From an uncultured delta proteobacterium (GTDB lineage: Bacteria > Desulfobacterota > BSN033 > UBA1163), in the NCBI GenBank assembly GCA_963827685.1, contig CAWHBU010000003.1, positions 1,024,001 to 1,088,000 of the forward strand: a DNA stretch of 64,000 nt, written 5' to 3'. This document shows, one piece after another, positions 1-64,000 of the stretch. The number at the start of each line of letters is the position of its first letter. Within the stretch, counting starts at the first letter, position 1. The translations under genes and the position numbers were made by a program. The notes below the pieces were generated by a model. The model was not told the origin of the DNA and searched no databases. It saw only the letters and a program-made list of their open reading frames with translations.

Positions 1-256
1 CGCCATCCAATTAAGATCCTCCTCCCAATTCTCATTGACACCCTCTACAGAATTCAGGAGCAAAGACCATTCAGACAAAAGCGGTAAGAATTGACGGAAA
101 AGTTGATCCCAGACTTGGGAGCAACAATTGCCCTTCTCCTACGTTACGAAGTTACCTATTGACAGAACTCCTCCTTTCTATAGTAATATCTATTCGTTGT
201 AGGTAATGGAAGGTAGTTTGAAAAATCCATTTCAGTAAAGAAAGGAAGGAAAATGT

Positions 257-421
257 ATGCCCAGTTACGACTATCGATGTGCGAAATGCAATAAGAAGTT
301 TACCGCTCTTCTTAGCATCGGAGAACACGATGCTGGGAAGGTGAAGTGCCCAAAATGCGGGGAGAGAAAAGTGGAACAACTCATCACGGCTTTTCAGGTA
401 AAGACTTCGCGAAAGAGTTAG
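257..421 (+). CDS. FmdB-family zinc-ribbon protein (54 aa; not in ORF track)
   Basis: Manual translation MPSYDYRCAKCNKKF...VKCPKCGERKVEQLIT; MPxYxYxCxxC...CPxCG signature; purine-rich RBS upstream. Confidence 0.85.
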   Translation: MPSYDYRCAKCNKKFTALLSIGEHDAGKVKCPKCGERKVEQLITAFQVKTSRKS

Positions 422-597
422 CGAGGTAGAAGGCAAATTTCAAATGCCCAAGTTCAAATGCCAAGGACGTGAAAGATGTCTTCAAAAGAGTTGTTTTAGT
501 ATTTTACCCTCCTACGCAAAAAGCCACAGTCTTTTAGACCATGGCTCCTCCACCTGACCACTCGACTCCTGGGATCCTTGAACCCTTTTTTATCCGT

Positions 598-1995
598 TCA
601 TTCGATCGCCGGAACCGTGGGAGGCGTCTTGATAATCACATCCTTTTTCCATCCTCCCGAATAGTAATAAGCAAGACTGATCACCATCACAAAAAGAAAG
701 CTGAAAGCGACAGAAATCCAGATTCCTGTAATGCCTAAGCTCGTCTTTCGTGACAGAAACCACGAGCCCGGCACCCGGATGAACCATAAGGACAAGAGTG
801 AAAAGGTCATGGTGATGATTGTATGGCCTGCTCCATTGATTACGCCATTCGAAATAAACATAACGGCAAAAAAGATATAACAAGACCCCACAATTCGCAG
901 GTAACTGACGCCGATTCGCATGACCGCTAAGTCACCCGCAAGCCCAAACATCTTCAGAATAAGTTCAGAAAAGAAGACAGCAATCACCGAAATTAGAATG
1001 GTGATGCAAGAGATCATGATCACTCCCCACTTAAATATCTCTTTTACTCGGTCAGGTTTACGGGCCCCGAGATTTTGTCCTGTCAGGGCAGAAACGGCCA
1101 TACTCATCGATACGGCCGGCATCACGGCAAACATATCCACTCTGGCGACCGCGCCAAAGGCATTCGTGGCCGTACTGCCGAAGAAATTGACGAAGGTCGT
1201 GATAAACAATGCGCCAATCCAAACAAGCATCTGCTGAACAATCGAAGGAAGACCTATTTTAAAAATCATCGAAGACATGCGCCCGTCGAGAAGGAGCCTT
1301 TTGGGATGAAAGGCAACCAGGTGGCTCTTCCAGTTCAAATAGACGATGCTGATGATTAAAGCGGTCGCCTGGGATATCACACTTGCATAGGCCGCACCGT
1401 TCAGCCCGAGTTTTGGAAATGGACCAAACCCTCCTATCAGAAAAGGATCCAAAATGATGTTTAATCCTATGCCGGTGGCCATAAAAGCCAGGGGAGTTAA
1501 GGTGTCACCAATTCCCCTGAGTATTGAATTGATCAAAAGCCCCAGATAGAGCAGAACGAAACCTGCCAGACTGATTTTCAGATAGCTTGAAGCTAATGTG
1601 AAATTTTCGGGGGGCGTCCCCATCAGTCTTAAAACAGTATCGCTCGAAAAGATGCCGGCAATGGTCAAAGCTAATCCGAGAATGATGGAGAGTGAAAATG
1701 AGGTGTTGACGGCCTTTTCCACCATCTTGTAATCCTTTGCGCCATAGTACTGGGAGACAAGGATCGTGGTGGCCATGGTGATGCCCATTGAAAATCCGAC
1801 CAGTATAAAAAAGATAGGCAAGCTGACCCCTACTGCTCCAACAGCATTTTCTCCAACCAAATTTCCCACCCATATAGTATTGACGAGACTGTAACCGATC
1901 TGTATCAGGTTGCCTGAAAACATCGGAATGGTGTAGGACAGAAGATGTCTGGGAACACTCCCTACCGTTCGATCAATTCCAAATTGCTTCTCCAT
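598..1995 (-). CDS. MATE family efflux transporter
   Basis: 465 aa, about 12 TM segments; RGIGDT..P and NIILDP..I.G motifs. Confidence 0.92.
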   Translation of the reverse strand: MEKQFGIDRTVGSVPRHLLSYTIPMFSGNLIQIGYSLVNTIWVGNLVGENAVGAVGVSLPIFFILVGFSMGITMATTILVSQYYGAKDYKMVEKAVNTSFSLSIILGLALTIAGIFSSDTVLRLMGTPPENFTLASSYLKISLAGFVLLYLGLLINSILRGIGDTLTPLAFMATGIGLNIILDPFLIGGFGPFPKLGLNGAAYASVISQATALIISIVYLNWKSHLVAFHPKRLLLDGRMSSMIFKIGLPSIVQQMLVWIGALFITTFVNFFGSTATNAFGAVARVDMFAVMPAVSMSMAVSALTGQNLGARKPDRVKEIFKWGVIMISCITILISVIAVFFSELILKMFGLAGDLAVMRIGVSYLRIVGSCYIFFAVMFISNGVINGAGHTIITMTFSLLSLWFIRVPGSWFLSRKTSLGITGIWISVAFSFLFVMVISLAYYYSGGWKKDVIIKTPPTVPAIE

Positions 1996-2162
1996 CTCTT
2001 CTCCTTTTATAAGGTGTAAATTTAATATATTGCGGTATTAATCTCCAATCTGTTTTTGTAACGGTTTGAATCTCCAGGAAGGAAGAAAGGCTTTGGTTAC
2101 CCGGAAATATTTTACTGCTCTATCGATGGGGATATGATGTAAAAGCAAAAGGGGAGGATGTC

Positions 2163-2309
2163 TTGAATTTCTGCGATCTCATGTGCAAATATGCCGAAGC
2201 ACCGAAAGAAACCGCTGTGGATGGCGCCGGCAGCTGTAGAACCTTTGTAGCACTCTATTATTCACGCAAAAAATCACTGGATGTTTCTTTCAGTAATCGT
2301 TTATTCTAA
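2163..2309 (+). CDS. Small Cys-containing hypothetical protein, possibly degenerate at the C-terminus
   Basis: GGAGG RBS then TTG start; MNFCDLMCKYAEAPKETAVDGAGSCRTFVALYY... Confidence 0.45.
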   Translation: MNFCDLMCKYAEAPKETAVDGAGSCRTFVALYYSRKKSLDVSFSNRLF

Positions 2310-2499
2310 TCATCAGGGTGGATTGTAGATTTGTAAGTGAAGTTCTCATCCCTCTTTCTGAAGATAATTTCCTGTACTCAATAGAACGCCCTTCTTCCCT
2401 TCCAATGCAGATTTCAACCAGATATCTTCAATTTGAGCAAAGTGTGGGTATTGGCAAGCTATATAGAGACGAAGCCTTACCTAAGGTAAACAGGCTTCA

Positions 2500-2620
2500 T
2501 CTACAGTTTCATGTGGCAGGGAACGGAGAAGTGCTATGGTAAGCCTAAACGGGCACGAACTGGAAACGGCAGATACAGCCAAAGGAATACCTAAGGTAAC
2601 TGGCCATTCCTCGACCCTAC
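2500..2620 (+). mobile_element. Group II intron 3' remnant (partial domain V plus domain VI)
   Basis: ...CAGTTTCATGTGGCAGGGAACGG...GGTAAGCCTAAACGGGCACGAACTGGAAACGGCAGATACAGCCAAAGG...CCATTCCTCGACCCTAC resembles group II intron 3' ends; no RT ORF present. Confidence 0.6.
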
Positions 2621-2813
2621 AATAAAAAGTGAGGAAATTGCCAAGAAAGTTTGCAATTTTAAAAAAGGGCATGTTCCTTAATTAAATCGTACTGGGAAGG
2701 GCTTTTTCATGATATGAAAGATCTCCTTATCATTTCAATCTCCTTATCATTTCATTGACAGACCACAAGATAAAGGGTTAGATTGAATTGAAATCCAGTC
2801 AAGGAGGGAATGT

Positions 2814-3335
2814 ATGGAGGTAAAGGAATTCGTTCTGAAGGCCCTTGAACGCACGTCAGTGTTGCTCGCTAATGCTCTGAAAGATGTGAGGCCTGACGAA
2901 CTGAAGTGGCGGCCAGGTCCGCAGGCCAACTCGATTGGTTTTATCCTCTGGCATGTTACGCGGGCCGAGGACAGGTTCATTCACACGCTTATTCAACAGA
3001 AACCTCAGGTCTGGGAGCAGCCGAAGTGGCGCCAGTTGCTCCCTAACCTGCCGAGCGACCCTGCGGCAACCGGTGGTGGATTCACCAGCGACCAGGTGGG
3101 GGAATTCCAGACGCCAAAGCAGGAAGACCTGATGCAGTATAACCAGGCAGTGCGTGCCGCAACCGTCGACTTCCTCAAAGATCTGCCACAGAATGAGCTG
3201 AACAAGACGATTGATCATCCGAGGCTTGGTAAGATAACCTGTGCCGAGGTCATAGCTCTCCTACTCGGAGAAATCAACTCCCATATCGGGCAGATGGACT
3301 ATATTCGCGGTCTGGCACAAAGTCTCCGGAAATAG
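2814..3335 (+). CDS. DinB-family protein (thiol S-transferase-like)
   Basis: NSIGFILWH...ED near N-terminus; HIGQMDYIRG at C-terminus. Confidence 0.85.
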   Translation: MEVKEFVLKALERTSVLLANALKDVRPDELKWRPGPQANSIGFILWHVTRAEDRFIHTLIQQKPQVWEQPKWRQLLPNLPSDPAATGGGFTSDQVGEFQTPKQEDLMQYNQAVRAATVDFLKDLPQNELNKTIDHPRLGKITCAEVIALLLGEINSHIGQMDYIRGLAQSLRK

Positions 3336-3544
3336 GTGTCAGCTCTTAAGTGGAGTAACCGGAGATAAGTAGTGTAACCGTGTGAATTTTGGATAGATGA
3401 CCCAAAAATGTTTGTTTCTTCCACTAATCAATACCGCAATGATCCCCAATGCTCGTCGAATGGCCATTTTTGCATTGGCCTCAGTAAATATTACCAACAG
3501 AAAGCATGTTATTGTCTTTAATCTGATCGATAATGTGAAAAGCT

Positions 3545-3722
3545 GAAAGAGATCCTTATACGCATGGGCAGCAGTATAAACGCATCCTACGCCACTAACG
3601 TACTGGGCTACCCTCAAAGTCTCCACGATTTCTTCCTTTGTGGCACCAGCTTTCATCGCCTGCAGTGTCAACGCTTTTACCCCTTCAACGGTTCCGTGTG
3701 AGGCATCGAGGGCCATTGACAT
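3545..3722 (-). pseudogene. 5'-truncated carboxymuconolactone decarboxylase/AhpD-like fragment
   Basis: MALDASHG..EGVKAL..QAMKAGATKEEIVETLRVA matches the C-terminal half of the family; N-terminal half absent. Confidence 0.6.
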
Positions 3723-3883
3723 CGTAGGGATTGGTTCAAAAGGAGATTTGATCGAAATGCGAAAACCCTGCTATTTACAAGGATAGGATTATCGATTATG
3801 GTATGAAAGAAGCTCTCAGGAAAAGAGGCTGTAAATAACACGACTACTCTTCAAGGCAAGACAAGCTCAAGGGTGGGATTTGC

Positions 3884-4375
3884 GTGGAGGAGCCAATGCT
3901 TTTAACGGAACTACCATTTCATTTACGCGGTTCCATCTTCCGGAGCCCGATGCCTTTTTCGGTTTATGATCCTCAAGGAGATTCTCTTTTTCAATTCAGG
4001 AGAGAAAAGGGCTCCCTGATTGTTCTTCTTGCTGAAGAGGAAGAGTGTGTGATGAGGACTGGACTAAATTTGAAATCTCTCTATTTGAACCAGGGATCCC
4101 AGGTGCTTCATCTACCCATTCCCGATTTTAAGGTGCCTTCGAAAGAAGATCTTGAAGAAGCGATCAAGAAGACGGTCGAGCATGCACTAGTCGGAAATAA
4201 TATCTTAATCCACTGCCATGCTGGATTAGGAAGGACGGGGCTGTTTGTGGCTTATCTTGCAAAGCGGGTTCTCGGTTTATCGAGCGAAGAAGCGATTCAG
4301 TGAACGAGAAAATATATCCCTCACGCATTGGAAACTGATGAACAGAGCCAGATGGTCATCGATGATTTGGCATAA
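3884..4375 (+). pseudogene. PTP/dual-specificity phosphatase with internal TGA at 4301-4303
   Basis: HLPIPDF and HCHAGLGRTG (CX5R) motifs; frame continues after TGA as TRKYIPHALETDEQ, a family-like C-terminus, to TAA 4375. Confidence 0.8.
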
Positions 4376-4398
4376 AGAGAAGGTGCTGAATATCATTC

Positions 4399-5388
4399 AT
4401 GTCGAAATCAGATGACACGGTTACTTTGGAGAGTTTCGACAGCCTAACTTCCTATTGGCTCCAATCCGAGTCTCTTTTGATGTGGGACTGTATTTTTGTA
4501 TTGCCGCCGTGGCTCGAAGTTTGGTGGCATGATTTCGGATCCGAGGCCGAGCTATATTTGGGCGCTATCAGAAAAGACGGGACGATCGCTGGCATCGCTC
4601 CACTTTTATTACGGGGAACAGAGGCCTCTTTCATCGGCAGCACCGATCTTTGCGACTACCTGGACTTTGTTATTGTTCCGGGGAAAGAGGTTGGTTTTTT
4701 CAATATTTTGCTTGATGACCTGCAGGGGAGGGGCATCAGGCGGCTGAACTTGAGGCCATTGAGGCCCAATTCAACTGTGCTCACTTATCTTGTAGGTATT
4801 GCAAGGGATCGGAATTATGATGTCTCTCGTAAAGTGGAAGATGTTTCTCTGGAACTGGATTTACCTCCTACTTGGCAGGAATACTTAAATACATTGACCC
4901 CAAAACAGCGGCATGAAGTAAATCGCAAATTGAGACGATTGGGGGAAGCAGGTGAAGTCAATTACCGTGTAGTTGAAGATAGTGACTCTCTCTTAGATTC
5001 CATGGATCTCTTTCTGAGGTTGTTCCGGGAAAGTAGGGAGGATAAGGCGATTTTCTTAACGAATCGGATTGAATCCTTCTTTCAGTCGCTCGTAAAGGCT
5101 ACGGCCCGGTCGGGGCTTTTGAGGTTCGGCATCCTGGAACTCAACGCATCACCTGTAGCTGTGGTCATGTATTTTGATTACAACAACTCGGTTTTTCTTT
5201 ACAATAATGGTTATGATTCTAAACATAGCTTCTTAAGCGTAGGGTTAATTTCGAAGGTCTTATGCCTCAAAGACAGTGTTGAAAGAGGAAGGAGTAAATT
5301 TGACTTCTTGAAGGGAGCTGAAGAGTACAAATATCGCCTGGGAGGCAGGGAAGTTACTCTCTATGGATGCGAGATATCTTTTAAATGA
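4399..5388 (+). CDS. CelD/BcsL-type (Acetyltransf_6, FemAB-like) GNAT protein
   Basis: DLCDYLDF, LDLPPTWQEYL..L..KQRHEVNRKLRRL and FDFLKGAEEYKYRLG motifs. Confidence 0.85.
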   Translation: MSKSDDTVTLESFDSLTSYWLQSESLLMWDCIFVLPPWLEVWWHDFGSEAELYLGAIRKDGTIAGIAPLLLRGTEASFIGSTDLCDYLDFVIVPGKEVGFFNILLDDLQGRGIRRLNLRPLRPNSTVLTYLVGIARDRNYDVSRKVEDVSLELDLPPTWQEYLNTLTPKQRHEVNRKLRRLGEAGEVNYRVVEDSDSLLDSMDLFLRLFRESREDKAIFLTNRIESFFQSLVKATARSGLLRFGILELNASPVAVVMYFDYNNSVFLYNNGYDSKHSFLSVGLISKVLCLKDSVERGRSKFDFLKGAEEYKYRLGGREVTLYGCEISFK

Positions 5389-5412
5389 GCGGAAACTGGA
5401 CTGTAGGACAAG

Positions 5413-6693
5413 GTGTCGGACCGGCAAAAGTGGGGTTCGAATGGGAGCAGTGAATTGAAGATCGCGATGCTGAGCATTCACAGTTGCCCCTTGGGTAAGG
5501 TGGGCGAGGAAAATACAGGAGGGATGAGCGTCTATATCCGGGAGCTTGGCCGTGAACTCGGGAGACGGGGCCATCTCGTCGATGTGTATACACGCACCCA
5601 TGAGCCTATACACGATCAGGTAGTAGAATTAGGGGAGAATGCACGACTGATCCATTTCAAGGCAGGAGAGGAAGAAACGCACAAGTTGGAACTCTATTAT
5701 CATCTCGCCGATTTCACCCGCGACATCGAAAATTTCAGGAGAGAGAGTGGACTTCGGTATGATCTGATTCATAGCCATTATTGGCTTTCGGGCTTGGTTG
5801 GGGAAAGGCTGCAGGAGTTGTGGGACATTCCGCATCTTATCGGGTTCCATACCCTGGGGGCGGTCAAGAATGCAGTCGGTATCGGTGAGGGTGAACCCGA
5901 GCTTCGTATCAACGCCGAAAGGAAGCTAGTCAAAGATTGCCACCGCATTATTGCTTCTACGGAGAAAGGGAAAGAGGATCTCATCACCTATTACGATGCT
6001 GCCCCTGAGGCGATCAGCATTATTCCTTGCGGCGTGAATTTGGATCTGTTCCGACCCATCCAGAGAGAAACTGCACGATGCCATCTTGGTTTGAATGGCG
6101 AAAGCATCATCGTCTTTGTAGGAAGGATTATTCCACTTAAGGGCATAGACAGCATGTTAAAAGCTATGACCTATTTGGAAGGGAAGCAGGGAATCAAGTT
6201 TGTTGTGATCGGTGGCGACGATCATAGTCAGGCAGAAATGCAAAGGTTAAAGAACCTTTCACGGACCTTAAGGATCGACGAGTCAGTCATTTTTCTTGGC
6301 TCGGTAAAGCAGGAAACGTTACCCTTCTTTTACAGTGCTGCCGATTTATGTGTGGTCCCATCTTATTATGAAAGCTTTGGACTGGTGGTTTTGGAATCCC
6401 TGGCCTGCGGAACACCCGTCGTAGCCACGAAGGTTGGCTGTGCAGAAAGTGTTATCCGGTATGGTGAGACAGGATATGTCGTGACAGACAATGACCCTGG
6501 TAGTCTTGCAGATAAGATATCACGGTTGCTTTCAACGCCAAATGGGAACCCAGATTTTGTTCACTCGGTTCGGGCGTCCGTAGCTAAGTACAGCTGGTCA
6601 AATATCTCCGAAGCCATCCTTGAAGAATATCGCAGCATTCTATGGGATTTCTCTACTAAGGCATGCAAAGGAGTAGAAGAGTTCCGGGTTTGA
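5413..6693 (+). CDS. GT4 glycosyltransferase, MshA-like
   Basis: IAMLSIHSCPL....TGGMSVY, YDLIHSHYWLSG, FHTLG.VKN, PSYYESFGLV.LESLACGTPVV. Confidence 0.88.
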   Translation: MSDRQKWGSNGSSELKIAMLSIHSCPLGKVGEENTGGMSVYIRELGRELGRRGHLVDVYTRTHEPIHDQVVELGENARLIHFKAGEEETHKLELYYHLADFTRDIENFRRESGLRYDLIHSHYWLSGLVGERLQELWDIPHLIGFHTLGAVKNAVGIGEGEPELRINAERKLVKDCHRIIASTEKGKEDLITYYDAAPEAISIIPCGVNLDLFRPIQRETARCHLGLNGESIIVFVGRIIPLKGIDSMLKAMTYLEGKQGIKFVVIGGDDHSQAEMQRLKNLSRTLRIDESVIFLGSVKQETLPFFYSAADLCVVPSYYESFGLVVLESLACGTPVVATKVGCAESVIRYGETGYVVTDNDPGSLADKISRLLSTPNGNPDFVHSVRASVAKYSWSNISEAILEEYRSILWDFSTKACKGVEEFRV

Positions 6694-6724
6694 CAAGGCT
6701 CATCGACAGACAAACCGTACAGGC

Positions 6725-7657
6725 TCAATCCAGTCTCTTTTCGTACCACAGGCTGCTTTTCCAGAGCTCAAATCCAACCGACCTGTAAAGAGCACGGGCT
6801 GCTTTATTCTCACGATCCACCGTCAACACAGCAACTCGAAGACTCTTGCTCTTCAAATAGGAGAGCCCGGCAAGAAGAAGTTGCCTGCCCAAGCCTCTCC
6901 CGCGGTAATCTGGATCCACGCCCAGCATATAAATGCGGCCGGTCCCTTCGCCCGGGGCTTTCTTCTTCCAAAACTCAATCCTCGTCCAACAATAACCAAC
7001 GGGTTTATCTGAATCGAAGATCAAAAAAATGTCGTCCGGAGAGGAGTTGGGAAGATTGACTCGATAGGTGATCTCTTCGATCGTGTTGGGATTGAATCCC
7101 CAAGTGCCAGCGAAGGAACGGTTTTGAAGTTGCGTCAGTCTTCCTTCTTCGCCGGGCTGTAAGGAGCGACATCGGGAGGCAATCTTACTGATTTCGGGCA
7201 AAACCATCTCGGCGAGATCCAACCTGAGCTCGAGAAACCGGCGGACGAATGTAAAACCCATGCGGGTGAGAAACCGTTTAGCCGTGACGCTATCTTGAAA
7301 GATGTTTACATGGAGGGTCGTGATACCCAACTCTCTCGTACGGTCGACAGCGCAATTGACGAGCCTTCCGGTTAACTCTCCTCTGCGATGACGAGGATGG
7401 ACCAACCACCTCAAAACAGCCCGTCCGATGTTTAACTCCGGCTTCACGTCTGCATAGCCGGCAATTTCCCCTGACCTCTCTGCGATAAACAGGTTATCCT
7501 TAGAAGAAGGATCGGACTGACTCAGGCTTTCGAATAAGTCTAACGAGGAAAATAAGCAGTAGGGTCGCCCTAATTCCTGAACTTCAGTCAGCAGTTGGGC
7601 TAATTTCTCAAAATCCTTAGAATCATAATTTCGAATGGTATAAGTGAAATTCCTCAT
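6725..7657 (-). CDS. Tandem-GNAT acetyltransferase, mycothiol synthase MshD-like
   Basis: Two GNAT domains; GYCWT...GRIYMLGVDPDYRGRGLGRQLLLAGLSYL...LTVD.EN.AA..LY. Confidence 0.8.
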   Translation of the reverse strand: MRNFTYTIRNYDSKDFEKLAQLLTEVQELGRPYCLFSSLDLFESLSQSDPSSKDNLFIAERSGEIAGYADVKPELNIGRAVLRWLVHPRHRRGELTGRLVNCAVDRTRELGITTLHVNIFQDSVTAKRFLTRMGFTFVRRFLELRLDLAEMVLPEISKIASRCRSLQPGEEGRLTQLQNRSFAGTWGFNPNTIEEITYRVNLPNSSPDDIFLIFDSDKPVGYCWTRIEFWKKKAPGEGTGRIYMLGVDPDYRGRGLGRQLLLAGLSYLKSKSLRVAVLTVDRENKAARALYRSVGFELWKSSLWYEKRLD

Positions 7658-7742
7658 TTTCGACTGAAAAATCCGAGAGTAATTGTAACAACCGTTTTGA
7701 TATTATACAATTTTTACAATTTCACACAAAGGAGATAGACCC

Positions 7743-8440
7743 ATGAAAAAGAAGCTAGCTCAGGTGATGGTGGTTACTCCTCATCCAGATGATGCAGAAT
7801 ATGGAGTTGCCGGAACTGTCGTTCGCTGGGTCAACCAAGGGAAGGAAGTTGTATATGTAGTGTGCACCAATGGAGACAAAGGCACGAGCGATGCCCGCGT
7901 AAAGCCAGAAGAGCTAGCCAAAACTGGGAGGAGGAACAGATCGCTGCAGCCAACTTGCTGGGCGTGAGGGAGGTCATTTTCCTCCACCATCCCGATCAGG
8001 GCTTGGAAGATACCCCTGAGTTCCGTAAAGAGATCGTCCGCCTCATCAGGATGTATCGGCCTGAGACCGTTGTTACTGCTGATCCTTACCGACGCTATAT
8101 TTGGCACCGGGATCATAGAATGACCGGACAAGTTACCTTGGATGCCATCTTCCCCTATGCCAGGGATGTCTTTTCCTACCCGGATTTGACGAAAGAAGGG
8201 CTCGATCCTCATAAGGTCAAAGAGGTATTGCTCTGGGGAACTGAGGATGTCAATTACCGTTCCGATATCACCGAAACCTTTGATGTGAAGCTGAGCGCGC
8301 TGCAGTGTCACAAGAGTCAGGTAGGGCACATCCCGCTCCAGAAACTGGAAGGACGACTGAGGGAACGACATAGCTCATTAGCGCAGGGAGAAGAGTATGC
8401 GCTGGCAGAAGGCTTCCACCGGGTAGAGATATTATGGTAG
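7743..8440 (+). pseudogene. PIG-L family deacetylase (MshB/BshB-like), split by a 1-bp frameshift near 7925
   Basis: PHPDDAE and CTNGDKG in the first frame; EEEQ.AAA.LLGV, HRDH and HKSQ in the second frame. Confidence 0.82.
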
Positions 8441-8456
8441 GCCATTCAGCAAATGG

Positions 8457-9098
8457 TTAGGATGAAAGCCAAAGCACATCCCCGAACAGGTTAGGATCAT
8501 GCGGGCGGGAAGAAAAGACAGAAAATTCCTTCTTTTCTTTTCCCAGTAGAGTAGAATCGCCGTGGCCAGGGTATATCGCAGTATCATCAGGCAAGACAAA
8601 GATCTTGCTGGTTATTGATTCGATGATTAGCTTTAGATCAGCCGGTGACCTTGTCTTCCCTGGACCCCCAGGAAAGATAGTGTCACCTGCAATAAGACGG
8701 TTCCCGAATAAAAAGCACAAACTGCCAAGGGTGTGACCGGGCGTGTGAAGGACTTTCAAGCTTGTCTTTCCGAAAGGTACTTTTTCACCGTCTTCAAGGA
8801 GAATTTCCGGTCGAAGTGGCAGACCTTTCGCGTCCAAGCGATGAGCACCAATGGGAATCCTCAGCTTGGACTTTATCTCACTTAGTGCGCCAAGGTGATC
8901 CATATGGTTATGGGTTATTAATATGTATTTAGGATTAGTCTCTTCCAACGCCTTGAAGATCTTGAGGGCTTCTGCGGGAACATCCACCAACACACTGTCT
9001 CCAGTTAGGGGACAAGTCAATATGTAGCTGTTCGTGTCGAAGGGTCTTAATTTAAGTCGATCGATCTGAATGGTCTCATTTTTTGCTACGCGGTCCAC
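8457..9098 (-). CDS. MBL-fold metallo-hydrolase (glyoxalase II-like)
   Basis: THNHMDH, HTPGHT, GDTIF and PGHG motifs. Confidence 0.9.
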   Translation of the reverse strand: MDRVAKNETIQIDRLKLRPFDTNSYILTCPLTGDSVLVDVPAEALKIFKALEETNPKYILITHNHMDHLGALSEIKSKLRIPIGAHRLDAKGLPLRPEILLEDGEKVPFGKTSLKVLHTPGHTLGSLCFLFGNRLIAGDTIFPGGPGKTRSPADLKLIIESITSKIFVLPDDTAIYPGHGDSTLLGKEKKEFSVFSSRPHDPNLFGDVLWLSS

Positions 9099-9584
9099 TT
9101 GATTCCCTCAGAGAGATGATAAATTCTCTTTTTCAGTATATGTCGGGATCAATTTCGTATATCGATATCACATTAAGGAGAAAGTGTCCAAGGCAATTTT
9201 AGAATGCACGGAAAAAATTTCTAGAAAATCGCTGAGTGAAGGTTCATTTCAAAATAGAATTCTTTTTTGCATAAAATACAAGGTTCTCTTCCTTTTTGCA
9301 ATTGCTGCAAGTGTTGCTGTTGAGGCATTAGACGCGGAGTTACCATGTTTCTGACTGTGAGTTAAGACATCTTAGAACGCTCAATTTCTGCTATCTATCA
9401 TCTGTTTCCGATACTTCAAAAAACCCGCGATCTGATTTTCATATATTCACCTGGGATACCTGATTTCTACCAGTAATCCTCAACTCGAGATGACTGCGTA
9501 GGCTGAGGACTTGTAGGTGTAAGGAGCAGAGACTCGAGGAGCCGGATATCGGTCAAGCTTCGATAGAAACCTCACTTGAAAAAA

Positions 9585-10052
9585 TCAGATCTGTTTGGGT
9601 GGTAAGTTGTCTTGGCCTTCAACTTTCAAATCAGGGACGATCATCATCGTCGCTGTCCCATGGGCTAAGAGGTTTCCTTCTGCACTGTTGATGTAAGTCT
9701 CTCCCAGAGCCAAAGTCTTCCCTATCTTAATGCACCTCCCTTTTGCCACAAGCTTTCCCTTTTGAACCGGGGAAAGATAATTCACCTTAATCTCAACTGT
9801 AGTAAGCCCCATACCATCCTTTACTTGAGGGAAGACGGCCCAAAAGGCTGCTGCGTCCATGACAGAAGCGATGACACCTCCGTGGACATGGCCAAAAGGC
9901 TGGAGATGCTTTTCGTCCAGATCAATCTCCAAAACGGCGGTTCCCCATTCGAGGTCCTTTATCTCCATCGAGAGAAGTGAGAAATAGGGGGATCGGTTTA
10001 CAACCATGGATATAGCCTCTTTGTATTTCGGGTTTAATGAAAACTCAGACAT
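9585..10052 (-). CDS. PaaI-family thioesterase
   Basis: HLQPFGHVHGGVIASVMD and TTVEIKVNYL motifs. Confidence 0.9.
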   Translation of the reverse strand: MSEFSLNPKYKEAISMVVNRSPYFSLLSMEIKDLEWGTAVLEIDLDEKHLQPFGHVHGGVIASVMDAAAFWAVFPQVKDGMGLTTVEIKVNYLSPVQKGKLVAKGRCIKIGKTLALGETYINSAEGNLLAHGTATMMIVPDLKVEGQDNLPPKQI

Positions 10053-10121
10053 TATATTTTCTCCTCTTGATAATTGATAAGGGAAGCATGAAATAATTTA
10101 CACTTCGATCCGTCAGAAAAT

Positions 10122-10239
10122 GTCATTGCGAGCCCGAAGCCCTGCACCGTCCCGCGTTTCATGGGATACAGGGCGAAGGGTGTGGCAATCTCATCGTTTG
10201 CTTGAGATTGCTTCGTCGCTAAAGGCTCCTTGCAATGAC
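10122..10239. repeat. GTCATTGCG...GCAATGAC palindromic repeat with nested micro-element
   Basis: Terminal inverted repeats; related copies near 19096, 58253 and 62729. Confidence 0.8.
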
Positions 10240-10312
10240 CCACTGGGGGCCAATGCAAACTATAATGTGCTCCTAGTATAAATATTACAAAGCTTTTTGT
10301 GATTTTCATGAT

Positions 10313-11479
10313 TCAAACCGCGCGCAGCGACTCGACGATATTCATCCGCGATGCCCGGACCGCAGGCAACACGCCCCCGATAAAACCCATGACCAAGGAA
10401 AAACCGAGACCCTTCCAAACAATGTCCGGGGTTAAGGTGAAGCTGAAGGCGAGCTCGGAAAAGGTCTGAAAGTTCAAGGTGGAGATGGTGAAAAGCTGCA
10501 GAAAAGAAGCCAAAAAGAGACCGAGGCAACCACCGATCAACCCCAGAAACAAGGCTTCCACAATAAAAGCCCCCAGGATGCTAACTTTCTTGAAGCCCAG
10601 GGCGCGCATGGTTCCGATTTCGCCTGTGCGCGTGGCCACTGCCGAATACATGGTGATCATGGCACCGATGATAGCGCCCAGGGAGAAGATGACGGTCAAT
10701 GCCGTCCCGAGAATACGAAGAAATTGTGCCATTCTTTCGGATTGTTCCGCGTAGTAACGATTCTCACGCTTTGCCTCCAACGTCAAACGTGGATCGTCTT
10801 CGATCCGTTTCTTCACTCTTTCAAACTCGGAAGGATCGCGCAGCTTGAAGATGACGGATGAGTAGACCGTCCTGCGAAAGGCCTGCATGAGCTGATCTGC
10901 ATCCCCCCAGATCTCTGAACTGAACCCCCTGTTGCCCGCATCGAAGATCCCGACGATCCTCCAGTCCCGCATTCCGAAGCGGAGGATTTCGCCGATGCCA
11001 CCCCCTTTAAATCGCTCAGCAATGCTTCGGCCGGCGATGATCTCCGATAGTCCTGGCTTCGGCATACGCCCGTCTACCAATCTCACCTGCGGTCGCAATG
11101 CGAGTGAGCTCGCACCAATTCCTCTGATCACCACATTGGAGAGTGCATTCGTCCCCCGTTTGGGAAGAGCGATGAGGACAACCATCTCTTTTGCAAGGAG
11201 CACCTGACCCTCTGCCCCTGTCGCCACTTCAGGCTGCGTTTCTACAATAGAAGCTTGTAGTCGAGAAACCCCGCTCATCACTTCGGATGTAGAACCTTTT
11301 CGGACCACCACGACGTTATCATACGAACCCGTCTCAACAAGTGTCTTCCGGAGCCCTTCGGCCAGCATGAGAATGGCAGCAAACACGAATACGACGAGGG
11401 CCATGCCCGATGCAGTGAGCACAGTGGTCAATCGGCGCGTCCAGAGGTTACGGAAACTGTATGAGATGGGAAGTCCCAC
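10313..11479 (-). CDS. ABC transporter permease (FtsX/MacB-like)
   Basis: RTGEIGTMRALGF motif; 4-TM MacB topology. Confidence 0.9.
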   Translation of the reverse strand: MGLPISYSFRNLWTRRLTTVLTASGMALVVFVFAAILMLAEGLRKTLVETGSYDNVVVVRKGSTSEVMSGVSRLQASIVETQPEVATGAEGQVLLAKEMVVLIALPKRGTNALSNVVIRGIGASSLALRPQVRLVDGRMPKPGLSEIIAGRSIAERFKGGGIGEILRFGMRDWRIVGIFDAGNRGFSSEIWGDADQLMQAFRRTVYSSVIFKLRDPSEFERVKKRIEDDPRLTLEAKRENRYYAEQSERMAQFLRILGTALTVIFSLGAIIGAMITMYSAVATRTGEIGTMRALGFKKVSILGAFIVEALFLGLIGGCLGLFLASFLQLFTISTLNFQTFSELAFSFTLTPDIVWKGLGFSLVMGFIGGVLPAVRASRMNIVESLRAV

Positions 11480-12637
11480 CTACCCGATCCTCCTCAGCCC
11501 ATCGGCGATGCGGATTTTTAGAGCACGCCAGGTCGGAATGATGGCTGCGAAAAGACCAACCAGAACGGAGGCTGCAACATCCATATAAATGGTGTCAATC
11601 TCCACCTTAAAGGTTGGAAAGTAGGCACCCACAATCTTGCTAAACTCTTTTGCTGCGGGAGGGGTTAAGGCGATCCCTACGAGGCAGCCGATCATGGTGA
11701 TGAGAAGAGATTCCCCGATGATCATGCCGGCGATACGCCAGCCCCTAAAACCCAGAGTTTTGAAGATGGCATATTCTCCAATCCGTTCCCGAGCGGTCAT
11801 CGCCATGGTGTTTGCAGCCACTGCGATAATGATAATGATCACTACGAAGGAGACCATCTGGATGGCGACAATGATGGCATCTGCCATGGAGATAAAGGAG
11901 AGAAAGAAAGCTTTTTCGGTTTCGGTGAGCGTCTCAGCCAGTGAATTCTTAAAGGTCTTGTCGATCGCCTGAGCCACTTCCGCCGCACGATTCGGATCCG
12001 TGACTTCGACGATGTACCAGCCCACCTGATCCGCACGGCGAGGGGCCGTCTTTTTCAGCGCCTCATTCAGGTAGTCCCAGTGGAAAAAGAAGACCCTTTC
12101 ATCCGTACTTTCGTCTCTTCCGTGGTATATGCCTCGGAGGACAAACTCCCAGTTGCCTGGAAAGACGGCACTTTTCAATACAACAATGTCCCCGATTCCC
12201 CAATGGTATCGCTCCACAAGTTTCCGTCCTGCAACACACCCTTTCCGATCCCGAAGAAAGGCCTCTTTTTGATCCGGAGGCAGCACGAATTCCGGGTATA
12301 ATGCCACGTAGTTTTTTGCTTCGATGGCGTAATTGGCAAAAAAATTCTTTTCGTCTTTGTACGTCCCTGCAAACCAGTTCCCGTAAGATATCCGCTTTAC
12401 CGCATCGATCTGGCGAATCTTATCCTTATAGGAAAGGGGGAGTGGAAAGATGAGGGATATGGCATTTCGGGTGATGAGACGGTTTGCCGAAGAGGCCTTG
12501 ACGCCTGCATACCAGGCGCCGATGAAGGTCCTAAGCAGCCCAAAGGCAAGAATGGCGATGGTGATACTTAGAATGGTCAGGGCGGTACGGAGCTTATGGC
12601 GAAAGGTATTTCTAAGGAGCAGCTTGAGAATGTACAT
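11480..12637 (-). CDS. ABC transporter permease (FtsX/MacB-like)
   Basis: RERIGEYAIFKTLGF motif; periplasmic domain. Confidence 0.9.
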   Translation of the reverse strand: MYILKLLLRNTFRHKLRTALTILSITIAILAFGLLRTFIGAWYAGVKASSANRLITRNAISLIFPLPLSYKDKIRQIDAVKRISYGNWFAGTYKDEKNFFANYAIEAKNYVALYPEFVLPPDQKEAFLRDRKGCVAGRKLVERYHWGIGDIVVLKSAVFPGNWEFVLRGIYHGRDESTDERVFFFHWDYLNEALKKTAPRRADQVGWYIVEVTDPNRAAEVAQAIDKTFKNSLAETLTETEKAFFLSFISMADAIIVAIQMVSFVVIIIIIAVAANTMAMTARERIGEYAIFKTLGFRGWRIAGMIIGESLLITMIGCLVGIALTPPAAKEFSKIVGAYFPTFKVEIDTIYMDVAASVLVGLFAAIIPTWRALKIRIADGLRRIG

Positions 12638-13316
12638 TGTTCAAGACACCTTTATCGAGATAACGGATCGTATGCGCCTTCTTCGCTGCCCGAGGGTCGT
12701 GGGTCACCATGATAATGGTTTTATGTGAATCACGGTTGAGCTGATCCATCAGACCGAGAATCTCCTCGGCAGATACCCGGTCGAGGTCTCCTGTCGGTTC
12801 ATCCGCTACCAAGATGGTCGGGTCAGTGACAATGGCGCGGGCAATGGCAACTCGCTGCTGCTCTCCTCCGGAGAGCTGCCCAGGGTAGTGATCTATTCGA
12901 CTCGCCAGATTGACGACTTGGAGCGCCAGCCCCACATGCTCGCGTCGCTCTCTACGAGATAGACCGGTAAGCAATAGAGGAAGCTCAACGTTCTCGAAGG
13001 CCGTCAAAACCGGGATGAGATTGTAGAACTGGAAGATGAAACCGACGTTGACCGATCGCCACGCAGCCAGTTCAGTTTCTGTGAGCCCTGTGATATCGAT
13101 GCCCCCTACCCTGATGATACCGTTATCCACCTGGTCAAGGGCAGCGATCAGGTTAAGCAGGGTACTCTTTCCTGAACCCGACGGTCCCATCAATGCGAGG
13201 AATTCCCCTTCTGCGATTTCGAGGGTGATATTCTCCAGCACGGGGATAATGTGGGTACCCCTGCGGTAGGATTTGTTCACATGCTCTATCTCGACAATCG
13301 GTGCTTTGCTTTCCAT
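12612..13316 (-). CDS. ABC transporter ATP-binding protein (LolD/MacB-like)
   Basis: [17 protein letters not shown] and ADEPTGDLD motifs. Confidence 0.95.
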
Positions 13317-14534
13317 TTACTTCTCTTCTATTTTAATCTTTGAGCCATTCCTCAATCGATCCGAAGGATTCAGCACGACCCGGTCTCCAACGTTCACACC
13401 TTCAAGGATTTCTACCATGTCACCCATCGGGCCCCCGAGGCTTACAGGGGTTTCGACCACCCTGTCCCCATTGACGAGAAAGACGACCTTCCTGTCTTTT
13501 CGATTCACCAGGGCCGTCCGATTAAGAGCGGTTCGCGGCTTCCCTTCTTCTGCCTTTACCGAACGGGAGAGAAAAGCAACCTTGGCTGACATCTCCGGCA
13601 ATATGCGGCTGTCTTTATCAATGAAACGAACCTTAACCATGACGGTCGCCTTGCTCCGGTCAGCGGTCGGTACAATCATGTGAATCTCACCACGGAAGCG
13701 CAGTTCCGGCAGAGCATCCAACTGAATCTCGCATGGCTGGCCAGGCCTGACCTGGCTCAGATTCGATTCCGAGACATCCGCCTCCACCTCGAGAGAGCTC
13801 ATATCGGCAATGGTGACCACAGAGGCCTTGGCATTGGCTGCTGCGCCAAGGGGGGTGACGATATCCCCTACATCAGCGTCCTTGGTCAAGACGACCGCGT
13901 CAAAGGGGGCGCGGATCAGCGTATATTCCAGCAAGGCCGCCGCGCCTTCCAGAGCAGCGGTACTCGCCTTCAATGCAGCCTCTGCCCCAGCAACGGCAGC
14001 GACCGCTTTATCGTAACGGGCGACGGCATCATCATAGGTTTGTTGGGCAACCACTCCCCGAGAGAGAAGTTCTTTGTTACGGTTGAGCGAGAGCGTTGCA
14101 TCACGAAGCTCGGCCCGGGCCTGTTCAAGGCTGAAACGGGCCACGTTGACAGTGGCTGCCGCCTGATCCTTGGCTGCACTGACATCCTGATTCTCGAGAC
14201 GGGCAACCACCTGGTCCTTTTTTACACGGCTTCCCTCTTCAACGCCCAGCCAGATGAGGCGTCCGGTTACCTTGGATGCCAAGGCTGACTTGCGTTGGGC
14301 AACCACATAACCGCTTGCGTTAAGCAACGTGAAGGCTTGAGACGGGTAGACCTGTGTGATCGTGGCAACCTGGACTCCGATGGCCGGTGTGAAGGTTCCT
14401 CTGACATAAAGCAAACCGAGGATGATGAGGGCGATCACTGCCAAAGTCCAGTAGATGAACTTCTTCCTCTTTCTCGGGCGAAAAACCACCTTGGACTTAT
14501 CTATCTTCAGTTTTAAAAGGTCTTCATTTGCCAT
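13317..14534 (-). CDS. Efflux periplasmic adaptor (MacA-like MFP)
   Basis: N-terminal TM, lipoyl halves, coiled coil, IRAPFD motif. Confidence 0.9.
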   Translation of the reverse strand: MANEDLLKLKIDKSKVVFRPRKRKKFIYWTLAVIALIILGLLYVRGTFTPAIGVQVATITQVYPSQAFTLLNASGYVVAQRKSALASKVTGRLIWLGVEEGSRVKKDQVVARLENQDVSAAKDQAAATVNVARFSLEQARAELRDATLSLNRNKELLSRGVVAQQTYDDAVARYDKAVAAVAGAEAALKASTAALEGAAALLEYTLIRAPFDAVVLTKDADVGDIVTPLGAAANAKASVVTIADMSSLEVEADVSESNLSQVRPGQPCEIQLDALPELRFRGEIHMIVPTADRSKATVMVKVRFIDKDSRILPEMSAKVAFLSRSVKAEEGKPRTALNRTALVNRKDRKVVFLVNGDRVVETPVSLGGPMGDMVEILEGVNVGDRVVLNPSDRLRNGSKIKIEEK

Positions 14535-14720
14535 ATACTATGCCCCATGTGCGTAATTGTATTATTTTCATAGAACATGGCCTATTTGTCAAATCAAAAA
14601 ACCATTGAATTTGAAAGGATTTCATTCTAATTGAAATAGTGGAAGGCTTGATTGACTTTATGCCCGCGAATTTGTAAACTCTCATCTAAGCAAATTTTTC
14701 TGAGGATGAGTAGATTTAGG

Positions 14721-14793
14721 TCCCCCTCCCCTTAATCCCCTCCCCTGCCTTCGCCGAAGCGGCTTCGCGCAGGCAGGCGCCAGGGGAGGGGAA
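14721..14793. repeat. C/G-rich hairpin repeat with nested CCTGCC...GGCAGG insert
   Basis: Insert at 14744-14777 is identical to 23253-23286 and near-identical in reverse at 26082-26114. Confidence 0.8.
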
Positions 14794-14847
14794 GTATTTT
14801 CTATGTAATTTCATGTGACAGGGCGAGAAGCCTGAGGGAGAAAAACG

Positions 14848-15432
14848 ATGAAGATTCTTAATCGGAACTTTTTCTTCGGTGTGGGTGCAGGAGTTTTGAT
14901 CACAATCCTTATGATCGTGGTCGCAGGTTATCTGTTCGTATGGTGGTATTCCAGCAATAAGATACCGAATGGTGAAGAAATATTGGAAAGGAGTCTGGAG
15001 GCTCCCCCTTTCCCTTCAGCCGTCTTGGCTGACTATAACTGGACCATTCAATCCCTCAAGGGACAAGATGTCAAAATGGCCGATGCAAAAGGGAAAGTCG
15101 TATTTCTCAATTTCTGGGCCACCTGGTGTTCTCCTTGCATCGCGGAAATGCCAAGTATTCAAAGACTTCATGAAAGGTTAAAAAACGAAGGGCTTGTTTT
15201 CATCTGTATTTCAGATGAAGAGACGACTAAAGTCAGTCGGTTTGCCAGAGAAAAGGGGTTCACCTTTCCGATCTATACCATGCATGGCCCGCCACCGGCC
15301 GCTTTCAGATCGCGAGGTATCCCCGCCACATTCATACTATCTCCGGATGGGAAAATAGCCTTTAAACATGTTGGCAGTGCAAAATGGGATGACGAAAAAA
15401 GTATCGCTTTTATAAAAAGTCTCATGAAATAG
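14848..15432 (+). CDS. TlpA-family membrane-anchored thiol-disulfide oxidoreductase
   Basis: N-terminal TM; FLNFWATWCSPCIAEMP; IPATF. Confidence 0.9.
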   Translation: MKILNRNFFFGVGAGVLITILMIVVAGYLFVWWYSSNKIPNGEEILERSLEAPPFPSAVLADYNWTIQSLKGQDVKMADAKGKVVFLNFWATWCSPCIAEMPSIQRLHERLKNEGLVFICISDEETTKVSRFAREKGFTFPIYTMHGPPPAAFRSRGIPATFILSPDGKIAFKHVGSAKWDDEKSIAFIKSLMK

Positions 15433-15574
15433 ACCACTCGAAAAAGGATCCCTTATCCAGATTACCTGCACAATTCTTTCTTGCTTCATCCTTTCTCTGA
15501 TGCGAACATATTTAGGAGGGCGGATTAAGTAGAGTTATTTCAGCCATAGACTAAATTCGTCATGGAGGAGAAAA

Positions 15575-16045
15575 ATGGGAGAGATCGTTCATACATCACG
15601 GATCAAGATTGTCAGGGAAAAGGGCCCAACCAGGAGAGCCATGATCGAAGGATTTCATGAGCCCATCTATTATGGTGTCCATGGCGGGATCAAGCGATTC
15701 TACAAGGTCGAGCCTGAAAAGGAGCATGCAGCGACGCTCGATCATATCGTCGCTGCCACGGCTGCCTGAATGATGGGAACCCTGGCCACGATGTTGGCCG
15801 GAAAAAAGATCGCCACTCCTGAGGACCGTTATTGGGCAGACGTGGAAGGAGATATCGAAAATGTAAACAATGTTCTGAAGATTACTCAAATTCGGGCCAC
15901 GTACCATCTGAAAGCACCAAAAGGAAAAGCTGGCGAGGCCCGAGAGGCATTCTCCTCGTACTTGAAATTCTGCCCTGCGGCTCAGAGCCTGATCGGCTGT
16001 ATCAATATCCGGGACAATATAGAGGTTGAGGAGGTGAGTGAATGA
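15575..16045 (+). CDS. OsmC-like selenoprotein candidate (UGA 15767-15769 read as Sec65)
   Basis: Two abutting same-frame ORFs join as LDHIVAATAA-U-MMGT; distal FCPA Cys; hairpin CTGGCCA-cgatgt-TGGCCGG just after the UGA. Confidence 0.85.
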
Positions 16046-16782
16046 TGCGACATCCCTTTTCTCCATTTGCTTTGATCGGATTTATTCTTGCGGTTCTCGC
16101 GGCCCTGGCCGCCATGCTGGCGGGTTTCGGAAGTCGCTGGGGGTTATGGTATTTCAGAACAGGGTTTGTCATTCTGAGGTGGGCTGCCTATGTTGGCATC
16201 GCTGCTGCTCTGGCTTCCCTTATTGGCGCCATTTTGACCTGGCCAACTACTTTGCGCCGGGGCTTCCTCTTCTCAATCTTCGGGCTCGTCATTGGAATCC
16301 TGGTCTTTGGCGTTCCCTGGTACTATTGGCGAACAGTACAGCATGTCCCAGCCATCCATGACATCACAACGGATACGGAAAATCCGCCGCGCTTCGTTTC
16401 TATCTTACCTCTCCGAAAAAATGCCCCCAATCCATCCGAATACGGCGGACCTGAAATCGCTGCCAAACAGCGAGCCGCATATCCAAATTTGGCTCCGGCA
16501 ATACTTTCTATTCCATCAGATAAAGCCTTTGAGCGAGCCTTGGCTACCGCTCGCAAGATGGGCTGGGTGATTGTGGACGCGAACGCGGCCGAGGGACGCA
16601 TCGAGGCAACAGATACAACATTCTGGTTCGGTTTCAAAGATGACATCGTTATCCGCGTTACCCCTGCTGATCCCGGAAGCCGCATTGACATTCGTTCTGT
16701 CTCACGGGTTGGGAAAAGTGATGTGGGTACGAATGCCAAACGAATTCGAAAATATTTGAAAGAGTTAAAACAGGTCGGATAA
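16042..16782 (+). CDS. DUF1499 family membrane protein
   Basis: IHDITTD..NPP.F; EATDTTFWFGFKDDIVIR; RSVSRVGKSDVGTNAKRI. Confidence 0.85.
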   Translation: MMRHPFSPFALIGFILAVLAALAAMLAGFGSRWGLWYFRTGFVILRWAAYVGIAAALASLIGAILTWPTTLRRGFLFSIFGLVIGILVFGVPWYYWRTVQHVPAIHDITTDTENPPRFVSILPLRKNAPNPSEYGGPEIAAKQRAAYPNLAPAILSIPSDKAFERALATARKMGWVIVDANAAEGRIEATDTTFWFGFKDDIVIRVTPADPGSRIDIRSVSRVGKSDVGTNAKRIRKYLKELKQVG

Positions 16783-16836
16783 CGGGGCGGCTCAAGCCCA
16801 CGGCTTTTGCGCGTCGACCGGAGCCGGTTGTTCGGG
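16777..16836 (+). other. Isolated attC-like site
   Basis: GGATAAC overlaps the stop codon; CGGCTC/GAGCCG inner arms; ends GTTCGGG. Confidence 0.45.
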
Positions 16837-16939
16837 ATGGCTATCGGTTATGACAAGTTGACGATTTCGGACTGAAAGTGCGCCTAACGACTTTTCCTCC
16901 AGTATAAAATAGAGTTACTCTCTCATTATCAGAAGTTCA

Positions 16940-17062
16940 CCCCGTTAGAAATAATGCCCCGCTGCTCTGCCCTGTACACCATGCGGTGCAGGGCTCTGCA
17001 GCGGGGTTACATTCTGAATAATCCCAGCGGGGTTTAATGCCCCGCTGGAATTTCTAACGGGG
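16940..17062. mobile_element. MITE (TIR CCCCGTTAGAAA, 4-bp TSD TTCA)
   Basis: Perfect TIRs flanked by TTCA direct repeat; inserted at the cpoB stop codon. Confidence 0.8.
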
Positions 17063-17063
17063 T

Positions 17064-17948
17064 TCACTTAATCGCTTTCAGTTTCTTCTTCGCCATTTCA
17101 GCTTCCTTAGAATGGGGAAATCGTTCGATGACCCGTCTGAGAAGATTCTTGGCATTGTTCTTATCACCCAGTTCCAGGAAGGCGCGGGCCTGTTTGAATA
17201 AGGCCGCCGGAATTTTACTCGTTTTCGGATACTTGGTGATCGCTTTCTCATATTCCAAGATTGCCTTCTCGAAATCCTTTTTTTGATAATAGATCTCTCC
17301 AATCCAAAACTGGGCGTTGCCAGAGAGTTCGGTGGTAGGGTACTGTTTGAGAAAGGTCTCAAATTTCTTCCGGGCTCCCTCTAAATCTCCCTTCTGAAAG
17401 GTCTCGTAGGCATCCCTGTACAGGTGCGCCATCCCTGGGGAGGTCCCTTTTGGTTTGGAGAGGACCTCTTTGGTTGGACTCGATTTTTCCGAGCCCGTCT
17501 GTTTTGCCTTCTCGTCCATACCCTTGAGACGGGCCTCCATTTCTCTAATTTTTTCTTCCTGGGCCTTATTTTTTGTTTCCAGGTTTCTTCTGCTCTCTTC
17601 CAAACCCCTTAATTGAGCCTCAACATCTGCCTTGACTTGGCCAATCTCTTTCGAGGGCCTTTTAAGATAATCCTTATATTCCTCGACACCCGTAGAGAGG
17701 GTTCGAACTTCGGACTGAAGGTTGTCGACCCGGATAAGAAGGTCCGTCCTGAGGTTTTGATTCTCAGCGGACAGAACGGATATTTTATCCTTTAAAGAGT
17801 TATTCTCTTTTTGAAGCGCATTGAGTTCCGAATAAAGTTTACCAATCTCCCTGTCAAGGACCCGTACGTCCCTGGCGGTTGCGCATCCGAAAAGAGAGAG
17901 TCCGACGGAAAGAATGACCCACGTTTTAATCCTGTAGAACTTTTTCAA
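17064..17948 (-). CDS. cpoB: Tol-Pal system protein CpoB/YbgF
   Basis: Lipoprotein signal, coiled coil, TPR (NAQFWIGE, K.PAALFKQA); downstream of pal. Confidence 0.85.
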   Translation of the reverse strand: MKKFYRIKTWVILSVGLSLFGCATARDVRVLDREIGKLYSELNALQKENNSLKDKISVLSAENQNLRTDLLIRVDNLQSEVRTLSTGVEEYKDYLKRPSKEIGQVKADVEAQLRGLEESRRNLETKNKAQEEKIREMEARLKGMDEKAKQTGSEKSSPTKEVLSKPKGTSPGMAHLYRDAYETFQKGDLEGARKKFETFLKQYPTTELSGNAQFWIGEIYYQKKDFEKAILEYEKAITKYPKTSKIPAALFKQARAFLELGDKNNAKNLLRRVIERFPHSKEAEMAKKKLKAIK

Positions 17949-18013
17949 CTTACCCTCCTTGAATGACCATCCTCGAAGAAGATCAATGCCCCCCGAGGAT
18001 GGGCTGACTCAAA

Positions 18014-18649
18014 TTACTTGGATAACACGACGATGTGAGCTCTTCGGTTTTTGGCCCATGCTTCCTCATTACGGCCTGGGTCCAAAGGTCTCTCCTTTCC
18101 ATAACTAATGGTAGAAATACGATTTGAAGCAATGCCAAGGGAGATGAGAAATTTCTTGGTATTGTTGGCTCTTCTTTCCGCGAGGGCGAGGTTGTACTCC
18201 ACTGTTCCTCTCTCATCACAATGACCTTCAATCTGAATCTTCATTTTAGGACTTTTTTTCAACAGGGCCGCATTTTCTTTTAAGATTCCCTCGTCCCCTC
18301 GACGAATGTCATATTTGTCAAAATCGAAGTGGATGTCTTTGAGCAGCTTGGTCTCGAAGATTTCCCCTTCGATCCCACGTTCTTTTTTGGCGGTCAAACT
18401 CTTTTCGAGCTCGCCGCCTATCGGCTTCTTAGCCTCTTCTTCCTTGATCCTTGCTAATTCACTCTCTTTAGCTTCTTTCGCTTCTCTTGCTTCTCTCGCT
18501 GCCCGTTCAGCCTCGACTCTACTTGTTTCTTCCGACTTCTGGACGGTTGGCTGTTCTCTCCTAACTACCACTGTTTTCTTAGGACATCCCGCCAAAAACA
18601 GTCCGAGACAGAGTATAAGAATGAAAATGCTGACACTTTTCTTAACCAT
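18014..18649 (-). CDS. pal: Peptidoglycan-associated lipoprotein
   Basis: Lipobox LAGC; IHFDFDK, IEGHCDERGT.EYNLAL, SYGKERP, AWAKNRRA. Confidence 0.95.
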   Translation of the reverse strand: MVKKSVSIFILILCLGLFLAGCPKKTVVVRREQPTVQKSEETSRVEAERAAREAREAKEAKESELARIKEEEAKKPIGGELEKSLTAKKERGIEGEIFETKLLKDIHFDFDKYDIRRGDEGILKENAALLKKSPKMKIQIEGHCDERGTVEYNLALAERRANNTKKFLISLGIASNRISTISYGKERPLDPGRNEEAWAKNRRAHIVVLSK

Positions 18650-18705
18650 GATCGTCCTCCTTTAATAATTGGTTTCCTTTCTTACCCTGTTTCTTGACCG
18701 GAACG

Positions 18706-18812
18706 TGCCCCGCAAACCCTGTCCCGCCGACGGCGGGACAGGCGGGGTCAAGGGGCACAATATGAATGATATTACAATGCCGGGAAGCCCCGCCTGTGGG
18801 TGGGGAGCTTCA
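18706..18812. mobile_element. Non-autonomous remnant resembling IS200/IS605 ends
   Basis: Hairpins ending AAGCCCCGCCTGTGGGTGGGGAGCTTCAC; related end at about 21840-21890. Confidence 0.45.
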
Positions 18813-19034
18813 CAAACAGAGTAACCAAAGAATAGTGAAAATTCAATGGTTATAAATCGGAGGAAATCGCAGCTTGATCTTATCGATTACCACTTGAAAG
18901 GTTGTATGGAAGGAGAATATTAGAAAATCACACTTTTATCAAGGAATCTGGGCTTTCTTAAATCTTCAATGGATCCGTCAGGCGATAGATTTTAATAGAA
19001 ACGCATTGAGTCTCATTACACCTGAAAGTTTAAT

Positions 19035-19310
19035 CCCTCACCCCCTGCCTACCGGCAGGCAGGCATCCCTCTCCGCCGAGAGACTGTATCGCAATGTCAT
19101 TGCGAGGGAGTGAAACGACCGAAGCAATCTAAGAACGCTCCGAAAATAAGGAGATTGCCGCGCTCCCTTCGGTCGCTCGCAATGACAAGCCGAGGATCAC
19201 GACACAGCCCCCAAAGGGAGAGGGGAGATGGGAGGCCCCTCTTTCCAGAATGGAGAGGGCTTCGTCGTGAGCGGCTCGACTGAGCTCGCCGAAGTCTCAG
19301 CCGAACGGAT
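19035..19310. repeat. Nested cluster of palindromic repeats
   Basis: CCCTCACCCC/GGGAGAGGGG host interrupted by CCTGCCTACCGGCAGGCAGG and a GTCATTGCGAG...CTCGCAATGAC unit (19096-19186). Confidence 0.75.
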
Positions 19311-19530
19311 ACTGATGAAGAACACGAAGCATGATACCTGTGTAGAGATTCCCGATCGATTCGAGTTCTGGAAAGGTCGTCCTCAACACCCGCTTGATCT
19401 CTACCTTGGTCGCTGCAATGAGATGACAATCACGCTTCCGCCTACTTATGATTAGGTTCTGGCCTAAGAGAAACGTAAAGACTGCCGATTGGGACTAAGG
19501 CCGGGATTCTCCTTTAATGGTCCTGTTTCA
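19298..19530 (-). mobile_element. Possible internally deleted IS110-family remnant
   Basis: Minus frame KVEIKRVLRTTFPELESIGNLYTGIMLRVLHQYP resembles an internal IS110 transposase segment; adjacent non-coding ...GAACCTAATCATAAGTAGGCGGAAG. Confidence 0.4.
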
Positions 19531-19538
19531 GAAACAAA

Positions 19539-19567
19539 GAGGCAGGCTCCAAGCGGACCCTGCCTCA
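19539..19567 (-). terminator. Putative intrinsic terminator after katA
   Basis: GAGGCAGG...CCTGCCTC stem followed by a T-rich tract on the minus strand. Confidence 0.55.
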
Positions 19568-19610
19568 TAAGGATGCTCTGATTTTGGAAAAACTCTCTTT
19601 TCGAGCGGGA

Positions 19611-21122
19611 TTACGATGCCGTCGCTTTGGCCCTTTCCTCATGGGACATCTTAGCCAAGCGCTCTACCTCCTTTAGGTCCAGCTTCAGCCCTTCGGCCAC
19701 GCGGCGGCCATAGTCCGGGTCAGCCTTGTAGAAAAGAGCGGTTTGCCGTAACTGGATCCGTTTCTGTGCCTTACCCAGATGATCCACAATATTCCCAACG
19801 AGGTTTTTGCGATCCTGTTCCTTCATGACATCGCGATACAAATTGCCAGGCTGTACGAAATCATCATTAGGATATGTGAAATTGTAACGCCCTGCTTGCC
19901 CGGAAAGCTCAAAGGGAGGCTCGCCTGTCTTCGGGTCCGGCGCTGGCCCACCGAAGCTATTTGGCCAGTAATTGGGCCCAGCACCCCCATTGGCGTCGAC
20001 ACGCATGAACCCATCTCGCTGGTAGCTATTTTCAGGGGCGTGTTTGGGCGCATTGATAGGAATCAGATGGTAGTTCGGTCCCAAGCGGTGGATATGGGTA
20101 TCGTGATAGGAAAAAACCCTGGCTTGCAGCATCTTGTCCGGTGAAATGCCAATCCCCGGTACCAAGTTGCCTGGACTGAAAGCGGCCTGCTCCACTTCTG
20201 CAAAATAATTGACCGGGTTGCGGTTCAGTACCAACTTGCCAATTTTGATAGGCGGAACCTCTCCATGGGGCCAAACCTTGGTAATATCAAAGATGTCCCA
20301 TGGGAAATTTTTCGCCTTTTCCGGTGTCAGGATTTGCATCTCAAGTGTCCAGGAAGGGTAATTGCCACGCTCGATGGCATCATACAGGTCACGGGTGGCG
20401 TGATTTGAATCTTCACCTGAGATACGCGTTGCTTCCTCCCGGGTAAGGTTCTTAATGCCCTGATCCGTCTTGAAGTGATACTGCACCCAGAAATACTCGC
20501 CCTTGTCGTTATACCATTTATAGGTGTGGCTACTGTAGCCATTCATATTACGAAAGGTGGCGGGCGTACCTCTATCGGAGAAGAGAATGGTGACCTGGTG
20601 GATTGATTCCGGCGTCAAGGACAGGAAGTCCCAAAACATGTTTGGGTCTGGTAAATTCGTGGATGGGTGACGCTTTTGTGTATGGATGAAGTCAGGAAAC
20701 TTGAGCGGATCCCGGATGAAGAAGACCGGGGTGTTATTGCCGGCAAGGTCGTAATTGCCTTCCTCCGTATAGAATTTCAGCGCGAAACCGCGCGGGTCTC
20801 GAGCTGCATCGGCTGAACCCTTTTCACCGCCAACGGTGGAAAAGCGGGCGAAGGCCTCGGTCCGCTTGCCGACTTTCGAAAGAAATTTCGCTTTAGTGTA
20901 TTTTGTCACGTCAGCCGTCACCTCAAAATAACCATGCGCCCCCGCACCCTTGGCGTGCACTACCCGTTCGGGAATGCGCTCTCTGTCGAAGTGACCCAGC
21001 TTCTCCAACAGGTGAACGTCCTGTATCAGGACAGGCCCGCGTTCTCCAGCGGTTAGACTGTTCTGATCATCACCCACAGGAATTCCAAAAGCAGTTGTTA
21101 ACCTCTTTTTTTCATTTGCCAT
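19611..21122 (-). CDS. katA: Monofunctional heme catalase
   Basis: [38 protein letters not shown]. Confidence 0.97.
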
Positions 21123-21189
21123 TCTTATTTACCTCCTTTTTATGGAATTTTTCATGATCTGAAACTTACTCACTTGCTCTCAGTATCCT

Positions 21190-21210
21190 AATCTGGAATC
21201 ATTCCTAATT
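21190..21210. promoter_or_regulatory. Putative PerR operator upstream of katA
   Basis: Palindrome AATCTGGAATCATTCCTAATT. Confidence 0.65.
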
Positions 21211-21289
21211 CAATCTCAAAAAAATTTATAGAAATCTAATCTCTATCCTAAATAATATATGTATAAACTGTTCAAGTAGTTTAGGAAGG

Positions 21290-21706
21290 TCACTTATTTC
21301 TACATTCCTGACAATACCCGTAATATTCGAGCCTGCTATCAACCACTCGGAAACGGGTTCTTTTTGCAATCTCACTTGTATCAATTATAAAGGGGGGTCT
21401 GTAATCTATAATCTTCTTACATCTCTTACAAATTAAATTGATGTGCTCTGCAATATTCCCCTCATAGCGATTTTCCATTTTATCAAATTCTAACATTTTA
21501 ATTATACCATGTTTGGAAAGTTCATTAAGAGTGGCGTAGACCGTGGATAAACTCAGACTTCTGACCTTTTTCTTTCCTTCCCGATAGATAAGGTCTGCAC
21601 CTGGATGAAGAGGGGTTTTGTCGACTAATACCTCGATGATGGCTTTCCTTTGAGAAGTCAATTTTAACCCTTTCTCCCTCAACTTTTGAATGATCGATGT
21701 TTCCAT
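21290..21706 (-). CDS. perR: Fur-family regulator, PerR-like
   Basis: LKLTSQR, H..A, STVYATL, H.NLICKRC and YGYCQEC motifs; adjacent to catalase. Confidence 0.75.
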   Translation of the reverse strand: METSIIQKLREKGLKLTSQRKAIIEVLVDKTPLHPGADLIYREGKKKVRSLSLSTVYATLNELSKHGIIKMLEFDKMENRYEGNIAEHINLICKRCKKIIDYRPPFIIDTSEIAKRTRFRVVDSRLEYYGYCQECRNK

Positions 21707-21716
21707 TAGCCCTAGT

Positions 21717-21774
21717 AATTCGGAACTATTCCAGTTTATTGAATCATATTAATCTGTCTTTTATCGATTGTCAA
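21717..21774 (-). promoter_or_regulatory. sigma70 promoter with autoregulatory operator for perR
   Basis: Minus strand TTGACA-N17-TAATAT; box AATTCGGAACTATTCCAGTTT (21717-21737) resembles the katA box. Confidence 0.65.
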
Positions 21775-21889
21775 GGTCTTTTTATTAGCTCTTCCGGAAT
21801 ACCATAAAAGACCAAAGGAAGGCAGTCTCGACGATAGGTGAAACCCCGCCGTGCCTGTCCCGTCCTAACGGGATGGGCGGGGAGCTTCG

Positions 21890-22381
21890 CTACTTTTTGC
21901 TTTTAAGGAATTTGACAAGCATTAAGACATCCCTTGCTACGAAACGCCCAATGGGCCCTGTGCTATAACAGGCAAGACCTATCGTTTTATCAGGACGAAC
22001 AACGAATCCTGTGGCGTGAAGAAACTTTCTTTCTTTATTGTAGTACGCCCCGGTGATTCTCGATATGTCCTCTGCCATCATGCCGTAACCGACAGAGTAC
22101 GTAATCCCCAACCTATCTACCGTTTCTCGCGCTTTCTCAATGGAGTCGGCAGAACCTGCGATGATCTTGATCCCTTCGGATTTGAACTCCTGATGCAATG
22201 CTTGGAAGTCAGCCAACTGCTGAAGGCAGAAAGGTCACCAATGACCGCGATAGATCAGGATGACACCGTATCCCTCCCCGATTCCGTCAGGCGGTTTCAG
22301 CTTTTCTCCTGATACCAGTTGCAACTCCAGTTGTGGAAACATATCGCCAGAATCTAAAAACGTCGAACCTGTTCTCGCCAT
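21890..22381 (-). CDS. AhpC/TSA peroxiredoxin-like selenoprotein candidate (UxxC, Sec49 at 22235-22237)
   Basis: From ATG 22381 with GGAG RBS: MARTGSTFLDSGDMFPQL...YRGHW-U-PFCLQQLADFQ, in frame with ORF 21890..22216. Confidence 0.88.
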
Positions 22382-22415
22382 ATCGTTCTCCTTTCACTCT
22401 TTCTGTTCTTCGTGC

Positions 22416-23114
22416 TTACTGCTCCTTCTTAAGCTTTTTGATGATCTTTGGGATGAAGAGGGAAAAAACAAATAGGCCGACAGAGAAGAAAACCTTGAGG
22501 GAAAGTAATTGACCCCAGTGACCACTGGCCCAAACCTCTTTAAGAGTGCCGATGGAAAAAGTAAAAACAAACGTTCCCACGATAATGCCTAATCCCGTGC
22601 CAAAAAAATAATCCCAGAACCGTATCTTGGTCAGTCCCATGCCGAAGTTCATGGGAGTAAAGGGAAAATAAACCAAACGTAAATAGAGCACCGTAGCAAA
22701 CCCATTCCGTTCAATGGCATCATCGTATTTTCTTAGGCGATCGCCGATCACGGAAGCTGCAAATTCTCTGCCTAAGGTTCGCCCGATCCAGAAAGCGGCG
22801 CTTGATCCGACCATACCTCCTATCCAGACATACAAGAATCCCCAGTAGGAACCAAAGATGGCTGCCCCCAAGGCTGTTAGCAAAGTGCCCGGCACAAACA
22901 AACATACCCCCACGGCATACACAAACATAAAAAAAAGAGGAGCCCATATGCCAGCAGTTCTTAGAAAATTGCTTAGGGCTGTTTGTGTGAAGAATTCTTT
23001 GACTGGAGTGAACCGGATGATGTAAATGGCCGCAATGATGAAGAGAACAAACACAAGAGCTTTTATCATTGCTCTCTTACGGCCCTTCGCTGGTTTTTGG
23101 ACAACCGCTCTCAT
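22416..23114 (-). CDS. TVP38/TMEM64 (DedA/VTT) membrane protein
   Basis: VPGTLLTALGAAIFG; LYLRLVYFPFTPMNFG. Confidence 0.88.
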   Translation of the reverse strand: MRAVVQKPAKGRKRAMIKALVFVLFIIAAIYIIRFTPVKEFFTQTALSNFLRTAGIWAPLFFMFVYAVGVCLFVPGTLLTALGAAIFGSYWGFLYVWIGGMVGSSAAFWIGRTLGREFAASVIGDRLRKYDDAIERNGFATVLYLRLVYFPFTPMNFGMGLTKIRFWDYFFGTGLGIIVGTFVFTFSIGTLKEVWASGHWGQLLSLKVFFSVGLFVFSLFIPKIIKKLKKEQ

Positions 23115-23139
23115 AGTTTCCTACCACTCATGACAAGTC

Positions 23140-23305
23140 AACCTCCCCCTCCCCCTCCCCTCCCCTAGCGGGAGGGGATGAAGGGGAGGGGGATAAAAGA
23201 GGTGATAATGCACCCTCACCCCCTGCCTACCGGCAGGCAGGCAGCCCTCTCCCCTGCCTTCGCCGAAGCGGCTTCGCGCAGGCAGGCATCAAGGGAGAGG
23301 GGGAA
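23140..23305. repeat. C/G-rich hairpin repeats with two nested CCTGCC...GGCAGG inserts
   Basis: Inserts at 23222-23241 and 23253-23286. Confidence 0.75.
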
Positions 23306-23391
23306 CTGGATCGAGTCAATGTCTATTCTTGGGTTTCCAATTATTATTTTTTTAAGAGTATTTATCATGGAATTTGGGATGCTTCCTTCGA

Positions 23392-24911
23392 TTATCGCCT
23401 CCAGGCTAACCACCGGGTAAACAGTCCTTTAATAAAAGGAGTCAAGCGGGTACGGTTATAGGCATCGGCCACCTGTTTGATGGCTTCAGCCTGTGTGGGA
23501 TAGGTGTGAATAACATTCGTCAGTGTTCCCAGCCCCAGATCGCCCACGATGGCGAGGGTGATCTCGCTGAGCATCTCTCCGGCGTGGCGGGCGACGATTG
23601 TGGCTCCGAGAATCTTATCCGTTCCTTTCTTGACGTGGATCTTAACAAAACCTTCTTCTTCTCCATCGGCGATGGCACGGTCGACGTCATTCAGTGGTCT
23701 TATGAAGGTATCTACAGCGATGCCTTTCTCCTGAGCATCCCTCTCATACATCCCCACATGGGCAATCTCCGGATCCGTGTAAGTACACCAAGGAATCGTC
23801 AAGGCACTTTGCTTCTTGCGCCCTAAAAACAAGGCGTTCTGGATGACCATGCGGGCTGTCGCGTCGGCAGTATGGGTAAACTTGTACTTGAGGCAAATAT
23901 CCCCCGCGGCATAGATCCTGGGATTCGTGGTCTGGAGATGTTCATTCACCTCTACCCCTTCCCTCTTGTCGTACTTCGCTCCCACGGCCTCGAGATTTAG
24001 CCCCTCCACATTGGGAGCCCGGCCAGCTCCTGCCAGAATCTCATCCACTGCGATCTGTTCTTCTCTCCCCCCGCATTCAATATGGATGACTCTGCTGCCA
24101 TTTCTCTTTTCAACTCGTTTGGTCTTGCAGTTGAGGATCAGGCGGATTCCATCACGGATGAACGACTGCTGGAGAATTTCTGCTGCATCGCTATCCTCGC
24201 GATTCAGGATATGAGAGGCATTGTGAAAAAGAGTCACCTCACATCCCAATCGCCGAAATGCCTGAGCTAATTCGCAACCGATGGGTCCGCCGCCAATAAC
24301 CGCCAGACGCCGCGGCCGCTCCGTCAGGAAGAAGACGGTCTCATTGGTGAGAAAGTCGGCTTCGGCTAATCCTTCAATGGTGGGATGTACCGGACGCGTG
24401 CCAGTAGCAATTACAGCCTTTTTAAAGCGAAGGGTCCTTCCAGTTACCTCCACGGTATCTGGGCCGAGAAACACCCCTCTCCCAGGAATACATCGACCCC
24501 CAGATCCTTAAACCGCCTGACCGAATCATGAGCACTGATCCGAGCTCGAAGCCTTCTCATGCGTTGCATCACGGCAGGGAAATCCACTTCCATGCCCTCT
24601 GGGACCCGAATGCCAAACTGGTTAGCGTCGCGAAGATCAGCGACCACGCGTGAGGATCGAATAATACATTTCGAGGGAACGCACCCCACATTGAGACAAT
24701 CGCCTCCCAGAAGGTGCCGCTCCACAAGGGCGACCCTTGCCCCTAATCCTGCTGCACCCGCAGCCGTGACCAATCCCGCCGTTCCTGCTCCGATCACTAC
24801 AAGATCATAACGGGGGGCGGGTTCAGGGTTTTGCCAATCGATCGGACGGACGTTGGAAACTAATGCTTCATTGTGAACATCATGCGGCAAAACCATTGGG
24901 ATCGACTGCAT
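23392..24911 (-). pseudogene. MerA-like/dihydrolipoamide dehydrogenase-family flavoprotein disulfide reductase, frameshifted near 24470
   Basis: GAGTAG and GGDCLNVGCVPSK in the 5' ORF; GGGPIGCE, YAAGD and HTYPT in the 3' ORF; no MerA C-terminal CC. Confidence 0.85.
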
Positions 24912-24937
24912 CGCTATTTCCTCCTATCGCTTCCAAT

Positions 24938-25891
24938 TCATACTAGCGCTCCGCCACACGATGATCCAGATCCGGCGGTGCAAGCAAAACAATGTTCTCC
25001 GGTGACAATCCTGCGCTTCCACAAATCTTCTAATCTGAAAGATTGGATGTGATCGGGAGCCCCGTGGTTCACCGAAAGGCCCAGCGCCAGGTTGAAATCA
25101 CAGTCATAAAGCGTTCCGTCCCAGCCCACGCTGAGTTGATGGCGGCACATCAATCCCGTCACCGTTTGGGGATTGAAGGATTTTCGGAGAAGTCGCAGAT
25201 AATTCTCTTCCTCCTTCTTCCGGATCAGTTCTGTTCGAAATCTTCCCAGCGGCATATTGGTGATTGTGAGGAGGCGAGTAAAAGTGATGCCAAAACGCTG
25301 CCCCAGCTCGCGCCGGTAATCTTCTTCAAGGACCAACTGTGGAGGCGGGAGAAACGGTCCTCCTGGATTGTAGACAAGGTTCAGAGGTAGATCCGGGTCA
25401 GATCCATAGCCCAGGGCATTCAATCGCTTGATGGCCGCTACACTTTTCTCATAGACTCCTTTCCCCCGCTGAGCGCATACGTTTTCTTCAAGGTAACACG
25501 GCATGGAGGCCACAATCTGGATTTGATATTTTCGAAAGAACTCGGGCATATCCTCCATCCCCGGTTCCGAGAGCACTGTTAGGTTCGTTCTGACCTGCAC
25601 TTGAAGACCTTCTCGGCAGAGGGCCTTTGCAAAACGACGGAAATGCGGATTGAGCTCTGGGGCTCCTCCGGTCAGATCAATAAGCTTACAATGCACACGC
25701 TTAGCCGCCTCCAGGACTAATTGCATGGTAGACCATTCCATGATCTCCTTCCGTTGGGGGGATGCTTCGAGGTGACAGTGGGTGCATTGCTGGTTGCACA
25801 GCAGTCCTAAATTGACTTGCAGAATTTCGATCTTCAGACTATGCAATCCCTGATCGCCAATACTGGCGATCTGTTTTTCGAAATCATTCAT
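24938..25891 (-). CDS. arsS: ArsS-family radical SAM protein (with DUF3641)
   Basis: QVNLG..CNQQCTHCH, DLTGGAPELNP, MCRHQLSVGWDG.LYDCDFN, HCFACTAGSGSSCGG. Confidence 0.85.
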   Translation of the reverse strand: MNDFEKQIASIGDQGLHSLKIEILQVNLGLLCNQQCTHCHLEASPQRKEIMEWSTMQLVLEAAKRVHCKLIDLTGGAPELNPHFRRFAKALCREGLQVQVRTNLTVLSEPGMEDMPEFFRKYQIQIVASMPCYLEENVCAQRGKGVYEKSVAAIKRLNALGYGSDPDLPLNLVYNPGGPFLPPPQLVLEEDYRRELGQRFGITFTRLLTITNMPLGRFRTELIRKKEEENYLRLLRKSFNPQTVTGLMCRHQLSVGWDGTLYDCDFNLALGLSVNHGAPDHIQSFRLEDLWKRRIVTGEHCFACTAGSGSSCGGALV

Positions 25892-26138
25892 CACTACTCC
25901 TCCTGATGAAGCTCGTAGTTTATTTTTAATTTCATTGAGTTTCAGTGCATGTCGAGATATTCCACAGCCTTAATAACGACATTGTTTTATAAAATCCCTC
26001 CTCACCTCCCTTTGCCTGTCTGACGACAGGAAAATGAGGACAAAGGGAGGAACAGGACCCCTCTTTGGCAAAGAGGGGCGACCTGCCTGCGCGAAGCCGC
26101 TTCGCGAAGGCAGGGGGGAGATTTTAATATATGTTAAC

Positions 26139-27189
26139 GCCAGTTCAATAATGAAGTGCAACACTTAGGGTGACGTAGTATCCTAAGTATATGGAAAAGC
26201 TAAACTATCAACATCTCTCCAGTGAAGAGAGAGACAAAATTGCATATCTTCACGCACGAGGTAAAAGCATCTCGGAGATAGCCGAGAGTATCGGGCGAAA
26301 CAAAGGTTCCATTTCACGAGAACTCAAGCGTAACCGATCGCCCATCTACAACGTTTACTTGGCCAATAGGGCCCATGAAAGAGCCGTTAAACGAAAACAT
26401 GAATCCGTCCAACGACAGCGAATACGCAATCCTTTGATCCGTAGGTATATCATGAAAAAGCTCAAGCTCAAATGGTCTCCCGAACTGATTTCAGGAAGAC
26501 TTTCTTTAGAATATCCAGACCTTCGTATCAGCCATGAGGCCATTTATCAATTCATCTATGATAAATCGATCCCTACGAAGCAGAACCTGGTGCCCTATCT
26601 GACTCGGGCTCACAAGCGCCGTAGACTCCGTACCCATTCGCACCGGCATAAGACACTCCATATTCCACGACGGATCTCCATCAAAGAGCGTCCCCTGGAG
26701 GTCCAAACCCGGATCCAACCCGGCCATTGGGAAGCTGATACGTTAATCTCCCGAACAAGTAAGGCCGCTTTAGCGGTAGCCCTTGAGAGAACCAGTAGAC
26801 ACCTGCACTTGGCCAAATTGCCTGCCAAGACCTCACAGAACTTGCGATGTGCCCTCACTCGCAGACTCAGCCGTTACCCCCAACCCCTTCTGCGCTCTAT
26901 CACCTATGATAATGGTTGCGAAAACGTGGAGCATGAGTATACTAACAAGGTGTTGGGAACCCAATCCTACTTCTGTGAACCCTTCCATAGTTGGGAAAAG
27001 GCTTCTATCGAAAATGCCATCGGGCTGATCCGACGCTTCTTCCCCAAGAAGACGGATTTTAATCTGGTTCCCAAAGAACAAGTCAAACGCGTCGAAACTT
27101 TACTTAATACGAGGCCACGAAAATGCCTCAATTATCGAACGCCCAATGAAGTTTTGGGCTCATGTGTTGCACTTCACTGTTGAATGCAT
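26139..27189 (+). mobile_element. IS30-family insertion sequence
   Basis: Imperfect IRs ..TTCAATAATGAAGTGCAACAC / GTGTTGCACTTCACTGTTGAA..; inserted into a palindromic repeat. Confidence 0.88.
26191..27183 (+). CDS. IS30 transposase
   Basis: HTH SISRELKRN, WSPELI, GHWEADT, ITYDNG.E, LNTRPRKCLNYRTP. Confidence 0.95.
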   Translation: MEKLNYQHLSSEERDKIAYLHARGKSISEIAESIGRNKGSISRELKRNRSPIYNVYLANRAHERAVKRKHESVQRQRIRNPLIRRYIMKKLKLKWSPELISGRLSLEYPDLRISHEAIYQFIYDKSIPTKQNLVPYLTRAHKRRRLRTHSHRHKTLHIPRRISIKERPLEVQTRIQPGHWEADTLISRTSKAALAVALERTSRHLHLAKLPAKTSQNLRCALTRRLSRYPQPLLRSITYDNGCENVEHEYTNKVLGTQSYFCEPFHSWEKASIENAIGLIRRFFPKKTDFNLVPKEQVKRVETLLNTRPRKCLNYRTPNEVLGSCVALHC

Positions 27190-27204
27190 CCAATTTTGAA
27201 ACCT

Positions 27205-27945
27205 TTAATGAGATCTTAACCCTCTTGATTTTCCAGCCGCTTCTTGATCAATCAACCATGTGATATGTCCGCGGGAAGGGTTGACGAGCGCGGCAGGATA
27301 TCGTTCCTTCTTCCCCTCCTTTCCCAAGATCTCATGGATGATGTTCGCCTTCGAAAGACCAGAAACAAGAAAGACTATTTGAGCGGCATTGTTCAGGACG
27401 GGAAGGGTAAGGGTGACTCTATTCCAATTGGGTTTCTCCAGATAGACCGGGACGGCAAGCCTCATTTTTTCATCCAGTGACTTTGAACCGGGAAAGAGCG
27501 AAGCGGTGTGACCATCCCCTCCCGTCCCAAGAATCATGAGGTCGAAGATCGGTAATGCCGACACCCCGAAGAACTTCCTGATCTCCTCTTCATAATCCCA
27601 GGCCGCCTTGTCAGGGTCTTCTTCACCTTTAATCCGGTGTATATTCTCATCCGGTATGGGAATCTTTGATAGCAGCGTGTCGAAAGCAGTCCTGAAATTA
27701 CTTTCTTGATGTTCCTCGGGCACGCAGCGTTCATCTACCCAGAAGAAGTGGACGTATTGCCAGCGGACCTGATTGCGATAGGCTTCAGAACCCAAAAGCG
27801 TGTACAATCTTCTCGGAGTAGATCCCCCTGAAATCGCCACTGCAAATCTTTTTTTTGTTCCCACCGAATTCCTTGAGGCACCCACAAAGAGCGAGGCAGC
27901 ACAGTGGCTAAGGGCTTCTAAGTCTGAGAGCACTTCAATCTTCAA
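27205..27945 (-). CDS. pgl: 6-phosphogluconolactonase
   Basis: SGGSTP, DERCVP, GDGHTASLFP, RVTLT. Confidence 0.95.
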   Translation of the reverse strand: MKIEVLSDLEALSHCAASLFVGASRNSVGTKKRFAVAISGGSTPRRLYTLLGSEAYRNQVRWQYVHFFWVDERCVPEEHQESNFRTAFDTLLSKIPIPDENIHRIKGEEDPDKAAWDYEEEIRKFFGVSALPIFDLMILGTGGDGHTASLFPGSKSLDEKMRLAVPVYLEKPNWNRVTLTLPVLNNAAQIVFLVSGLSKANIIHEILGKEGKKERYPAALVNPSRGHITWLIDQEAAGKSRGLRSH

Positions 27946-27959
27946 AGTCGACTCTTCAA

Positions 27960-29531
27960 TTACAGGGGTCTCCAGGTCCGACCGTCCCTTCCGATCAACA
28001 AGTCTGCCTCCTTCGGCCCCGACGAACCCGCCGCGTAATTGGGGAATTTATCTATGGGCGTGGTAGATTGAAGACTTTCTATCACAGGAGTGAGCAAAGA
28101 CCATGTCTGTTCCACACCGTCTTCCCTTACGAACAACAATTGGTCATCATGCATGCAATTGAGCAACACCCATTCATAAGCATCCATCAAAACTTCCCTC
28201 TGATAGGAAAAATCCATCGAAATCGGATTTAAACAGATTTCCGAGCCGGGGTTCTTCGTCTGGAGGATGAGGTTCATCCCTTCGTCCGGGTGCACCCGGA
28301 GCACGAATGTGTTCGGTTCTATAAGTTCGTTTAAAGTGTTTACGAACATGAGATGTGGCACGGGTTTGAAGTGAATGGAAATTTCCGTCTTTCGTTTTGA
28401 AAGTCTTTTCCCCGACCGAAGATAGAAGGGGACGCCGTTCCAACGCCAATTATCGATCAATACCTTCATGGCCGCAAAAGTGGGGGTGATCGATGTCTTA
28501 GAGACGTCTGCCTCTTCTCTATAGCCGGGAACAGGTTTTTCATCCATTCCGCCTCTTCCGTACTGTCCGATCACCACGTACTCGTTCAAACGATCCAACG
28601 GAAAGGGTTTGATCGAGTTAAAAACCTTGATCTTTTCGTCCCTCACGGGTTCGGCCCCAAAGGCTACCGGTGGTTCCATGGCGGTCAGGGCGAGAAGTTG
28701 AAACATATGATTCTGGAACATATCCCTGACGACCCCGGCTTCCTCGTAATATCCTGCTCGCTGTTCAATACCCAATGTTTCTGAAGCGGTGATCTGGACG
28801 TGGTCGATATACCTTCGGTCCCACAACGGTTCGAAGATAGCGTTTGCAAATCGGAGCATGAGGATATTCTGGACGGTCTCCAAAGCCAGAAAGTGGTCAA
28901 TCCGGTAGACTTGCTTTTCCTGAAAAGAATCTCTGACAACCCGGTTGAGTCTTTTGGCTGAATCGAGGTCCCGGCCAAAGGGTTTTTCGATCACCACGTG
29001 GGTGTAACCCCTCCCTTCTTGCGAAAGGCCCGTCGCTCCTAAATTCAAAATAACATTCTCATAAAGGGTTGGGGGGATAGCCAAATAATAGATTCGATTT
29101 CCTCCCGTCTGGTGCTTTTTCTCGAGTTGAAGAAGTTTCTCTCTAAGAGTCCCAGCATAGGTTTCCTGAACGTTATAATCAATAGGGGAGTAATAAACTT
29201 TGTTAACGAGTTCGTTCCAAGAGGATTGATCGAAATCTTTTGGGAAGGCATCTTTCACCGCTGAAAGCATCTCTTCACGGAAGTGATCCGTACTCATCTC
29301 TGTACGGCTGGCACCAAGGATGAAGAATCTTTCTGGAAGGCATTGGTTTTTTTGGAGGCGGTAAAGGGAAGGAATGATTTTCCTTTTCGTCAGGTCTCCC
29401 GAAGCACCAAAAATGACGAGACCACATGGCCCTGGAATTTCGACAGCGCAAGGACCGGGCGTTCGGGACGTCGGCCCAGCCTTCATCTTGGCACCGGCTT
29501 CTTCAACCTTTTGATTGTTCTTCGAGCCCAT
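27960..29531 (-). CDS. zwf: Glucose-6-phosphate 1-dehydrogenase (atypical substrate motif)
   Basis: GASGDL, EKPFG, RDMFQNH, RWNGVPFYLRSGK; RIDHFLALE replaces RIDHYLGKE. Confidence 0.9.
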   Translation of the reverse strand: MGSKNNQKVEEAGAKMKAGPTSRTPGPCAVEIPGPCGLVIFGASGDLTKRKIIPSLYRLQKNQCLPERFFILGASRTEMSTDHFREEMLSAVKDAFPKDFDQSSWNELVNKVYYSPIDYNVQETYAGTLREKLLQLEKKHQTGGNRIYYLAIPPTLYENVILNLGATGLSQEGRGYTHVVIEKPFGRDLDSAKRLNRVVRDSFQEKQVYRIDHFLALETVQNILMLRFANAIFEPLWDRRYIDHVQITASETLGIEQRAGYYEEAGVVRDMFQNHMFQLLALTAMEPPVAFGAEPVRDEKIKVFNSIKPFPLDRLNEYVVIGQYGRGGMDEKPVPGYREEADVSKTSITPTFAAMKVLIDNWRWNGVPFYLRSGKRLSKRKTEISIHFKPVPHLMFVNTLNELIEPNTFVLRVHPDEGMNLILQTKNPGSEICLNPISMDFSYQREVLMDAYEWVLLNCMHDDQLLFVREDGVEQTWSLLTPVIESLQSTTPIDKFPNYAAGSSGPKEADLLIGRDGRTWRPL

Positions 29532-29535
29532 TCTC

Positions 29536-30462
29536 TCACCTTACTCTGGGTTTCTTTTGACCCACCTTTAAAACGGCATGGCCGCCGAATTCCTGTCTGA
29601 GGGCGGCCAGAACTTTATCCGAAAAGGAATCTGTCTCACGGGAGCGGAATCGTTGGAAAAGCGAAGAGGCAATGACAGGAGCCGGGACAGCCGTATCGAT
29701 GGCCTGTTGAACTGTCCAGCGTCCTTCACCGGAATCTTCAACATAACCTGAAATGGACGAGAGACTTTTATCTTTCTTAAATGCAGCCTCTGCAAGCTCA
29801 AGAAGCCATGACCTTACCACACTGCCCTGGTTCCAAAGGTGGGCGATCTTCGCAAAATTCAGATCCTTTCCGTAAGGCGATGCCTTTATAATTTCAAAAC
29901 CCTCCCCATAGGCAGCCATCATGCCGTATTCGATCCCATTATGAACCATCTTTACAAAGTGTCCTGCCCCTGTTCCTCCGCAGTAAAGATATCCCTCCCT
30001 CGGGGCAAGGGTCTTGAATATGGGTTCGAGGTGCTTGTAGATTTTCTGGTCTCCTCCAACCATTAAGCAGTAGCCGATTTTGAGTCCCCAGATGCCTCCG
30101 CTCACGCCGGCATCCATGTACTGAATTCCATAGGCGCTGAGTTCCTGCTCATGACGAATATCATCTTTGTAATAACTATTTCCCCCATCGACAACAATAT
30201 CGCCCTTTTCAAGCAGGCCTCGGAGCTCCTTGATCTGCTCATCTACCGGTCTGCCTGCGGGAAGCATTAACCAGACGATTCGTGGAGGGTTAAGTTTATT
30301 AACCAGTTCTTCGAGCGAAAAAGCTCCTCTCGCACCTTCTTTGATGATCTCTTTGACACGATCTGGTGTGCGGTTATAGGCAATGACCTTTTGGCCTCCC
30401 TTGAGCAACCGTCTCACCATATTCATCCCCATCCGTCCTAAGCCTATCATCCCAATCTGCAT
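29536..30462 (-). CDS. gnd: 6-phosphogluconate dehydrogenase (short, decarboxylating)
   Basis: GLGRMG, DGGNS, GVSGG, VKMVHNGIEYG, DSGEGRWT. Confidence 0.95.
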   Translation of the reverse strand: MQIGMIGLGRMGMNMVRRLLKGGQKVIAYNRTPDRVKEIIKEGARGAFSLEELVNKLNPPRIVWLMLPAGRPVDEQIKELRGLLEKGDIVVDGGNSYYKDDIRHEQELSAYGIQYMDAGVSGGIWGLKIGYCLMVGGDQKIYKHLEPIFKTLAPREGYLYCGGTGAGHFVKMVHNGIEYGMMAAYGEGFEIIKASPYGKDLNFAKIAHLWNQGSVVRSWLLELAEAAFKKDKSLSSISGYVEDSGEGRWTVQQAIDTAVPAPVIASSLFQRFRSRETDSFSDKVLAALRQEFGGHAVLKVGQKKPRVR

Positions 30463-30598
30463 AAATCCTCCATGCTAAAGGGTTAAGCGAGTCTAGGATT
30501 CGGGGGTTCAAGGGAATGACGAAAAGCTGGGAGTCGACCTTGGAGCAGAAAAACTTGAACCCTCGACCCCTCGAATCCTTGAATCTTCTGCAAAACCC

Positions 30599-31738
30599 TT
30601 ACCGCGATAAAAATAAGTCCCTTTTCTTAGCGATTTCCTTTAAAAGGGAAAAGAATGAATCGGAAAAAAGCTGAACCCCCTCACGTTCCAGCTGGTCAGT
30701 CACATCGTTGATATCTATCCCAATCGACTTGAGTTCATCGAATAATCTCTCCGCCTCTTCAAGATGGCCGTTGATCGTTATCTTCGCCTGGCCATGGTCC
30801 TTGAAAGCCTTGAGGGTGGTTTCAATCATGGTGTTGATACTGTCAGGGGCAATTAACTCCTCCACATATTTAATATCGCTATACTTCGGGTTTTTTGTTC
30901 CTGTGCTCCCCCATAATATTCTTTGGGTGCGGCCACCTTTCTCTTTCAAGGTGAGAAAACGTTTCCCAGAAAAAATGGTCTTATATTTTTTATAAGCGAT
31001 TTTTGCATTGGCGACGGCTGCCTTTCCAAAAAGATTCGCCATTTTATCTTTTTCCCCCATTGAGGTTGCCGAGGAAAGCCGAGCTTCAAGAAGTTTATCT
31101 GCAAGCGTATCCACCCTGCTGACGAAGAAACTTGCCACGGAGGCGATGTCATTGATGGGTTGTCCTTGCCTCGATCTTCTTTCGAGCCCCTTGAGATAAG
31201 CCTCTGCTACTTCCTCATAACGCTCTGTCGAAAAGAGAAGCGTTACATTGACATTGACCCCTTCACTCGTCAGTTGTTCAATCGCAGGAAGCCCCTGTTT
31301 CGTCCCAGGGACTTTGACCAGTATGTTTTTTTTCCCGATGGTTGAAAACAGGCGCCTCGCTTCTGAAATGGTTGCAGGGGTGTCGTAGGCAAGATCGGGA
31401 GACACTTCGATGCTGACAAATCCATCTAGCCCGTTCGTTGACTGGTAAGTGGGCCATAGGATATCTGCCGCATGGGAGACATCTTCAATGGCTAAGCCAA
31501 GGAAAATTTCCTTTTCATCCTGAATCCCCTTATCCAGCATCCTTCGCATGGAAGCGTCGTAATCAAGGCTCCCGGAGATGGCTTTCTGGAAAATAGTTGG
31601 ATTGGAAGTGATCCCACTCATACCGTCTTCATCGATCAAACGCTTGAGTTCGCCCGAGTGGATGAGTTTTCTGCTCAGGTTGTCAAGCCAAATACTCTGC
31701 CCGAGTTCTTTAAGACCGATTAAAGGATTCTTTGGCAT
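30599..31738 (-). CDS. tal: Transaldolase
   Basis: GQSIWLD, TSNPTIF, VSIEVSP, VKVPGT, NVTLLFS, SFFVSRVD. Confidence 0.95.
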   Translation of the reverse strand: MPKNPLIGLKELGQSIWLDNLSRKLIHSGELKRLIDEDGMSGITSNPTIFQKAISGSLDYDASMRRMLDKGIQDEKEIFLGLAIEDVSHAADILWPTYQSTNGLDGFVSIEVSPDLAYDTPATISEARRLFSTIGKKNILVKVPGTKQGLPAIEQLTSEGVNVNVTLLFSTERYEEVAEAYLKGLERRSRQGQPINDIASVASFFVSRVDTLADKLLEARLSSATSMGEKDKMANLFGKAAVANAKIAYKKYKTIFSGKRFLTLKEKGGRTQRILWGSTGTKNPKYSDIKYVEELIAPDSINTMIETTLKAFKDHGQAKITINGHLEEAERLFDELKSIGIDINDVTDQLEREGVQLFSDSFFSLLKEIAKKRDLFLSR

Positions 31739-32225
31739 CGCTCACCTCCTCGTTGGTCTTCACCTTTTCTTTGAAGAATTCTCTCTCTATTTCACCGATC
31801 TTGCCGAGTCGACAACGGTGCCTTTCAGCCCCTGAAAATGAAGCAGATAACCAAACCTTGACAATATCTTTGGCGAGTTCAGGTCCTATCACTCTCGCCC
31901 CAAGGCAAAGGACATTCATGTCGTCATCCTCAACCCCTTGGTGGGCTGAAAAGGTATCATGACAGATAGCAGCACGGATGCCTGGAAACTTATTTGCTGC
32001 AACACAAGCGCCCACGCCACTCCCGCAGATGATGATTCCCCTTTCAGCCTTCTTGTGCAAAACCTCCTGAGCGACGGCTCTGGCATAGTCAGGATAGTCT
32101 ACGGGGGCGTCACTTTGAGTTCCAAGGTCCACAACCTCATCTCCGAGTTCTCGTAAAAACTCTATCAGGACTGTTTTTAAATGAAATCCACCATGGTCTG
32201 CAGCCATTGCAATTACCATTCTCAT
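31710..32225 (-). CDS. rpiB: Ribose 5-phosphate isomerase B
   Basis: ADHGG, DYPD, CGSGVG, ANK..GIRAA. Confidence 0.95.
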
Positions 32226-34282
32226 TTCCCTTTCTTTCCTGTTAAAAGAGTCTTTGCCCTGTTCAGTATATTTATGGATGTAAAACCAAACTCCTGAAGG
32301 AGTTTCTTGCCAGGAGCGGACGCTCCAAAATGGTCGATACCCATTGCTTCACCTTCCGGCCCCACATATTTGTGCCAGCCATGCGTGGAGCCCGCTTCAA
32401 TAGACAGCCTTGCCGTGATATCGGGTGGAAACACTTCATGACGATAGTTTTCTGGTTGTTGTTCAAAAAGTTCCCAAGAAGGCATATTTACAAGGCGAGT
32501 CCTTATGCCTTCCGTTTTTAGCTTTTCATAAACATCAAGGGCAAGATGGACTTCTGATCCGGTTGCGATCAGGATGATCTCGGGCTTGCTGGACACAGGG
32601 TCAGCTAATATATACGCTCCTTTCCTCAGTCCAATGGGTGAACTAAATTTTTTTCTATCAATTACCGGGACATTCTGTCTCGTCAAAATGATGGCAACAG
32701 GTCCTTCTCTATGTCCAATCGCCATTTTCCATGCCTCGGCCGTTTCATTGGCATCGGCTGGCCTGATCACGGTCAAACCCGGCACAGCCCTTAGACTGGA
32801 AAGCTGCTCCACAGGCTGATGGGTGGGGCCGTCTTCTCCGAGGGCAATGGAATCATGGGTGAAGATATAGATCACATGGAGTTTCATCAAAGCCGCAAGC
32901 CTGATCGGAGGCCTCATGTAATCTGAAAAAATTAAAAAAGTGCTTCCAAAAGGGATTAACCCTCCATGAAGGGCCATCCCATTGAGGATACTTCCCATGG
33001 CATGTTCTCGTACCCCAAAGGCGATGTTTGCCCCCTCGTAGCCCCATGGACCAGTGACCGAGCCCTGAACGGTCTCATCACCGGACCCTGGACATTGAAA
33101 ATTGCCTTTCCCTTTCAACGCCGTATTGGTGGAAGGGTTTAAATCCGCCGAACCTCCGATTAAGAAGGGAAGATGGGAGGCCATTGCATTCATCACCTGA
33201 CCACCCGCGGAGCGCGTTGCCATCCCTTTAGGATCTGGAGAAAAAACAGGGATATCCCTCTCCCAGCCCTTTGGCAGCACTGAGTTCATCCATCGATCCC
33301 ACTCGATCCTAAGGTCTGGATAGGCCTTTCCGTATGACTCAAAATTTGCTTTCCATTCTGCTTCAAGCTGGGATCCTTTATTGAGTTCTTTCCTGAAAAA
33401 AGCAAGGGCCTCATCAGGCATATAAAACGTCGGTTCAAGAGGCCATCCAAGATTTTTCTTGGTGGCGATCACTTCCTCAGGCCCGAGAGGAGATCCGTGA
33501 GCCTCAAAAGTATCCTGCCTGCGAGGGCTGCCATAACCGATATGCGTCCTAATCGAAATGAGAGAAGGGCGGGACATTTCACCTCGGGCGGCTGTGATCG
33601 CCTTCGAAATGGCCGCCATGTCGTTTCCGTCTTCAACGGACTGTACATGCCAGCCGTACGCTTCGAAACGTTTCAACACATCCTCGCTGAAATTTAGCTT
33701 TATTTCTCCGGAGAGGGTCATGTGGTTATTATCATAGAGGTAAATCAGCTTGCCTAATTTAAGATGTCCGGCCAGCGATGCCGCCTCAGAGCCAACCCCT
33801 TCCATCAAATCTCCATCGCTGACGATGGCATAGGTGGTGTGATGAACGATCTCGTAGCCCGGACGATTAAATTTCGCAGCGAGGAAACGCTCAGCCATGG
33901 CCATGCCCACACCATTTCCAAAACCCTGTCCAAGAGGACCTGTGGTACATTCAACGCCCGGTGTCTCTTTATACTCAGGATGCCCTGGGGTCTTACTTCC
34001 CCATTGTCTGAATTGTTTCAATTCTTCTATCGGCAAATCATATCCTGTGAGATGTAAAAGAGAGTAAAGAAGGGCCGAGCCATGACCGGCCGAGAGGACG
34101 AAACGGTCGCGGTCAGGCCATTTTGGATCATTCGGGTTGTGTCTTAAAAATTGAGTCCACAATACATAGGCCATGGGGGCAGCGCCCATTGGCATTCCCG
34201 GATGCCCGGAGTTTGCTTGCTGGACCACGTCCACGGATAACATCCGAATGGTGTTGATACAGAGTTCGTCAAAGTCCTTCAT
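32222..34282 (-). CDS. tkt: Transketolase
   Basis: [38 protein letters not shown]. Confidence 0.97.
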
Positions 34283-34929
34283 CTCGCCTTCCCCGCCTCG
34301 GACGCCATGAGTTGATGACCGAATTTTTTATAATTCTCTTCCGGGTTACCGAGGAATATTCTGCTTCCGACGCATACGCAATCGACTCCAATCTTGAAGA
34401 ACATTTGTAGATGATCTAAGGAAATTCCGCCATCGGCGGAAATAAGCTTGCTCGGAAAGATACGCCTTGCCTCTTCAATTTTCTTAAGAACATGATACTG
34501 AAAAGGACTCCCATAATAACCCGGATTAACGGTGAGAAACAACAATGTATCCACCTGTTCCGAGATCGACCTGAATCGATCGATTGGAGTCTCCGGCTTA
34601 ATGGCCAAACCAGGAGTGATTCCCCTCTCCTTCATCTGGTTTATGAAATCAAGATGATTGACATCCGATTCGAAGTGAAACATCACTTTCTTAAGTTGGG
34701 GGTTGCTTACCCCTCCCATGAGAGCCAGAGGATCCCTCACCATCAGGTGGATTTCGAAGGAGAGAGGAGTGCGGAGGTCTTTTATTTGTTCTGCAGGAAA
34801 GCTCTTGGATGGCACAAAAATGCCGTCCATCAGGTCAATTTGAACATAATGGGCAAAGGATTCCGCTTGCTTCAACATTCTAAGGCCGTCTTCGAATTTC
34901 TCCGCAAGGATAGCCGGTATGATCTTCAT
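34279..34929 (-). CDS. rpe: Ribulose-phosphate 3-epimerase
   Basis: [36 protein letters not shown]. Confidence 0.88.
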
Positions 34930-34953
34930 CCCGTTATTTTGCTGCATGATTTT

Positions 34954-35049
34954 TTTCCCGACAAAGGGATAGTAAATATCTCTCAGGCAGTAATCCTGAT
35001 CAAAAGTGATAAGCAACGATCCATTTCCTACAGGGATATCACGGGGCAT
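34954..35049 (-). pseudogene. N-terminal remnant of a GH15 glucoamylase-like gene, in frame with rpe
   Basis: MPRDIPVGNGSLLITFDQDYCLRDIYYPFVGK resembles GH15 N-termini, not Rpe. Confidence 0.65.
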
Positions 35050-35160
35050 ATTTGATGAATCTCATTAAAGAGTGTTCAAAAACGAGATAGAATTTGGCAA
35101 ATTATTTTCCGGCTGCTTAGAAAAGAAATGAGGACAAAAGATAGCTCCGTTTCTTTACCT

Positions 35161-35478
35161 CTACTCGACGATTTTGACGCAATTCTGGCTTCCGAATACG
35201 TTGGGCACACAACCGGAACAAGAGGGGGCGTTCTCCCAGTTCCCATCCACCAGGAGACGATACTCATATCTCCCCGGCTTCAGGGAAAGGGTGGTTCGCC
35301 ATATTCCGTCCTTATCCTTTTTCATTGTGTTGGCATGGGTATCCCAACGATTGAACTCCCCCGCTATGTGAACCTCCTTTGCCTCCGGTGAGAGAAACTC
35401 AAATAGAACCTTTCTTGTCAGGACCTTGTCTTTTGTCTTACTCTCCTTTGCTCCTATCCTTCTTAGCATAACCTTCAC
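35161..35478 (-). CDS. Stand-alone glycogen-binding (CBM48/AMPK-beta-like) protein
   Basis: AKEVHIAGEFNRW, GIW...L.LKPGRYEYR..VDGNW, PNVFGSQN. Confidence 0.88.
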   Translation of the reverse strand: MKVMLRRIGAKESKTKDKVLTRKVLFEFLSPEAKEVHIAGEFNRWDTHANTMKKDKDGIWRTTLSLKPGRYEYRLLVDGNWENAPSCSGCVPNVFGSQNCVKIVE

Positions 35479-35569
35479 CTCCTTACTTTAGTAGTTCTTC
35501 ATATAAAGTTACACATCAACTATTTTTAGTAATTATGCCTGTCCATAAATTATGGTTTTCATAAGAAGT

Positions 35570-35689
35570 CGTCATTCCGGCGAAAGCCGGAATCCAGGGT
35601 TCCCGGTGAAAACCGGGACCCAGTCTTTGACATGGTTCCTGACTTTCGTCGGGACGACGTCTGGATGCCGGATCAAGTCCGGCATGACG
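35570..35689. repeat. CGTCATTCCGG...CCGGCATGACG palindromic repeat
   Basis: Terminal inverted arms with internal hairpins. Confidence 0.75.
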
Positions 35690-35876
35690 GAAAAGGCGCA
35701 TTTATAAATACACATTAATTATATAATGTCTTCTATTTAGTTGAAATAGTTTTTTTTTGAATGGGGTGGAAAAGGTATTTTTTGTTAGGAAATACAGTAT
35801 TTATACATGAAGGGAGCATGGTCTATGTTCACCCTGTCCCCTCACGAAAATCGCTCACGCACAGCCCGTGACCGGG

Positions 35877-37955
35877 TCATGACGCTTTCAGAATGACATT
35901 GGCATCCACGGCCAGAGGAATTCCTTTGTTGACCGCTAAGGGATTAATATCGATTTGCTCGATTTGAGGACAGGCCATGCCCACATTGCCCAAATTGACC
36001 AGGATATCCGCCATGACATCTTCTCTGAGAGGCGTCATCCCACGAAAGCCTTGTAAGAGGCGCTTATTACGAATTCGATGGATGAGTGTCAACGCGCTAT
36101 CCCTGTCCAAGGGGGCCATGGCAAACACCACATCTGGCTCAAGTTCTGAAAAGATTCCTCCCAGGCCGAACATCACACAAGGCCCGAATTGATCGTCCCG
36201 GATAAAGCCTGCTATCAGCTCATAGTCGGAATGAACCTCTTTCTGGACCAGGATTCTGCCACGATGATCGAGCTTTTCTTGAATATGATGAAACGCGGCC
36301 TCCAAGAGGGGCTTGCTCATGATCCCAAGCCGTACCAGCCCGCGTTCGGTCTTATGCGTCTCGCCGGGCATCAGTCCCTTTAAAACAACCGGCAAACCCA
36401 TCTTCCGGGCGGTCTTCCATGCCTGGTCAGGGCGCTGAACTATTTTTTCTTCCACCACCGGGATCTTCCAGTCAGAAAGGAATCTCTTACTGTCAAACTC
36501 ATCCCATATTTTTTCACCTGAGGGAAAGGGCGGTGTTTTAGGACCGGAGGGTGATGACGGCGTGACGGTCGTATCGGCCGTCTCCAGGCTGGGCTGGTGG
36601 CCACTAAATCGAGATGCTGCCCGCAAGCACTCGGCTATTCTGGAGACATCTTCATGAACCGGTATGCCAAGCGCTCTGGCCTCCCGACGGAATCGCTCGC
36701 ATCCTTCCCGAAGCCCCATCAGCCAGAAAAAGACCACCTTTCCAAATTGATCAGCCTTTTTCTTCAAAGCATCAAGCTCCAGAATACTTTCATCCAGTCC
36801 AGCTACAAAATGGATAAGGAGCACACCCACGTTGGGATCCTCCAAGACAGCAGGAATAACACGGCTAAAGGTGACCTCCCGGCCTCGTAAATTCACTGTA
36901 GGAAAAAGGTCTATGGGATTAGACACAGGCATCCAGTCAGGAAAGACCTCGCCGACCGCTTTCTTGGTCTGCTCTGAAAGTGACGCTACAGGAAGCCCGT
37001 GTCTTTCCAGGGCATCACAGGCAAGAACGCCCGCGCCACCGCTCAAGCTGAGGATGGCTGTCCGACAGTCAGGATCGACATGGGGGATCATCGCCAGGAC
37101 ATTGGCCATATCCATCATCTGATAGATGCTGTCGGCCAACGCGACGCCTGACATTTCCAAAACGCTATTCATCAGACGAGAGTTCCCTGAAAGGCTATGC
37201 GTATGGCTCTTTGCCGCCAGAGCGCCGGTTTCGCTGCTGCCTCCTTTCAAAATCACGATGGGTTTGGTCGATCGTTGAGCCATCTGGGCAAGGAGCCTTC
37301 CCCGGAGAACGGATTCCAAATACATGGCGATCACTTCGGTGTCGGGATCTTGCAACAAATATTCAAGGACATCACATTCGTCCACATCCGCCCTGTTCCC
37401 GATGGAACAAGCCTTTGCGATGCCGATGCCTCTTCGGCCCAACTCAGCAAGAAAAATGGCCGACATCATTCCACTCTGGACGATCAAAGAGATCCGACCC
37501 GGAAGCAGGCCTTCCGCACGCACACCTGGGTGCATAAAAGTAAAGAAATGACTTCGGTGAATATCCACGAGACCCATGCAATTGGGCCCCCAAAGTCGCA
37601 TGTTGTTCTGTTTTGCAATCGCGACGCACCGATCTTGTAGGGCCAAACCATCCTCGCCGGTTTCCGCAAACCCTGCGCTTTCAATGATCACCCTTCGGAT
37701 GCCTTTTGTAGCACACGCCTCCAAGACGGAGGGAACCGATGACGCCGGCACCAAGACGATGGCGAGGTCGATCGGGTGAGAGATGTCCTCCAAAGAAGGG
37801 AAACAGCGGAGCCCCTCAATCTCCTGGTAACTGCGATTGACCGGATAAATTTCTCCTTTGAACCCGACAAGCAGATTCCCGACCACAAAGTTTCCTATAT
37901 TTCGGTTGCTGGCTCCAACTACTGCGATCGAGTTAGGGTGAAAAAAAACATCCAT
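35877..37955 (-). CDS. ADP-forming acetate/acyl-CoA ligase (fused alpha/beta)
   Basis: IAVVGAS, GPNCMG, SHTHSL, NPIDL, HKTERGLV, FGLGGIF.E, IDINPL. Confidence 0.9.
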   Translation of the reverse strand: MDVFFHPNSIAVVGASNRNIGNFVVGNLLVGFKGEIYPVNRSYQEIEGLRCFPSLEDISHPIDLAIVLVPASSVPSVLEACATKGIRRVIIESAGFAETGEDGLALQDRCVAIAKQNNMRLWGPNCMGLVDIHRSHFFTFMHPGVRAEGLLPGRISLIVQSGMMSAIFLAELGRRGIGIAKACSIGNRADVDECDVLEYLLQDPDTEVIAMYLESVLRGRLLAQMAQRSTKPIVILKGGSSETGALAAKSHTHSLSGNSRLMNSVLEMSGVALADSIYQMMDMANVLAMIPHVDPDCRTAILSLSGGAGVLACDALERHGLPVASLSEQTKKAVGEVFPDWMPVSNPIDLFPTVNLRGREVTFSRVIPAVLEDPNVGVLLIHFVAGLDESILELDALKKKADQFGKVVFFWLMGLREGCERFRREARALGIPVHEDVSRIAECLRAASRFSGHQPSLETADTTVTPSSPSGPKTPPFPSGEKIWDEFDSKRFLSDWKIPVVEEKIVQRPDQAWKTARKMGLPVVLKGLMPGETHKTERGLVRLGIMSKPLLEAAFHHIQEKLDHRGRILVQKEVHSDYELIAGFIRDDQFGPCVMFGLGGIFSELEPDVVFAMAPLDRDSALTLIHRIRNKRLLQGFRGMTPLREDVMADILVNLGNVGMACPQIEQIDINPLAVNKGIPLAVDANVILKAS

Positions 37956-37999
37956 ATAAAATCCTCGTCTAAGTGATGCCCTCCGCTGTAGGGTCGGCC

Positions 38000-38665
38000 C
38001 TATCTTTGAAAATCCTGATGATTTGAAATCAGACTCAAGAGATCGAGATGGTCCTCGATAAAAAGGTCATTGGCAATCTCCCTATTTTTGTAGGCAACAA
38101 ATCTCACGCCTGAAGATTCAGCAGACTGTTTGTCCACCTCAGAATCTCCCACAAAAACAGCCTCCTCTTTTTTCAATTGAAAGGCTTCGATGATCTTCTC
38201 GATCGATTCAGGGTGAGGCTTAGGGTTTTTGACATCGAGGGCTGTCACCACCATCTCGAAATAAGGCCGGAGGTTGAATCTTTCCATAATATGTTCCATC
38301 GATGTCGTCCGGTTGGTATTAATGGCGCGGAGTATCCCTTTTCCTTTCAGTTTTTCCAAAATTTGAAATAGGTGGGGTTCCATCTTTAAGTACTCGACGT
38401 AATTTCTTAAATCGACCTGTTTCTCTCTCAAAATTTCTAATGCCTTCTTTTCCAGATCGTTTTCTCTCCCAAAAATGAAGTGGATCGCTTCAAAGACGGT
38501 GTGAATGTGAACGTATTGCATTTCTTCTTCCCTCAGAGGGCCTCTCCCCACCAAGGCACAGAGATCGTTATATAGCTTTGTGTTGGCTTCAAAGGAATCG
38601 AAGAGAACACCATCGCAGTCGTAGATCACACAACGAACCTTCCATTGAACTTTTTGAGTGCTCAT
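38000..38665 (-). CDS. HAD-family hydrolase (phosphoglycolate phosphatase-like)
   Basis: YDCDGVLFDS, KPHPE, VGDSEVD. Confidence 0.9.
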   Translation of the reverse strand: MSTQKVQWKVRCVIYDCDGVLFDSFEANTKLYNDLCALVGRGPLREEEMQYVHIHTVFEAIHFIFGRENDLEKKALEILREKQVDLRNYVEYLKMEPHLFQILEKLKGKGILRAINTNRTTSMEHIMERFNLRPYFEMVVTALDVKNPKPHPESIEKIIEAFQLKKEEAVFVGDSEVDKQSAESSGVRFVAYKNREIANDLFIEDHLDLLSLISNHQDFQR

Positions 38666-38858
38666 CTCCTCTTCTTATCTCCTCAAACTGTCTTTTACCT
38701 TAGCGTTCCAGAAAAACACCAAAACAGACTCGGTGGGGACACTGAGAAAGCCTTGTAGCGGAACCTTTTGAAAGCCAAGCACCATGGCTCATCGACTCAG
38801 ATGAACTTCACTCTTGGTGATGTCCTCAACAACCCTCTAAATTCTAATAAAACCCGCA

Positions 38859-39536
38859 TTACAAGGCTTTGGAAGTGTTCCCGCCGGGTCTGCCTAATGC
38901 GACTGTCATGTTTATTGGGCTCTCGGAAAGAAAACCCTCCTTCACCTCACCATGATTGGTGTGAAAGATCTTGGTTTCAGCATTCTTTTCGATCAGATAA
39001 AAGCAGCCGTTGCTCTGCTGCATCTTTAACATCTCCTCCGGTGGATAATTCATGAGAGCCCCGATCAGCATTTGATTGACCACCCTGTGACCAACAATTA
39101 AGATCTCCTCCCCTTTGTGGTTCTGAAGGATCTTCTCAACAAAAGGCCTGATGCGGTTAATGACATCCGTATAATTTTCTGCCTCCGGGATGCGGTAGGT
39201 GAAAGGGTTCTCCTTGAAGCGTTCCCATTCGCTCTTCACTTCTTCATCAGAATCAAGGATCTGCTTCCCTTCGAGAATACCGAAGGCGATTTCATCCAAT
39301 TCCGGTTGTCGTCGAATGGAAAGACCGAAGTGGCTTGCAATCGGTTGAGCGGTAAGAATGGATCGCTGTAGCGTGCTGGTATAAATGGCTGAGATGGGCC
39401 GGCCTTTGAGTTGCTCGAGCAATGCCTGGCTCTGGCCATGGCCCTTGGGACTCAGGTCAGGATCGCTTCGGCCCTGAATCCTCCCCTCCACATTCCATGT
39501 CGTCTCCCCATGCCTCGCAATGTAAATCTTAATCAA
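38859..39536 (-). CDS. Histidine phosphatase family protein
   Basis: RHGETTWN, S.LQR, EIAFG..EG, VGH. Confidence 0.9.
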   Translation of the reverse strand: MIKIYIARHGETTWNVEGRIQGRSDPDLSPKGHGQSQALLEQLKGRPISAIYTSTLQRSILTAQPIASHFGLSIRRQPELDEIAFGILEGKQILDSDEEVKSEWERFKENPFTYRIPEAENYTDVINRIRPFVEKILQNHKGEEILIVGHRVVNQMLIGALMNYPPEEMLKMQQSNGCFYLIEKNAETKIFHTNHGEVKEGFLSESPINMTVALGRPGGNTSKAL

Positions 39537-39562
39537 GGGGTAATCGCCCCGCGTCTGTAGTC

Positions 39563-39622
39563 TGTAGCGCCCCCATTTACTGGGGGCGAACGGTCTCTCG
39601 TCGGCAGTAAATGCCGACGCTA
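39563..39622. repeat. GTAG-type REP-like doublet
   Basis: GTAGCGCCCCCATTTACTGGGGGCG...CGTCGGCAGTAAATGCCGACGCTAC; second copy at 41796. Confidence 0.75.
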
Positions 39623-39649
39623 CTACGTTATTGATATTCCACCTTTGCC

Positions 39650-41770
39650 TTAATCCGCCTCTGTCCCTCTCACTTCAAAATAAATATAATCTAAGATTTT
39701 TCCTCCCTTTTCCGCAATAGCGAGGGAATATTTTCCTGCTTTTGGGGTCCAGGGGATCGTTTTTCCCACCGCTTCCATGCGTGCACCATTTAACACCCAT
39801 CGAAAGTCGTTTTCACTGGTTTGGGCGATAAAGAAGATCTTCTGAAGTTCCAGTGGAATGTCCGGATCCAGTGCAATCACCATCCCGGAAGGAGGGTAGA
39901 CGATTCTGGGGTTGAATTGAGCTATTCTCTGATTCTTTGAATTGGGTTCTGTCCCGGCGATAAACCATTCCTCTCGGGAAGAGGCTATGCCTTGAGGAAA
40001 TTCAATCTCCCTTCGTACGAGGCGGGGAAGGATTTCTCTTTCTATACTGGGATCATTTCGATGAAGAAAATTCATCACCTCGATCCAGATGGGAGCCGCC
40101 CCTGTAATGCCACTCACATTCCACATCGGTTCTCCCGAAAAATTTCCTGTCCAGACACCCACCGTATACTTTCTTAAATATCCAATGCACCAGTTATCCC
40201 TCATATCCTTACTGGTACCGGTCTTTGCTGCCGTCCAGAACCGGGTGGACAAAGGATTTTCAAGGCCAAAAGTAACACTCCGGGCCTCTCTGTCCGATAA
40301 TATATCTGAGATGAGAAAGGTTGCTTCTTTTGAGAATATCTGCTTCTTCTGACCTGAATGATTCTCTTCGGGAATGAGACGGAGCTCATCCCATATCCCT
40401 TCATTGGCCAAACTTCGATAGGCATTCGTAAGCTCCCAGAGGCTCACATCTGCAGATCCAAGGGCAAGAGAAGGCCCATAGAAATCACCCGACTCATTGA
40501 GCCCCTTGATTCCCAGCTGCCTCAGTTTATTTAAGAAGGGCTCAATGCCCACCAAGGATAATGTCTTCACGGCTGGAACATTGAGAGAGGAAGCCAGGGC
40601 AATCCGTGTAGTGACCGATCCCTTGAAATGGGAGTCATAGTTTCTGGGTTGATAGATCCCGCTGATCACAGCCATATCAAGAGGTGAATCATCCAGGAGA
40701 GAGGCCGGGGTCAGAATCCGTTGTTCAAAGGCAAGACCATAAAGAAAAGGTTTTAAGGTGGAACCTGCTTGTCTCTTTGCCTGAACCCCATCCACAAACC
40801 TTGCCGAGTAAGGTTCTCCACTGTAACTCACATAGGCCAGGACATCCCCTGTGCTATTTTCCACAACGAGGATAGCCCCATCCTTCATATTTTGTGATCT
40901 CAGAGAGAGAAGATGATGGGTTATACGGTCAATGGCAAAGCGCTGGATCCCGCTGTCCAGAGTACAAGTGACCGACGATCCATGGGGGCTTCCTTTTAAT
41001 AGATGCCGCGCAATATGCGGGGCGAGATCTTCCCGCGGACGGGGCAAATTCGGCCCCAGAAATATCTGCCTCACCTTAGAATGAATCTCCTCTTCGCCAA
41101 TTTTCCAATCCATCACTTTGGTGAGATGGGACATCCTCTTGACCAACTCTGATGACGAAGCATTGGGGGATCGGATCAAGGAGGCCAGGATGAGCGATTC
41201 TGATTGACCCAGACCATGAGGGTCTTTTCCGAATAACCCCCTTGAAGCAGCCGAGATTCCCTGAAGCTCTCCTCGGAATGTCACGAGATTAAGGTAGGCT
41301 TCAAATATTTCTGTCTTTGACCATTTCTTTTCGATTTCCCACGAATTCAAGATCTGTCTCTCCTTTTGCCAGATGGATCGCCTTCCTCTCTTTGATTGAA
41401 TCTCTTTATTTAAGATGGAGGCCAACTGCATGGTGATGGTGCTTGCACCGCGGAGACTCTCAGAGGTGAGTCCTTGAATCAAAGCCGCCCCGATGGATCT
41501 ATAGTCCACTCCCCCGTGATCATAGAATCGCTTGTCCTCAGCCTGAATCACTGCCTCCTTTAAGACAGGTGAAATATTTTGGAGGGGAGTCCAGTCGAGC
41601 CTTCTCCGCTCCTTGTCCACCCGCAATTCATGGATGATTTCTCCATGGCGATCGAGCAATAGAGAGTCCGATTTGACGTAAGAGTGCCGAACCTCCTGAT
41701 AGGAGGGAAGGGCAAAAGCCCTTACATTAAAAAGAAAAAATATCATAAATGACAAAGTGAGCTTTTTCAT
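39650..41770 (-). CDS. pbpC: Penicillin-binding protein 1C
   Basis: AEDKRFY.H.GVD, GASTITMQL, GSTLKPF, SLN, KTGTS; downstream of alpha-2-macroglobulin. Confidence 0.93.
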   Translation of the reverse strand: MKKLTLSFMIFFLFNVRAFALPSYQEVRHSYVKSDSLLLDRHGEIIHELRVDKERRRLDWTPLQNISPVLKEAVIQAEDKRFYDHGGVDYRSIGAALIQGLTSESLRGASTITMQLASILNKEIQSKRGRRSIWQKERQILNSWEIEKKWSKTEIFEAYLNLVTFRGELQGISAASRGLFGKDPHGLGQSESLILASLIRSPNASSSELVKRMSHLTKVMDWKIGEEEIHSKVRQIFLGPNLPRPREDLAPHIARHLLKGSPHGSSVTCTLDSGIQRFAIDRITHHLLSLRSQNMKDGAILVVENSTGDVLAYVSYSGEPYSARFVDGVQAKRQAGSTLKPFLYGLAFEQRILTPASLLDDSPLDMAVISGIYQPRNYDSHFKGSVTTRIALASSLNVPAVKTLSLVGIEPFLNKLRQLGIKGLNESGDFYGPSLALGSADVSLWELTNAYRSLANEGIWDELRLIPEENHSGQKKQIFSKEATFLISDILSDREARSVTFGLENPLSTRFWTAAKTGTSKDMRDNWCIGYLRKYTVGVWTGNFSGEPMWNVSGITGAAPIWIEVMNFLHRNDPSIEREILPRLVRREIEFPQGIASSREEWFIAGTEPNSKNQRIAQFNPRIVYPPSGMVIALDPDIPLELQKIFFIAQTSENDFRWVLNGARMEAVGKTIPWTPKAGKYSLAIAEKGGKILDYIYFEVRGTEAD

Positions 41771-41795
41771 AGGTTCCTAAACCATGAGATCTAAG

Positions 41796-41851
41796 TAGCG
41801 CCCTCATTTAATGGGGGCGACATGGACGTCGGCAATAAATGCCGACGCTAC
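41796..41851. repeat. GTAG-type REP-like doublet
   Basis: Near-identical to 39563-39622. Confidence 0.75.
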
Positions 41852-41872
41852 TATGCTTTTTCTATCTGAACA

Positions 41873-44800
41873 TTAAGGCCGAACCTCCACTGCCTTGTTT
41901 GGAATCTCTCCAAACATCTCCGGAAAGTAGAGGGCTTCCACTCTCGTTGTGGGCAACTGGAAAAATCCGGCCTGGTTTAAGCGAACGGTGTATTCGACCG
42001 TCCACTTCCCTTTCGGCACATACTCATAGTAGGCCCGGAATGCCTCAAAAGACCGTTCCTCATAAGCCGGCCAGACCCACCCTTTCCGTTCTTCCTCTTT
42101 TGTTAAGAGCCTGGAGTCTCTCCCAAGTCCGGTTCCGAGGATCGTGCTTCCCGCAGGAATAGGATCGTTCACAACCACCCAGGTCCTGTCGGCCTGGGCC
42201 TCCAATTCTAATCGTATTCGCACGACGTCTCCCTGGCTCCACTGATTTTTTTGTTTCTGTTCAACGGGAATCACCGTTCTCTTGATCTTGTACCCGCTTG
42301 AGAAAGGCTCCTTCAAAGGAATAGCCGCCAGGCTCTGGATGGTCAGCCATGGCTTTCCTGTTCCTTGATGAGAGAAAAAGAGGTCGTCTCTTTTGGCAGG
42401 CCACGGGAGCTGGGAAACTTTTCCCTTGGGAGAGGTATTCCAATCAACGGCTTGTGTTTGCTTAGATAGGGTCGCACGGGTAGTCCCAGTGACTGGAACA
42501 GATTCAAATTTATTGGAAAACTTTTCCATGGCCAGAACGCCCCAGGCATTGGCAAGCGTTAAGTCCCACGCCCCTCTGATCTGACGGCCTAACGCCCCCT
42601 GGACCATCCTCGGTATGTCTTCTCTCCACTTTTCAGAAGGCAGAAGTGATAAGATGACCCGGACGGCATTGACATCGTTTGAAATCATGAGCCACCACAG
42701 GAAGTCCGTCTTTTCGGTTGAAAAACCCATCACCGTACCCTGAAAATTGAGACGGGCCCGGATAATCTGCTCTGCCTCTTTTCTTCGCTCTTCCCGATTC
42801 GGAATGGTCTGAACATTTTGAAGGATATTGAACCAGTCAATCACGGCTGAGGTCGGCCAGAGATTGGGCTCAATAGAGATGGAGTTGAGCAACTTTGCCT
42901 CTGCCTTTCCACTCCTTGATAATGCTTCGATGGCCGATAGTTTCTTTATGGAAAGATCTGCTGTGGCTAAGGGTGAATATCTCCAGATCTTTCCTTCTAT
43001 AAAATTCCTGAGACCGGTTTCCATCTTTGCTCTGGTCTCATCAGGAATGCTCCATCCTGCTTCATGGCCGATGGCAATGATGTAAGAAGTGAGCACCGGA
43101 CATCCATAAATACAGGGCGGAAAATATTTGACCAACCCGTCTCCGTCCAGGTAAGCGGGAAGATCGGACATCCTCCGTTTCCAGAGATTCTCATCCCGCA
43201 ATGCAACGGCCACGGAGATCATCTGTTCCATGCAGGTATAGGGATATCTTTTCATATATTCGATCACGCCGCTCAGCCCGTCGGCGATCTTTGGTCGGAA
43301 ATTGACCCTTACGCCGCCCCTGCCCGGGACTGCATCCTTCGGCCGCTCCACAGAGAGATGGTATTCCCTTTCCAGCTGAGTCAGAGTGGCCTGGAAAATG
43401 CTCACAGGAACGACCGGCACTACTTTTTGTGTGACTTTGATTCGGTCTGCCTCATTTGTCCCCTTCTCCTTGATTTCGACCTCCCATTTCAATGTCTCAA
43501 CACCGATGGATGCGGTCACATCCCATCCGATCTCCTTTGCTTCTCCCGGTGTTAATGAAACGGTTTGTGGAACGAGGGGAGCTGAAATCCCTTCTGCCTT
43601 TGCAGAAACATCCACCTCCATCTTGCGGTTGGTCGTATTTCGAAGCGTAAACCCGGCCTTAAACCGGTCACCTTCTCTCACAAGAGGAGGCAGCCCGGAT
43701 AAGACCATCAGGTCCTGCGTTGATTGGATCGATGTCGCACCGGTTCCAAAGAGGCCGACCCCACCGATGGCCACAGCCACGATTCGGAAACTGGTGATCG
43801 AATCATTCAGAGGAACTTCAACAGTTGCCTCTCCATTCGCATCCAAAGGAACACGGGCCTTCCACAAGAGGAGGGTATCGAACAATTCCCGTGTATTTTG
43901 CTTCCCTCCGCCTCCGCCCTGGGGCAGCGCCTTCAGACCGAAGTGACGTTTTCCAATCACCTGCATCTGGGCCGTTGAAGTACGAACACCATAACCCCTC
44001 CGTCCCATCATGGCGGAAAGGATTTCCCAACTCTTATTGGGCATCAATTCAAGAAGACCTTGATCCACAGCTGCTATCGTCACCTCACTCCCCGCGGGAG
44101 GGGCCTTTCCTTCTGTGGTCGTCACTTTGATCTTGACCTTGGCTTTCTGCCGAACCTTATAGACCTTTTGATCCGAAGAAACATTCACCTTCAACTCATG
44201 TTCTTTCCATCCTACATTGATCTCGGCGATCCCGAGTTTATACGCAGGCTTTCCAAGATCAACCATCGCTGTTGGCTTCACGCCCGCCACACGGCCTCTG
44301 ACGGCGAGAACAGAAACATAGACGTTCGGAGCGAAAGCACCTTTGACAGGCACCTGGATGACAGGGCTTTTCCCGGAGATCTTTTTGACCCATGCCGTGA
44401 TGATCCCTTCTCTCTCCACAGTGATCAATGCGGTCGCCTCTCTGAATGGCATCCTGACCTGAAAAACAGCCTTTTGGCCGGGCTCATAGCGTTTCCTTTC
44501 GGGAATAAGGTCGATCCGGTCATGATCGCCCACTTCAAACCACCACTCCCCTTTTCCCGCCACCCAGACATCCCTGTGAGCAACCGTTCGATTGCCTGCC
44601 GCATCAAAACTTTCGGCTTGAAGAATGACATTTCCAGAAACGGGCGACTTGGCATCGCAGATCAGAAGGCCTCTGGAATCTGTCTTTCCTTCGCAGAGGG
44701 GAGCAATCTTCTTTATCTCCGTCGAATGCTCGTAAGAATACACACCTCCGACCAGACGCTTTCGATGGGTCAGGGTTTGCCTCTGAAAAAGCTCTACCTT

Positions 44801-47566
44801 GACTGGAGCACCTGAGACAGGTTTTCCAGCGAGGTCAACCACAGCAACATGAAACTTGAAGGCATCCTTCGACACCGCCCACGAGTCCGGCTTGATTCCG
44901 GCGAGATATTTGGAATTCCATAAAGGAATTCTCGAAGAGACGGTCTGGACCTCACCATTGGGATCCCTGAACTCCATTTCAGCCAGTATCTCTTTTGGCG
45001 TTTCGGCCTCGGGCAGATTGGAGAGAGTGGTCCGGCCGGACCCGAATCGGTCCAGAACCAGATCTATAGTCGGAGGCTTCACCTTCTTCTTATCCTCTTT
45101 CTTTACCGCAGTTCCACCTTCCTCTCCTTCGCCTTCCTCTTCGGATTCCAATACCTCCCCTCTCCGGACGACCTCTTCTTTCACAGGGCCGTTGCCAAAG
45201 ATGAAATCTTCAAATCCTTCAGGAGAAGGAATATACCTTAGCTCGATTTCGTATCGAAGCTTGACAGGGAGTAGACTCGCCGCGCCTCCGGCAAGATATT
45301 GAACATTCAAATCAAGAGTGACCTCTTTTGCCTTCACTAATGGAGTGGTGGGGGGCTGGATGGTTCCCTTGGTGAGGGGAATTCGAAACTCCTCCACCCT
45401 GAAGCTTCCCGAATTCCACTTACGGGATGTTTCATAGTCTTGATCCTCAAAATGTTCCTCTCCTTCCCGATCCACATAAATAGACCGCTTCAGCTTTTTG
45501 CTGTGCCGTTTTTCGACGAAGAGGACATCATAGTTTCCAAGCTTTGCATCCTTCGGAATGGACCAAATGGTTTCCGCAACTCCATTTGCATCCCACTTCA
45601 AAGGAAACTCATATTTCTGTTCGCTTCCATAATGCTGGATCGATACAAGAGTGGGCCTCTGATCCTGAGGCACCGGAGCAAACCCCTTGGTCGTATGCTC
45701 GCGAAGGATATGCTTCATATGAACGGTCTCCCCCGCTCTGAGCAATGATCGATCGAATATGGTATGGCCGATGACAGGATCCAGATACGACTCCCTGACC
45801 AGTTGAAATCTCCAGGGTTCGATGCCTTCATCCCAGCTGGAGTGGACAAAGGACATGTCATCCTCGGTGCGGGCTGTTATGAAAAGACCTTGCGAAAGGG
45901 AATGAAGGGCACCCATCTGTGGATAATCTCTATAATCCAACTTGTAAGGGCAGCGGGTAAGAGCATCTATAGGGAGCGATTGTTGGATTGTCGCAATCCC
46001 GCTGACATCGGTCGTTCCTGTCCAGAGGACTTTCTCCTGGCAGTCCTTTATGGTTACCGTTGCATTCCTCACCGGCTCTCCTGTGTCGAGTGTGGTCACC
46101 CATACAAGAGAAGATTCCCTGCCCCACTTGAAATGAACAGAGAGATTGGTCACCAGGACGGCAGTCGGCACGTACATGGGACCCGGATTCTTAAGCAAGG
46201 CGTTTCCTAATATCTCGCTTTCCAGCTCTACGATATAAAGGCCGGGGTCTTTTAACGGAATCCCGACGACCTCAAAAGCCCGTGCACCTGAGGGTTTTGG
46301 AACTTTAAAATCTCTTGCCTTCTTCTCATCACTCAGAATGGATTTTTCCCTTGTTGCTGAAGCCACCTTCCTCAGCCAGGGCTGGACTTCATCGATCTTC
46401 TCAGGAGGGACATTGAGCACTCTCCCCATAACCTTTCCAAGAAGGCCCTCCCCCTTATCCACCTTCATCATTCTCGCTTTGAGTTCAGCTTCCACATTTC
46501 TTAAAGTGACAGGAAGTATTGGCTCGGCCTTCAATTCCAGGATTCCAAACCTGGCGGAAAACTTGGCCAGAGGAGGATATCTATCGGTTCGGACCGTGAG
46601 GGGAAATTTGTCCGCATTGACAAGGGGTCTTCCAGAGATATCTTTAAGTCCGGGTGGAAGCTCGACCACGAAACTCGCATTCTCCGGAAAGGGGCTTTGA
46701 AAAGAGAGCGAGCTCGTCTCTTCTTTGACATTGGGCTTCCATATTTTTCCATCAGGCCCCTTCAATACAATCTTATTTGCCTGATCTTCAGAAATGGCGG
46801 CAGTGAAACGGAGGGACATTGGCTGTATAGGAATGCAGGCCGCCTTCGGATTCTCCCTTTGGCAATGAAACTCGACAGAAAAGAGAGGCCTTACCTGGAA
46901 GCGACGGATCTGATCCTGATCTGTGGCCACCCCGGTCTTTGTCATCACCCCCTTCCCCCAGATCAAGCTGATCTTCGCATCCGAGGGGAACCGTTGCTTG
47001 CTCTGGATCAGGATCCTGGGGAACGGCGGTGGTTTCCTGTACCGGAACCTTGCTTTCAATATCTCTTTCCTCTTATCTCCCTCGATAATTTTGATTCCGA
47101 TCCGGTCCTGAATGCCCTCCACGGAGAAGAAAACATTTTGAATCACAGATTCGTTAATCGGTTCCGCATCCAGAGTGAGAATAAATATCTGCTCCTCATC
47201 GAGCCATTGGCTTCCTTCATAAGGATCAGAAGCCCGAATCGAAGGACCGCCCGTGGAAAAGGAGAAGACCTTTTGCCCTGCCATCTCTTTCCCTGAAAGG
47301 GCCTTCAAACCAAGCTTCACCTTAAACTCGCAGCGAATTCCTGCAGGAAGGTCTTTGTCAAAATCGAAGACCCAATTTTTCCCGTCAGCCCACCGGCTGG
47401 TTCCTTTTTCAGAGCAAACGATATCAAAGGGCTCGACGAGGCCTCTCGGATCACCAAAGGGCACCATCTGCTCAGAAAACCGCACGCTCACCTGACGAAC
47501 GGTTTTAACGGTCCCCTGGGGAGAAAAGAACTCAACAGAAGGTCCGTCCTCTGCATAAACCAAAAG
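41873..47566 (-). CDS. Bacterial alpha-2-macroglobulin, 5'-truncated by a mobile element
   Basis: MG domains, FRVEEF, thioester motif YPYTCMEQ; begins at LLVYA with no start or signal peptide. Confidence 0.9.
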   Translation of the reverse strand, partial: LLVYAEDGPSVEFFSPQGTVKTVRQVSVRFSEQMVPFGDPRGLVEPFDIVCSEKGTSRWADGKNWVFDFDKDLPAGIRCEFKVKLGLKALSGKEMAGQKVFSFSTGGPSIRASDPYEGSQWLDEEQIFILTLDAEPINESVIQNVFFSVEGIQDRIGIKIIEGDKRKEILKARFRYRKPPPFPRILIQSKQRFPSDAKISLIWGKGVMTKTGVATDQDQIRRFQVRPLFSVEFHCQRENPKAACIPIQPMSLRFTAAISEDQANKIVLKGPDGKIWKPNVKEETSSLSFQSPFPENASFVVELPPGLKDISGRPLVNADKFPLTVRTDRYPPLAKFSARFGILELKAEPILPVTLRNVEAELKARMMKVDKGEGLLGKVMGRVLNVPPEKIDEVQPWLRKVASATREKSILSDEKKARDFKVPKPSGARAFEVVGIPLKDPGLYIVELESEILGNALLKNPGPMYVPTAVLVTNLSVHFKWGRESSLVWVTTLDTGEPVRNATVTIKDCQEKVLWTGTTDVSGIATIQQSLPIDALTRCPYKLDYRDYPQMGALHSLSQGLFITARTEDDMSFVHSSWDEGIEPWRFQLVRESYLDPVIGHTIFDRSLLRAGETVHMKHILREHTTKGFAPVPQDQRPTLVSIQHYGSEQKYEFPLKWDANGVAETIWSIPKDAKLGNYDVLFVEKRHSKKLKRSIYVDREGEEHFEDQDYETSRKWNSGSFRVEEFRIPLTKGTIQPPTTPLVKAKEVTLDLNVQYLAGGAASLLPVKLRYEIELRYIPSPEGFEDFIFGNGPVKEEVVRRGEVLESEEEGEGEEGGTAVKKEDKKKVKPPTIDLVLDRFGSGRTTLSNLPEAETPKEILAEMEFRDPNGEVQTVSSRIPLWNSKYLAGIKPDSWAVSKDAFKFHVAVVDLAGKPVSGAPVKVELFQRQTLTHRKRLVGGVYSYEHSTEIKKIAPLCEGKTDSRGLLICDAKSPVSGNVILQAESFDAAGNRTVAHRDVWVAGKGEWWFEVGDHDRIDLIPERKRYEPGQKAVFQVRMPFREATALITVEREGIITAWVKKISGKSPVIQVPVKGAFAPNVYVSVLAVRGRVAGVKPTAMVDLGKPAYKLGIAEINVGWKEHELKVNVSSDQKVYKVRQKAKVKIKVTTTEGKAPPAGSEVTIAAVDQGLLELMPNKSWEILSAMMGRRGYGVRTSTAQMQVIGKRHFGLKALPQGGGGGKQNTRELFDTLLLWKARVPLDANGEATVEVPLNDSITSFRIVAVAIGGVGLFGTGATSIQSTQDLMVLSGLPPLVREGDRFKAGFTLRNTTNRKMEVDVSAKAEGISAPLVPQTVSLTPGEAKEIGWDVTASIGVETLKWEVEIKEKGTNEADRIKVTQKVVPVVPVSIFQATLTQLEREYHLSVERPKDAVPGRGGVRVNFRPKIADGLSGVIEYMKRYPYTCMEQMISVAVALRDENLWKRRMSDLPAYLDGDGLVKYFPPCIYGCPVLTSYIIAIGHEAGWSIPDETRAKMETGLRNFIEGKIWRYSPLATADLSIKKLSAIEALSRSGKAEAKLLNSISIEPNLWPTSAVIDWFNILQNVQTIPNREERRKEAEQIIRARLNFQGTVMGFSTEKTDFLWWLMISNDVNAVRVILSLLPSEKWREDIPRMVQGALGRQIRGAWDLTLANAWGVLAMEKFSNKFESVPVTGTTRATLSKQTQAVDWNTSPKGKVSQLPWPAKRDDLFFSHQGTGKPWLTIQSLAAIPLKEPFSSGYKIKRTVIPVEQKQKNQWSQGDVVRIRLELEAQADRTWVVVNDPIPAGSTILGTGLGRDSRLLTKEEERKGWVWPAYEERSFEAFRAYYEYVPKGKWTVEYTVRLNQAGFFQLPTTRVEALYFPEMFGEIPNKAVEVRP

Positions 47567-47578
47567 TGTACACGCTAC

Positions 47579-48616
47579 CTATTCATGAGCTAAAAAAAGG
47601 GGTAAAATTGGGTGACACTTTTTATTGATGTGAACCCTGATATGTCCACTGGATTGGAGCCAGGATTCCACCGCGATCCTCCAGGCTGATTCTCTGACAG
47701 CCAGTCCAGATTGATTCATTGCCAACAAAATCCTTTCCACCCTTTCCATTACCCAATCATAGATTCCCCTCCTTTGCCGTTTCGTAAAAGCCGGTCTGTT
47801 GCCAGATTCAAAGAATGCCTGACAGGATGTCTTCCCATTCAGGCAAGGCCGGATCCGATGGTTCAGATCATTGACCGCAGCTTCCGCATACGCAGCGATA
47901 TGATCCCGGTAGCCATGCAAACCCAACATAATTTTCTTCCGTAGAGTTGTCTTCACCTCTCGTTGTGACTCTTCGATTGCTCCATTGTAGGGTGCATAAT
48001 ACTCCGGATTGTTCAAAGGTAGAACAAATGATTCGGCTAATACATCGTTGATGGCGGTGTGGTTCATATTCCCTTCATTATCCCGCTTCAACACCAGAGG
48101 CGTGCCATACCGATCAAACTTCTCGCTCAGATATCCAGCCACCTCTTCTCCAACCGGATACTCTCCGGCCATCGGCAAAAACTTGTACCGCGAGCCCAGA
48201 TCCTGCGTATTGTGCAAATAGATTTTACCGGCTATCCCCAGGTCATATGCCGTGAAGTCCATAGCCCACACTACCCCTGGCGTCAGCCATTCGATCCAGC
48301 GAAGATGGGCACGGCGATCCGACTCCAGGTCGTGCCGTACCCGCTCCACCATTCGCCCCAGCTCCCGCCGTGACACACTAAACCGGTACCGTTGATATAA
48401 GCCGGTTGTTCCTACACTCCGCTTCACCCCATGATCTAACGATTGAACCTCCGTGTCAAGAACCGAAGGATCAAACGGTTGTACCTTCTTCGGACCCGGA
48501 CGATTGATTAAAACAACGTTTTCCTTGATCCTGAAGCGCCACCGGTTAAAACTCGCTAAAGGGAGCTGAAGCGTCTTGCAAATCATCCCATAAGGCATCC
48601 CTGTCCGTTCCTTCAT
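47579..48616 (-). CDS. DDE integrase/transposase (OrfB-like)
   Basis: WAMDFT, LKRDNEGN, YNGAIEESQRE triad; open frame extends upstream to an A9 run. Confidence 0.85.
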   Translation of the reverse strand: MKERTGMPYGMICKTLQLPLASFNRWRFRIKENVVLINRPGPKKVQPFDPSVLDTEVQSLDHGVKRSVGTTGLYQRYRFSVSRRELGRMVERVRHDLESDRRAHLRWIEWLTPGVVWAMDFTAYDLGIAGKIYLHNTQDLGSRYKFLPMAGEYPVGEEVAGYLSEKFDRYGTPLVLKRDNEGNMNHTAINDVLAESFVLPLNNPEYYAPYNGAIEESQREVKTTLRKKIMLGLHGYRDHIAAYAEAAVNDLNHRIRPCLNGKTSCQAFFESGNRPAFTKRQRRGIYDWVMERVERILLAMNQSGLAVRESAWRIAVESWLQSSGHIRVHINKKCHPILPLFLAHE

Positions 48617-48660
48617 ACTCTCAATCGTCTCTACAACCTTTCTGATCGCTTCTTGCCGAT

Positions 48661-49029
48661 CTATTGTTTTTTTTTAGCGCCGCCGCGGTCCCGAAACTCC
48701 TCATACACCCCCAGGAACTCTTTCACCTTGGTGGTCTGCTTCGCGACATCCAGCTTCTTCTCCAATTCCTGGATCCGCTCCAGAAGCGTCTCCTTCTCTT
48801 CGTCCACAGGCACAGGCGGTCTTCCCGCAGGATAATTCTCCAACGCCAGGGCCATGGCTTTGAGCGACTTCTCCTCCCACTCGTAATACGTCTTGCGCGA
48901 CACCCCCAGCCGCTGCGCTCCCTCCTTTGCAGTTAAGGCTCCACTGCGCACCTGGAGAATCACCAGCGCCCGCTCCCGTGCAAGTTTCTGTTCCTTCTCC
49001 CTCTCGTGCCGCCGTTTCCTTTCCTCCAT
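48661..49029 (-). CDS. HTH plus coiled-coil protein (OrfA-like)
   Basis: AKEGAQRLGVSRKTYYEWE; ends at slippery AAAAAAAAAC. Confidence 0.8.
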   Translation of the reverse strand: MEERKRRHEREKEQKLARERALVILQVRSGALTAKEGAQRLGVSRKTYYEWEEKSLKAMALALENYPAGRPPVPVDEEKETLLERIQELEKKLDVAKQTTKVKEFLGVYEEFRDRGGAKKKQ

Positions 49030-50647
49030 CCAAAATCTCCCTGTAGATTGTCAGACCTTCTTCTCTGCCCCAACCTCCTTCAACTCTCCTGGCTTGGCCA
49101 CCGGACTTCCCTGCAGTCTCGCCAAACGCCGCTCCAATCCTTTCATCGCTCCTCCCTTGCTCTTCCGCTCCAACAATACCGCAAGACGCGAGTTCAATGC
49201 CACTCTCTTCTCCATCACCGCAACCCGTGACTGCAATGCCAAGAGCATCCCCTCCATCGCCCGCTCCTGCCACTGGTTCAATAAACTCCACGCGACTCCC
49301 AACTCCTGGCAAACCTCTCCGGGTTTGCGTCTCTCCGTCCATACCGACAACACCGCCCGGCACTTCTCCTCCGCCGTGTGCCCCGAAACCTTCCTCCCTC
49401 TCTTGTCCTCTATCCCTGACCTCTCTACCTTCGGCTTCTCTACCTTGTCCATCGCTCTCCTCCCTCTTAATAGAACGATCTTTCTCTTCTCCTTTGGCGC
49501 CAACTTCATAGATCATCTCCTGCTTTCCACCGCCCTCTTCATCATCCACCATCAAACGCAGCTTTCCCTTCTCCGCCCGTAAGACCACCGACTGCCCCTC
49601 CATCCGCCCTACCATGTAAAACGGCTCCCGCGGCTTCCCCCGCAAGGCCATCTCCAGCACATTCTCTGCGATCCCTTGCTCCATCGTCTTTCGCAGCTCT
49701 GCCTGGATCTCAAAGTACCGATCCGCAGGACACAGCCCTCCAATCCCCTGGTGAGGCCGCTTGTAATTGTAATACTGCACCCACTGCCGAATCCTCTCTC
49801 TCGCCTCCTCAAAACTCCCAAACTGCGCCCGTACCAAGAACTCCTCATAGATCGTCTTCCAAAACCGCTCCACCTTCCCCAGCGTCATCGGATGATGGGC
49901 CTGGGACTTAATGTGTCTGACTCGGTCCTTCCGTAACTCCCGCTCAAACCGAGTCGATCCCCGCCAGTTCGTATATTGCCGTCCCCGATCTGTCAACACC
50001 TCCTTCGGTACCCCATACTCCCCAACTGCCCGACAATACACCTCCAGTACCTGATCCGCCGTCTGGCTCCGGTATAACTCCAAACCCGCCATGTACCGCG
50101 AGTAATCGTCGATAAACCCGATCAAATAGGCATACCGACCCCCCAGGCGAAAGGTGAAGATGTCCGACTGCCACAATTGATTCGGTGTCGACCGCTCAAA
50201 AAACCGAGGACGGGTGATGTTGCGATGGTGTTTCTTTCTGGAAGGAACAATCAACGATTCTGCCCGCAGCGTCCGACGGACTGTCTCCGGGCTCGCGCTG
50301 AGGAAGAACGCACGCTTTAAAAGATGGGAAATCCGCTTGACACCAAAGAGAGGCTCACGCTTCTTGATCTCGACGATCTTCTCGCGTACTGGTCCGGGAA
50401 GCTTCCGTCGTCTCCCCGAGGATATAATACGATTCCGTAACCCCGCTTCTCCCCGTTCCTGATATGCCTTCACCCAACGACAAATGACATCTTTACTGGC
50501 TCCTGCCTCCTCGGACAACAAAGAAACTGGTAACCCTTCTTCTAATCGTAACTTCACACACCGAAGCTTGAACTCAACCCCATACCGCTTCCCATACCGA
50601 CTTCCTTTCCTCTTGCCCTTCTTCTTAACTCCTGCTACATTCTCCAT
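48701..50647 (-). CDS. IS481-like DDE transposase with long low-complexity tail
   Basis: HTHs, PNQLWQSDIF, LTDRGRQY, GKVERFWKT, YNYKRPHQG. Confidence 0.88.
   Translation of the reverse strand: MENVAGVKKKGKRKGSRYGKRYGVEFKLRCVKLRLEEGLPVSLLSEEAGASKDVICRWVKAYQERGEAGLRNRIISSGRRRKLPGPVREKIVEIKKREPLFGVKRISHLLKRAFFLSASPETVRRTLRAESLIVPSRKKHHRNITRPRFFERSTPNQLWQSDIFTFRLGGRYAYLIGFIDDYSRYMAGLELYRSQTADQVLEVYCRAVGEYGVPKEVLTDRGRQYTNWRGSTRFERELRKDRVRHIKSQAHHPMTLGKVERFWKTIYEEFLVRAQFGSFEEARERIRQWVQYYNYKRPHQGIGGLCPADRYFEIQAELRKTMEQGIAENVLEMALRGKPREPFYMVGRMEGQSVVLRAEKGKLRLMVDDEEGGGKQEMIYEVGAKGEEKDRSIKREESDGQGREAEGREVRDRGQEREEGFGAHGGGEVPGGVVGMDGETQTRRGLPGVGSRVEFIEPVAGAGDGGDALGIAVTGCGDGEESGIELASCGIVGAEEQGRSDERIGAAFGETAGKSGGQARRVEGGWGREEGLTIYREILDGGKETAAREGEGTETCTGAGAGDSPGAQWSLNCKGGSAAAGGVAQDVLRVGGEVAQSHGPGVGELSCGKTACACGRREGDASGADPGIGEEAGCREADHQGERVPGGV
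49051..49452 (-). CDS. Transposase-associated HTH protein
   Basis: HTAEEKCRAVLSVW...EVCQELGVAWSLLNQWQ; GGAGGAG RBS. Confidence 0.7.
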   Translation of the reverse strand: MDKVEKPKVERSGIEDKRGRKVSGHTAEEKCRAVLSVWTERRKPGEVCQELGVAWSLLNQWQERAMEGMLLALQSRVAVMEKRVALNSRLAVLLERKSKGGAMKGLERRLARLQGSPVAKPGELKEVGAEKKV

Positions 50648-50814
50648 GGGTACACTCCTTTCTCCTTCTCAGGAGTGTCACCCATTTCTCCCTTCTTCTT
50701 TAGCTTACGATCTGGTAGTTAGCTCACCACACACTGGTTTACACACAGAAGATCGAGCGTTTCAAGTATTGGCTCGCTTTCAACCGATTATTGCCGGAGG
50801 AAATTGAATGGTCT

Positions 50815-50882
50815 ACCGAACAACCGGCTGAATCTTCCAAATGAAAAGCGTCGCCATTTACTTCCAGTTTAGCCGCAACGTT
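50815..50882 (+). other. attC-like site interrupted at its GTT crossover point
   Basis: ACCGAAC...CGGCTGAA/TTTAGCCG...GTT; core GTTAGGC resumes at 51041. Confidence 0.6.
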
Positions 50883-51040
50883 GAGGCTGTAGAAAAAGTC
50901 AATCTCGATCGAATCCGATGAGTTGGAAAAAGTGTGACCTCTCAGGATGCTCTGTATGAGACGATCTCATGCTTGGGAGGGGTCAAGTGACCCCCGAAAA
51001 CACCGTTCTCACTCATCAAAAGGACTTTTTCTACAGGTTC
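50883..51040. mobile_element. IS1182-type MITE (158 bp, GTT duplication)
   Basis: TIR GAGGCTGTAGAAAAAGTC / GACTTTTTCTACAGGTTC (16/18 match). Confidence 0.75.
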
Positions 51041-51070
51041 GTTAGGCGTCGTGATTGAAATATATCAGAT

Positions 51071-51829
51071 ATGAGCCCCAAACCCCATAAAACGTCGATG
51101 GAAAAACTACCCAAAACACTTATTGAAGAAATAAATCGTATTCTCCGATCTCTCTCACCTAGGGAGGAAAAAGTCCTGAGATTGCGGTTCGGCCTTGGGG
51201 GAATGATGTCTGATGAGATCGCTTCAGGTGCATACGGACGATTATTAACCGCTATATTTGGTGAAAAGGCTATAAAATCAATGATACAGTCCTACCGCCC
51301 TTCAGTCGCACTTACTGAAGTTGTTGAGAGAGTGACACAATTAACACCTGAATTAATAGAACATCTAAAAAAGCATCACCAGGCTATCGATAAAATCCCT
51401 TGGAATATCTTTGAGCACTTAATTGCTGAGTTTTTTGCAGCTCAAGGATATGATGACGTTCGACTCGTTGGTCGTGATCAGGCTACTTCTGCCGATATTT
51501 ATGCTTCACACACTTGGGCCCCTTTGGGAACAAATCTAAGAGTTTTCGTTGAAGTGAAACGAATAAAAGGATTAGTTGGGGTTGAGGTGATAAATGAGGT
51601 TCTTGGCGCTATGTTTTCAGAGAGACCCACATTTGGCTGGCACGCTGCAATAATTGTTTCAACTGGAGGATTCAGACGTTTACGAAAATTCTCCAAACAT
51701 GAGCTCTCATATCGGGGGTTGGAATTAAAAGATCGTAATGACTTGCTTCGTTGGTTGGATAACTATCGTCCGAATAAAAATGGGTTGTGGCTCCCTTACC
51801 CCTTGACAAAAGCGCCCCGGCTCAACTGA
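51071..51829 (+). CDS. Mrr-like PD-(D/E)xK restriction endonuclease with sigma70 region-4-like N-terminus
   Basis: LSPREEKVLRLRFGL; FEHLIAEFF, ADIYA, VEVKR, IIVSTGGF. Confidence 0.75.
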   Translation: MSPKPHKTSMEKLPKTLIEEINRILRSLSPREEKVLRLRFGLGGMMSDEIASGAYGRLLTAIFGEKAIKSMIQSYRPSVALTEVVERVTQLTPELIEHLKKHHQAIDKIPWNIFEHLIAEFFAAQGYDDVRLVGRDQATSADIYASHTWAPLGTNLRVFVEVKRIKGLVGVEVINEVLGAMFSERPTFGWHAAIIVSTGGFRRLRKFSKHELSYRGLELKDRNDLLRWLDNYRPNKNGLWLPYPLTKAPRLN

Positions 51830-51898
51830 ATAGTTTCTACGGGTAAGACCGGGATGGGTAACGGGGAAGCTGCACTTTAAATTGGGTATTGACCCTTC

Positions 51899-51970
51899 GC
51901 CTAACCATCGCATGAACTCAGACTGGGAAAAAGCCTCCCGGCTCTTTCCCAGCTGGTTATCCCTGACGTT
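51899..51970 (+). other. attC site
   Basis: GCCTAAC inverse core complementary to GTTAGGC at 51041; CTGGGAAA/TTTCCCAG stem; ends GTT. Confidence 0.7.
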
Positions 51971-52077
51971 GAGGCTGTAGAAAAAGTCCTGAAAGCATGA
52001 TAATATCGCTATATCAGTAACAGAAAAGAGAGCGGGGACCGCTTAGGAGGAACTGAATGGCGAGATACAAAGAATAG
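51971..52077 (+). mobile_element. Truncated IS1182-family left end
   Basis: Same TIR GAGGCTGTAGAAAAAGTC; AGGAGG RBS then MARYKE* transposase start. Confidence 0.65.
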
Positions 52078-52260
52078 CGGGAAGAGGGTCAGGTCTTTTG
52101 TCTTGGTATTTTGGGCTAACGAAATATGGGTATTGGTGTAGTGGAATCGTCTCGACACCTATGCGGGCACGCATCCACAATAAGTGATGCCATCAGACCA
52201 AAGGATAGCACCAAGATAAAAGAGCTGACCCTACTACAATATCGCGAAGGAAGCTATGCT

Positions 52261-53010
52261 ATGAAATCACTATTCAAGGCAATCCGCGTTACGTGGCTTT
52301 GTTTGTGGGTGTCAATTGCGACCATTATCCTGGGTGTTCCCGTCATCATTGCGGGCCTGTTAAGCCGTACCGGCAATCTCGCGTTCTCCATTTCGAAGAT
52401 CTGGGCATACATCATGCTTGCCGTGTCCTTTGTCCGCACGGAAATAAAGAACAAGGCGAAGCTTCTGAAGGGGACATCGTATATCATTATTTCCAACCAC
52501 CAGTCGCATTTCGACATCCTCGCGCTGGTTACCACGCTGGGCATTCAATTCCGATGGTTCATCAAAAAGGAAATTCTCAAAATCCCGCTTTTCGGGTACG
52601 CGTTGTACGCCTCACGGAACATCTTCATTGACCGCTCCAATATCACCAGGGCAATCGAGAGCATTAACAAGGGCATCGATCGACTGCCCAAAGACGCGGG
52701 CGTAATGGTGTTTGCCGAAGGGACCAGGTCGTCCGACGGGCAGATTCACGAATTCAAAAAGGGGGGATTCATAGTAGCCATCGCCCGGAAGATCCCCATC
52801 CTGCCGGTTACCGTCAATGGAAGCCGGCGCGTCCTACCCAGGGGAAGCGCCGTCGTGAAGCCGGGAAAGATCCAGGTCGTGATCGGGGACCCCATCGATA
52901 CCAGCGGCTATACCACCGATACCGTTCAAGAGCTTATCGACAAAACGCGTCAGGCGGTCATGGCGAATTTCGATCCCGAGTACGCGGGGAGGGCTGACGT
53001 TACAAATTAA
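52261..53010 (+). CDS. plsC: 1-acyl-sn-glycerol-3-phosphate acyltransferase
   Basis: SNHQSHFD, FIDR, FAEGTRS, FKKGGF. Confidence 0.9.
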   Translation: MKSLFKAIRVTWLCLWVSIATIILGVPVIIAGLLSRTGNLAFSISKIWAYIMLAVSFVRTEIKNKAKLLKGTSYIIISNHQSHFDILALVTTLGIQFRWFIKKEILKIPLFGYALYASRNIFIDRSNITRAIESINKGIDRLPKDAGVMVFAEGTRSSDGQIHEFKKGGFIVAIARKIPILPVTVNGSRRVLPRGSAVVKPGKIQVVIGDPIDTSGYTTDTVQELIDKTRQAVMANFDPEYAGRADVTN

Positions 53011-53081
53011 AAAACCTGGCCCGTTACATTCCCTTTCTCCTTCATCAACACCACACCTCACATTTTGTGGTCAATATTTCC

Positions 53082-53111
53082 TTGACATACAAAATCGAAA
53101 GTTCTTATACT
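53082..53111 (+). promoter_or_regulatory. sigma70 promoter of the SWIB gene
   Basis: TTGACA-N18-TATACT. Confidence 0.65.
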
Positions 53112-53170
53112 TACCTTGCAATATCTGATCAAAAAAATACTAACACAATTTAAAGAACGGAGGCATAAGC

Positions 53171-53497
53171 ATGGCAGAAGAAAAAGGATTGGATAAACCG
53201 GTAAAATTGAAAGCGGACTTGGCGGCATTCCTAGGCGCTAGCTCACTTCCTCGTACTGAGATAACCAAAAAGTTGTGGGATTACATCAAGGCAAACAAAC
53301 TACAAACCAAAACAATCAATGGTAAACCAGAAAATGCCGGCAAGAATATTGTGGCTGATGCTAAATTAATTAAAATATTTAACAACACCAACATTACCAG
53401 TAAGACTGGCAAAGTAACTGATCTTACAAAGTTAAAAGAAGGTCAGACTATCGATATGATGCAAATGGCATCTGTTATTAGTGCCAATATCGAATAG
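53171..53497 (+). CDS. Stand-alone SWIB/MDM2-domain protein
   Basis: DLAAFLG...PRTEITKKLWDYIKANKLQ...IVADAKL. Confidence 0.88.
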   Translation: MAEEKGLDKPVKLKADLAAFLGASSLPRTEITKKLWDYIKANKLQTKTINGKPENAGKNIVADAKLIKIFNNTNITSKTGKVTDLTKLKEGQTIDMMQMASVISANIE

Positions 53498-53523
53498 ACT
53501 AAACATGTATAGTTGTTTTTTCA

Positions 53524-53556
53524 AAATAGGCAGGTGTAAAAACCCGCCTATTTGTT
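53524..53556 (+). terminator. Putative intrinsic terminator
   Basis: AATAGGC..GT/..GCCTATT stem followed by TGTTT. Confidence 0.5.
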
Positions 53557-53799
53557 TGCCCCTTTCAGGTGAACATTTCTCATAAGAACGGATTTCGCGG
53601 CACATCACGTTCTCCATCATCGGCGCCCAACCCCATATTTTGGGAGGGAGAACAGGGGGACGTAGTTGAAAAATGACACTTTACAGATATATAAAAAGTA
53701 TGATAGTGATTCGTCATGCCCCGCCCAGTGGGAAGATAGGGACCATCCCCATTTTCTGCCTCTAACATGCCAAACACTTCTATTGTTGCCAAGAGAACC

Positions 53800-54417
53800 A
53801 TGATGAAAAAGTTACTTGCGTTTGCGGCGATCGGCCTGCTGTATTTTCTCGGATGTAGCGACTCCTTTGCTGAACAGCTTCGAGATGGAGACATCATCTT
53901 CCAAACGTCGCGGTCAGAACTGAGCATCCCGATTCAGAAGGCAACCCACTCACAATACAGCCATATGGGAATCGTCTTTCTCAGGAACGGGAGTCCCTAC
54001 GTCTATGAAGCTATCAAGACGGTTCAGTATACTCCGTTTAGAAAATGGGTTGAGAGGGGCGAGGGCGGCCACTACGTGATAAAACGGTTGCGCGAGGCCG
54101 ACCGGATTCTAACCTCACAGGCTGTGAAGAAACTCCGGCAGGCCGGGAGTAAGTTCGAGGGTAAACCATACGACTCCTATTTTGAGTGGTCTGATAAACG
54201 AATCTACTGTTCTGAACTCGTATGGAAGATCTACGATCGGGGACTCGGCATTCGTGTCGGGAAACTCCAGAAAGTTCGGGACCTCGATCTTTCCGACCCT
54301 ATCGTAAAGACTAAAATCAAGGAGCGCTATGGTAATAAGGTCCCGATGGACGAGACTGTCATTTCCCCCGGCGAGATGTTTTCGTCTGACCTACTTATAA
54401 CGGTATTCCAAAAATAG
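53800..54417 (+). CDS. YiiX-family permuted papain-like enzyme
   Basis: DGDIIFQTS, YSHMG, YEA, GKPYD, IYCSELVWK. Confidence 0.9.
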   Translation: MMKKLLAFAAIGLLYFLGCSDSFAEQLRDGDIIFQTSRSELSIPIQKATHSQYSHMGIVFLRNGSPYVYEAIKTVQYTPFRKWVERGEGGHYVIKRLREADRILTSQAVKKLRQAGSKFEGKPYDSYFEWSDKRIYCSELVWKIYDRGLGIRVGKLQKVRDLDLSDPIVKTKIKERYGNKVPMDETVISPGEMFSSDLLITVFQK

Positions 54418-54549
54418 GCAAGGTAACTAACCAATGAGATAAGCTGTTGGACACTCATACTTTGTCGGCCATGTCGGGCTGCCGGATCGCCGATAAATCC
54501 GGCTCCCGCTGATGCCCGGTGTTATATAAAAACCTGCTTGTAAAATTGC

Positions 54550-54578
54550 TTGACAAGGGAAATTTATCCGGATAAAAT
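54550..54578 (+). promoter_or_regulatory. sigma70 promoter, near-leaderless transcript
   Basis: TTGACA-N17-TAAAAT, 9 nt before ATG 54588. Confidence 0.6.
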
Positions 54579-54587
54579 ACCCTTGGT

Positions 54588-55727
54588 ATGAAAATTAAAA
54601 AAAGACTGCTTGAGCTTGACTTGCCACGAGGGAAATCCGCTTTTCTATGGGGCCCGCGCAAAGTCGGTAAAACTTATTGGATTTCCCACACTCTGTCCGG
54701 CGCTGAGATTATTGATTTGTTGAAGACCGATACTTTGGCGGAATACATCTCGCGCCCGGCTCTACTAAGAGAGCGCTACCAAAATCACAAAGGACTGATC
54801 GTTATAGACGAAGTTCAAAAAATCCCACCCATTCTTGATGAAGTCCATTGGCTCATTGAAAATAAGGGCATCTCGTTTTTACTTACCGGCTCCAGCGCGC
54901 GTAAAGTCCGGCGCGGCCATGCCAATCTCTTAGGAGGCCGCGCATGGCGTAGGACCATGACCCCTCTATCTTATATGGAAGTAACTGATTTTAACCTGGA
55001 ACGAATTATGATTTCCGGATTGCTGCCCCCCCACTACCTTTCAGCTAATGCTGCTGAAGATTTGCGCTCTTATATCGCCGATTATCTTAAAGAAGAAATT
55101 ATCGCCGAAGCGCTTACGCAGAATATTCCGGCGTTTAATGAATTTTTACGGGTGGCGGCAATCACTTCCAGCGAGCTTATTAATTACGTAAACATCGCCC
55201 GGGAAACAGGGGTTTCGCATAAAGTTGTGCGCACTTATTTTGATATCCTTGAGGATACTTATCTGGGGTTCAGAATTCCGCCCTGGAAGAAATCAAAAAA
55301 CCGGCGTATGATTACCACTGAAAAGTTTTATTTATTTGACGTGGGTGTGGCTAATTACCTTGCCAGACGCCAACCCAAGATCGGCAGCCAGGAATTCGGC
55401 AAAGCTTTCGAACATTATATTTTGATGGAATTAAAAGCCTATCAGTCTTACCGTAATCCCGACATGCCCGTTACTTTCTGGCGGACATCAACCGGCCGTG
55501 AAGTTGACTTCATTCTGGGCGATAAAGAACTGGCGATAGAAATTAAAGGTTCATCCCGCATCCATGAAGGTGATATCGGCGCGTTGCAAGCTCTTTTAGA
55601 AGACGGGCCGGTTAAAAAATGCTGTGTCGTTTGCTTGGAAAAACAGCCCCGCCAGCTGACAAAAAATATTGAGGCGATACCCTGGCAAATGTTTATCGAA
55701 CGGTTATGGTATGGTGAATTTGAATAG
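54588..55727 (+). CDS. AAA_14 ATPase with DUF4143 domain
   Basis: GPRKVGKT, IDEVQK, LTGSS, KFYLFDVG, EVDF...IEIK. Confidence 0.9.
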   Translation: MKIKKRLLELDLPRGKSAFLWGPRKVGKTYWISHTLSGAEIIDLLKTDTLAEYISRPALLRERYQNHKGLIVIDEVQKIPPILDEVHWLIENKGISFLLTGSSARKVRRGHANLLGGRAWRRTMTPLSYMEVTDFNLERIMISGLLPPHYLSANAAEDLRSYIADYLKEEIIAEALTQNIPAFNEFLRVAAITSSELINYVNIARETGVSHKVVRTYFDILEDTYLGFRIPPWKKSKNRRMITTEKFYLFDVGVANYLARRQPKIGSQEFGKAFEHYILMELKAYQSYRNPDMPVTFWRTSTGREVDFILGDKELAIEIKGSSRIHEGDIGALQALLEDGPVKKCCVVCLEKQPRQLTKNIEAIPWQMFIERLWYGEFE

Positions 55728-56043
55728 AAAACAACTGCTCTATTTCAATAACGCATGAACCGTGGAATTCGCAAACATGATGTTTGTAGATCGGTCAAGC
55801 CTGAAGGGAATAAATGCTCTCATCAAATCGTACGGGCCTAAAAGTCTGATTGCAGGGTATGTGGCCTCGAAGACATCACGCCGCTATCCCCTTTCAGACC
55901 AGATCTCTTCGGTCCCTGGAAGTTTTATAGATAGAGTTCTCTCATAGAATCTGGAATTAAAAATAGATTATGTATTCACAAATCTCTTTTTTTCATTTGT
56001 CGGGACGCTTATAGAAAGCACGAGGCAGGACGAGGTGTAAGCC

Positions 56044-57378
56044 ATGAAAGCAGAACAAAAATTTAGTCTCATCAAACTCCAGTCTATGTTCACAGAGGTC
56101 TTCGGGCTCGGACGCGCCGCTGCATTAAGCGCGGTTATCTCGATATTGGTAGTTCTTGTACTCGGCATATTCCTGTTTTTTTACCTTGCGCCACCCAATA
56201 CGATCACTATAACCAGCGGGCCCGATGGCAGCATGTTTCGCAGGACAGCGGAAAGATATGCCAAGATACTCCAGCGAAACGGCGTGACGCTCAGGATACT
56301 TCCGTCTGAGGGCTCTGTTGACAACATCAAGAGGCTGGCTGATCCTTCGTCAAAGGTGGACACAGGATTCGTGCAGGGCGGAGTGAACAAAGGGATAAAA
56401 ACCGACAAGCTTGTTTCGCTGGGCAGCGTCTCATACGAACCACTCTATGTCTTTTACAGGAGCGGGTCCAACATCGAGCTCCTATCGCAGTTGATCGGCA
56501 AGCGAGTGGCGGTAGGTGAGGTCGGCAGCGGAACACAAACTCTCTCGCTCGCGCTGCTCGCAGGCAACAGCATAGAGCCGGGAGGCCCTACAAAACTGCT
56601 TGAGATGGATTCCGACGAAGCGGCGGGTGCAATCCTAAATGGCAAGGTGGATGCAGTGTTTCTGATGGGTGATTCTGTTTCAACAACGCTTATACGCCAG
56701 CTTCTCCATACACCCGGCATCAAGCTCTTCGACTTTACCCAGGCTGATGCTTATACGCGCCGCATCCCTTACCTGAATAAGATCACCCTCCCCAAGGGGT
56801 CGATAGATTTCGGGAAGGGCACCCCTGCTCAAGATGTCTTTCTGCTCGCGCCGACGGTTGAACTGATTGCTCGGGAGACCCTGCATCCGGTGCTCTCCGA
56901 TTTATTGCTCGAGGCCGCGCGTGAAGTGCACTCTGGTGCCGGGCTTCTCAGGCGCAAGGGTGAATTCCCCGCGCCGATCGAGCAGGAGATCCGCATCAGC
57001 GGTGACGCGAGTCGCTTCTATAAATCGGGCAAGAGCTTCCTGTACCGCTACCTGCCGTTCCAGCTCGCCAGCCTTGTGAATCGCACCGTTGTAGTGCTCG
57101 TGCCCATGATCGTGCTGCTTCTACCCGCACTGCGGCTCATACCTGCCATATACAGGTGGCGGTTCAAGTCGCGCATCTCCAGATGGTACCGTGCGCTGCT
57201 GATGATAGAGCAGGATCTCATAGCACAATTGGCATCGGATAAGCGCCAAGCGCTGATGGAAAGGCTCGACAACATCGAGGAAGCAGTGAACAGGATGAAA
57301 GTGCCAGCCTCGTTCGCAGACCAATTCTACGACCTGCGTGGGCATATCATATTTGTACGCACCAGGCTGAGGGCTTGA
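56044..57378 (+). CDS. TAXI-family solute-binding protein with TM segments
   Basis: SEGSVDNI, GFVQGG, YEPL.VF, GSGT; no TRAP permease nearby. Confidence 0.8.
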   Translation: MKAEQKFSLIKLQSMFTEVFGLGRAAALSAVISILVVLVLGIFLFFYLAPPNTITITSGPDGSMFRRTAERYAKILQRNGVTLRILPSEGSVDNIKRLADPSSKVDTGFVQGGVNKGIKTDKLVSLGSVSYEPLYVFYRSGSNIELLSQLIGKRVAVGEVGSGTQTLSLALLAGNSIEPGGPTKLLEMDSDEAAGAILNGKVDAVFLMGDSVSTTLIRQLLHTPGIKLFDFTQADAYTRRIPYLNKITLPKGSIDFGKGTPAQDVFLLAPTVELIARETLHPVLSDLLLEAAREVHSGAGLLRRKGEFPAPIEQEIRISGDASRFYKSGKSFLYRYLPFQLASLVNRTVVVLVPMIVLLLPALRLIPAIYRWRFKSRISRWYRALLMIEQDLIAQLASDKRQALMERLDNIEEAVNRMKVPASFADQFYDLRGHIIFVRTRLRA

Positions 57379-57433
57379 AACAAAAAAGCCAAGGGTTAGG
57401 TCTCAAGGACCGGACCGGGGGCAGGATTGACAA

Positions 57434-58108
57434 TTGATATCTAATATAAACCATAGTAGGGTTGAGGTGGAACTTCGTGCTCTTTTTGTAATTGTTCTAA
57501 CATTAATTCTGGGTGCAAAGACTAACGCTGAAGGAATTCGTAAAACTTGCACCTATCAAACGTTCAAATGGAACGTGAATCTCAGGGGTTCGGTTGGTCA
57601 TGAAATGATTCGCCACTCTTATGATGATCTGGCACCGGACGAGATAGACCCGACAACTGGTTGCAGCGTTTGCGAGGAAGATCAGGAGACAATCCACATA
57701 CCACCTTTGACGCCTTTCCGCGTTTGCAAAGTGTTTGCACCGGTGGTGCGAAAGACGCTCTTAAAGTTGATTCAACAAGGTGAACCAATCTACGAGGTGG
57801 TAGGCTATCACGTTGGCCGAACGCGGGGCAAACCCGATGCCAGCGGTAACCGAACTGAGTTTAGCAACCACTCCTACGGCATCGCCATCGACATTAATCC
57901 ACAACTCAATGGTCTCTATGATCATTGCGTAAGATTCGGCTCGAATTGTCGGTTAATCCGCGGTGGACCTTGGCGCCCCGGACAACTTGGAGCGCTCACT
58001 TCGGAAAGTCCGATCGTAAAAGCAATGAAGGCGGCAGGTTTCCGTTGGGGTGGCGAGATTCAAGGTAATCAAAAAGATTTCATGCATTTTTCTCTAACTG
58101 GGTACTAA
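57434..58108 (+). CDS. M15-family metallopeptidase (start uncertain)
   Basis: SNHSYGIAIDIN and WGG....KDFMHF motifs. Confidence 0.82.
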   Translation: MISNINHSRVEVELRALFVIVLTLILGAKTNAEGIRKTCTYQTFKWNVNLRGSVGHEMIRHSYDDLAPDEIDPTTGCSVCEEDQETIHIPPLTPFRVCKVFAPVVRKTLLKLIQQGEPIYEVVGYHVGRTRGKPDASGNRTEFSNHSYGIAIDINPQLNGLYDHCVRFGSNCRLIRGGPWRPGQLGALTSESPIVKAMKAAGFRWGGEIQGNQKDFMHFSLTGY

Positions 58109-58252
58109 CCTCTTCTCATCCCATCCTTCCTCCCGGAGTCTCCACAGAAACAGGACTCAGGGCCAAAACTTCCATTACCACAGTAAGAAGGGACGGCTCT
58201 ATTTTCTAACACAGGAACCCGGCAATAATTATAGTGAACGCCTTAATAAAGT

Positions 58253-58352
58253 GGTCATTGCGAGGAGCGAAGCGACGTGCCTGCGCGCTGAAGCGCTACG
58301 GCACGCAAGCGTGGCAATCCCATGAGTTTGCTTCACTTCGTTCGCAATGACA
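58253..58352. repeat. GTCATTGCG repeat with nested insert
   Basis: Reverse-orientation relative at 62729-62827. Confidence 0.75.
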
Positions 58353-58452
58353 CGCCGCGGATGTCAACTTATTTATGACGTTCACTATAGAACAACCGCC
58401 CCCTCGATGATGTCCCTTTTATGATACCATCCGCTCCAATCGTTAGGCGACT

Positions 58453-58662
58453 TTAGTTCCATCTTAACGATGGTCGTTTTCCGGCAAGAGCACAATCCCT
58501 CAGATATAGATTAATGAGGTTTTGGTAAGGTATCCCCAGTTCTTTCGCTAAGCCTTTGAAGTAATCAATCGTCGAAGGTTCGAGGCGGATGGTAATCTGT
58601 TGCTTCAACTTGCCTGCGTACGGGTTCGGTTGTGCTTTTGAGAAATCATACTGTTTTCGCAT
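58453..58662 (-). CDS. brnA: BrnA antitoxin
   Basis: YDFS...NPY...KQQITIRL...IDYFK...IPYQNLINLYL. Confidence 0.88.
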   Translation of the reverse strand: MRKQYDFSKAQPNPYAGKLKQQITIRLEPSTIDYFKGLAKELGIPYQNLINLYLRDCALAGKRPSLRWN

Positions 58663-58665
58663 TGG

Positions 58666-58950
58666 TCACCCCTTATAAAAGCTTTGTTCGAACTTGTTTG
58701 CTCTTCTTGCAGAGATGATGCGAATTACTTCGTCGTCTTCACGATAGCAATGACACACCACCAAGATCCTTAAGCGGATACTTCTGCCAAGAATAATGAA
58801 ATGGTCTTCTTCCCCTGAATGATCCGGATCGGTTATCAGCTGAGCATATTCGTCATAAAATACCGTCTGAGCTTCTTCAAAAGAGACGCCATGTTTCCGT
58901 TTATTCGCAATGTTTTTCTTTGAATCCCAGACGAACCGAATATTGCTCAT
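58666..58950 (-). CDS. brnT: BrnT toxin
   Basis: WDSKKN.ANKRKHGVSFEEA...IRIISARRA. Confidence 0.92.
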   Translation of the reverse strand: MSNIRFVWDSKKNIANKRKHGVSFEEAQTVFYDEYAQLITDPDHSGEEDHFIILGRSIRLRILVVCHCYREDDEVIRIISARRANKFEQSFYKG

Positions 58951-58986
58951 ATAATTATAATATAATTATTTCGCCTGAAGGTCAAG
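58951..58986 (-). promoter_or_regulatory. brnTA promoter with palindromic operator
   Basis: Minus strand TTGACC -35; near-palindrome ATAATTATAATATAATTAT abuts the ATG. Confidence 0.55.
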
Positions 58987-59010
58987 CCATAGATGTTTTC
59001 CTATCTCATT

Positions 59011-61575
59011 TTATTCTCCCCTCTCGCTTTTCTGAACATATTGCCCTACGACCAAACGGATTTCATCATAGCTTACGTCCTGGGGAAGCAGGGCCTTGAT
59101 CGGAGCCAATCGTTCGCTTCCAACCTGGTCAATCGCTTTTTCAACCAGGGCAATTCGCTCCTTTGAAAGAATACGGTTAAGGCCGATTGACCGGCCTTCG
59201 TCAATAAGCTGAAGAAGATGCTCGGTAATCGTCGATGGAGTAAGACCCCGCTTCCGGGCAATTTCATCCACTTTCATCCCCTTCTCCCACAGCATCCATG
59301 TGATTTCGACTGTGCTTCCCCCCGAAGTTTTTTTCAGGGCAGGCCGTACTGCCGTAGATCCGTCGTGCTCACTCAAGGGCCTCGCCTCAGGGTGGCTTTT
59401 TAGATAAGCCCTAACCACTTCAAGCGTCTGATTTCCATAAGCCGACACCTTATATTCCCCGCAGCCTTTGACGGCAAGCAATTCGGAGGTTGTTCGAGGC
59501 AGTCGCTGGCTGATGGCCCTCAGGGTTCGATCATGGAAGATGACGAAAGCGGGGAGGTTGGATGCTTGAGCAATTTCGAAACGCATCTCCTTCAGTGAAG
59601 CAAACAGGTCTTCATGAGATGGCAGGCCGAATTCTTCCAAAACTTTTTCCGGAAGCTTCTCCTTAACGATCCTTCCTTTTTTGGTTAACCCCGTTAGAAA
59701 GGACGGGGCTTTAACCCCACCCTTTCTGGAAGGGATTGCCGCCAGCCCAGAGGGCCTTCTGGCCCGGAGGGAGGATTTATTTATGTCATTCCTGCCAAAA
59801 ATGGCGGGACTTTCTAACGGGGTAAATGTCCCGCGCGTGCGAGTTTCAACCTCGACAAGACAGTTAGAGCAGTTATCACAACTGTTCTCTCTCATCCGCT
59901 CGCCGAAGTATTCGAGAATAAACCGTCTTAAGCATTGGTCGGTGTAGGCATAATCGACCATCTTTCGGAGTTTCTTCCGCTCAAAAAGGCTTCGGCGCTC
60001 AATCTCTCGAAAATTGATATTCAGTTTGGAGACAGGAACCCGTGACAGTATTTTCAAACCCCGGCCCCGAAACGGCGGTCGATATTCTATTGACCCTGCT
60101 TGATGAAGCGCAGAGAAATGTCGTCTTAATTGCTCTGGTGCAAGATTCAGATGCTCGGCCATCACATCCAGGTTCACCAGAAGGGTTTTGTCTTTCGATC
60201 CCTCCAGGACATCCAGATAATAATTGACAATCTCTCTTTGAGAATTGCTCTTTCCTTCAACCCGGCGCTGAAGCTCTTCCGGCTCGATACAAAGGGTCAC
60301 CCTGGTCTGATGCTCCCCTTCCGACCCGCGCTCAATATAGCCGGCCTTCTCCAGAATCTTTAGGCACGAAGAAACGGCCATCTCATTCGATTTTGAGCGA
60401 CCGAGGCGCTGGGCCATGACCTTCTGAGTCATCTCAATTTCATCTGTCCCGACATCACATAAGACCTCGTACGTCCTCTCGACCATGTCTTGGGGTGGGT
60501 AACTTCCGTCGATAAAAAATTCCTGGGTGAAAGTGTCGGCGTAGTTAAAAAGGAGCAGACAGGTTGCAGGCTTCCCGTCACGCCCGGCGCGCCCGACTTC
60601 CTGGTAGTAAGCCTCGAGGGAGCCGGGGATGTCATAGTGGACGACAAAACGGAGATCCGCCTTATCGATGCCCATGCCAAAGGCATTTGTCGCCACCACG
60701 ACCGGCAAGGTCCCGTCCATGAAACGGTCTTGGACAACCTTGCGGGACTCCATCTCCATGCCGGCATGATAACTCCCTGCTTTGTAGCCATAGGACTGTA
60801 ATGCCAAGGCCACCGTTTCCACATTCTTACGGGTAGCTGCATAGATAATTCCCCTTTGTTCCTTCTTTTTGAGCAGACCCAAAATGGTTCCGATTTTATC
60901 TCCCTCCCCTTCCGCCTTTTTAACCTGAAAACGGAGATTGGGGCGATCAAAACCGGCGATAAAAGTGATCGGCTGCCGGAGGCCCAACTGCGTGATGATA
61001 TCACGGCGGACATCGGGGGTGGCCGTTGCTGTCAGAGCGGCGATAGGGGGATGGCTTAGTTTTTCAGCAACCCCTTTGAGACGAAGGTAATCAGGACGAA
61101 AATCATGCCCCCATTCGGAAACGCAGTGCGCCTCATCCACAGCAAAAAGTGAAACACGACAGGATTGAATTCCCTCCATAAATCCAGGATTCCGGAACCG
61201 TTCAGGAGCAATGTAAACCAGCTTATATCTGCCCTGCTGAATCTCTCTGAGTCTCTGTCCTTGCTCGGAAGGGGTCAATGTACTATTGATGAACGTAGCA
61301 GGGATCTGATTTTCCACCAATCCATCTACCTGATCTTTCATCAATGCAATCAGGGGCGAGATGACCAGTGTCACCCCGTCCAGGAGCAGCGCCGGCAGCT
61401 GGTAACAGAGCGATTTGCCGCTTCCTGTGGGCATGACCACGACCACATCGCGCCTTCTCAGGAGGGTATCGATGATCTCCGCCTGCCACTTTCGAAAATC
61501 AGAGAAATGGAACTTCTCGTTCAGGACCCGGAAACGTTCATCTTTCATCGGAGCATTTAATGGATGAGAGGCCAT
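59011..61575 (-). CDS. recQ: RecQ-family DNA helicase with HRDC and HTH domains
   Basis: PTGSGKSLCYQ, DEAHCVSEWGHDFRP, QEVGRAGRDG, Zn-binding Cys, HRDC. Confidence 0.92.
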   Translation of the reverse strand: MASHPLNAPMKDERFRVLNEKFHFSDFRKWQAEIIDTLLRRRDVVVVMPTGSGKSLCYQLPALLLDGVTLVISPLIALMKDQVDGLVENQIPATFINSTLTPSEQGQRLREIQQGRYKLVYIAPERFRNPGFMEGIQSCRVSLFAVDEAHCVSEWGHDFRPDYLRLKGVAEKLSHPPIAALTATATPDVRRDIITQLGLRQPITFIAGFDRPNLRFQVKKAEGEGDKIGTILGLLKKKEQRGIIYAATRKNVETVALALQSYGYKAGSYHAGMEMESRKVVQDRFMDGTLPVVVATNAFGMGIDKADLRFVVHYDIPGSLEAYYQEVGRAGRDGKPATCLLLFNYADTFTQEFFIDGSYPPQDMVERTYEVLCDVGTDEIEMTQKVMAQRLGRSKSNEMAVSSCLKILEKAGYIERGSEGEHQTRVTLCIEPEELQRRVEGKSNSQREIVNYYLDVLEGSKDKTLLVNLDVMAEHLNLAPEQLRRHFSALHQAGSIEYRPPFRGRGLKILSRVPVSKLNINFREIERRSLFERKKLRKMVDYAYTDQCLRRFILEYFGERMRENSCDNCSNCLVEVETRTRGTFTPLESPAIFGRNDINKSSLRARRPSGLAAIPSRKGGVKAPSFLTGLTKKGRIVKEKLPEKVLEEFGLPSHEDLFASLKEMRFEIAQASNLPAFVIFHDRTLRAISQRLPRTTSELLAVKGCGEYKVSAYGNQTLEVVRAYLKSHPEARPLSEHDGSTAVRPALKKTSGGSTVEITWMLWEKGMKVDEIARKRGLTPSTITEHLLQLIDEGRSIGLNRILSKERIALVEKAIDQVGSERLAPIKALLPQDVSYDEIRLVVGQYVQKSERGE
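59689..59822. mobile_element. MITE inserted in frame within recQ
   Basis: TIR CCCCGTTAGAAAG / CTTTCTAACGGGG, same family as 16940-17062. Confidence 0.8.
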
Positions 61576-61730
61576 TCGTAAGTCTTTGGGCTTTATGGGA
61601 TTCTACTAAATTCAAGATAGGTAGGTCAATGAAGAGTTTATTTCTGAATCGGCAAAGGATTTTTCTTCGGGTGAAAGGCGTCTTTGTCGGATCCTTGCAA
61701 CGTCAGACTTGATGATGTGGTGCGGGTTTT

Positions 61731-62159
61731 TTACTTTTCAATAAATTTCAAGATGGAATCACAGTATTTTACGTGCTGCCCAACGGCCTCGCCCACTGAC
61801 TTGTAGATGATATCTTGCCTCGTATTATTGTACTCATGAACCAAACGATTTCTTAACCCAGCACTGGGGGCAATTTGCTTGGCAAACTCCTCACCATAAA
61901 TTCCCAGTTGAGAGAGAACATAAAAAGTATCTTCATAGCCCCTCACCCGCTCATCACCTCTTCCGAGTTCAGCAATCATGTGTTGATTAATATCAATCGC
62001 TCGCATAATAATTTTTTCTATCAACCGCTCCACAGCCAAAAATTTAATATGGTCTCTGGAAATTTCGTCAAACGAATAGTGGACAAGGCGGTCTAATTCA
62101 GACAGGTCTTCCTGAATCAGCTTAATTTTTCTTCGAACAAAATGAATATCAATGGGCAT
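61731..62159 (-). CDS. HEPN/DUF86 (HepT-like) RNase toxin
   Basis: RNRLVHEY (RX4HXY) motif. Confidence 0.88.
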   Translation of the reverse strand: MPIDIHFVRRKIKLIQEDLSELDRLVHYSFDEISRDHIKFLAVERLIEKIIMRAIDINQHMIAELGRGDERVRGYEDTFYVLSQLGIYGEEFAKQIAPSAGLRNRLVHEYNNTRQDIIYKSVGEAVGQHVKYCDSILKFIEK

Positions 62160-62577
62160 ATTTTTGGTTGAGATAATTTTGAAACTTTTGAATTAATATT
62201 TTTTCCAAATGGAATAAATCTCTGCTGTCAAAATAATTAGAAAAAGCATAGGCCTTAAACTCATTGAAATCAGTAAGATCCCCATAAATCAATTGGCTGT
62301 TCTTGACAACCTGGTAGCAAAAAAGGGGGTCAACTTTATGAAGTGATTTGACGTCTAATTCACGTTGAGGATTATCCCCAAAGATTTCTGCCAAATCACT
62401 GTAGATGGCCAACAATTCTTCAAATTCAATCGGTTTTTCCCCGAGAAGAGCTATGTCTAAATCACTGCCCGTTTTCATTTTGCCGGTAGCATAAGAGCCG
62501 TGAATCAAAATGAACTTTAAACGGTATTTCCTGCCAACTTCTTCAACTTTATGTTGCTGTTCTTGAGTTAAGTGCAT
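62149..62577 (-). CDS. Minimal nucleotidyltransferase antitoxin (MntA-like)
   Basis: HGSYATG...SDLDIA; overlaps the HEPN gene. Confidence 0.88.
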   Translation of the reverse strand: MHLTQEQQHKVEEVGRKYRLKFILIHGSYATGKMKTGSDLDIALLGEKPIEFEELLAIYSDLAEIFGDNPQRELDVKSLHKVDPLFCYQVVKNSQLIYGDLTDFNEFKAYAFSNYFDSRDLFHLEKILIQKFQNYLNQKYAH

Positions 62578-62728
62578 GGCCTGACCACGGACTGAGGTAA
62601 AACTATTTTTTATGAAACTATACCATTTCTCAAAAAAGAGCAACAGAAAAATAGGAGGGGTGAAAAATACGTCAAATCGAAGGTGAGAAATTAAATTATA
62701 CTCTCATAAATAAGTTTCCATAGCGAGG

Positions 62729-62827
62729 CGTCATTGCGAACGAAGTGAAGCAATCCCATGAGATTGCCACGCTTGCGCGCCGTAGCGCTTCAGCGCGCAG
62801 GCACGTCGCTATGCTCCTCGCAATGAC
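62729..62827. repeat. GTCATTGCG repeat with nested insert
   Basis: Terminal inverted repeats; same insert as at 58280. Confidence 0.75.
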
Positions 62828-62843
62828 TACCTTTGAAGAACTT

Positions 62844-63236
62844 CTATTTGATGGGCCACTCTCCTCTTTCCTTCAGGACGTCCCGGTAAACATGAAGGGC
62901 TTCATTCACAGCAGGCATTCCCGCGTAGGTGGCCAGTTGGAAAAAGATCTCAGCAAGCTTTCTTGGGTCACAGCCGACATTCAATGCGGCATTCACATGG
63001 AGTTTTAATTCATCCGTGGCGCCCAGTGCCGCCAGCATGGCACACGCAGCCATCTGCCTTTCGGGCAGAGTCAACACTGTTCTGGAATAGAGGTTGCCCG
63101 TGATAAAAAGGGAAAAATCGTTGGCAAGGTCTCTGTCAAATTCCTTCCACATCAGATAAGGGGGATCCATCTTGATCCCTTTACCAAACAGCCGATTGGC
63201 TGTCTCTTTAGTCTTTTTTCTTAATTCGTCATCCAC
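62844..63236 (-). CDS. Carboxymuconolactone decarboxylase family protein
   Basis: LYSR..L...ERQ, ELKLHVNAALNVG, YAGMPA. Confidence 0.85.
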   Translation of the reverse strand: MDDELRKKTKETANRLFGKGIKMDPPYLMWKEFDRDLANDFSLFITGNLYSRTVLTLPERQMAACAMLAALGATDELKLHVNAALNVGCDPRKLAEIFFQLATYAGMPAVNEALHVYRDVLKERGEWPIK

Positions 63237-63274
63237 AATAAGAATCCTCCTTCAATCATTTTATCCTTCAAGAC

Positions 63275-64000
63275 TTAAACATTCTTGAAGGCGTTGTCAG
63301 AGGCTTCGATGGTCTTATCCAGATCCTTTTGGCTATGGGCCAGGGAAATGAACCAAGCTTCGAATTGGGAGGGAGGGAGATAAATACCCTGATCCATCAT
63401 CTCGATAAAGAACCGCGCAAATCGCCTCGTATCGCTCAACTTGGCAGTGCGATAATCCTTGACCGGACCCTCTGTAAAAAAGAGGGTAAACATCCCTGCG
63501 GCTCGATTGATGGAAAAAGGAATTCCATTTTCCTCTGCCATTTCAGAAATGTTTTCTGTCAAGTACGATGTCTTCTTGTCTAACTCCTGATAAACCTTTT
63601 TTGACCTTAAAAGCCTCAATGTCTCAATCCCTGCGGTCATGGCCAGAGGATTTCCGGAGAGCGTCCCGGCTTGATAGACCCCTCCAAGAGGAGACACCGT
63701 CTCCATCATCGCTTTCTTCCCACCATAGGCTCCAACCGGAAGACCCCCTCCGATAATCTTCCCGAGGCAAGTCATATCGGCTCTGATTTCGTACAGCTCT
63801 TGGGCACCTCCATAGGCCGCTCTGAATCCGGTAATCACTTCATCAAAAATGAGAAGAATTCCTTTCTCGTCGCAAATCTTTCTCAGCCCCTCTAAGAATC
63901 CTCTTGCAGGCAGGACCACTCCCATATTTCCTGCAATGGGTTCCACAATGATGCAGGCAATCTGCTCTGGATATTGACTGACCAGGGCTCTTACACTTTC
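63275..64000 (-). CDS. hemL: Glutamate-1-semialdehyde 2,1-aminomutase (5' end beyond window)
   Basis: EPIAGNMG, FDEVITGFR, GKIIGGGLPVGAYGG, YQAGTLSGNP, PSQFEA. Confidence 0.95.
   Translation of the reverse strand, partial: ESVRALVSQYPEQIACIIVEPIAGNMGVVLPARGFLEGLRKICDEKGILLIFDEVITGFRAAYGGAQELYEIRADMTCLGKIIGGGLPVGAYGGKKAMMETVSPLGGVYQAGTLSGNPLAMTAGIETLRLLRSKKVYQELDKKTSYLTENISEMAEENGIPFSINRAAGMFTLFFTEGPVKDYRTAKLSDTRRFARFFIEMMDQGIYLPPSQFEAWFISLAHSQKDLDKTIEASDNAFKNV

Follow-up and report, generated by a model that had tools for sequence, protein, structure and literature searches.

Gene content of the locus

The window, that is the whole stretch of 64,000 nucleotides that was analysed, belongs to a genome of 5.23 Mb in 14 contigs with a completeness of 94.5%. 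The host is a peat or wetland deltaproteobacterium-like bacterium. Pfam and NCBIfam profile searches recovered, between positions 2814 and 9098, all of the clustered genes named in the original prediction, and every match of these genes to a model named Msh or Bsh scored under the NCBI equivalog cut-off. Two neighbouring genes on the forward strand encode a FemX-like tandem GNAT (4399–5388; PF13480, 103 bits), which is a candidate aminoacyl-tRNA-dependent ligase, and an MshA-like GT4 glycosyltransferase (5413–6693; TIGR03449, 333 bits, under the cut-off of 462.5). These are followed on the reverse strand by an MshD-like tandem GNAT (6725–7657) that matches TIGR03448 over its whole length at 109.8 bits, under the cut-off of 163.1, and whose best PDB match is the mycothiol synthase (MshD) of M. 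tuberculosis (2c27, E 5.9e-14). Its translation contains the canonical acetyl-CoA motif RGRGLG and it is proposed to be the N-acetyltransferase of the added amino acid. A PIG-L/LmbE-family deacetylase (7743–8440, forward strand; PF02585, E 1.4e-15) and a GloB-like, glyoxalase II-like MBL-fold hydrolase (8457–9098, reverse strand; PF00753, E 1.6e-18; TIGR03413, 83.5 bits, under 200.8) complete this side of the cluster. The latter carries the HxHxDH motif as THNHMDH and is a candidate thiol-ester hydrolase.

On the other side of the tandem GNAT lies a small CX5R phosphatase of the dual-specificity/PTP type (3884–4303, forward strand; PF22785, E 7.7e-12, with further matches to DSP/PTP families) that has the motif HCHAGLGRTG. 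Its matches to PTP-like inositol phosphatases were weak (PF14566, 21.5 bits, under 27; XopH, 19.9 bits), and it is a candidate for the dephosphorylation after the glycosyltransferase, a role like that of MshA2. The DinB-superfamily, MST-like protein at 2814–3335 on the forward strand (PF12867, E 6.7e-17) scored 42.6 bits on PF04978 MST (cut-off 27) and 109 bits on NF047843 MST_Rv0443, under 170. Its gene is an accessory member of the cluster, which a DinB-family gene also adjoins in related loci L011 and L014. The place of the CMD (AhpD-like) open reading frame at 3339–3722 on the reverse strand (PF02627, 25.5 bits) in the system is doubtful; it covers part of the domain, residues 2–54 aligning with profile positions 29–81 of 84, and has Cys-x-x-Thr in place of CxxC. 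No hydrophobic segment was found in any cluster protein.

The noted lack of an MshC or BshC ligase in the window was borne out and extends to the whole 5.23-Mb genome, where model searches returned no BshC and no MshC above cut-off at the given completeness; the same was true of 5 out of 5 other cluster-bearing genomes. The best match to the MshC model, at 306 bits, is the ordinary CysRS, the same protein scoring 584.6 bits on the cysS model. This CysRS is single and intact, one tRNA-Cys is present, and no dedicated tRNA gene was found linked to the cluster. GshA, GCS2 and GshB were likewise not found in this genome. Out of the genes that had been proposed for the genome search, mshC, bshC and ino1, only ino1 was recovered, outside the cluster, and its presence is uninformative because 55 of the 68 genomes of the window's class contain ino1 with or without the cluster.

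Conservation of the gene cluster

Profiling of the neighbourhood of the GNAT, put forward earlier as a check, revealed that synteny with the GT4, PIG-L and MshD-like genes is kept in three lineages. In a set of 26 fetched related loci the GNAT adjoins the GT4 in 25, the contig of the remaining locus ending 152 b past the GNAT, while PIG-L is present in 21 and the MshD-like gene in 17. The GloB-like hydrolase is found in 12 loci, 4 of them in Dehalococcoidia/Chloroflexota. Linkage of the DinB (4/26), phosphatase (6/26) and CMD (3/26) genes is confined to the closest relatives, and all phosphatase-linked loci belong to Thermodesulfobacteriota or Syntrophorhabdus. Within the window's class the MshA-like GT4 occurs in 16 of 68 genomes, and in each of the 16 it has the GNAT as its neighbour. 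Among 151 sampled Dehalococcoidia, 100 genomes contained the GNAT, 119 the GT4 and 94 both, and 89 of these 94 carry them as neighbours (gap ≤396 b, median 53 b); the compared genomes are interrelated and these proportions are therefore not independent trials. The clustering is far above chance. Its core consists of the FemX-like GNAT, the MshA-like GT4 and PIG-L, to which the MshD-like GNAT and the GloB-like hydrolase are often attached, and this core is conserved over Thermodesulfobacteriota, Syntrophorhabdus and Dehalococcoidia. The cluster is common to the window's bacterium and most Dehalococcoidia.

The glycosyltransferase and the deacetylase

The best PDB match of the GT4 is MshA of C. 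glutamicum (E 7.8e-71). Sucrose-phosphate synthase of T. elongatus was matched at E 1.7e-65, and because the protein is nearly as similar to this enzyme as to MshA, overall similarity does not fix donor and acceptor. The GT4 is identical to the C. glutamicum enzyme at the positions aligned with K78, Y110, H133, T134 and R154, which we take to be the residues that contact the phosphate. Their conservation suggests a phosphorylated acceptor rather than malate. The probable reaction of the GT4 is the coupling of UDP-GlcNAc with a phosphorylated acceptor, for which inositol 1-phosphate is the likeliest candidate.

The deacetylase reached 63 bits on the BshB1 model, under 182.5, and 19.8 bits on the MshB model. 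Its noted presence in the cluster was confirmed, but the gene is split into two frames (7743–7921 and 7925–8440) by a one-base frameshift near 7925 that is absent from relatives, leaving PHPDD in the N-terminal part and HRDH in the C-terminal part in separate frames. One reading of this is that the frameshift is real and the pathway is decaying in this genome, so that no final product is made here. The base missing from the window is present as one extra base behind 7925 in metagenome contigs from 3/3 runs covering the site, the gene is in frame in 19/19 related loci that hold both halves, and the closest run (X1) has no coverage at the site, all of which speaks for decay. Against it, the remaining cluster genes are intact and a second gene in the window, an FAD disulfide reductase at 23392–24923, is also frameshifted. 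Together with a split DSP in related assembly L004 and a split GNAT in L029, this suggests indel errors in the assemblies, and decay is regarded as highly improbable.

Predicted fold of the tandem GNAT

The FemX-like tandem GNAT is a soluble protein of 329 aa without a hydrophobic segment. Its Pfam family is PF13480 and not the FemAB family PF02388, it scored 15.9 bits on PF04339 FemAB_like, under the cut-off of 27, and no solved structure was detectable by sequence. An AF2 model (pLDDT 94.8) was used in a fold search against all 48,161 representative chains. Ranks 1–9, at Z 16.7–20.9 and an rmsd of 3.4–4.0 Å, comprised FemX, FemA, Sbb17, L-PGS and MprF together with 2hqy, a chain of unknown function. 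Acyl-CoA tandem GNATs followed at Z ≤14.7 and 5.1–7.0 Å. A second structure comparison, performed also with Sba18, gave the same order, with the aminoacyl-tRNA-dependent enzymes above the acyl-CoA tandem GNATs. Over both comparisons the acyl-CoA enzymes, glucosamine N-acetyltransferases among them, reached Z 13.5–15.0 with an rmsd of 4.7–7 Å, against 3.3–4.1 Å for the better matches. The predicted fold is therefore nearest to aminoacyl-tRNA-dependent transferases.

In the GNAT the pair Y310-K311 is invariant in 22/22 orthologs and resembles F304-K305 of FemX and F328-K329 of DhpH-C; K311 was equated with FemX K305 solely because the two lie about equally far from the C-terminal ends of the structural alignment. 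The basic helix (167–184) with which GNAT domain 2 begins is also conserved. No conserved instance of the Q/RxxGxG/A CoA motif was found in domain 2. A search for fused forms of the GNAT, weak evidence in itself, returned none. In streptothrisamine it is the amine of the sugar that serves as acceptor in tRNA-dependent aminoacylation. According to their PDB entry titles, Sbb17 and Sba18 were crystallised with this amino sugar. In the sections of a review used here (PMC12945691), a basic helix is described at the same place in FemX, and Orf11, which is related to Sbb17 and Sba18, is stated to convert streptothrisamine to glycylthricin with Gly-tRNA.

A GNAT-superfamily protein might instead be an acyl-CoA-dependent N-acyltransferase that reacylates the glucosamine after PIG-L, following the logic of LpxC/LpxD, with a non-thiol N-acyl-glucosaminyl-inositol as product that serves as a solute or as the head group of a glycolipid. 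Pfam names PF13480 an acetyltransferase domain, the NCBIfam relative BspF, which matches the GNAT at 33.6 bits, is of the PF13480 type and annotated as an acyl-CoA (crotonyl) transferase, and the acyl-CoA tandem GNATs are still clear structural matches. All full-length matches with Z ≥16.7 are however either aminoacyl-tRNA-dependent or of unknown function, the acyl-CoA enzymes fit the model worse, and the CoA motif, which the adjoining MshD-like protein possesses, is not conserved in domain 2. The MshD-like N-acetyltransferase moreover implies a free amine on the product, thiol chemistry is indicated by the linked MST-like and GloB-like genes, and the cluster proteins have no membrane segments. 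Acyl-CoA dependence is on this evidence considered unlikely. The MshD-like neighbour, the MST-like DinB and GloB-like genes and the lack of hydrophobic segments hint at an amino acid and a thiol as the added group.

Distribution of the GNAT and of MshC-like paralogs

Genomes of Dehalococcoidia were compared for the presence of the linked GNAT and for matches to the MshC/CysRS model. Among genomes with an MshA-like GT4, at least two such matches were observed in 27 of the 29 that lack a linked GNAT and in 21 of the 89 that have one; among genomes lacking an MshA-like GT4 the figure was 2 of 32. Three sampled second CysRS-like copies were 393–399 aa long, lacked the anticodon-binding part and scored 367–390 bits on the MshC model. 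GT4s accompanied by a linked GNAT and those accompanied by an MshC-like paralog interleave on the tree, with at least 5 state changes over 57 rows. Profiling of the GNAT against mshC, as proposed in the original prediction, thus showed that linked GNAT and MshC-like paralog are largely mutually complementary in Dehalococcoidia, although the two co-occur in 21 of 89 genomes. The complementarity indicates no more than that the GNAT works at the step of MshC and does not identify the group added, a point that counts for an acyl-CoA donor.

Co-occurrence of an MshC with the cluster had been named as evidence against the prediction. Such overlap touches these 21 Dehalococcoidia with an MshC-like paralog and, in the window's class, 8 of the 16 genomes that carry the cluster, which have a truncated CysRS-like gene; it is not seen in the window's own genome. 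Cysteine might accordingly be ligated by the housekeeping CysRS, by a truncated CysRS-like paralog or by an unrecognised ligase, with the GNAT as an accessory enzyme, for instance in further modification of the thiol. The 21 genomes with both genes agree with this, as does the enrichment of the truncated paralog in cluster genomes of the class (8/16 versus 5/52 others). The remaining 68 of 89 Dehalococcoidia with a linked GNAT nevertheless have one or no CysRS-like match, 8 of the 16 class cluster genomes, the window's own included, have a single one, and no other gene, PIG-L and the MshD-like gene included, is linked to the GT4 as tightly as the GNAT. An accessory GNAT is for these reasons very improbable.

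The GNAT might also be tRNA-dependent but transfer, for instance, Gly, Ala or Ser rather than Cys, in which case the N-acetyl-aminoacyl-glucosaminide would be a compatible solute or building block and not a redox thiol. The amino acids named for FemX-type transferases in the consulted sections of PMC12945691 (VlmA, DhpH-C, PacB, Orf11 and FemX) are Ser, Leu, Ala or Gly and in no case Cys, and the genes of presumed thiol use are linked in a minority of loci (DinB 4/26, MBL 12/26). Conversely, the GNAT alternates on one GT4 backbone with MshC-like cysteine-ligase paralogs, MST-like DinB genes adjoin the cluster in the window, L011 and L014, which represent three separate lineages, the GloB-like hydrolase is kept in both phyla, and none of the other dedicated thiol pathways searched for was found in the genome. 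Use of another amino acid is considered distinctly unlikely.

Proposed pathway and relation to known systems

We tentatively favor, at somewhat less than even confidence, a pathway of the mycothiol type whose MshC step is carried out by a tRNA-dependent enzyme of the Fem type; for its substrates, step order, tRNA use and choice of cysteine we infer the following. Inositol 1-phosphate would be supplied by Ino1, encoded outside the cluster, and receive GlcNAc from UDP-GlcNAc through the MshA-like GT4. The phosphate would then be removed by the CX5R phosphatase or, in Dehalococcoidia, by an unlinked phosphatase, and PIG-L would take off the N-acetyl group, exposing the amine of the glucosamine. 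In place of the ATP-dependent ligase MshC, the FemX-like tandem GNAT would put an amino acid on this amine, most likely cysteine, taken from Cys-tRNA(Cys) that the ordinary CysRS has charged. Where the MshD-like GNAT is present, the new alpha-amine would be acetylated with acetyl-CoA. The proposed product is a cytoplasmic mycothiol-type low-molecular-weight thiol, an aminoacyl-glucosaminyl-inositol, which the DinB/MST-like protein may use in S-conjugation and the GloB-like hydrolase in thioester hydrolysis. The original idea of a mycothiol analogue with a replacement enzyme is in part supported, most of the suggested computational checks coming out in its favour: synteny, fold, ino1, the absence of MshC and BshC and the largely complementary distribution with MshC-like paralogs in Dehalococcoidia. 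It is weakened by the co-occurrence of MshC-like genes, by the split PIG-L and by the linkage of DinB, phosphatase and CMD in none but the closest relatives.

No similar pathway was described in the literature searched. One of the closest known systems is actinobacterial mycothiol biosynthesis (Ino1, MshA, MshA2, MshB, MshC and MshD), which shares with the locus the MshA-type GT4, a PIG-L/LmbE deacetylase, ino1 in the genome, an MshD-like second tandem GNAT and, in the cluster, an MST-like DinB protein. Unlike in that system there is no MshC and a FemX-like tandem GNAT stands beside the GT4, the deacetylase is nearer to BshB1 than to MshB, and the cluster is carried by Thermodesulfobacteriota, Syntrophorhabdus and Dehalococcoidia. 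Its genes lie together whereas msh genes are dispersed in Actinobacteria, and some loci have a linked CX5R phosphatase while we know of no gene assigned to MshA2. The proposed order of steps is the same as in the figure legend of the mycothiol pathway in PMC2628429.

Bacillithiol synthesis (BshA, BshB and BshC) resembles the three-gene minimal core in pairing a GT4 and a PIG-L deacetylase with one further enzyme. Six loci with room beside the GT4 contain GNAT, GT4 and PIG-L but no MshD-like gene, and a free amine would remain there, as in bacillithiol. The GT4 however scored only 108 bits on the BshA model (under 273.7), its residues suggest a phosphorylated acceptor and not malate, and BshC is found nowhere in the genome.

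FemABX-type enzymes, including Orf11, Sba18 and Sbb17, share with the GNAT the double-GNAT fold (Z 19.3–20.9 over ~275–290 residues), an aromatic-Lys pair close to the C-terminal end and the basic helix that starts domain 2, and the tRNA-dependent aminoacylation of streptothrisamine (PMC12945691) is a precedent for the reaction. The GNAT differs in sharing just 11–15% identity, in its family (PF13480 versus PF02388), in its proposed acceptor, a glucosaminyl-inositol of primary metabolism, and in its proposed donor, Cys-tRNA, which none of the transferases reviewed in those sections uses. The MprF/aminoacyl-phosphatidylglycerol synthases (DUF2156) likewise have a tandem-GNAT, aminoacyl-tRNA-dependent catalytic domain (Z 16.7–19.1 to the GNAT), but these synthases occur as fusions with a membrane flippase and act on a lipid, whereas the GNAT is a soluble protein.

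Gene content of the cluster

The cluster may encode a pathway of the mycothiol or bacillithiol type with a non-orthologous ligase that is probably tRNA-dependent. ORF listing and Pfam and NCBIfam scans of the window bore out the gene list that had originally been drawn up for the cluster. A DinB/MST-like protein found by ORF listing and family scans (2814-3335, + strand) is followed by a partial CMD ORF picked up by the family scans (3339-3722, -), a small CX5R phosphatase of the dual-specificity type with the motif HCHAGLGRTG (3884-4303, +) and a tandem GNAT protein of 329 aa belonging to PF13480, with a weak FemAB_like echo (4399-5388, +; hereafter the GNAT). Next to it lies a GT4 glycosyltransferase, for which MshA is the best NCBIfam model and C. 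glutamicum MshA the best solved relative (5413-6693, +). An MshD-like tandem GNAT with MshD as its best NCBIfam model and the motif RGRGLG (6725-7657, -), a PIG-L deacetylase that occupies two frames in the assembly (7743-8440, +) and a metallo-beta-lactamase-fold (MBL) hydrolase that has an HxHxDH motif and is nearest to glyoxalase II (8457-9098, -) complete the set. Hydrophobic segments were absent from all of these proteins. Only short ORFs were found in 1990-2820, an Rfam scan of the window returned no family at gathering score and a promoter/terminator scan of 1900-9700 gave no useful excess over shuffled controls.

The GT4 scored 333 bits on the MshA equivalog TIGR03449, whose cut-off of 462.5 was exceeded by no GT4 match in 68 genomes of the window's class or in 151 sampled Dehalococcoidia genomes, and 107.9 bits on BshA (cut-off 273.7). 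Among solved structures it matched C. glutamicum MshA (CgMshA) at E 7.8e-71, with cyanobacterial sucrose-phosphate synthase closely behind (E 1.7e-65). The MshD-like GNAT reached 109.8 bits on TIGR03448 (cut-off 163.1) over profile positions 12-294 of 294, and its best PDB match was the M. tuberculosis mycothiol synthase MshD (2c27, E 5.9e-14). Owing to the frameshift, PIG-L was scanned for MshB and BshB1 with its C-terminal fragment only, which gave 19.8 bits on MshB TIGR03445 (cut-off 224) and 63 bits on BshB1, the nearest model (cut-off 182.5); its place in the PIG-L family is clear from PF02585 (58.4 bits, cut-off 28.2). The DinB protein exceeded the cut-off of the Pfam MST family PF04978 (42.6 bits, cut-off 27) and remained below that of NCBIfam MST_Rv0443 (109 bits, cut-off 170). 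The MBL hydrolase scored 83.5 bits on GloB TIGR03413 (cut-off 200.8) over profile positions 13-164 of 248, leaving the C-terminal part of the model unmatched. Since every match to the Msh and Bsh models falls below the NCBI equivalog cut-off, the cluster proteins are judged from sequence to be relatives of these enzymes rather than members by NCBI's criteria.

Conservation of the GNAT-GT4 pair

Species-representative genomes were scanned with the GNAT; 27 of 72 pattern matches could be confirmed, and these gave 26 loci. These originate from Thermodesulfobacteriota and "delta proteobacterium" MAGs, Syntrophorhabdus and Dehalococcoidia/Chloroflexota, and the identity of their GNATs to that of the window spans 47% to 96%. 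Gene presence was scored by tblastn with the window's proteins. The GT4 lies directly 3' of the GNAT in 25 of the 26 loci, the contig of the 26th stopping 152 b past the GNAT. PIG-L was found in 21; three of the five loci without it are truncated by contig ends and two, L011 and L013, have no PIG-L within 6.7 kb. The MshD-like gene, on the opposite strand, was present in 17 loci, MBL in 12, the phosphatase in 6, DinB in 4 and CMD in 3. The mixed-strand gene order is the same across phyla, and beyond the cluster genes the flanks vary between loci. Based on these locus counts and the variable flanks, the conserved unit is GNAT-GT4-PIG-L, often joined by the MshD-like gene and MBL. A transglutaminase-like gene (cysteine-protease fold) was also seen upstream of the GNAT, directly in locus L019 (1607-2398) and approximately 1.3 kb away in L013 (5922-6581).

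Neighbourhood profiling, proposed with the original prediction, showed that the synteny of GNAT and GT4 is kept beyond these loci as well. Of the 68 genomes in the class to which the window belongs, 16 encode an MshA-like GT4, in every case next to the GNAT. GNAT orthologs are patchy in this class: 13 of the 68 genomes have one at 496 bits or more, four genomes of one family within the class (f3) have matches at 236-248 bits, and the further matches are one broken copy and one weak paralog. Dehalococcoidia were sampled evenly with 151 genomes, each at least 80% complete. The GNAT was found in 100 of them, an MshA-like GT4 in 119 and both in 94; in 89 of these 94 the two are adjacent, with a gap of at most 396 b (median 53 b). 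The pair is thus common in Dehalococcoidia and patchy in the lineage of the window.

Predicted fold of the GNAT

An AlphaFold model of the GNAT was built from 22 orthologs (pLDDT 94.8, pTM 0.90). Its top Foldseek matches were W. viridescens FemX (E 3.6e-12), S. aureus FemX and FemA, MprF-type aminoacyl-phosphatidylglycerol synthases and Sbb17/Sba18. When all 48,161 representative chains were searched independently of Foldseek, the same aminoacyl-tRNA-dependent enzymes, together with one chain of unknown function, took ranks 1-9 (Z 16.7-20.9, rmsd 3.4-4.0 Å), followed by acyl-CoA tandem GNATs at Z 14.7 or less and rmsd 5.1-7.0 Å (among them MAB_4324, glucosamine N-acetyltransferase, clavulanate GNAT, VipF and MshD). 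A second structural comparison ranked the two groups alike. The Z scores for 6snr (20.9, rmsd 4.0 Å, 292 residues aligned), 1lrz (20.8), 9wqx (19.5) and 4ii9 (19.4) were all above those of the acyl-CoA tandem GNATs. The model therefore predicts a double-GNAT fold of the Fem/MprF type. The sequence itself falls in PF13480, has no match to PF02388 (FemAB) and reaches 15.9 bits on PF04339 (FemAB_like), below the cut-off of 27. Searches of solved structures by sequence gave nothing significant (best E 0.64 with the single sequence and 0.21 with a profile), and identity to solved Fem-type enzymes is 11-15%.

FemX-type enzymes are described in a 2026 review as double GNATs whose second domain contacts the acceptor stem of the tRNA through a positively charged helix, the key residues being Lys305 in FemX and Lys329 in DhpH-C, each preceded by Phe; the same text has Orf11 converting streptothrisamine to glycylthricin using Gly-tRNA (PMC12945691). 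In the GNAT, Tyr310-Lys311 is unchanged in all 22 orthologs; K311 is 18 residues from the aligned C-terminal end as compared to 20 for K305 of FemX, and the two may be equivalent. Helix 167-184 is basic and conserved, with a net charge of +2 to +6 in all 22 sequences; it is the only basic part, as the protein has no global basic charge (median whole-protein pI 5.5). Fused, longer forms of the GNAT were absent at E 1e-20 or better, which is weak evidence. The Tyr-Lys pair, the basic helix and the lack of a conserved CoA motif in domain 2 are compatible with a tRNA-dependent enzyme, short of proof.

The main rival reading is an acyl-CoA-dependent re-acylation that would lead to a non-thiol product. 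Acyl-CoA tandem GNATs are the next structural neighbours, and the Q/RxxGxG/A pattern, which binds pyrophosphate in such enzymes and follows strand beta-4 of their catalytic domain, does recur in the GNAT, only at alignment column 44 (10 of 22 sequences), within the N-terminal helix. In domain 2 the motif is not conserved among the 22 sequences; the MshD-like neighbour does carry such a motif, RGRGLG. We consider this reading unlikely.

Thiol pathways elsewhere in the genome and MshC-like paralogs

The genome of the window (5.23 Mb, 14 contigs, 94.5% complete, 8% contamination) was searched for other thiol pathways. The best match to the MshC model (TIGR03447, cut-off 485.1) scored 306 bits and is an intact CysRS (cysS, 584.6 bits). 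BshC was absent at a threshold of E 0.001, and no GshA, GCS2-type ligase or GshB was found. The lack of MshC and BshC, first claimed for the window, consequently extends to the whole of this 94.5% complete genome, CysRS being the sole strong match to the MshC model. With no MshC above cut-off, BshC, GshA, GCS2-type ligase or GshB, none of the pathways searched in this incomplete genome other than the cluster is a candidate for making a dedicated low-molecular-weight thiol. A search for ino1 had also been called for. The gene is present on another contig, C6 (PF01658, 124 bits), and in five of five other cluster-bearing genomes, but it is uninformative as a profile marker because 55 of the 68 class genomes have it irrespective of the cluster. 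The genome has a single tRNA-Cys. No tRNA gene is linked to the cluster in the region of the window, and across the 26 loci only L017 has any (tRNA-Thr/Tyr/Thr downstream).

The relationship between the GNAT and MshC was investigated further by counting matches to the MshC/CysRS model at E 1e-30 or better in the Dehalococcoidia sample, where two or more matches may include split genes. At least two matches were found in 27 of 29 genomes having an MshA-like GT4 without adjacent GNAT, in 21 of 89 having the GT4 with adjacent GNAT and in 2 of 32 without an MshA-like GT4. The two exceptions among the 29 are the genomes whose GT4 scored lowest (222-224 bits). Fisher's test of the association returned p 2e-11, which is not a real probability given the relatedness among the genomes. 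Three second copies were fetched. They are 393-399 aa long and, like MshC, are without the anticodon-binding part of CysRS; the MshC model gave them 367-390 bits and cysS 355-410 bits. From these counts it follows that nearly every MshA-like GT4 of Dehalococcoidia is accompanied by a linked GNAT, an MshC-like paralog or both. In G002, the genome of locus L013, and in eight other sampled Dehalococcoidia no match to this model was found at E 1e-30 or better, nor in G002 at E 1e-10; a class-I CysRS may be lacking from these genomes or may have escaped detection.

A quick maximum-likelihood tree was calculated for 64 GT4 sequences with none left out and with SH-aLRT support only, frames being picked by BLAST against the GT4 of the window. 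GNAT-adjacent and non-adjacent GT4s interleave on this tree, with at least five state changes among 57 MshA-like rows. It follows that a common GT4 backbone has repeatedly changed partner between the GNAT and the MshC-like paralog, as expected if both do the same job. The window's GT4 is within a clade of Thermodesulfobacteriota and Syntrophorhabdus (SH-aLRT 95) amid Dehalococcoidia sequences.

Co-occurrence of a canonical MshC would have spoken against the original prediction. None was found above cut-off in the six cluster genomes (that of the window and five others), but an MshC-like second copy accompanies the GNAT in the 21 Dehalococcoidia genomes mentioned. The window's class has a truncated CysRS-like paralog of another kind, present in 13 of its 68 genomes: in 8 of the 16 that carry the cluster and in 5 of the 52 that do not. 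Two examples, L034:496-1716 (genome G031) and L035:516-1739 (genome G064), encode 406-407 aa; cysS gave them 313-317 bits and the MshC model 186-192 bits. Such paralogs bear on the reading that another ligase adds the cysteine and the GNAT is accessory. The genome of the window has none, and this reading is regarded as improbable.

Proposed pathway

In the proposed pathway, Ino1 would supply inositol 1-phosphate, onto which the GT4 would put GlcNAc. The phosphatase would then remove the phosphate and PIG-L would deacetylate the product, after which the Fem-like GNAT would aminoacylate the glucosamine amine from a charged tRNA and the MshD-like enzyme would N-acetylate. Residues of the GT4 aligned to K78, Y110, H133, T134 and R154 of CgMshA, which we take to be its phosphate- and inositol-binding residues, are identical in the alignment. 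In the GT4 homolog sucrose-phosphate synthase, Arg105 and Arg178, in that enzyme's own numbering, bind the substrate phosphate (PMC7264703).

The main argument for the added group being an amino acid is that the adjacent MshD-like N-acetyltransferase needs a free amine. That this amino acid may be cysteine is suggested by the alternation with MshC-like paralogs, by MST-like DinB genes beside the cluster, which were found in the window, L011 and L014, and by the GloB-like hydrolase, which is conserved in both phyla. Set against these three observations, addition of another amino acid appears quite unlikely. The full reading, in which the GNAT performs the step of MshC with tRNA-borne cysteine, is put forward tentatively, the case for it being almost balanced. 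Considerably more likely is the looser claim that a single glucosaminide is acted on by the GNAT, the GT4 and PIG-L, with the GNAT performing the step of MshC. It is possible, and to be taken with somewhat greater caution than the full reading, that a Fem-type transferase ligates cysteine from Cys-tRNA(Cys) to glucosaminyl-inositol, and that mycothiol or its non-acetylated form, made without MshC, is the main thiol of most Dehalococcoidia and of some peat and wetland Thermodesulfobacteriota.

Broken reading frames

The PIG-L gene of the window is split over two frames, with PHPDD in the N-terminal and HRDH in the C-terminal part. Contigs from three other metagenome runs, 95-99% identical to the window, have one additional base behind 7925 and the frame stays open; the closest run, X1, has no contig over 7864-7925. 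PIG-L is in frame in 19 of 19 related loci that contain both halves. A second broken frame of the window is that of an FAD-dependent pyridine-nucleotide-disulfide oxidoreductase (23392-24923, -), with a frameshift near 24474-24507; its N-terminal and C-terminal pieces score 248 and 604 bits on NF004991 and it has a CxxxxC motif. It could be the disulfide reductase of the thiol system, its best model being a generic MerA-like subfamily. Furthermore, the phosphatase/DSP of locus L004 (7488-7902) and the GNAT of L029 (8001-8986) each align across two different frames, which suggests indel errors in those assemblies too. On account of the extra base in three runs, the in-frame relatives and the other split genes in the window and related assemblies, we lean towards an assembly indel at 7925, a real mutation being the alternative. 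Decay of the pathway in the strain of the window, to which such a mutation would point and which is compatible with the other readings, is very doubtful.

Implications for thiol metabolism

Mycothiol-type thiols are regarded in reviews as an actinobacterial trait. The presence of an MshA-like GT4 in 119 of 151 Dehalococcoidia species genomes, 89 of them with the uncharacterised GNAT, bears on the range of these thiols. No description of such a pathway was found in open-access papers and bioRxiv on mycothiol with Dehalococcoidia, Chloroflexi or Chloroflexota, or on tRNA-dependent or FemX-type transfer. Automatic names of the GNAT family are generic ("GNAT family N-acetyltransferase", "BioF2-like"); 1,400 cluster representatives at 50% identity match the GNAT at E 1e-30 or better, and thousands of proteins named "GNAT family N-acetyltransferase" could receive a new annotation. 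If true, the proposal would identify the redox buffer used by a large group of environmental importance, mostly uncultured, whose members include organohalide respirers, and would add a new, tRNA-dependent enzymatic route to the amide bond of a thiol cofactor. It would be the first thiol-cofactor pathway to draw on the translation machinery, the GNAT the first FemX-type enzyme to use Cys-tRNA and the linked CX5R phosphatase the first gene-level candidate for the MshA2 step.

Wider neighbourhood in the window

The surroundings of the cluster have an oxidative-stress flavour, which is circumstantial: catalase (19611-21122), a PerR-like regulator of the Fur family (21290-21706), a TlpA/ResA-like thiol-disulfide oxidoreductase (14848-15432), the FAD disulfide reductase and, at 27205-35049, a complete operon for the oxidative pentose-phosphate pathway. 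Together, oxidative-stress and NADPH-supply genes span 14848-35049 of the window. A DedA/VTT protein (22416-23114) and an ArsS-like radical SAM protein (24938-25894; TIGR04167, 428 bits) are encoded in the same stretch.

Directly beside the cluster, 9585-14534 (-) encodes a hotdog-fold thioesterase (9585-10052) and then a MacAB-type ABC exporter comprising a pair of FtsX/MacB permeases, an ATPase and an adaptor of the HlyD type; neither was beside the cluster in the related loci examined. Further away, 39650-47563 (-) encodes a bacterial alpha-2-macroglobulin of 1896 aa adjoining a PBP1C-type penicillin-binding protein, a classic gene pair. The remainder includes an rve-family transposase/integrase (48701-50647), an Mrr-type restriction endonuclease (51071-51829) and a HepT/MNT (nucleotidyltransferase) toxin-antitoxin pair (61731-62643).
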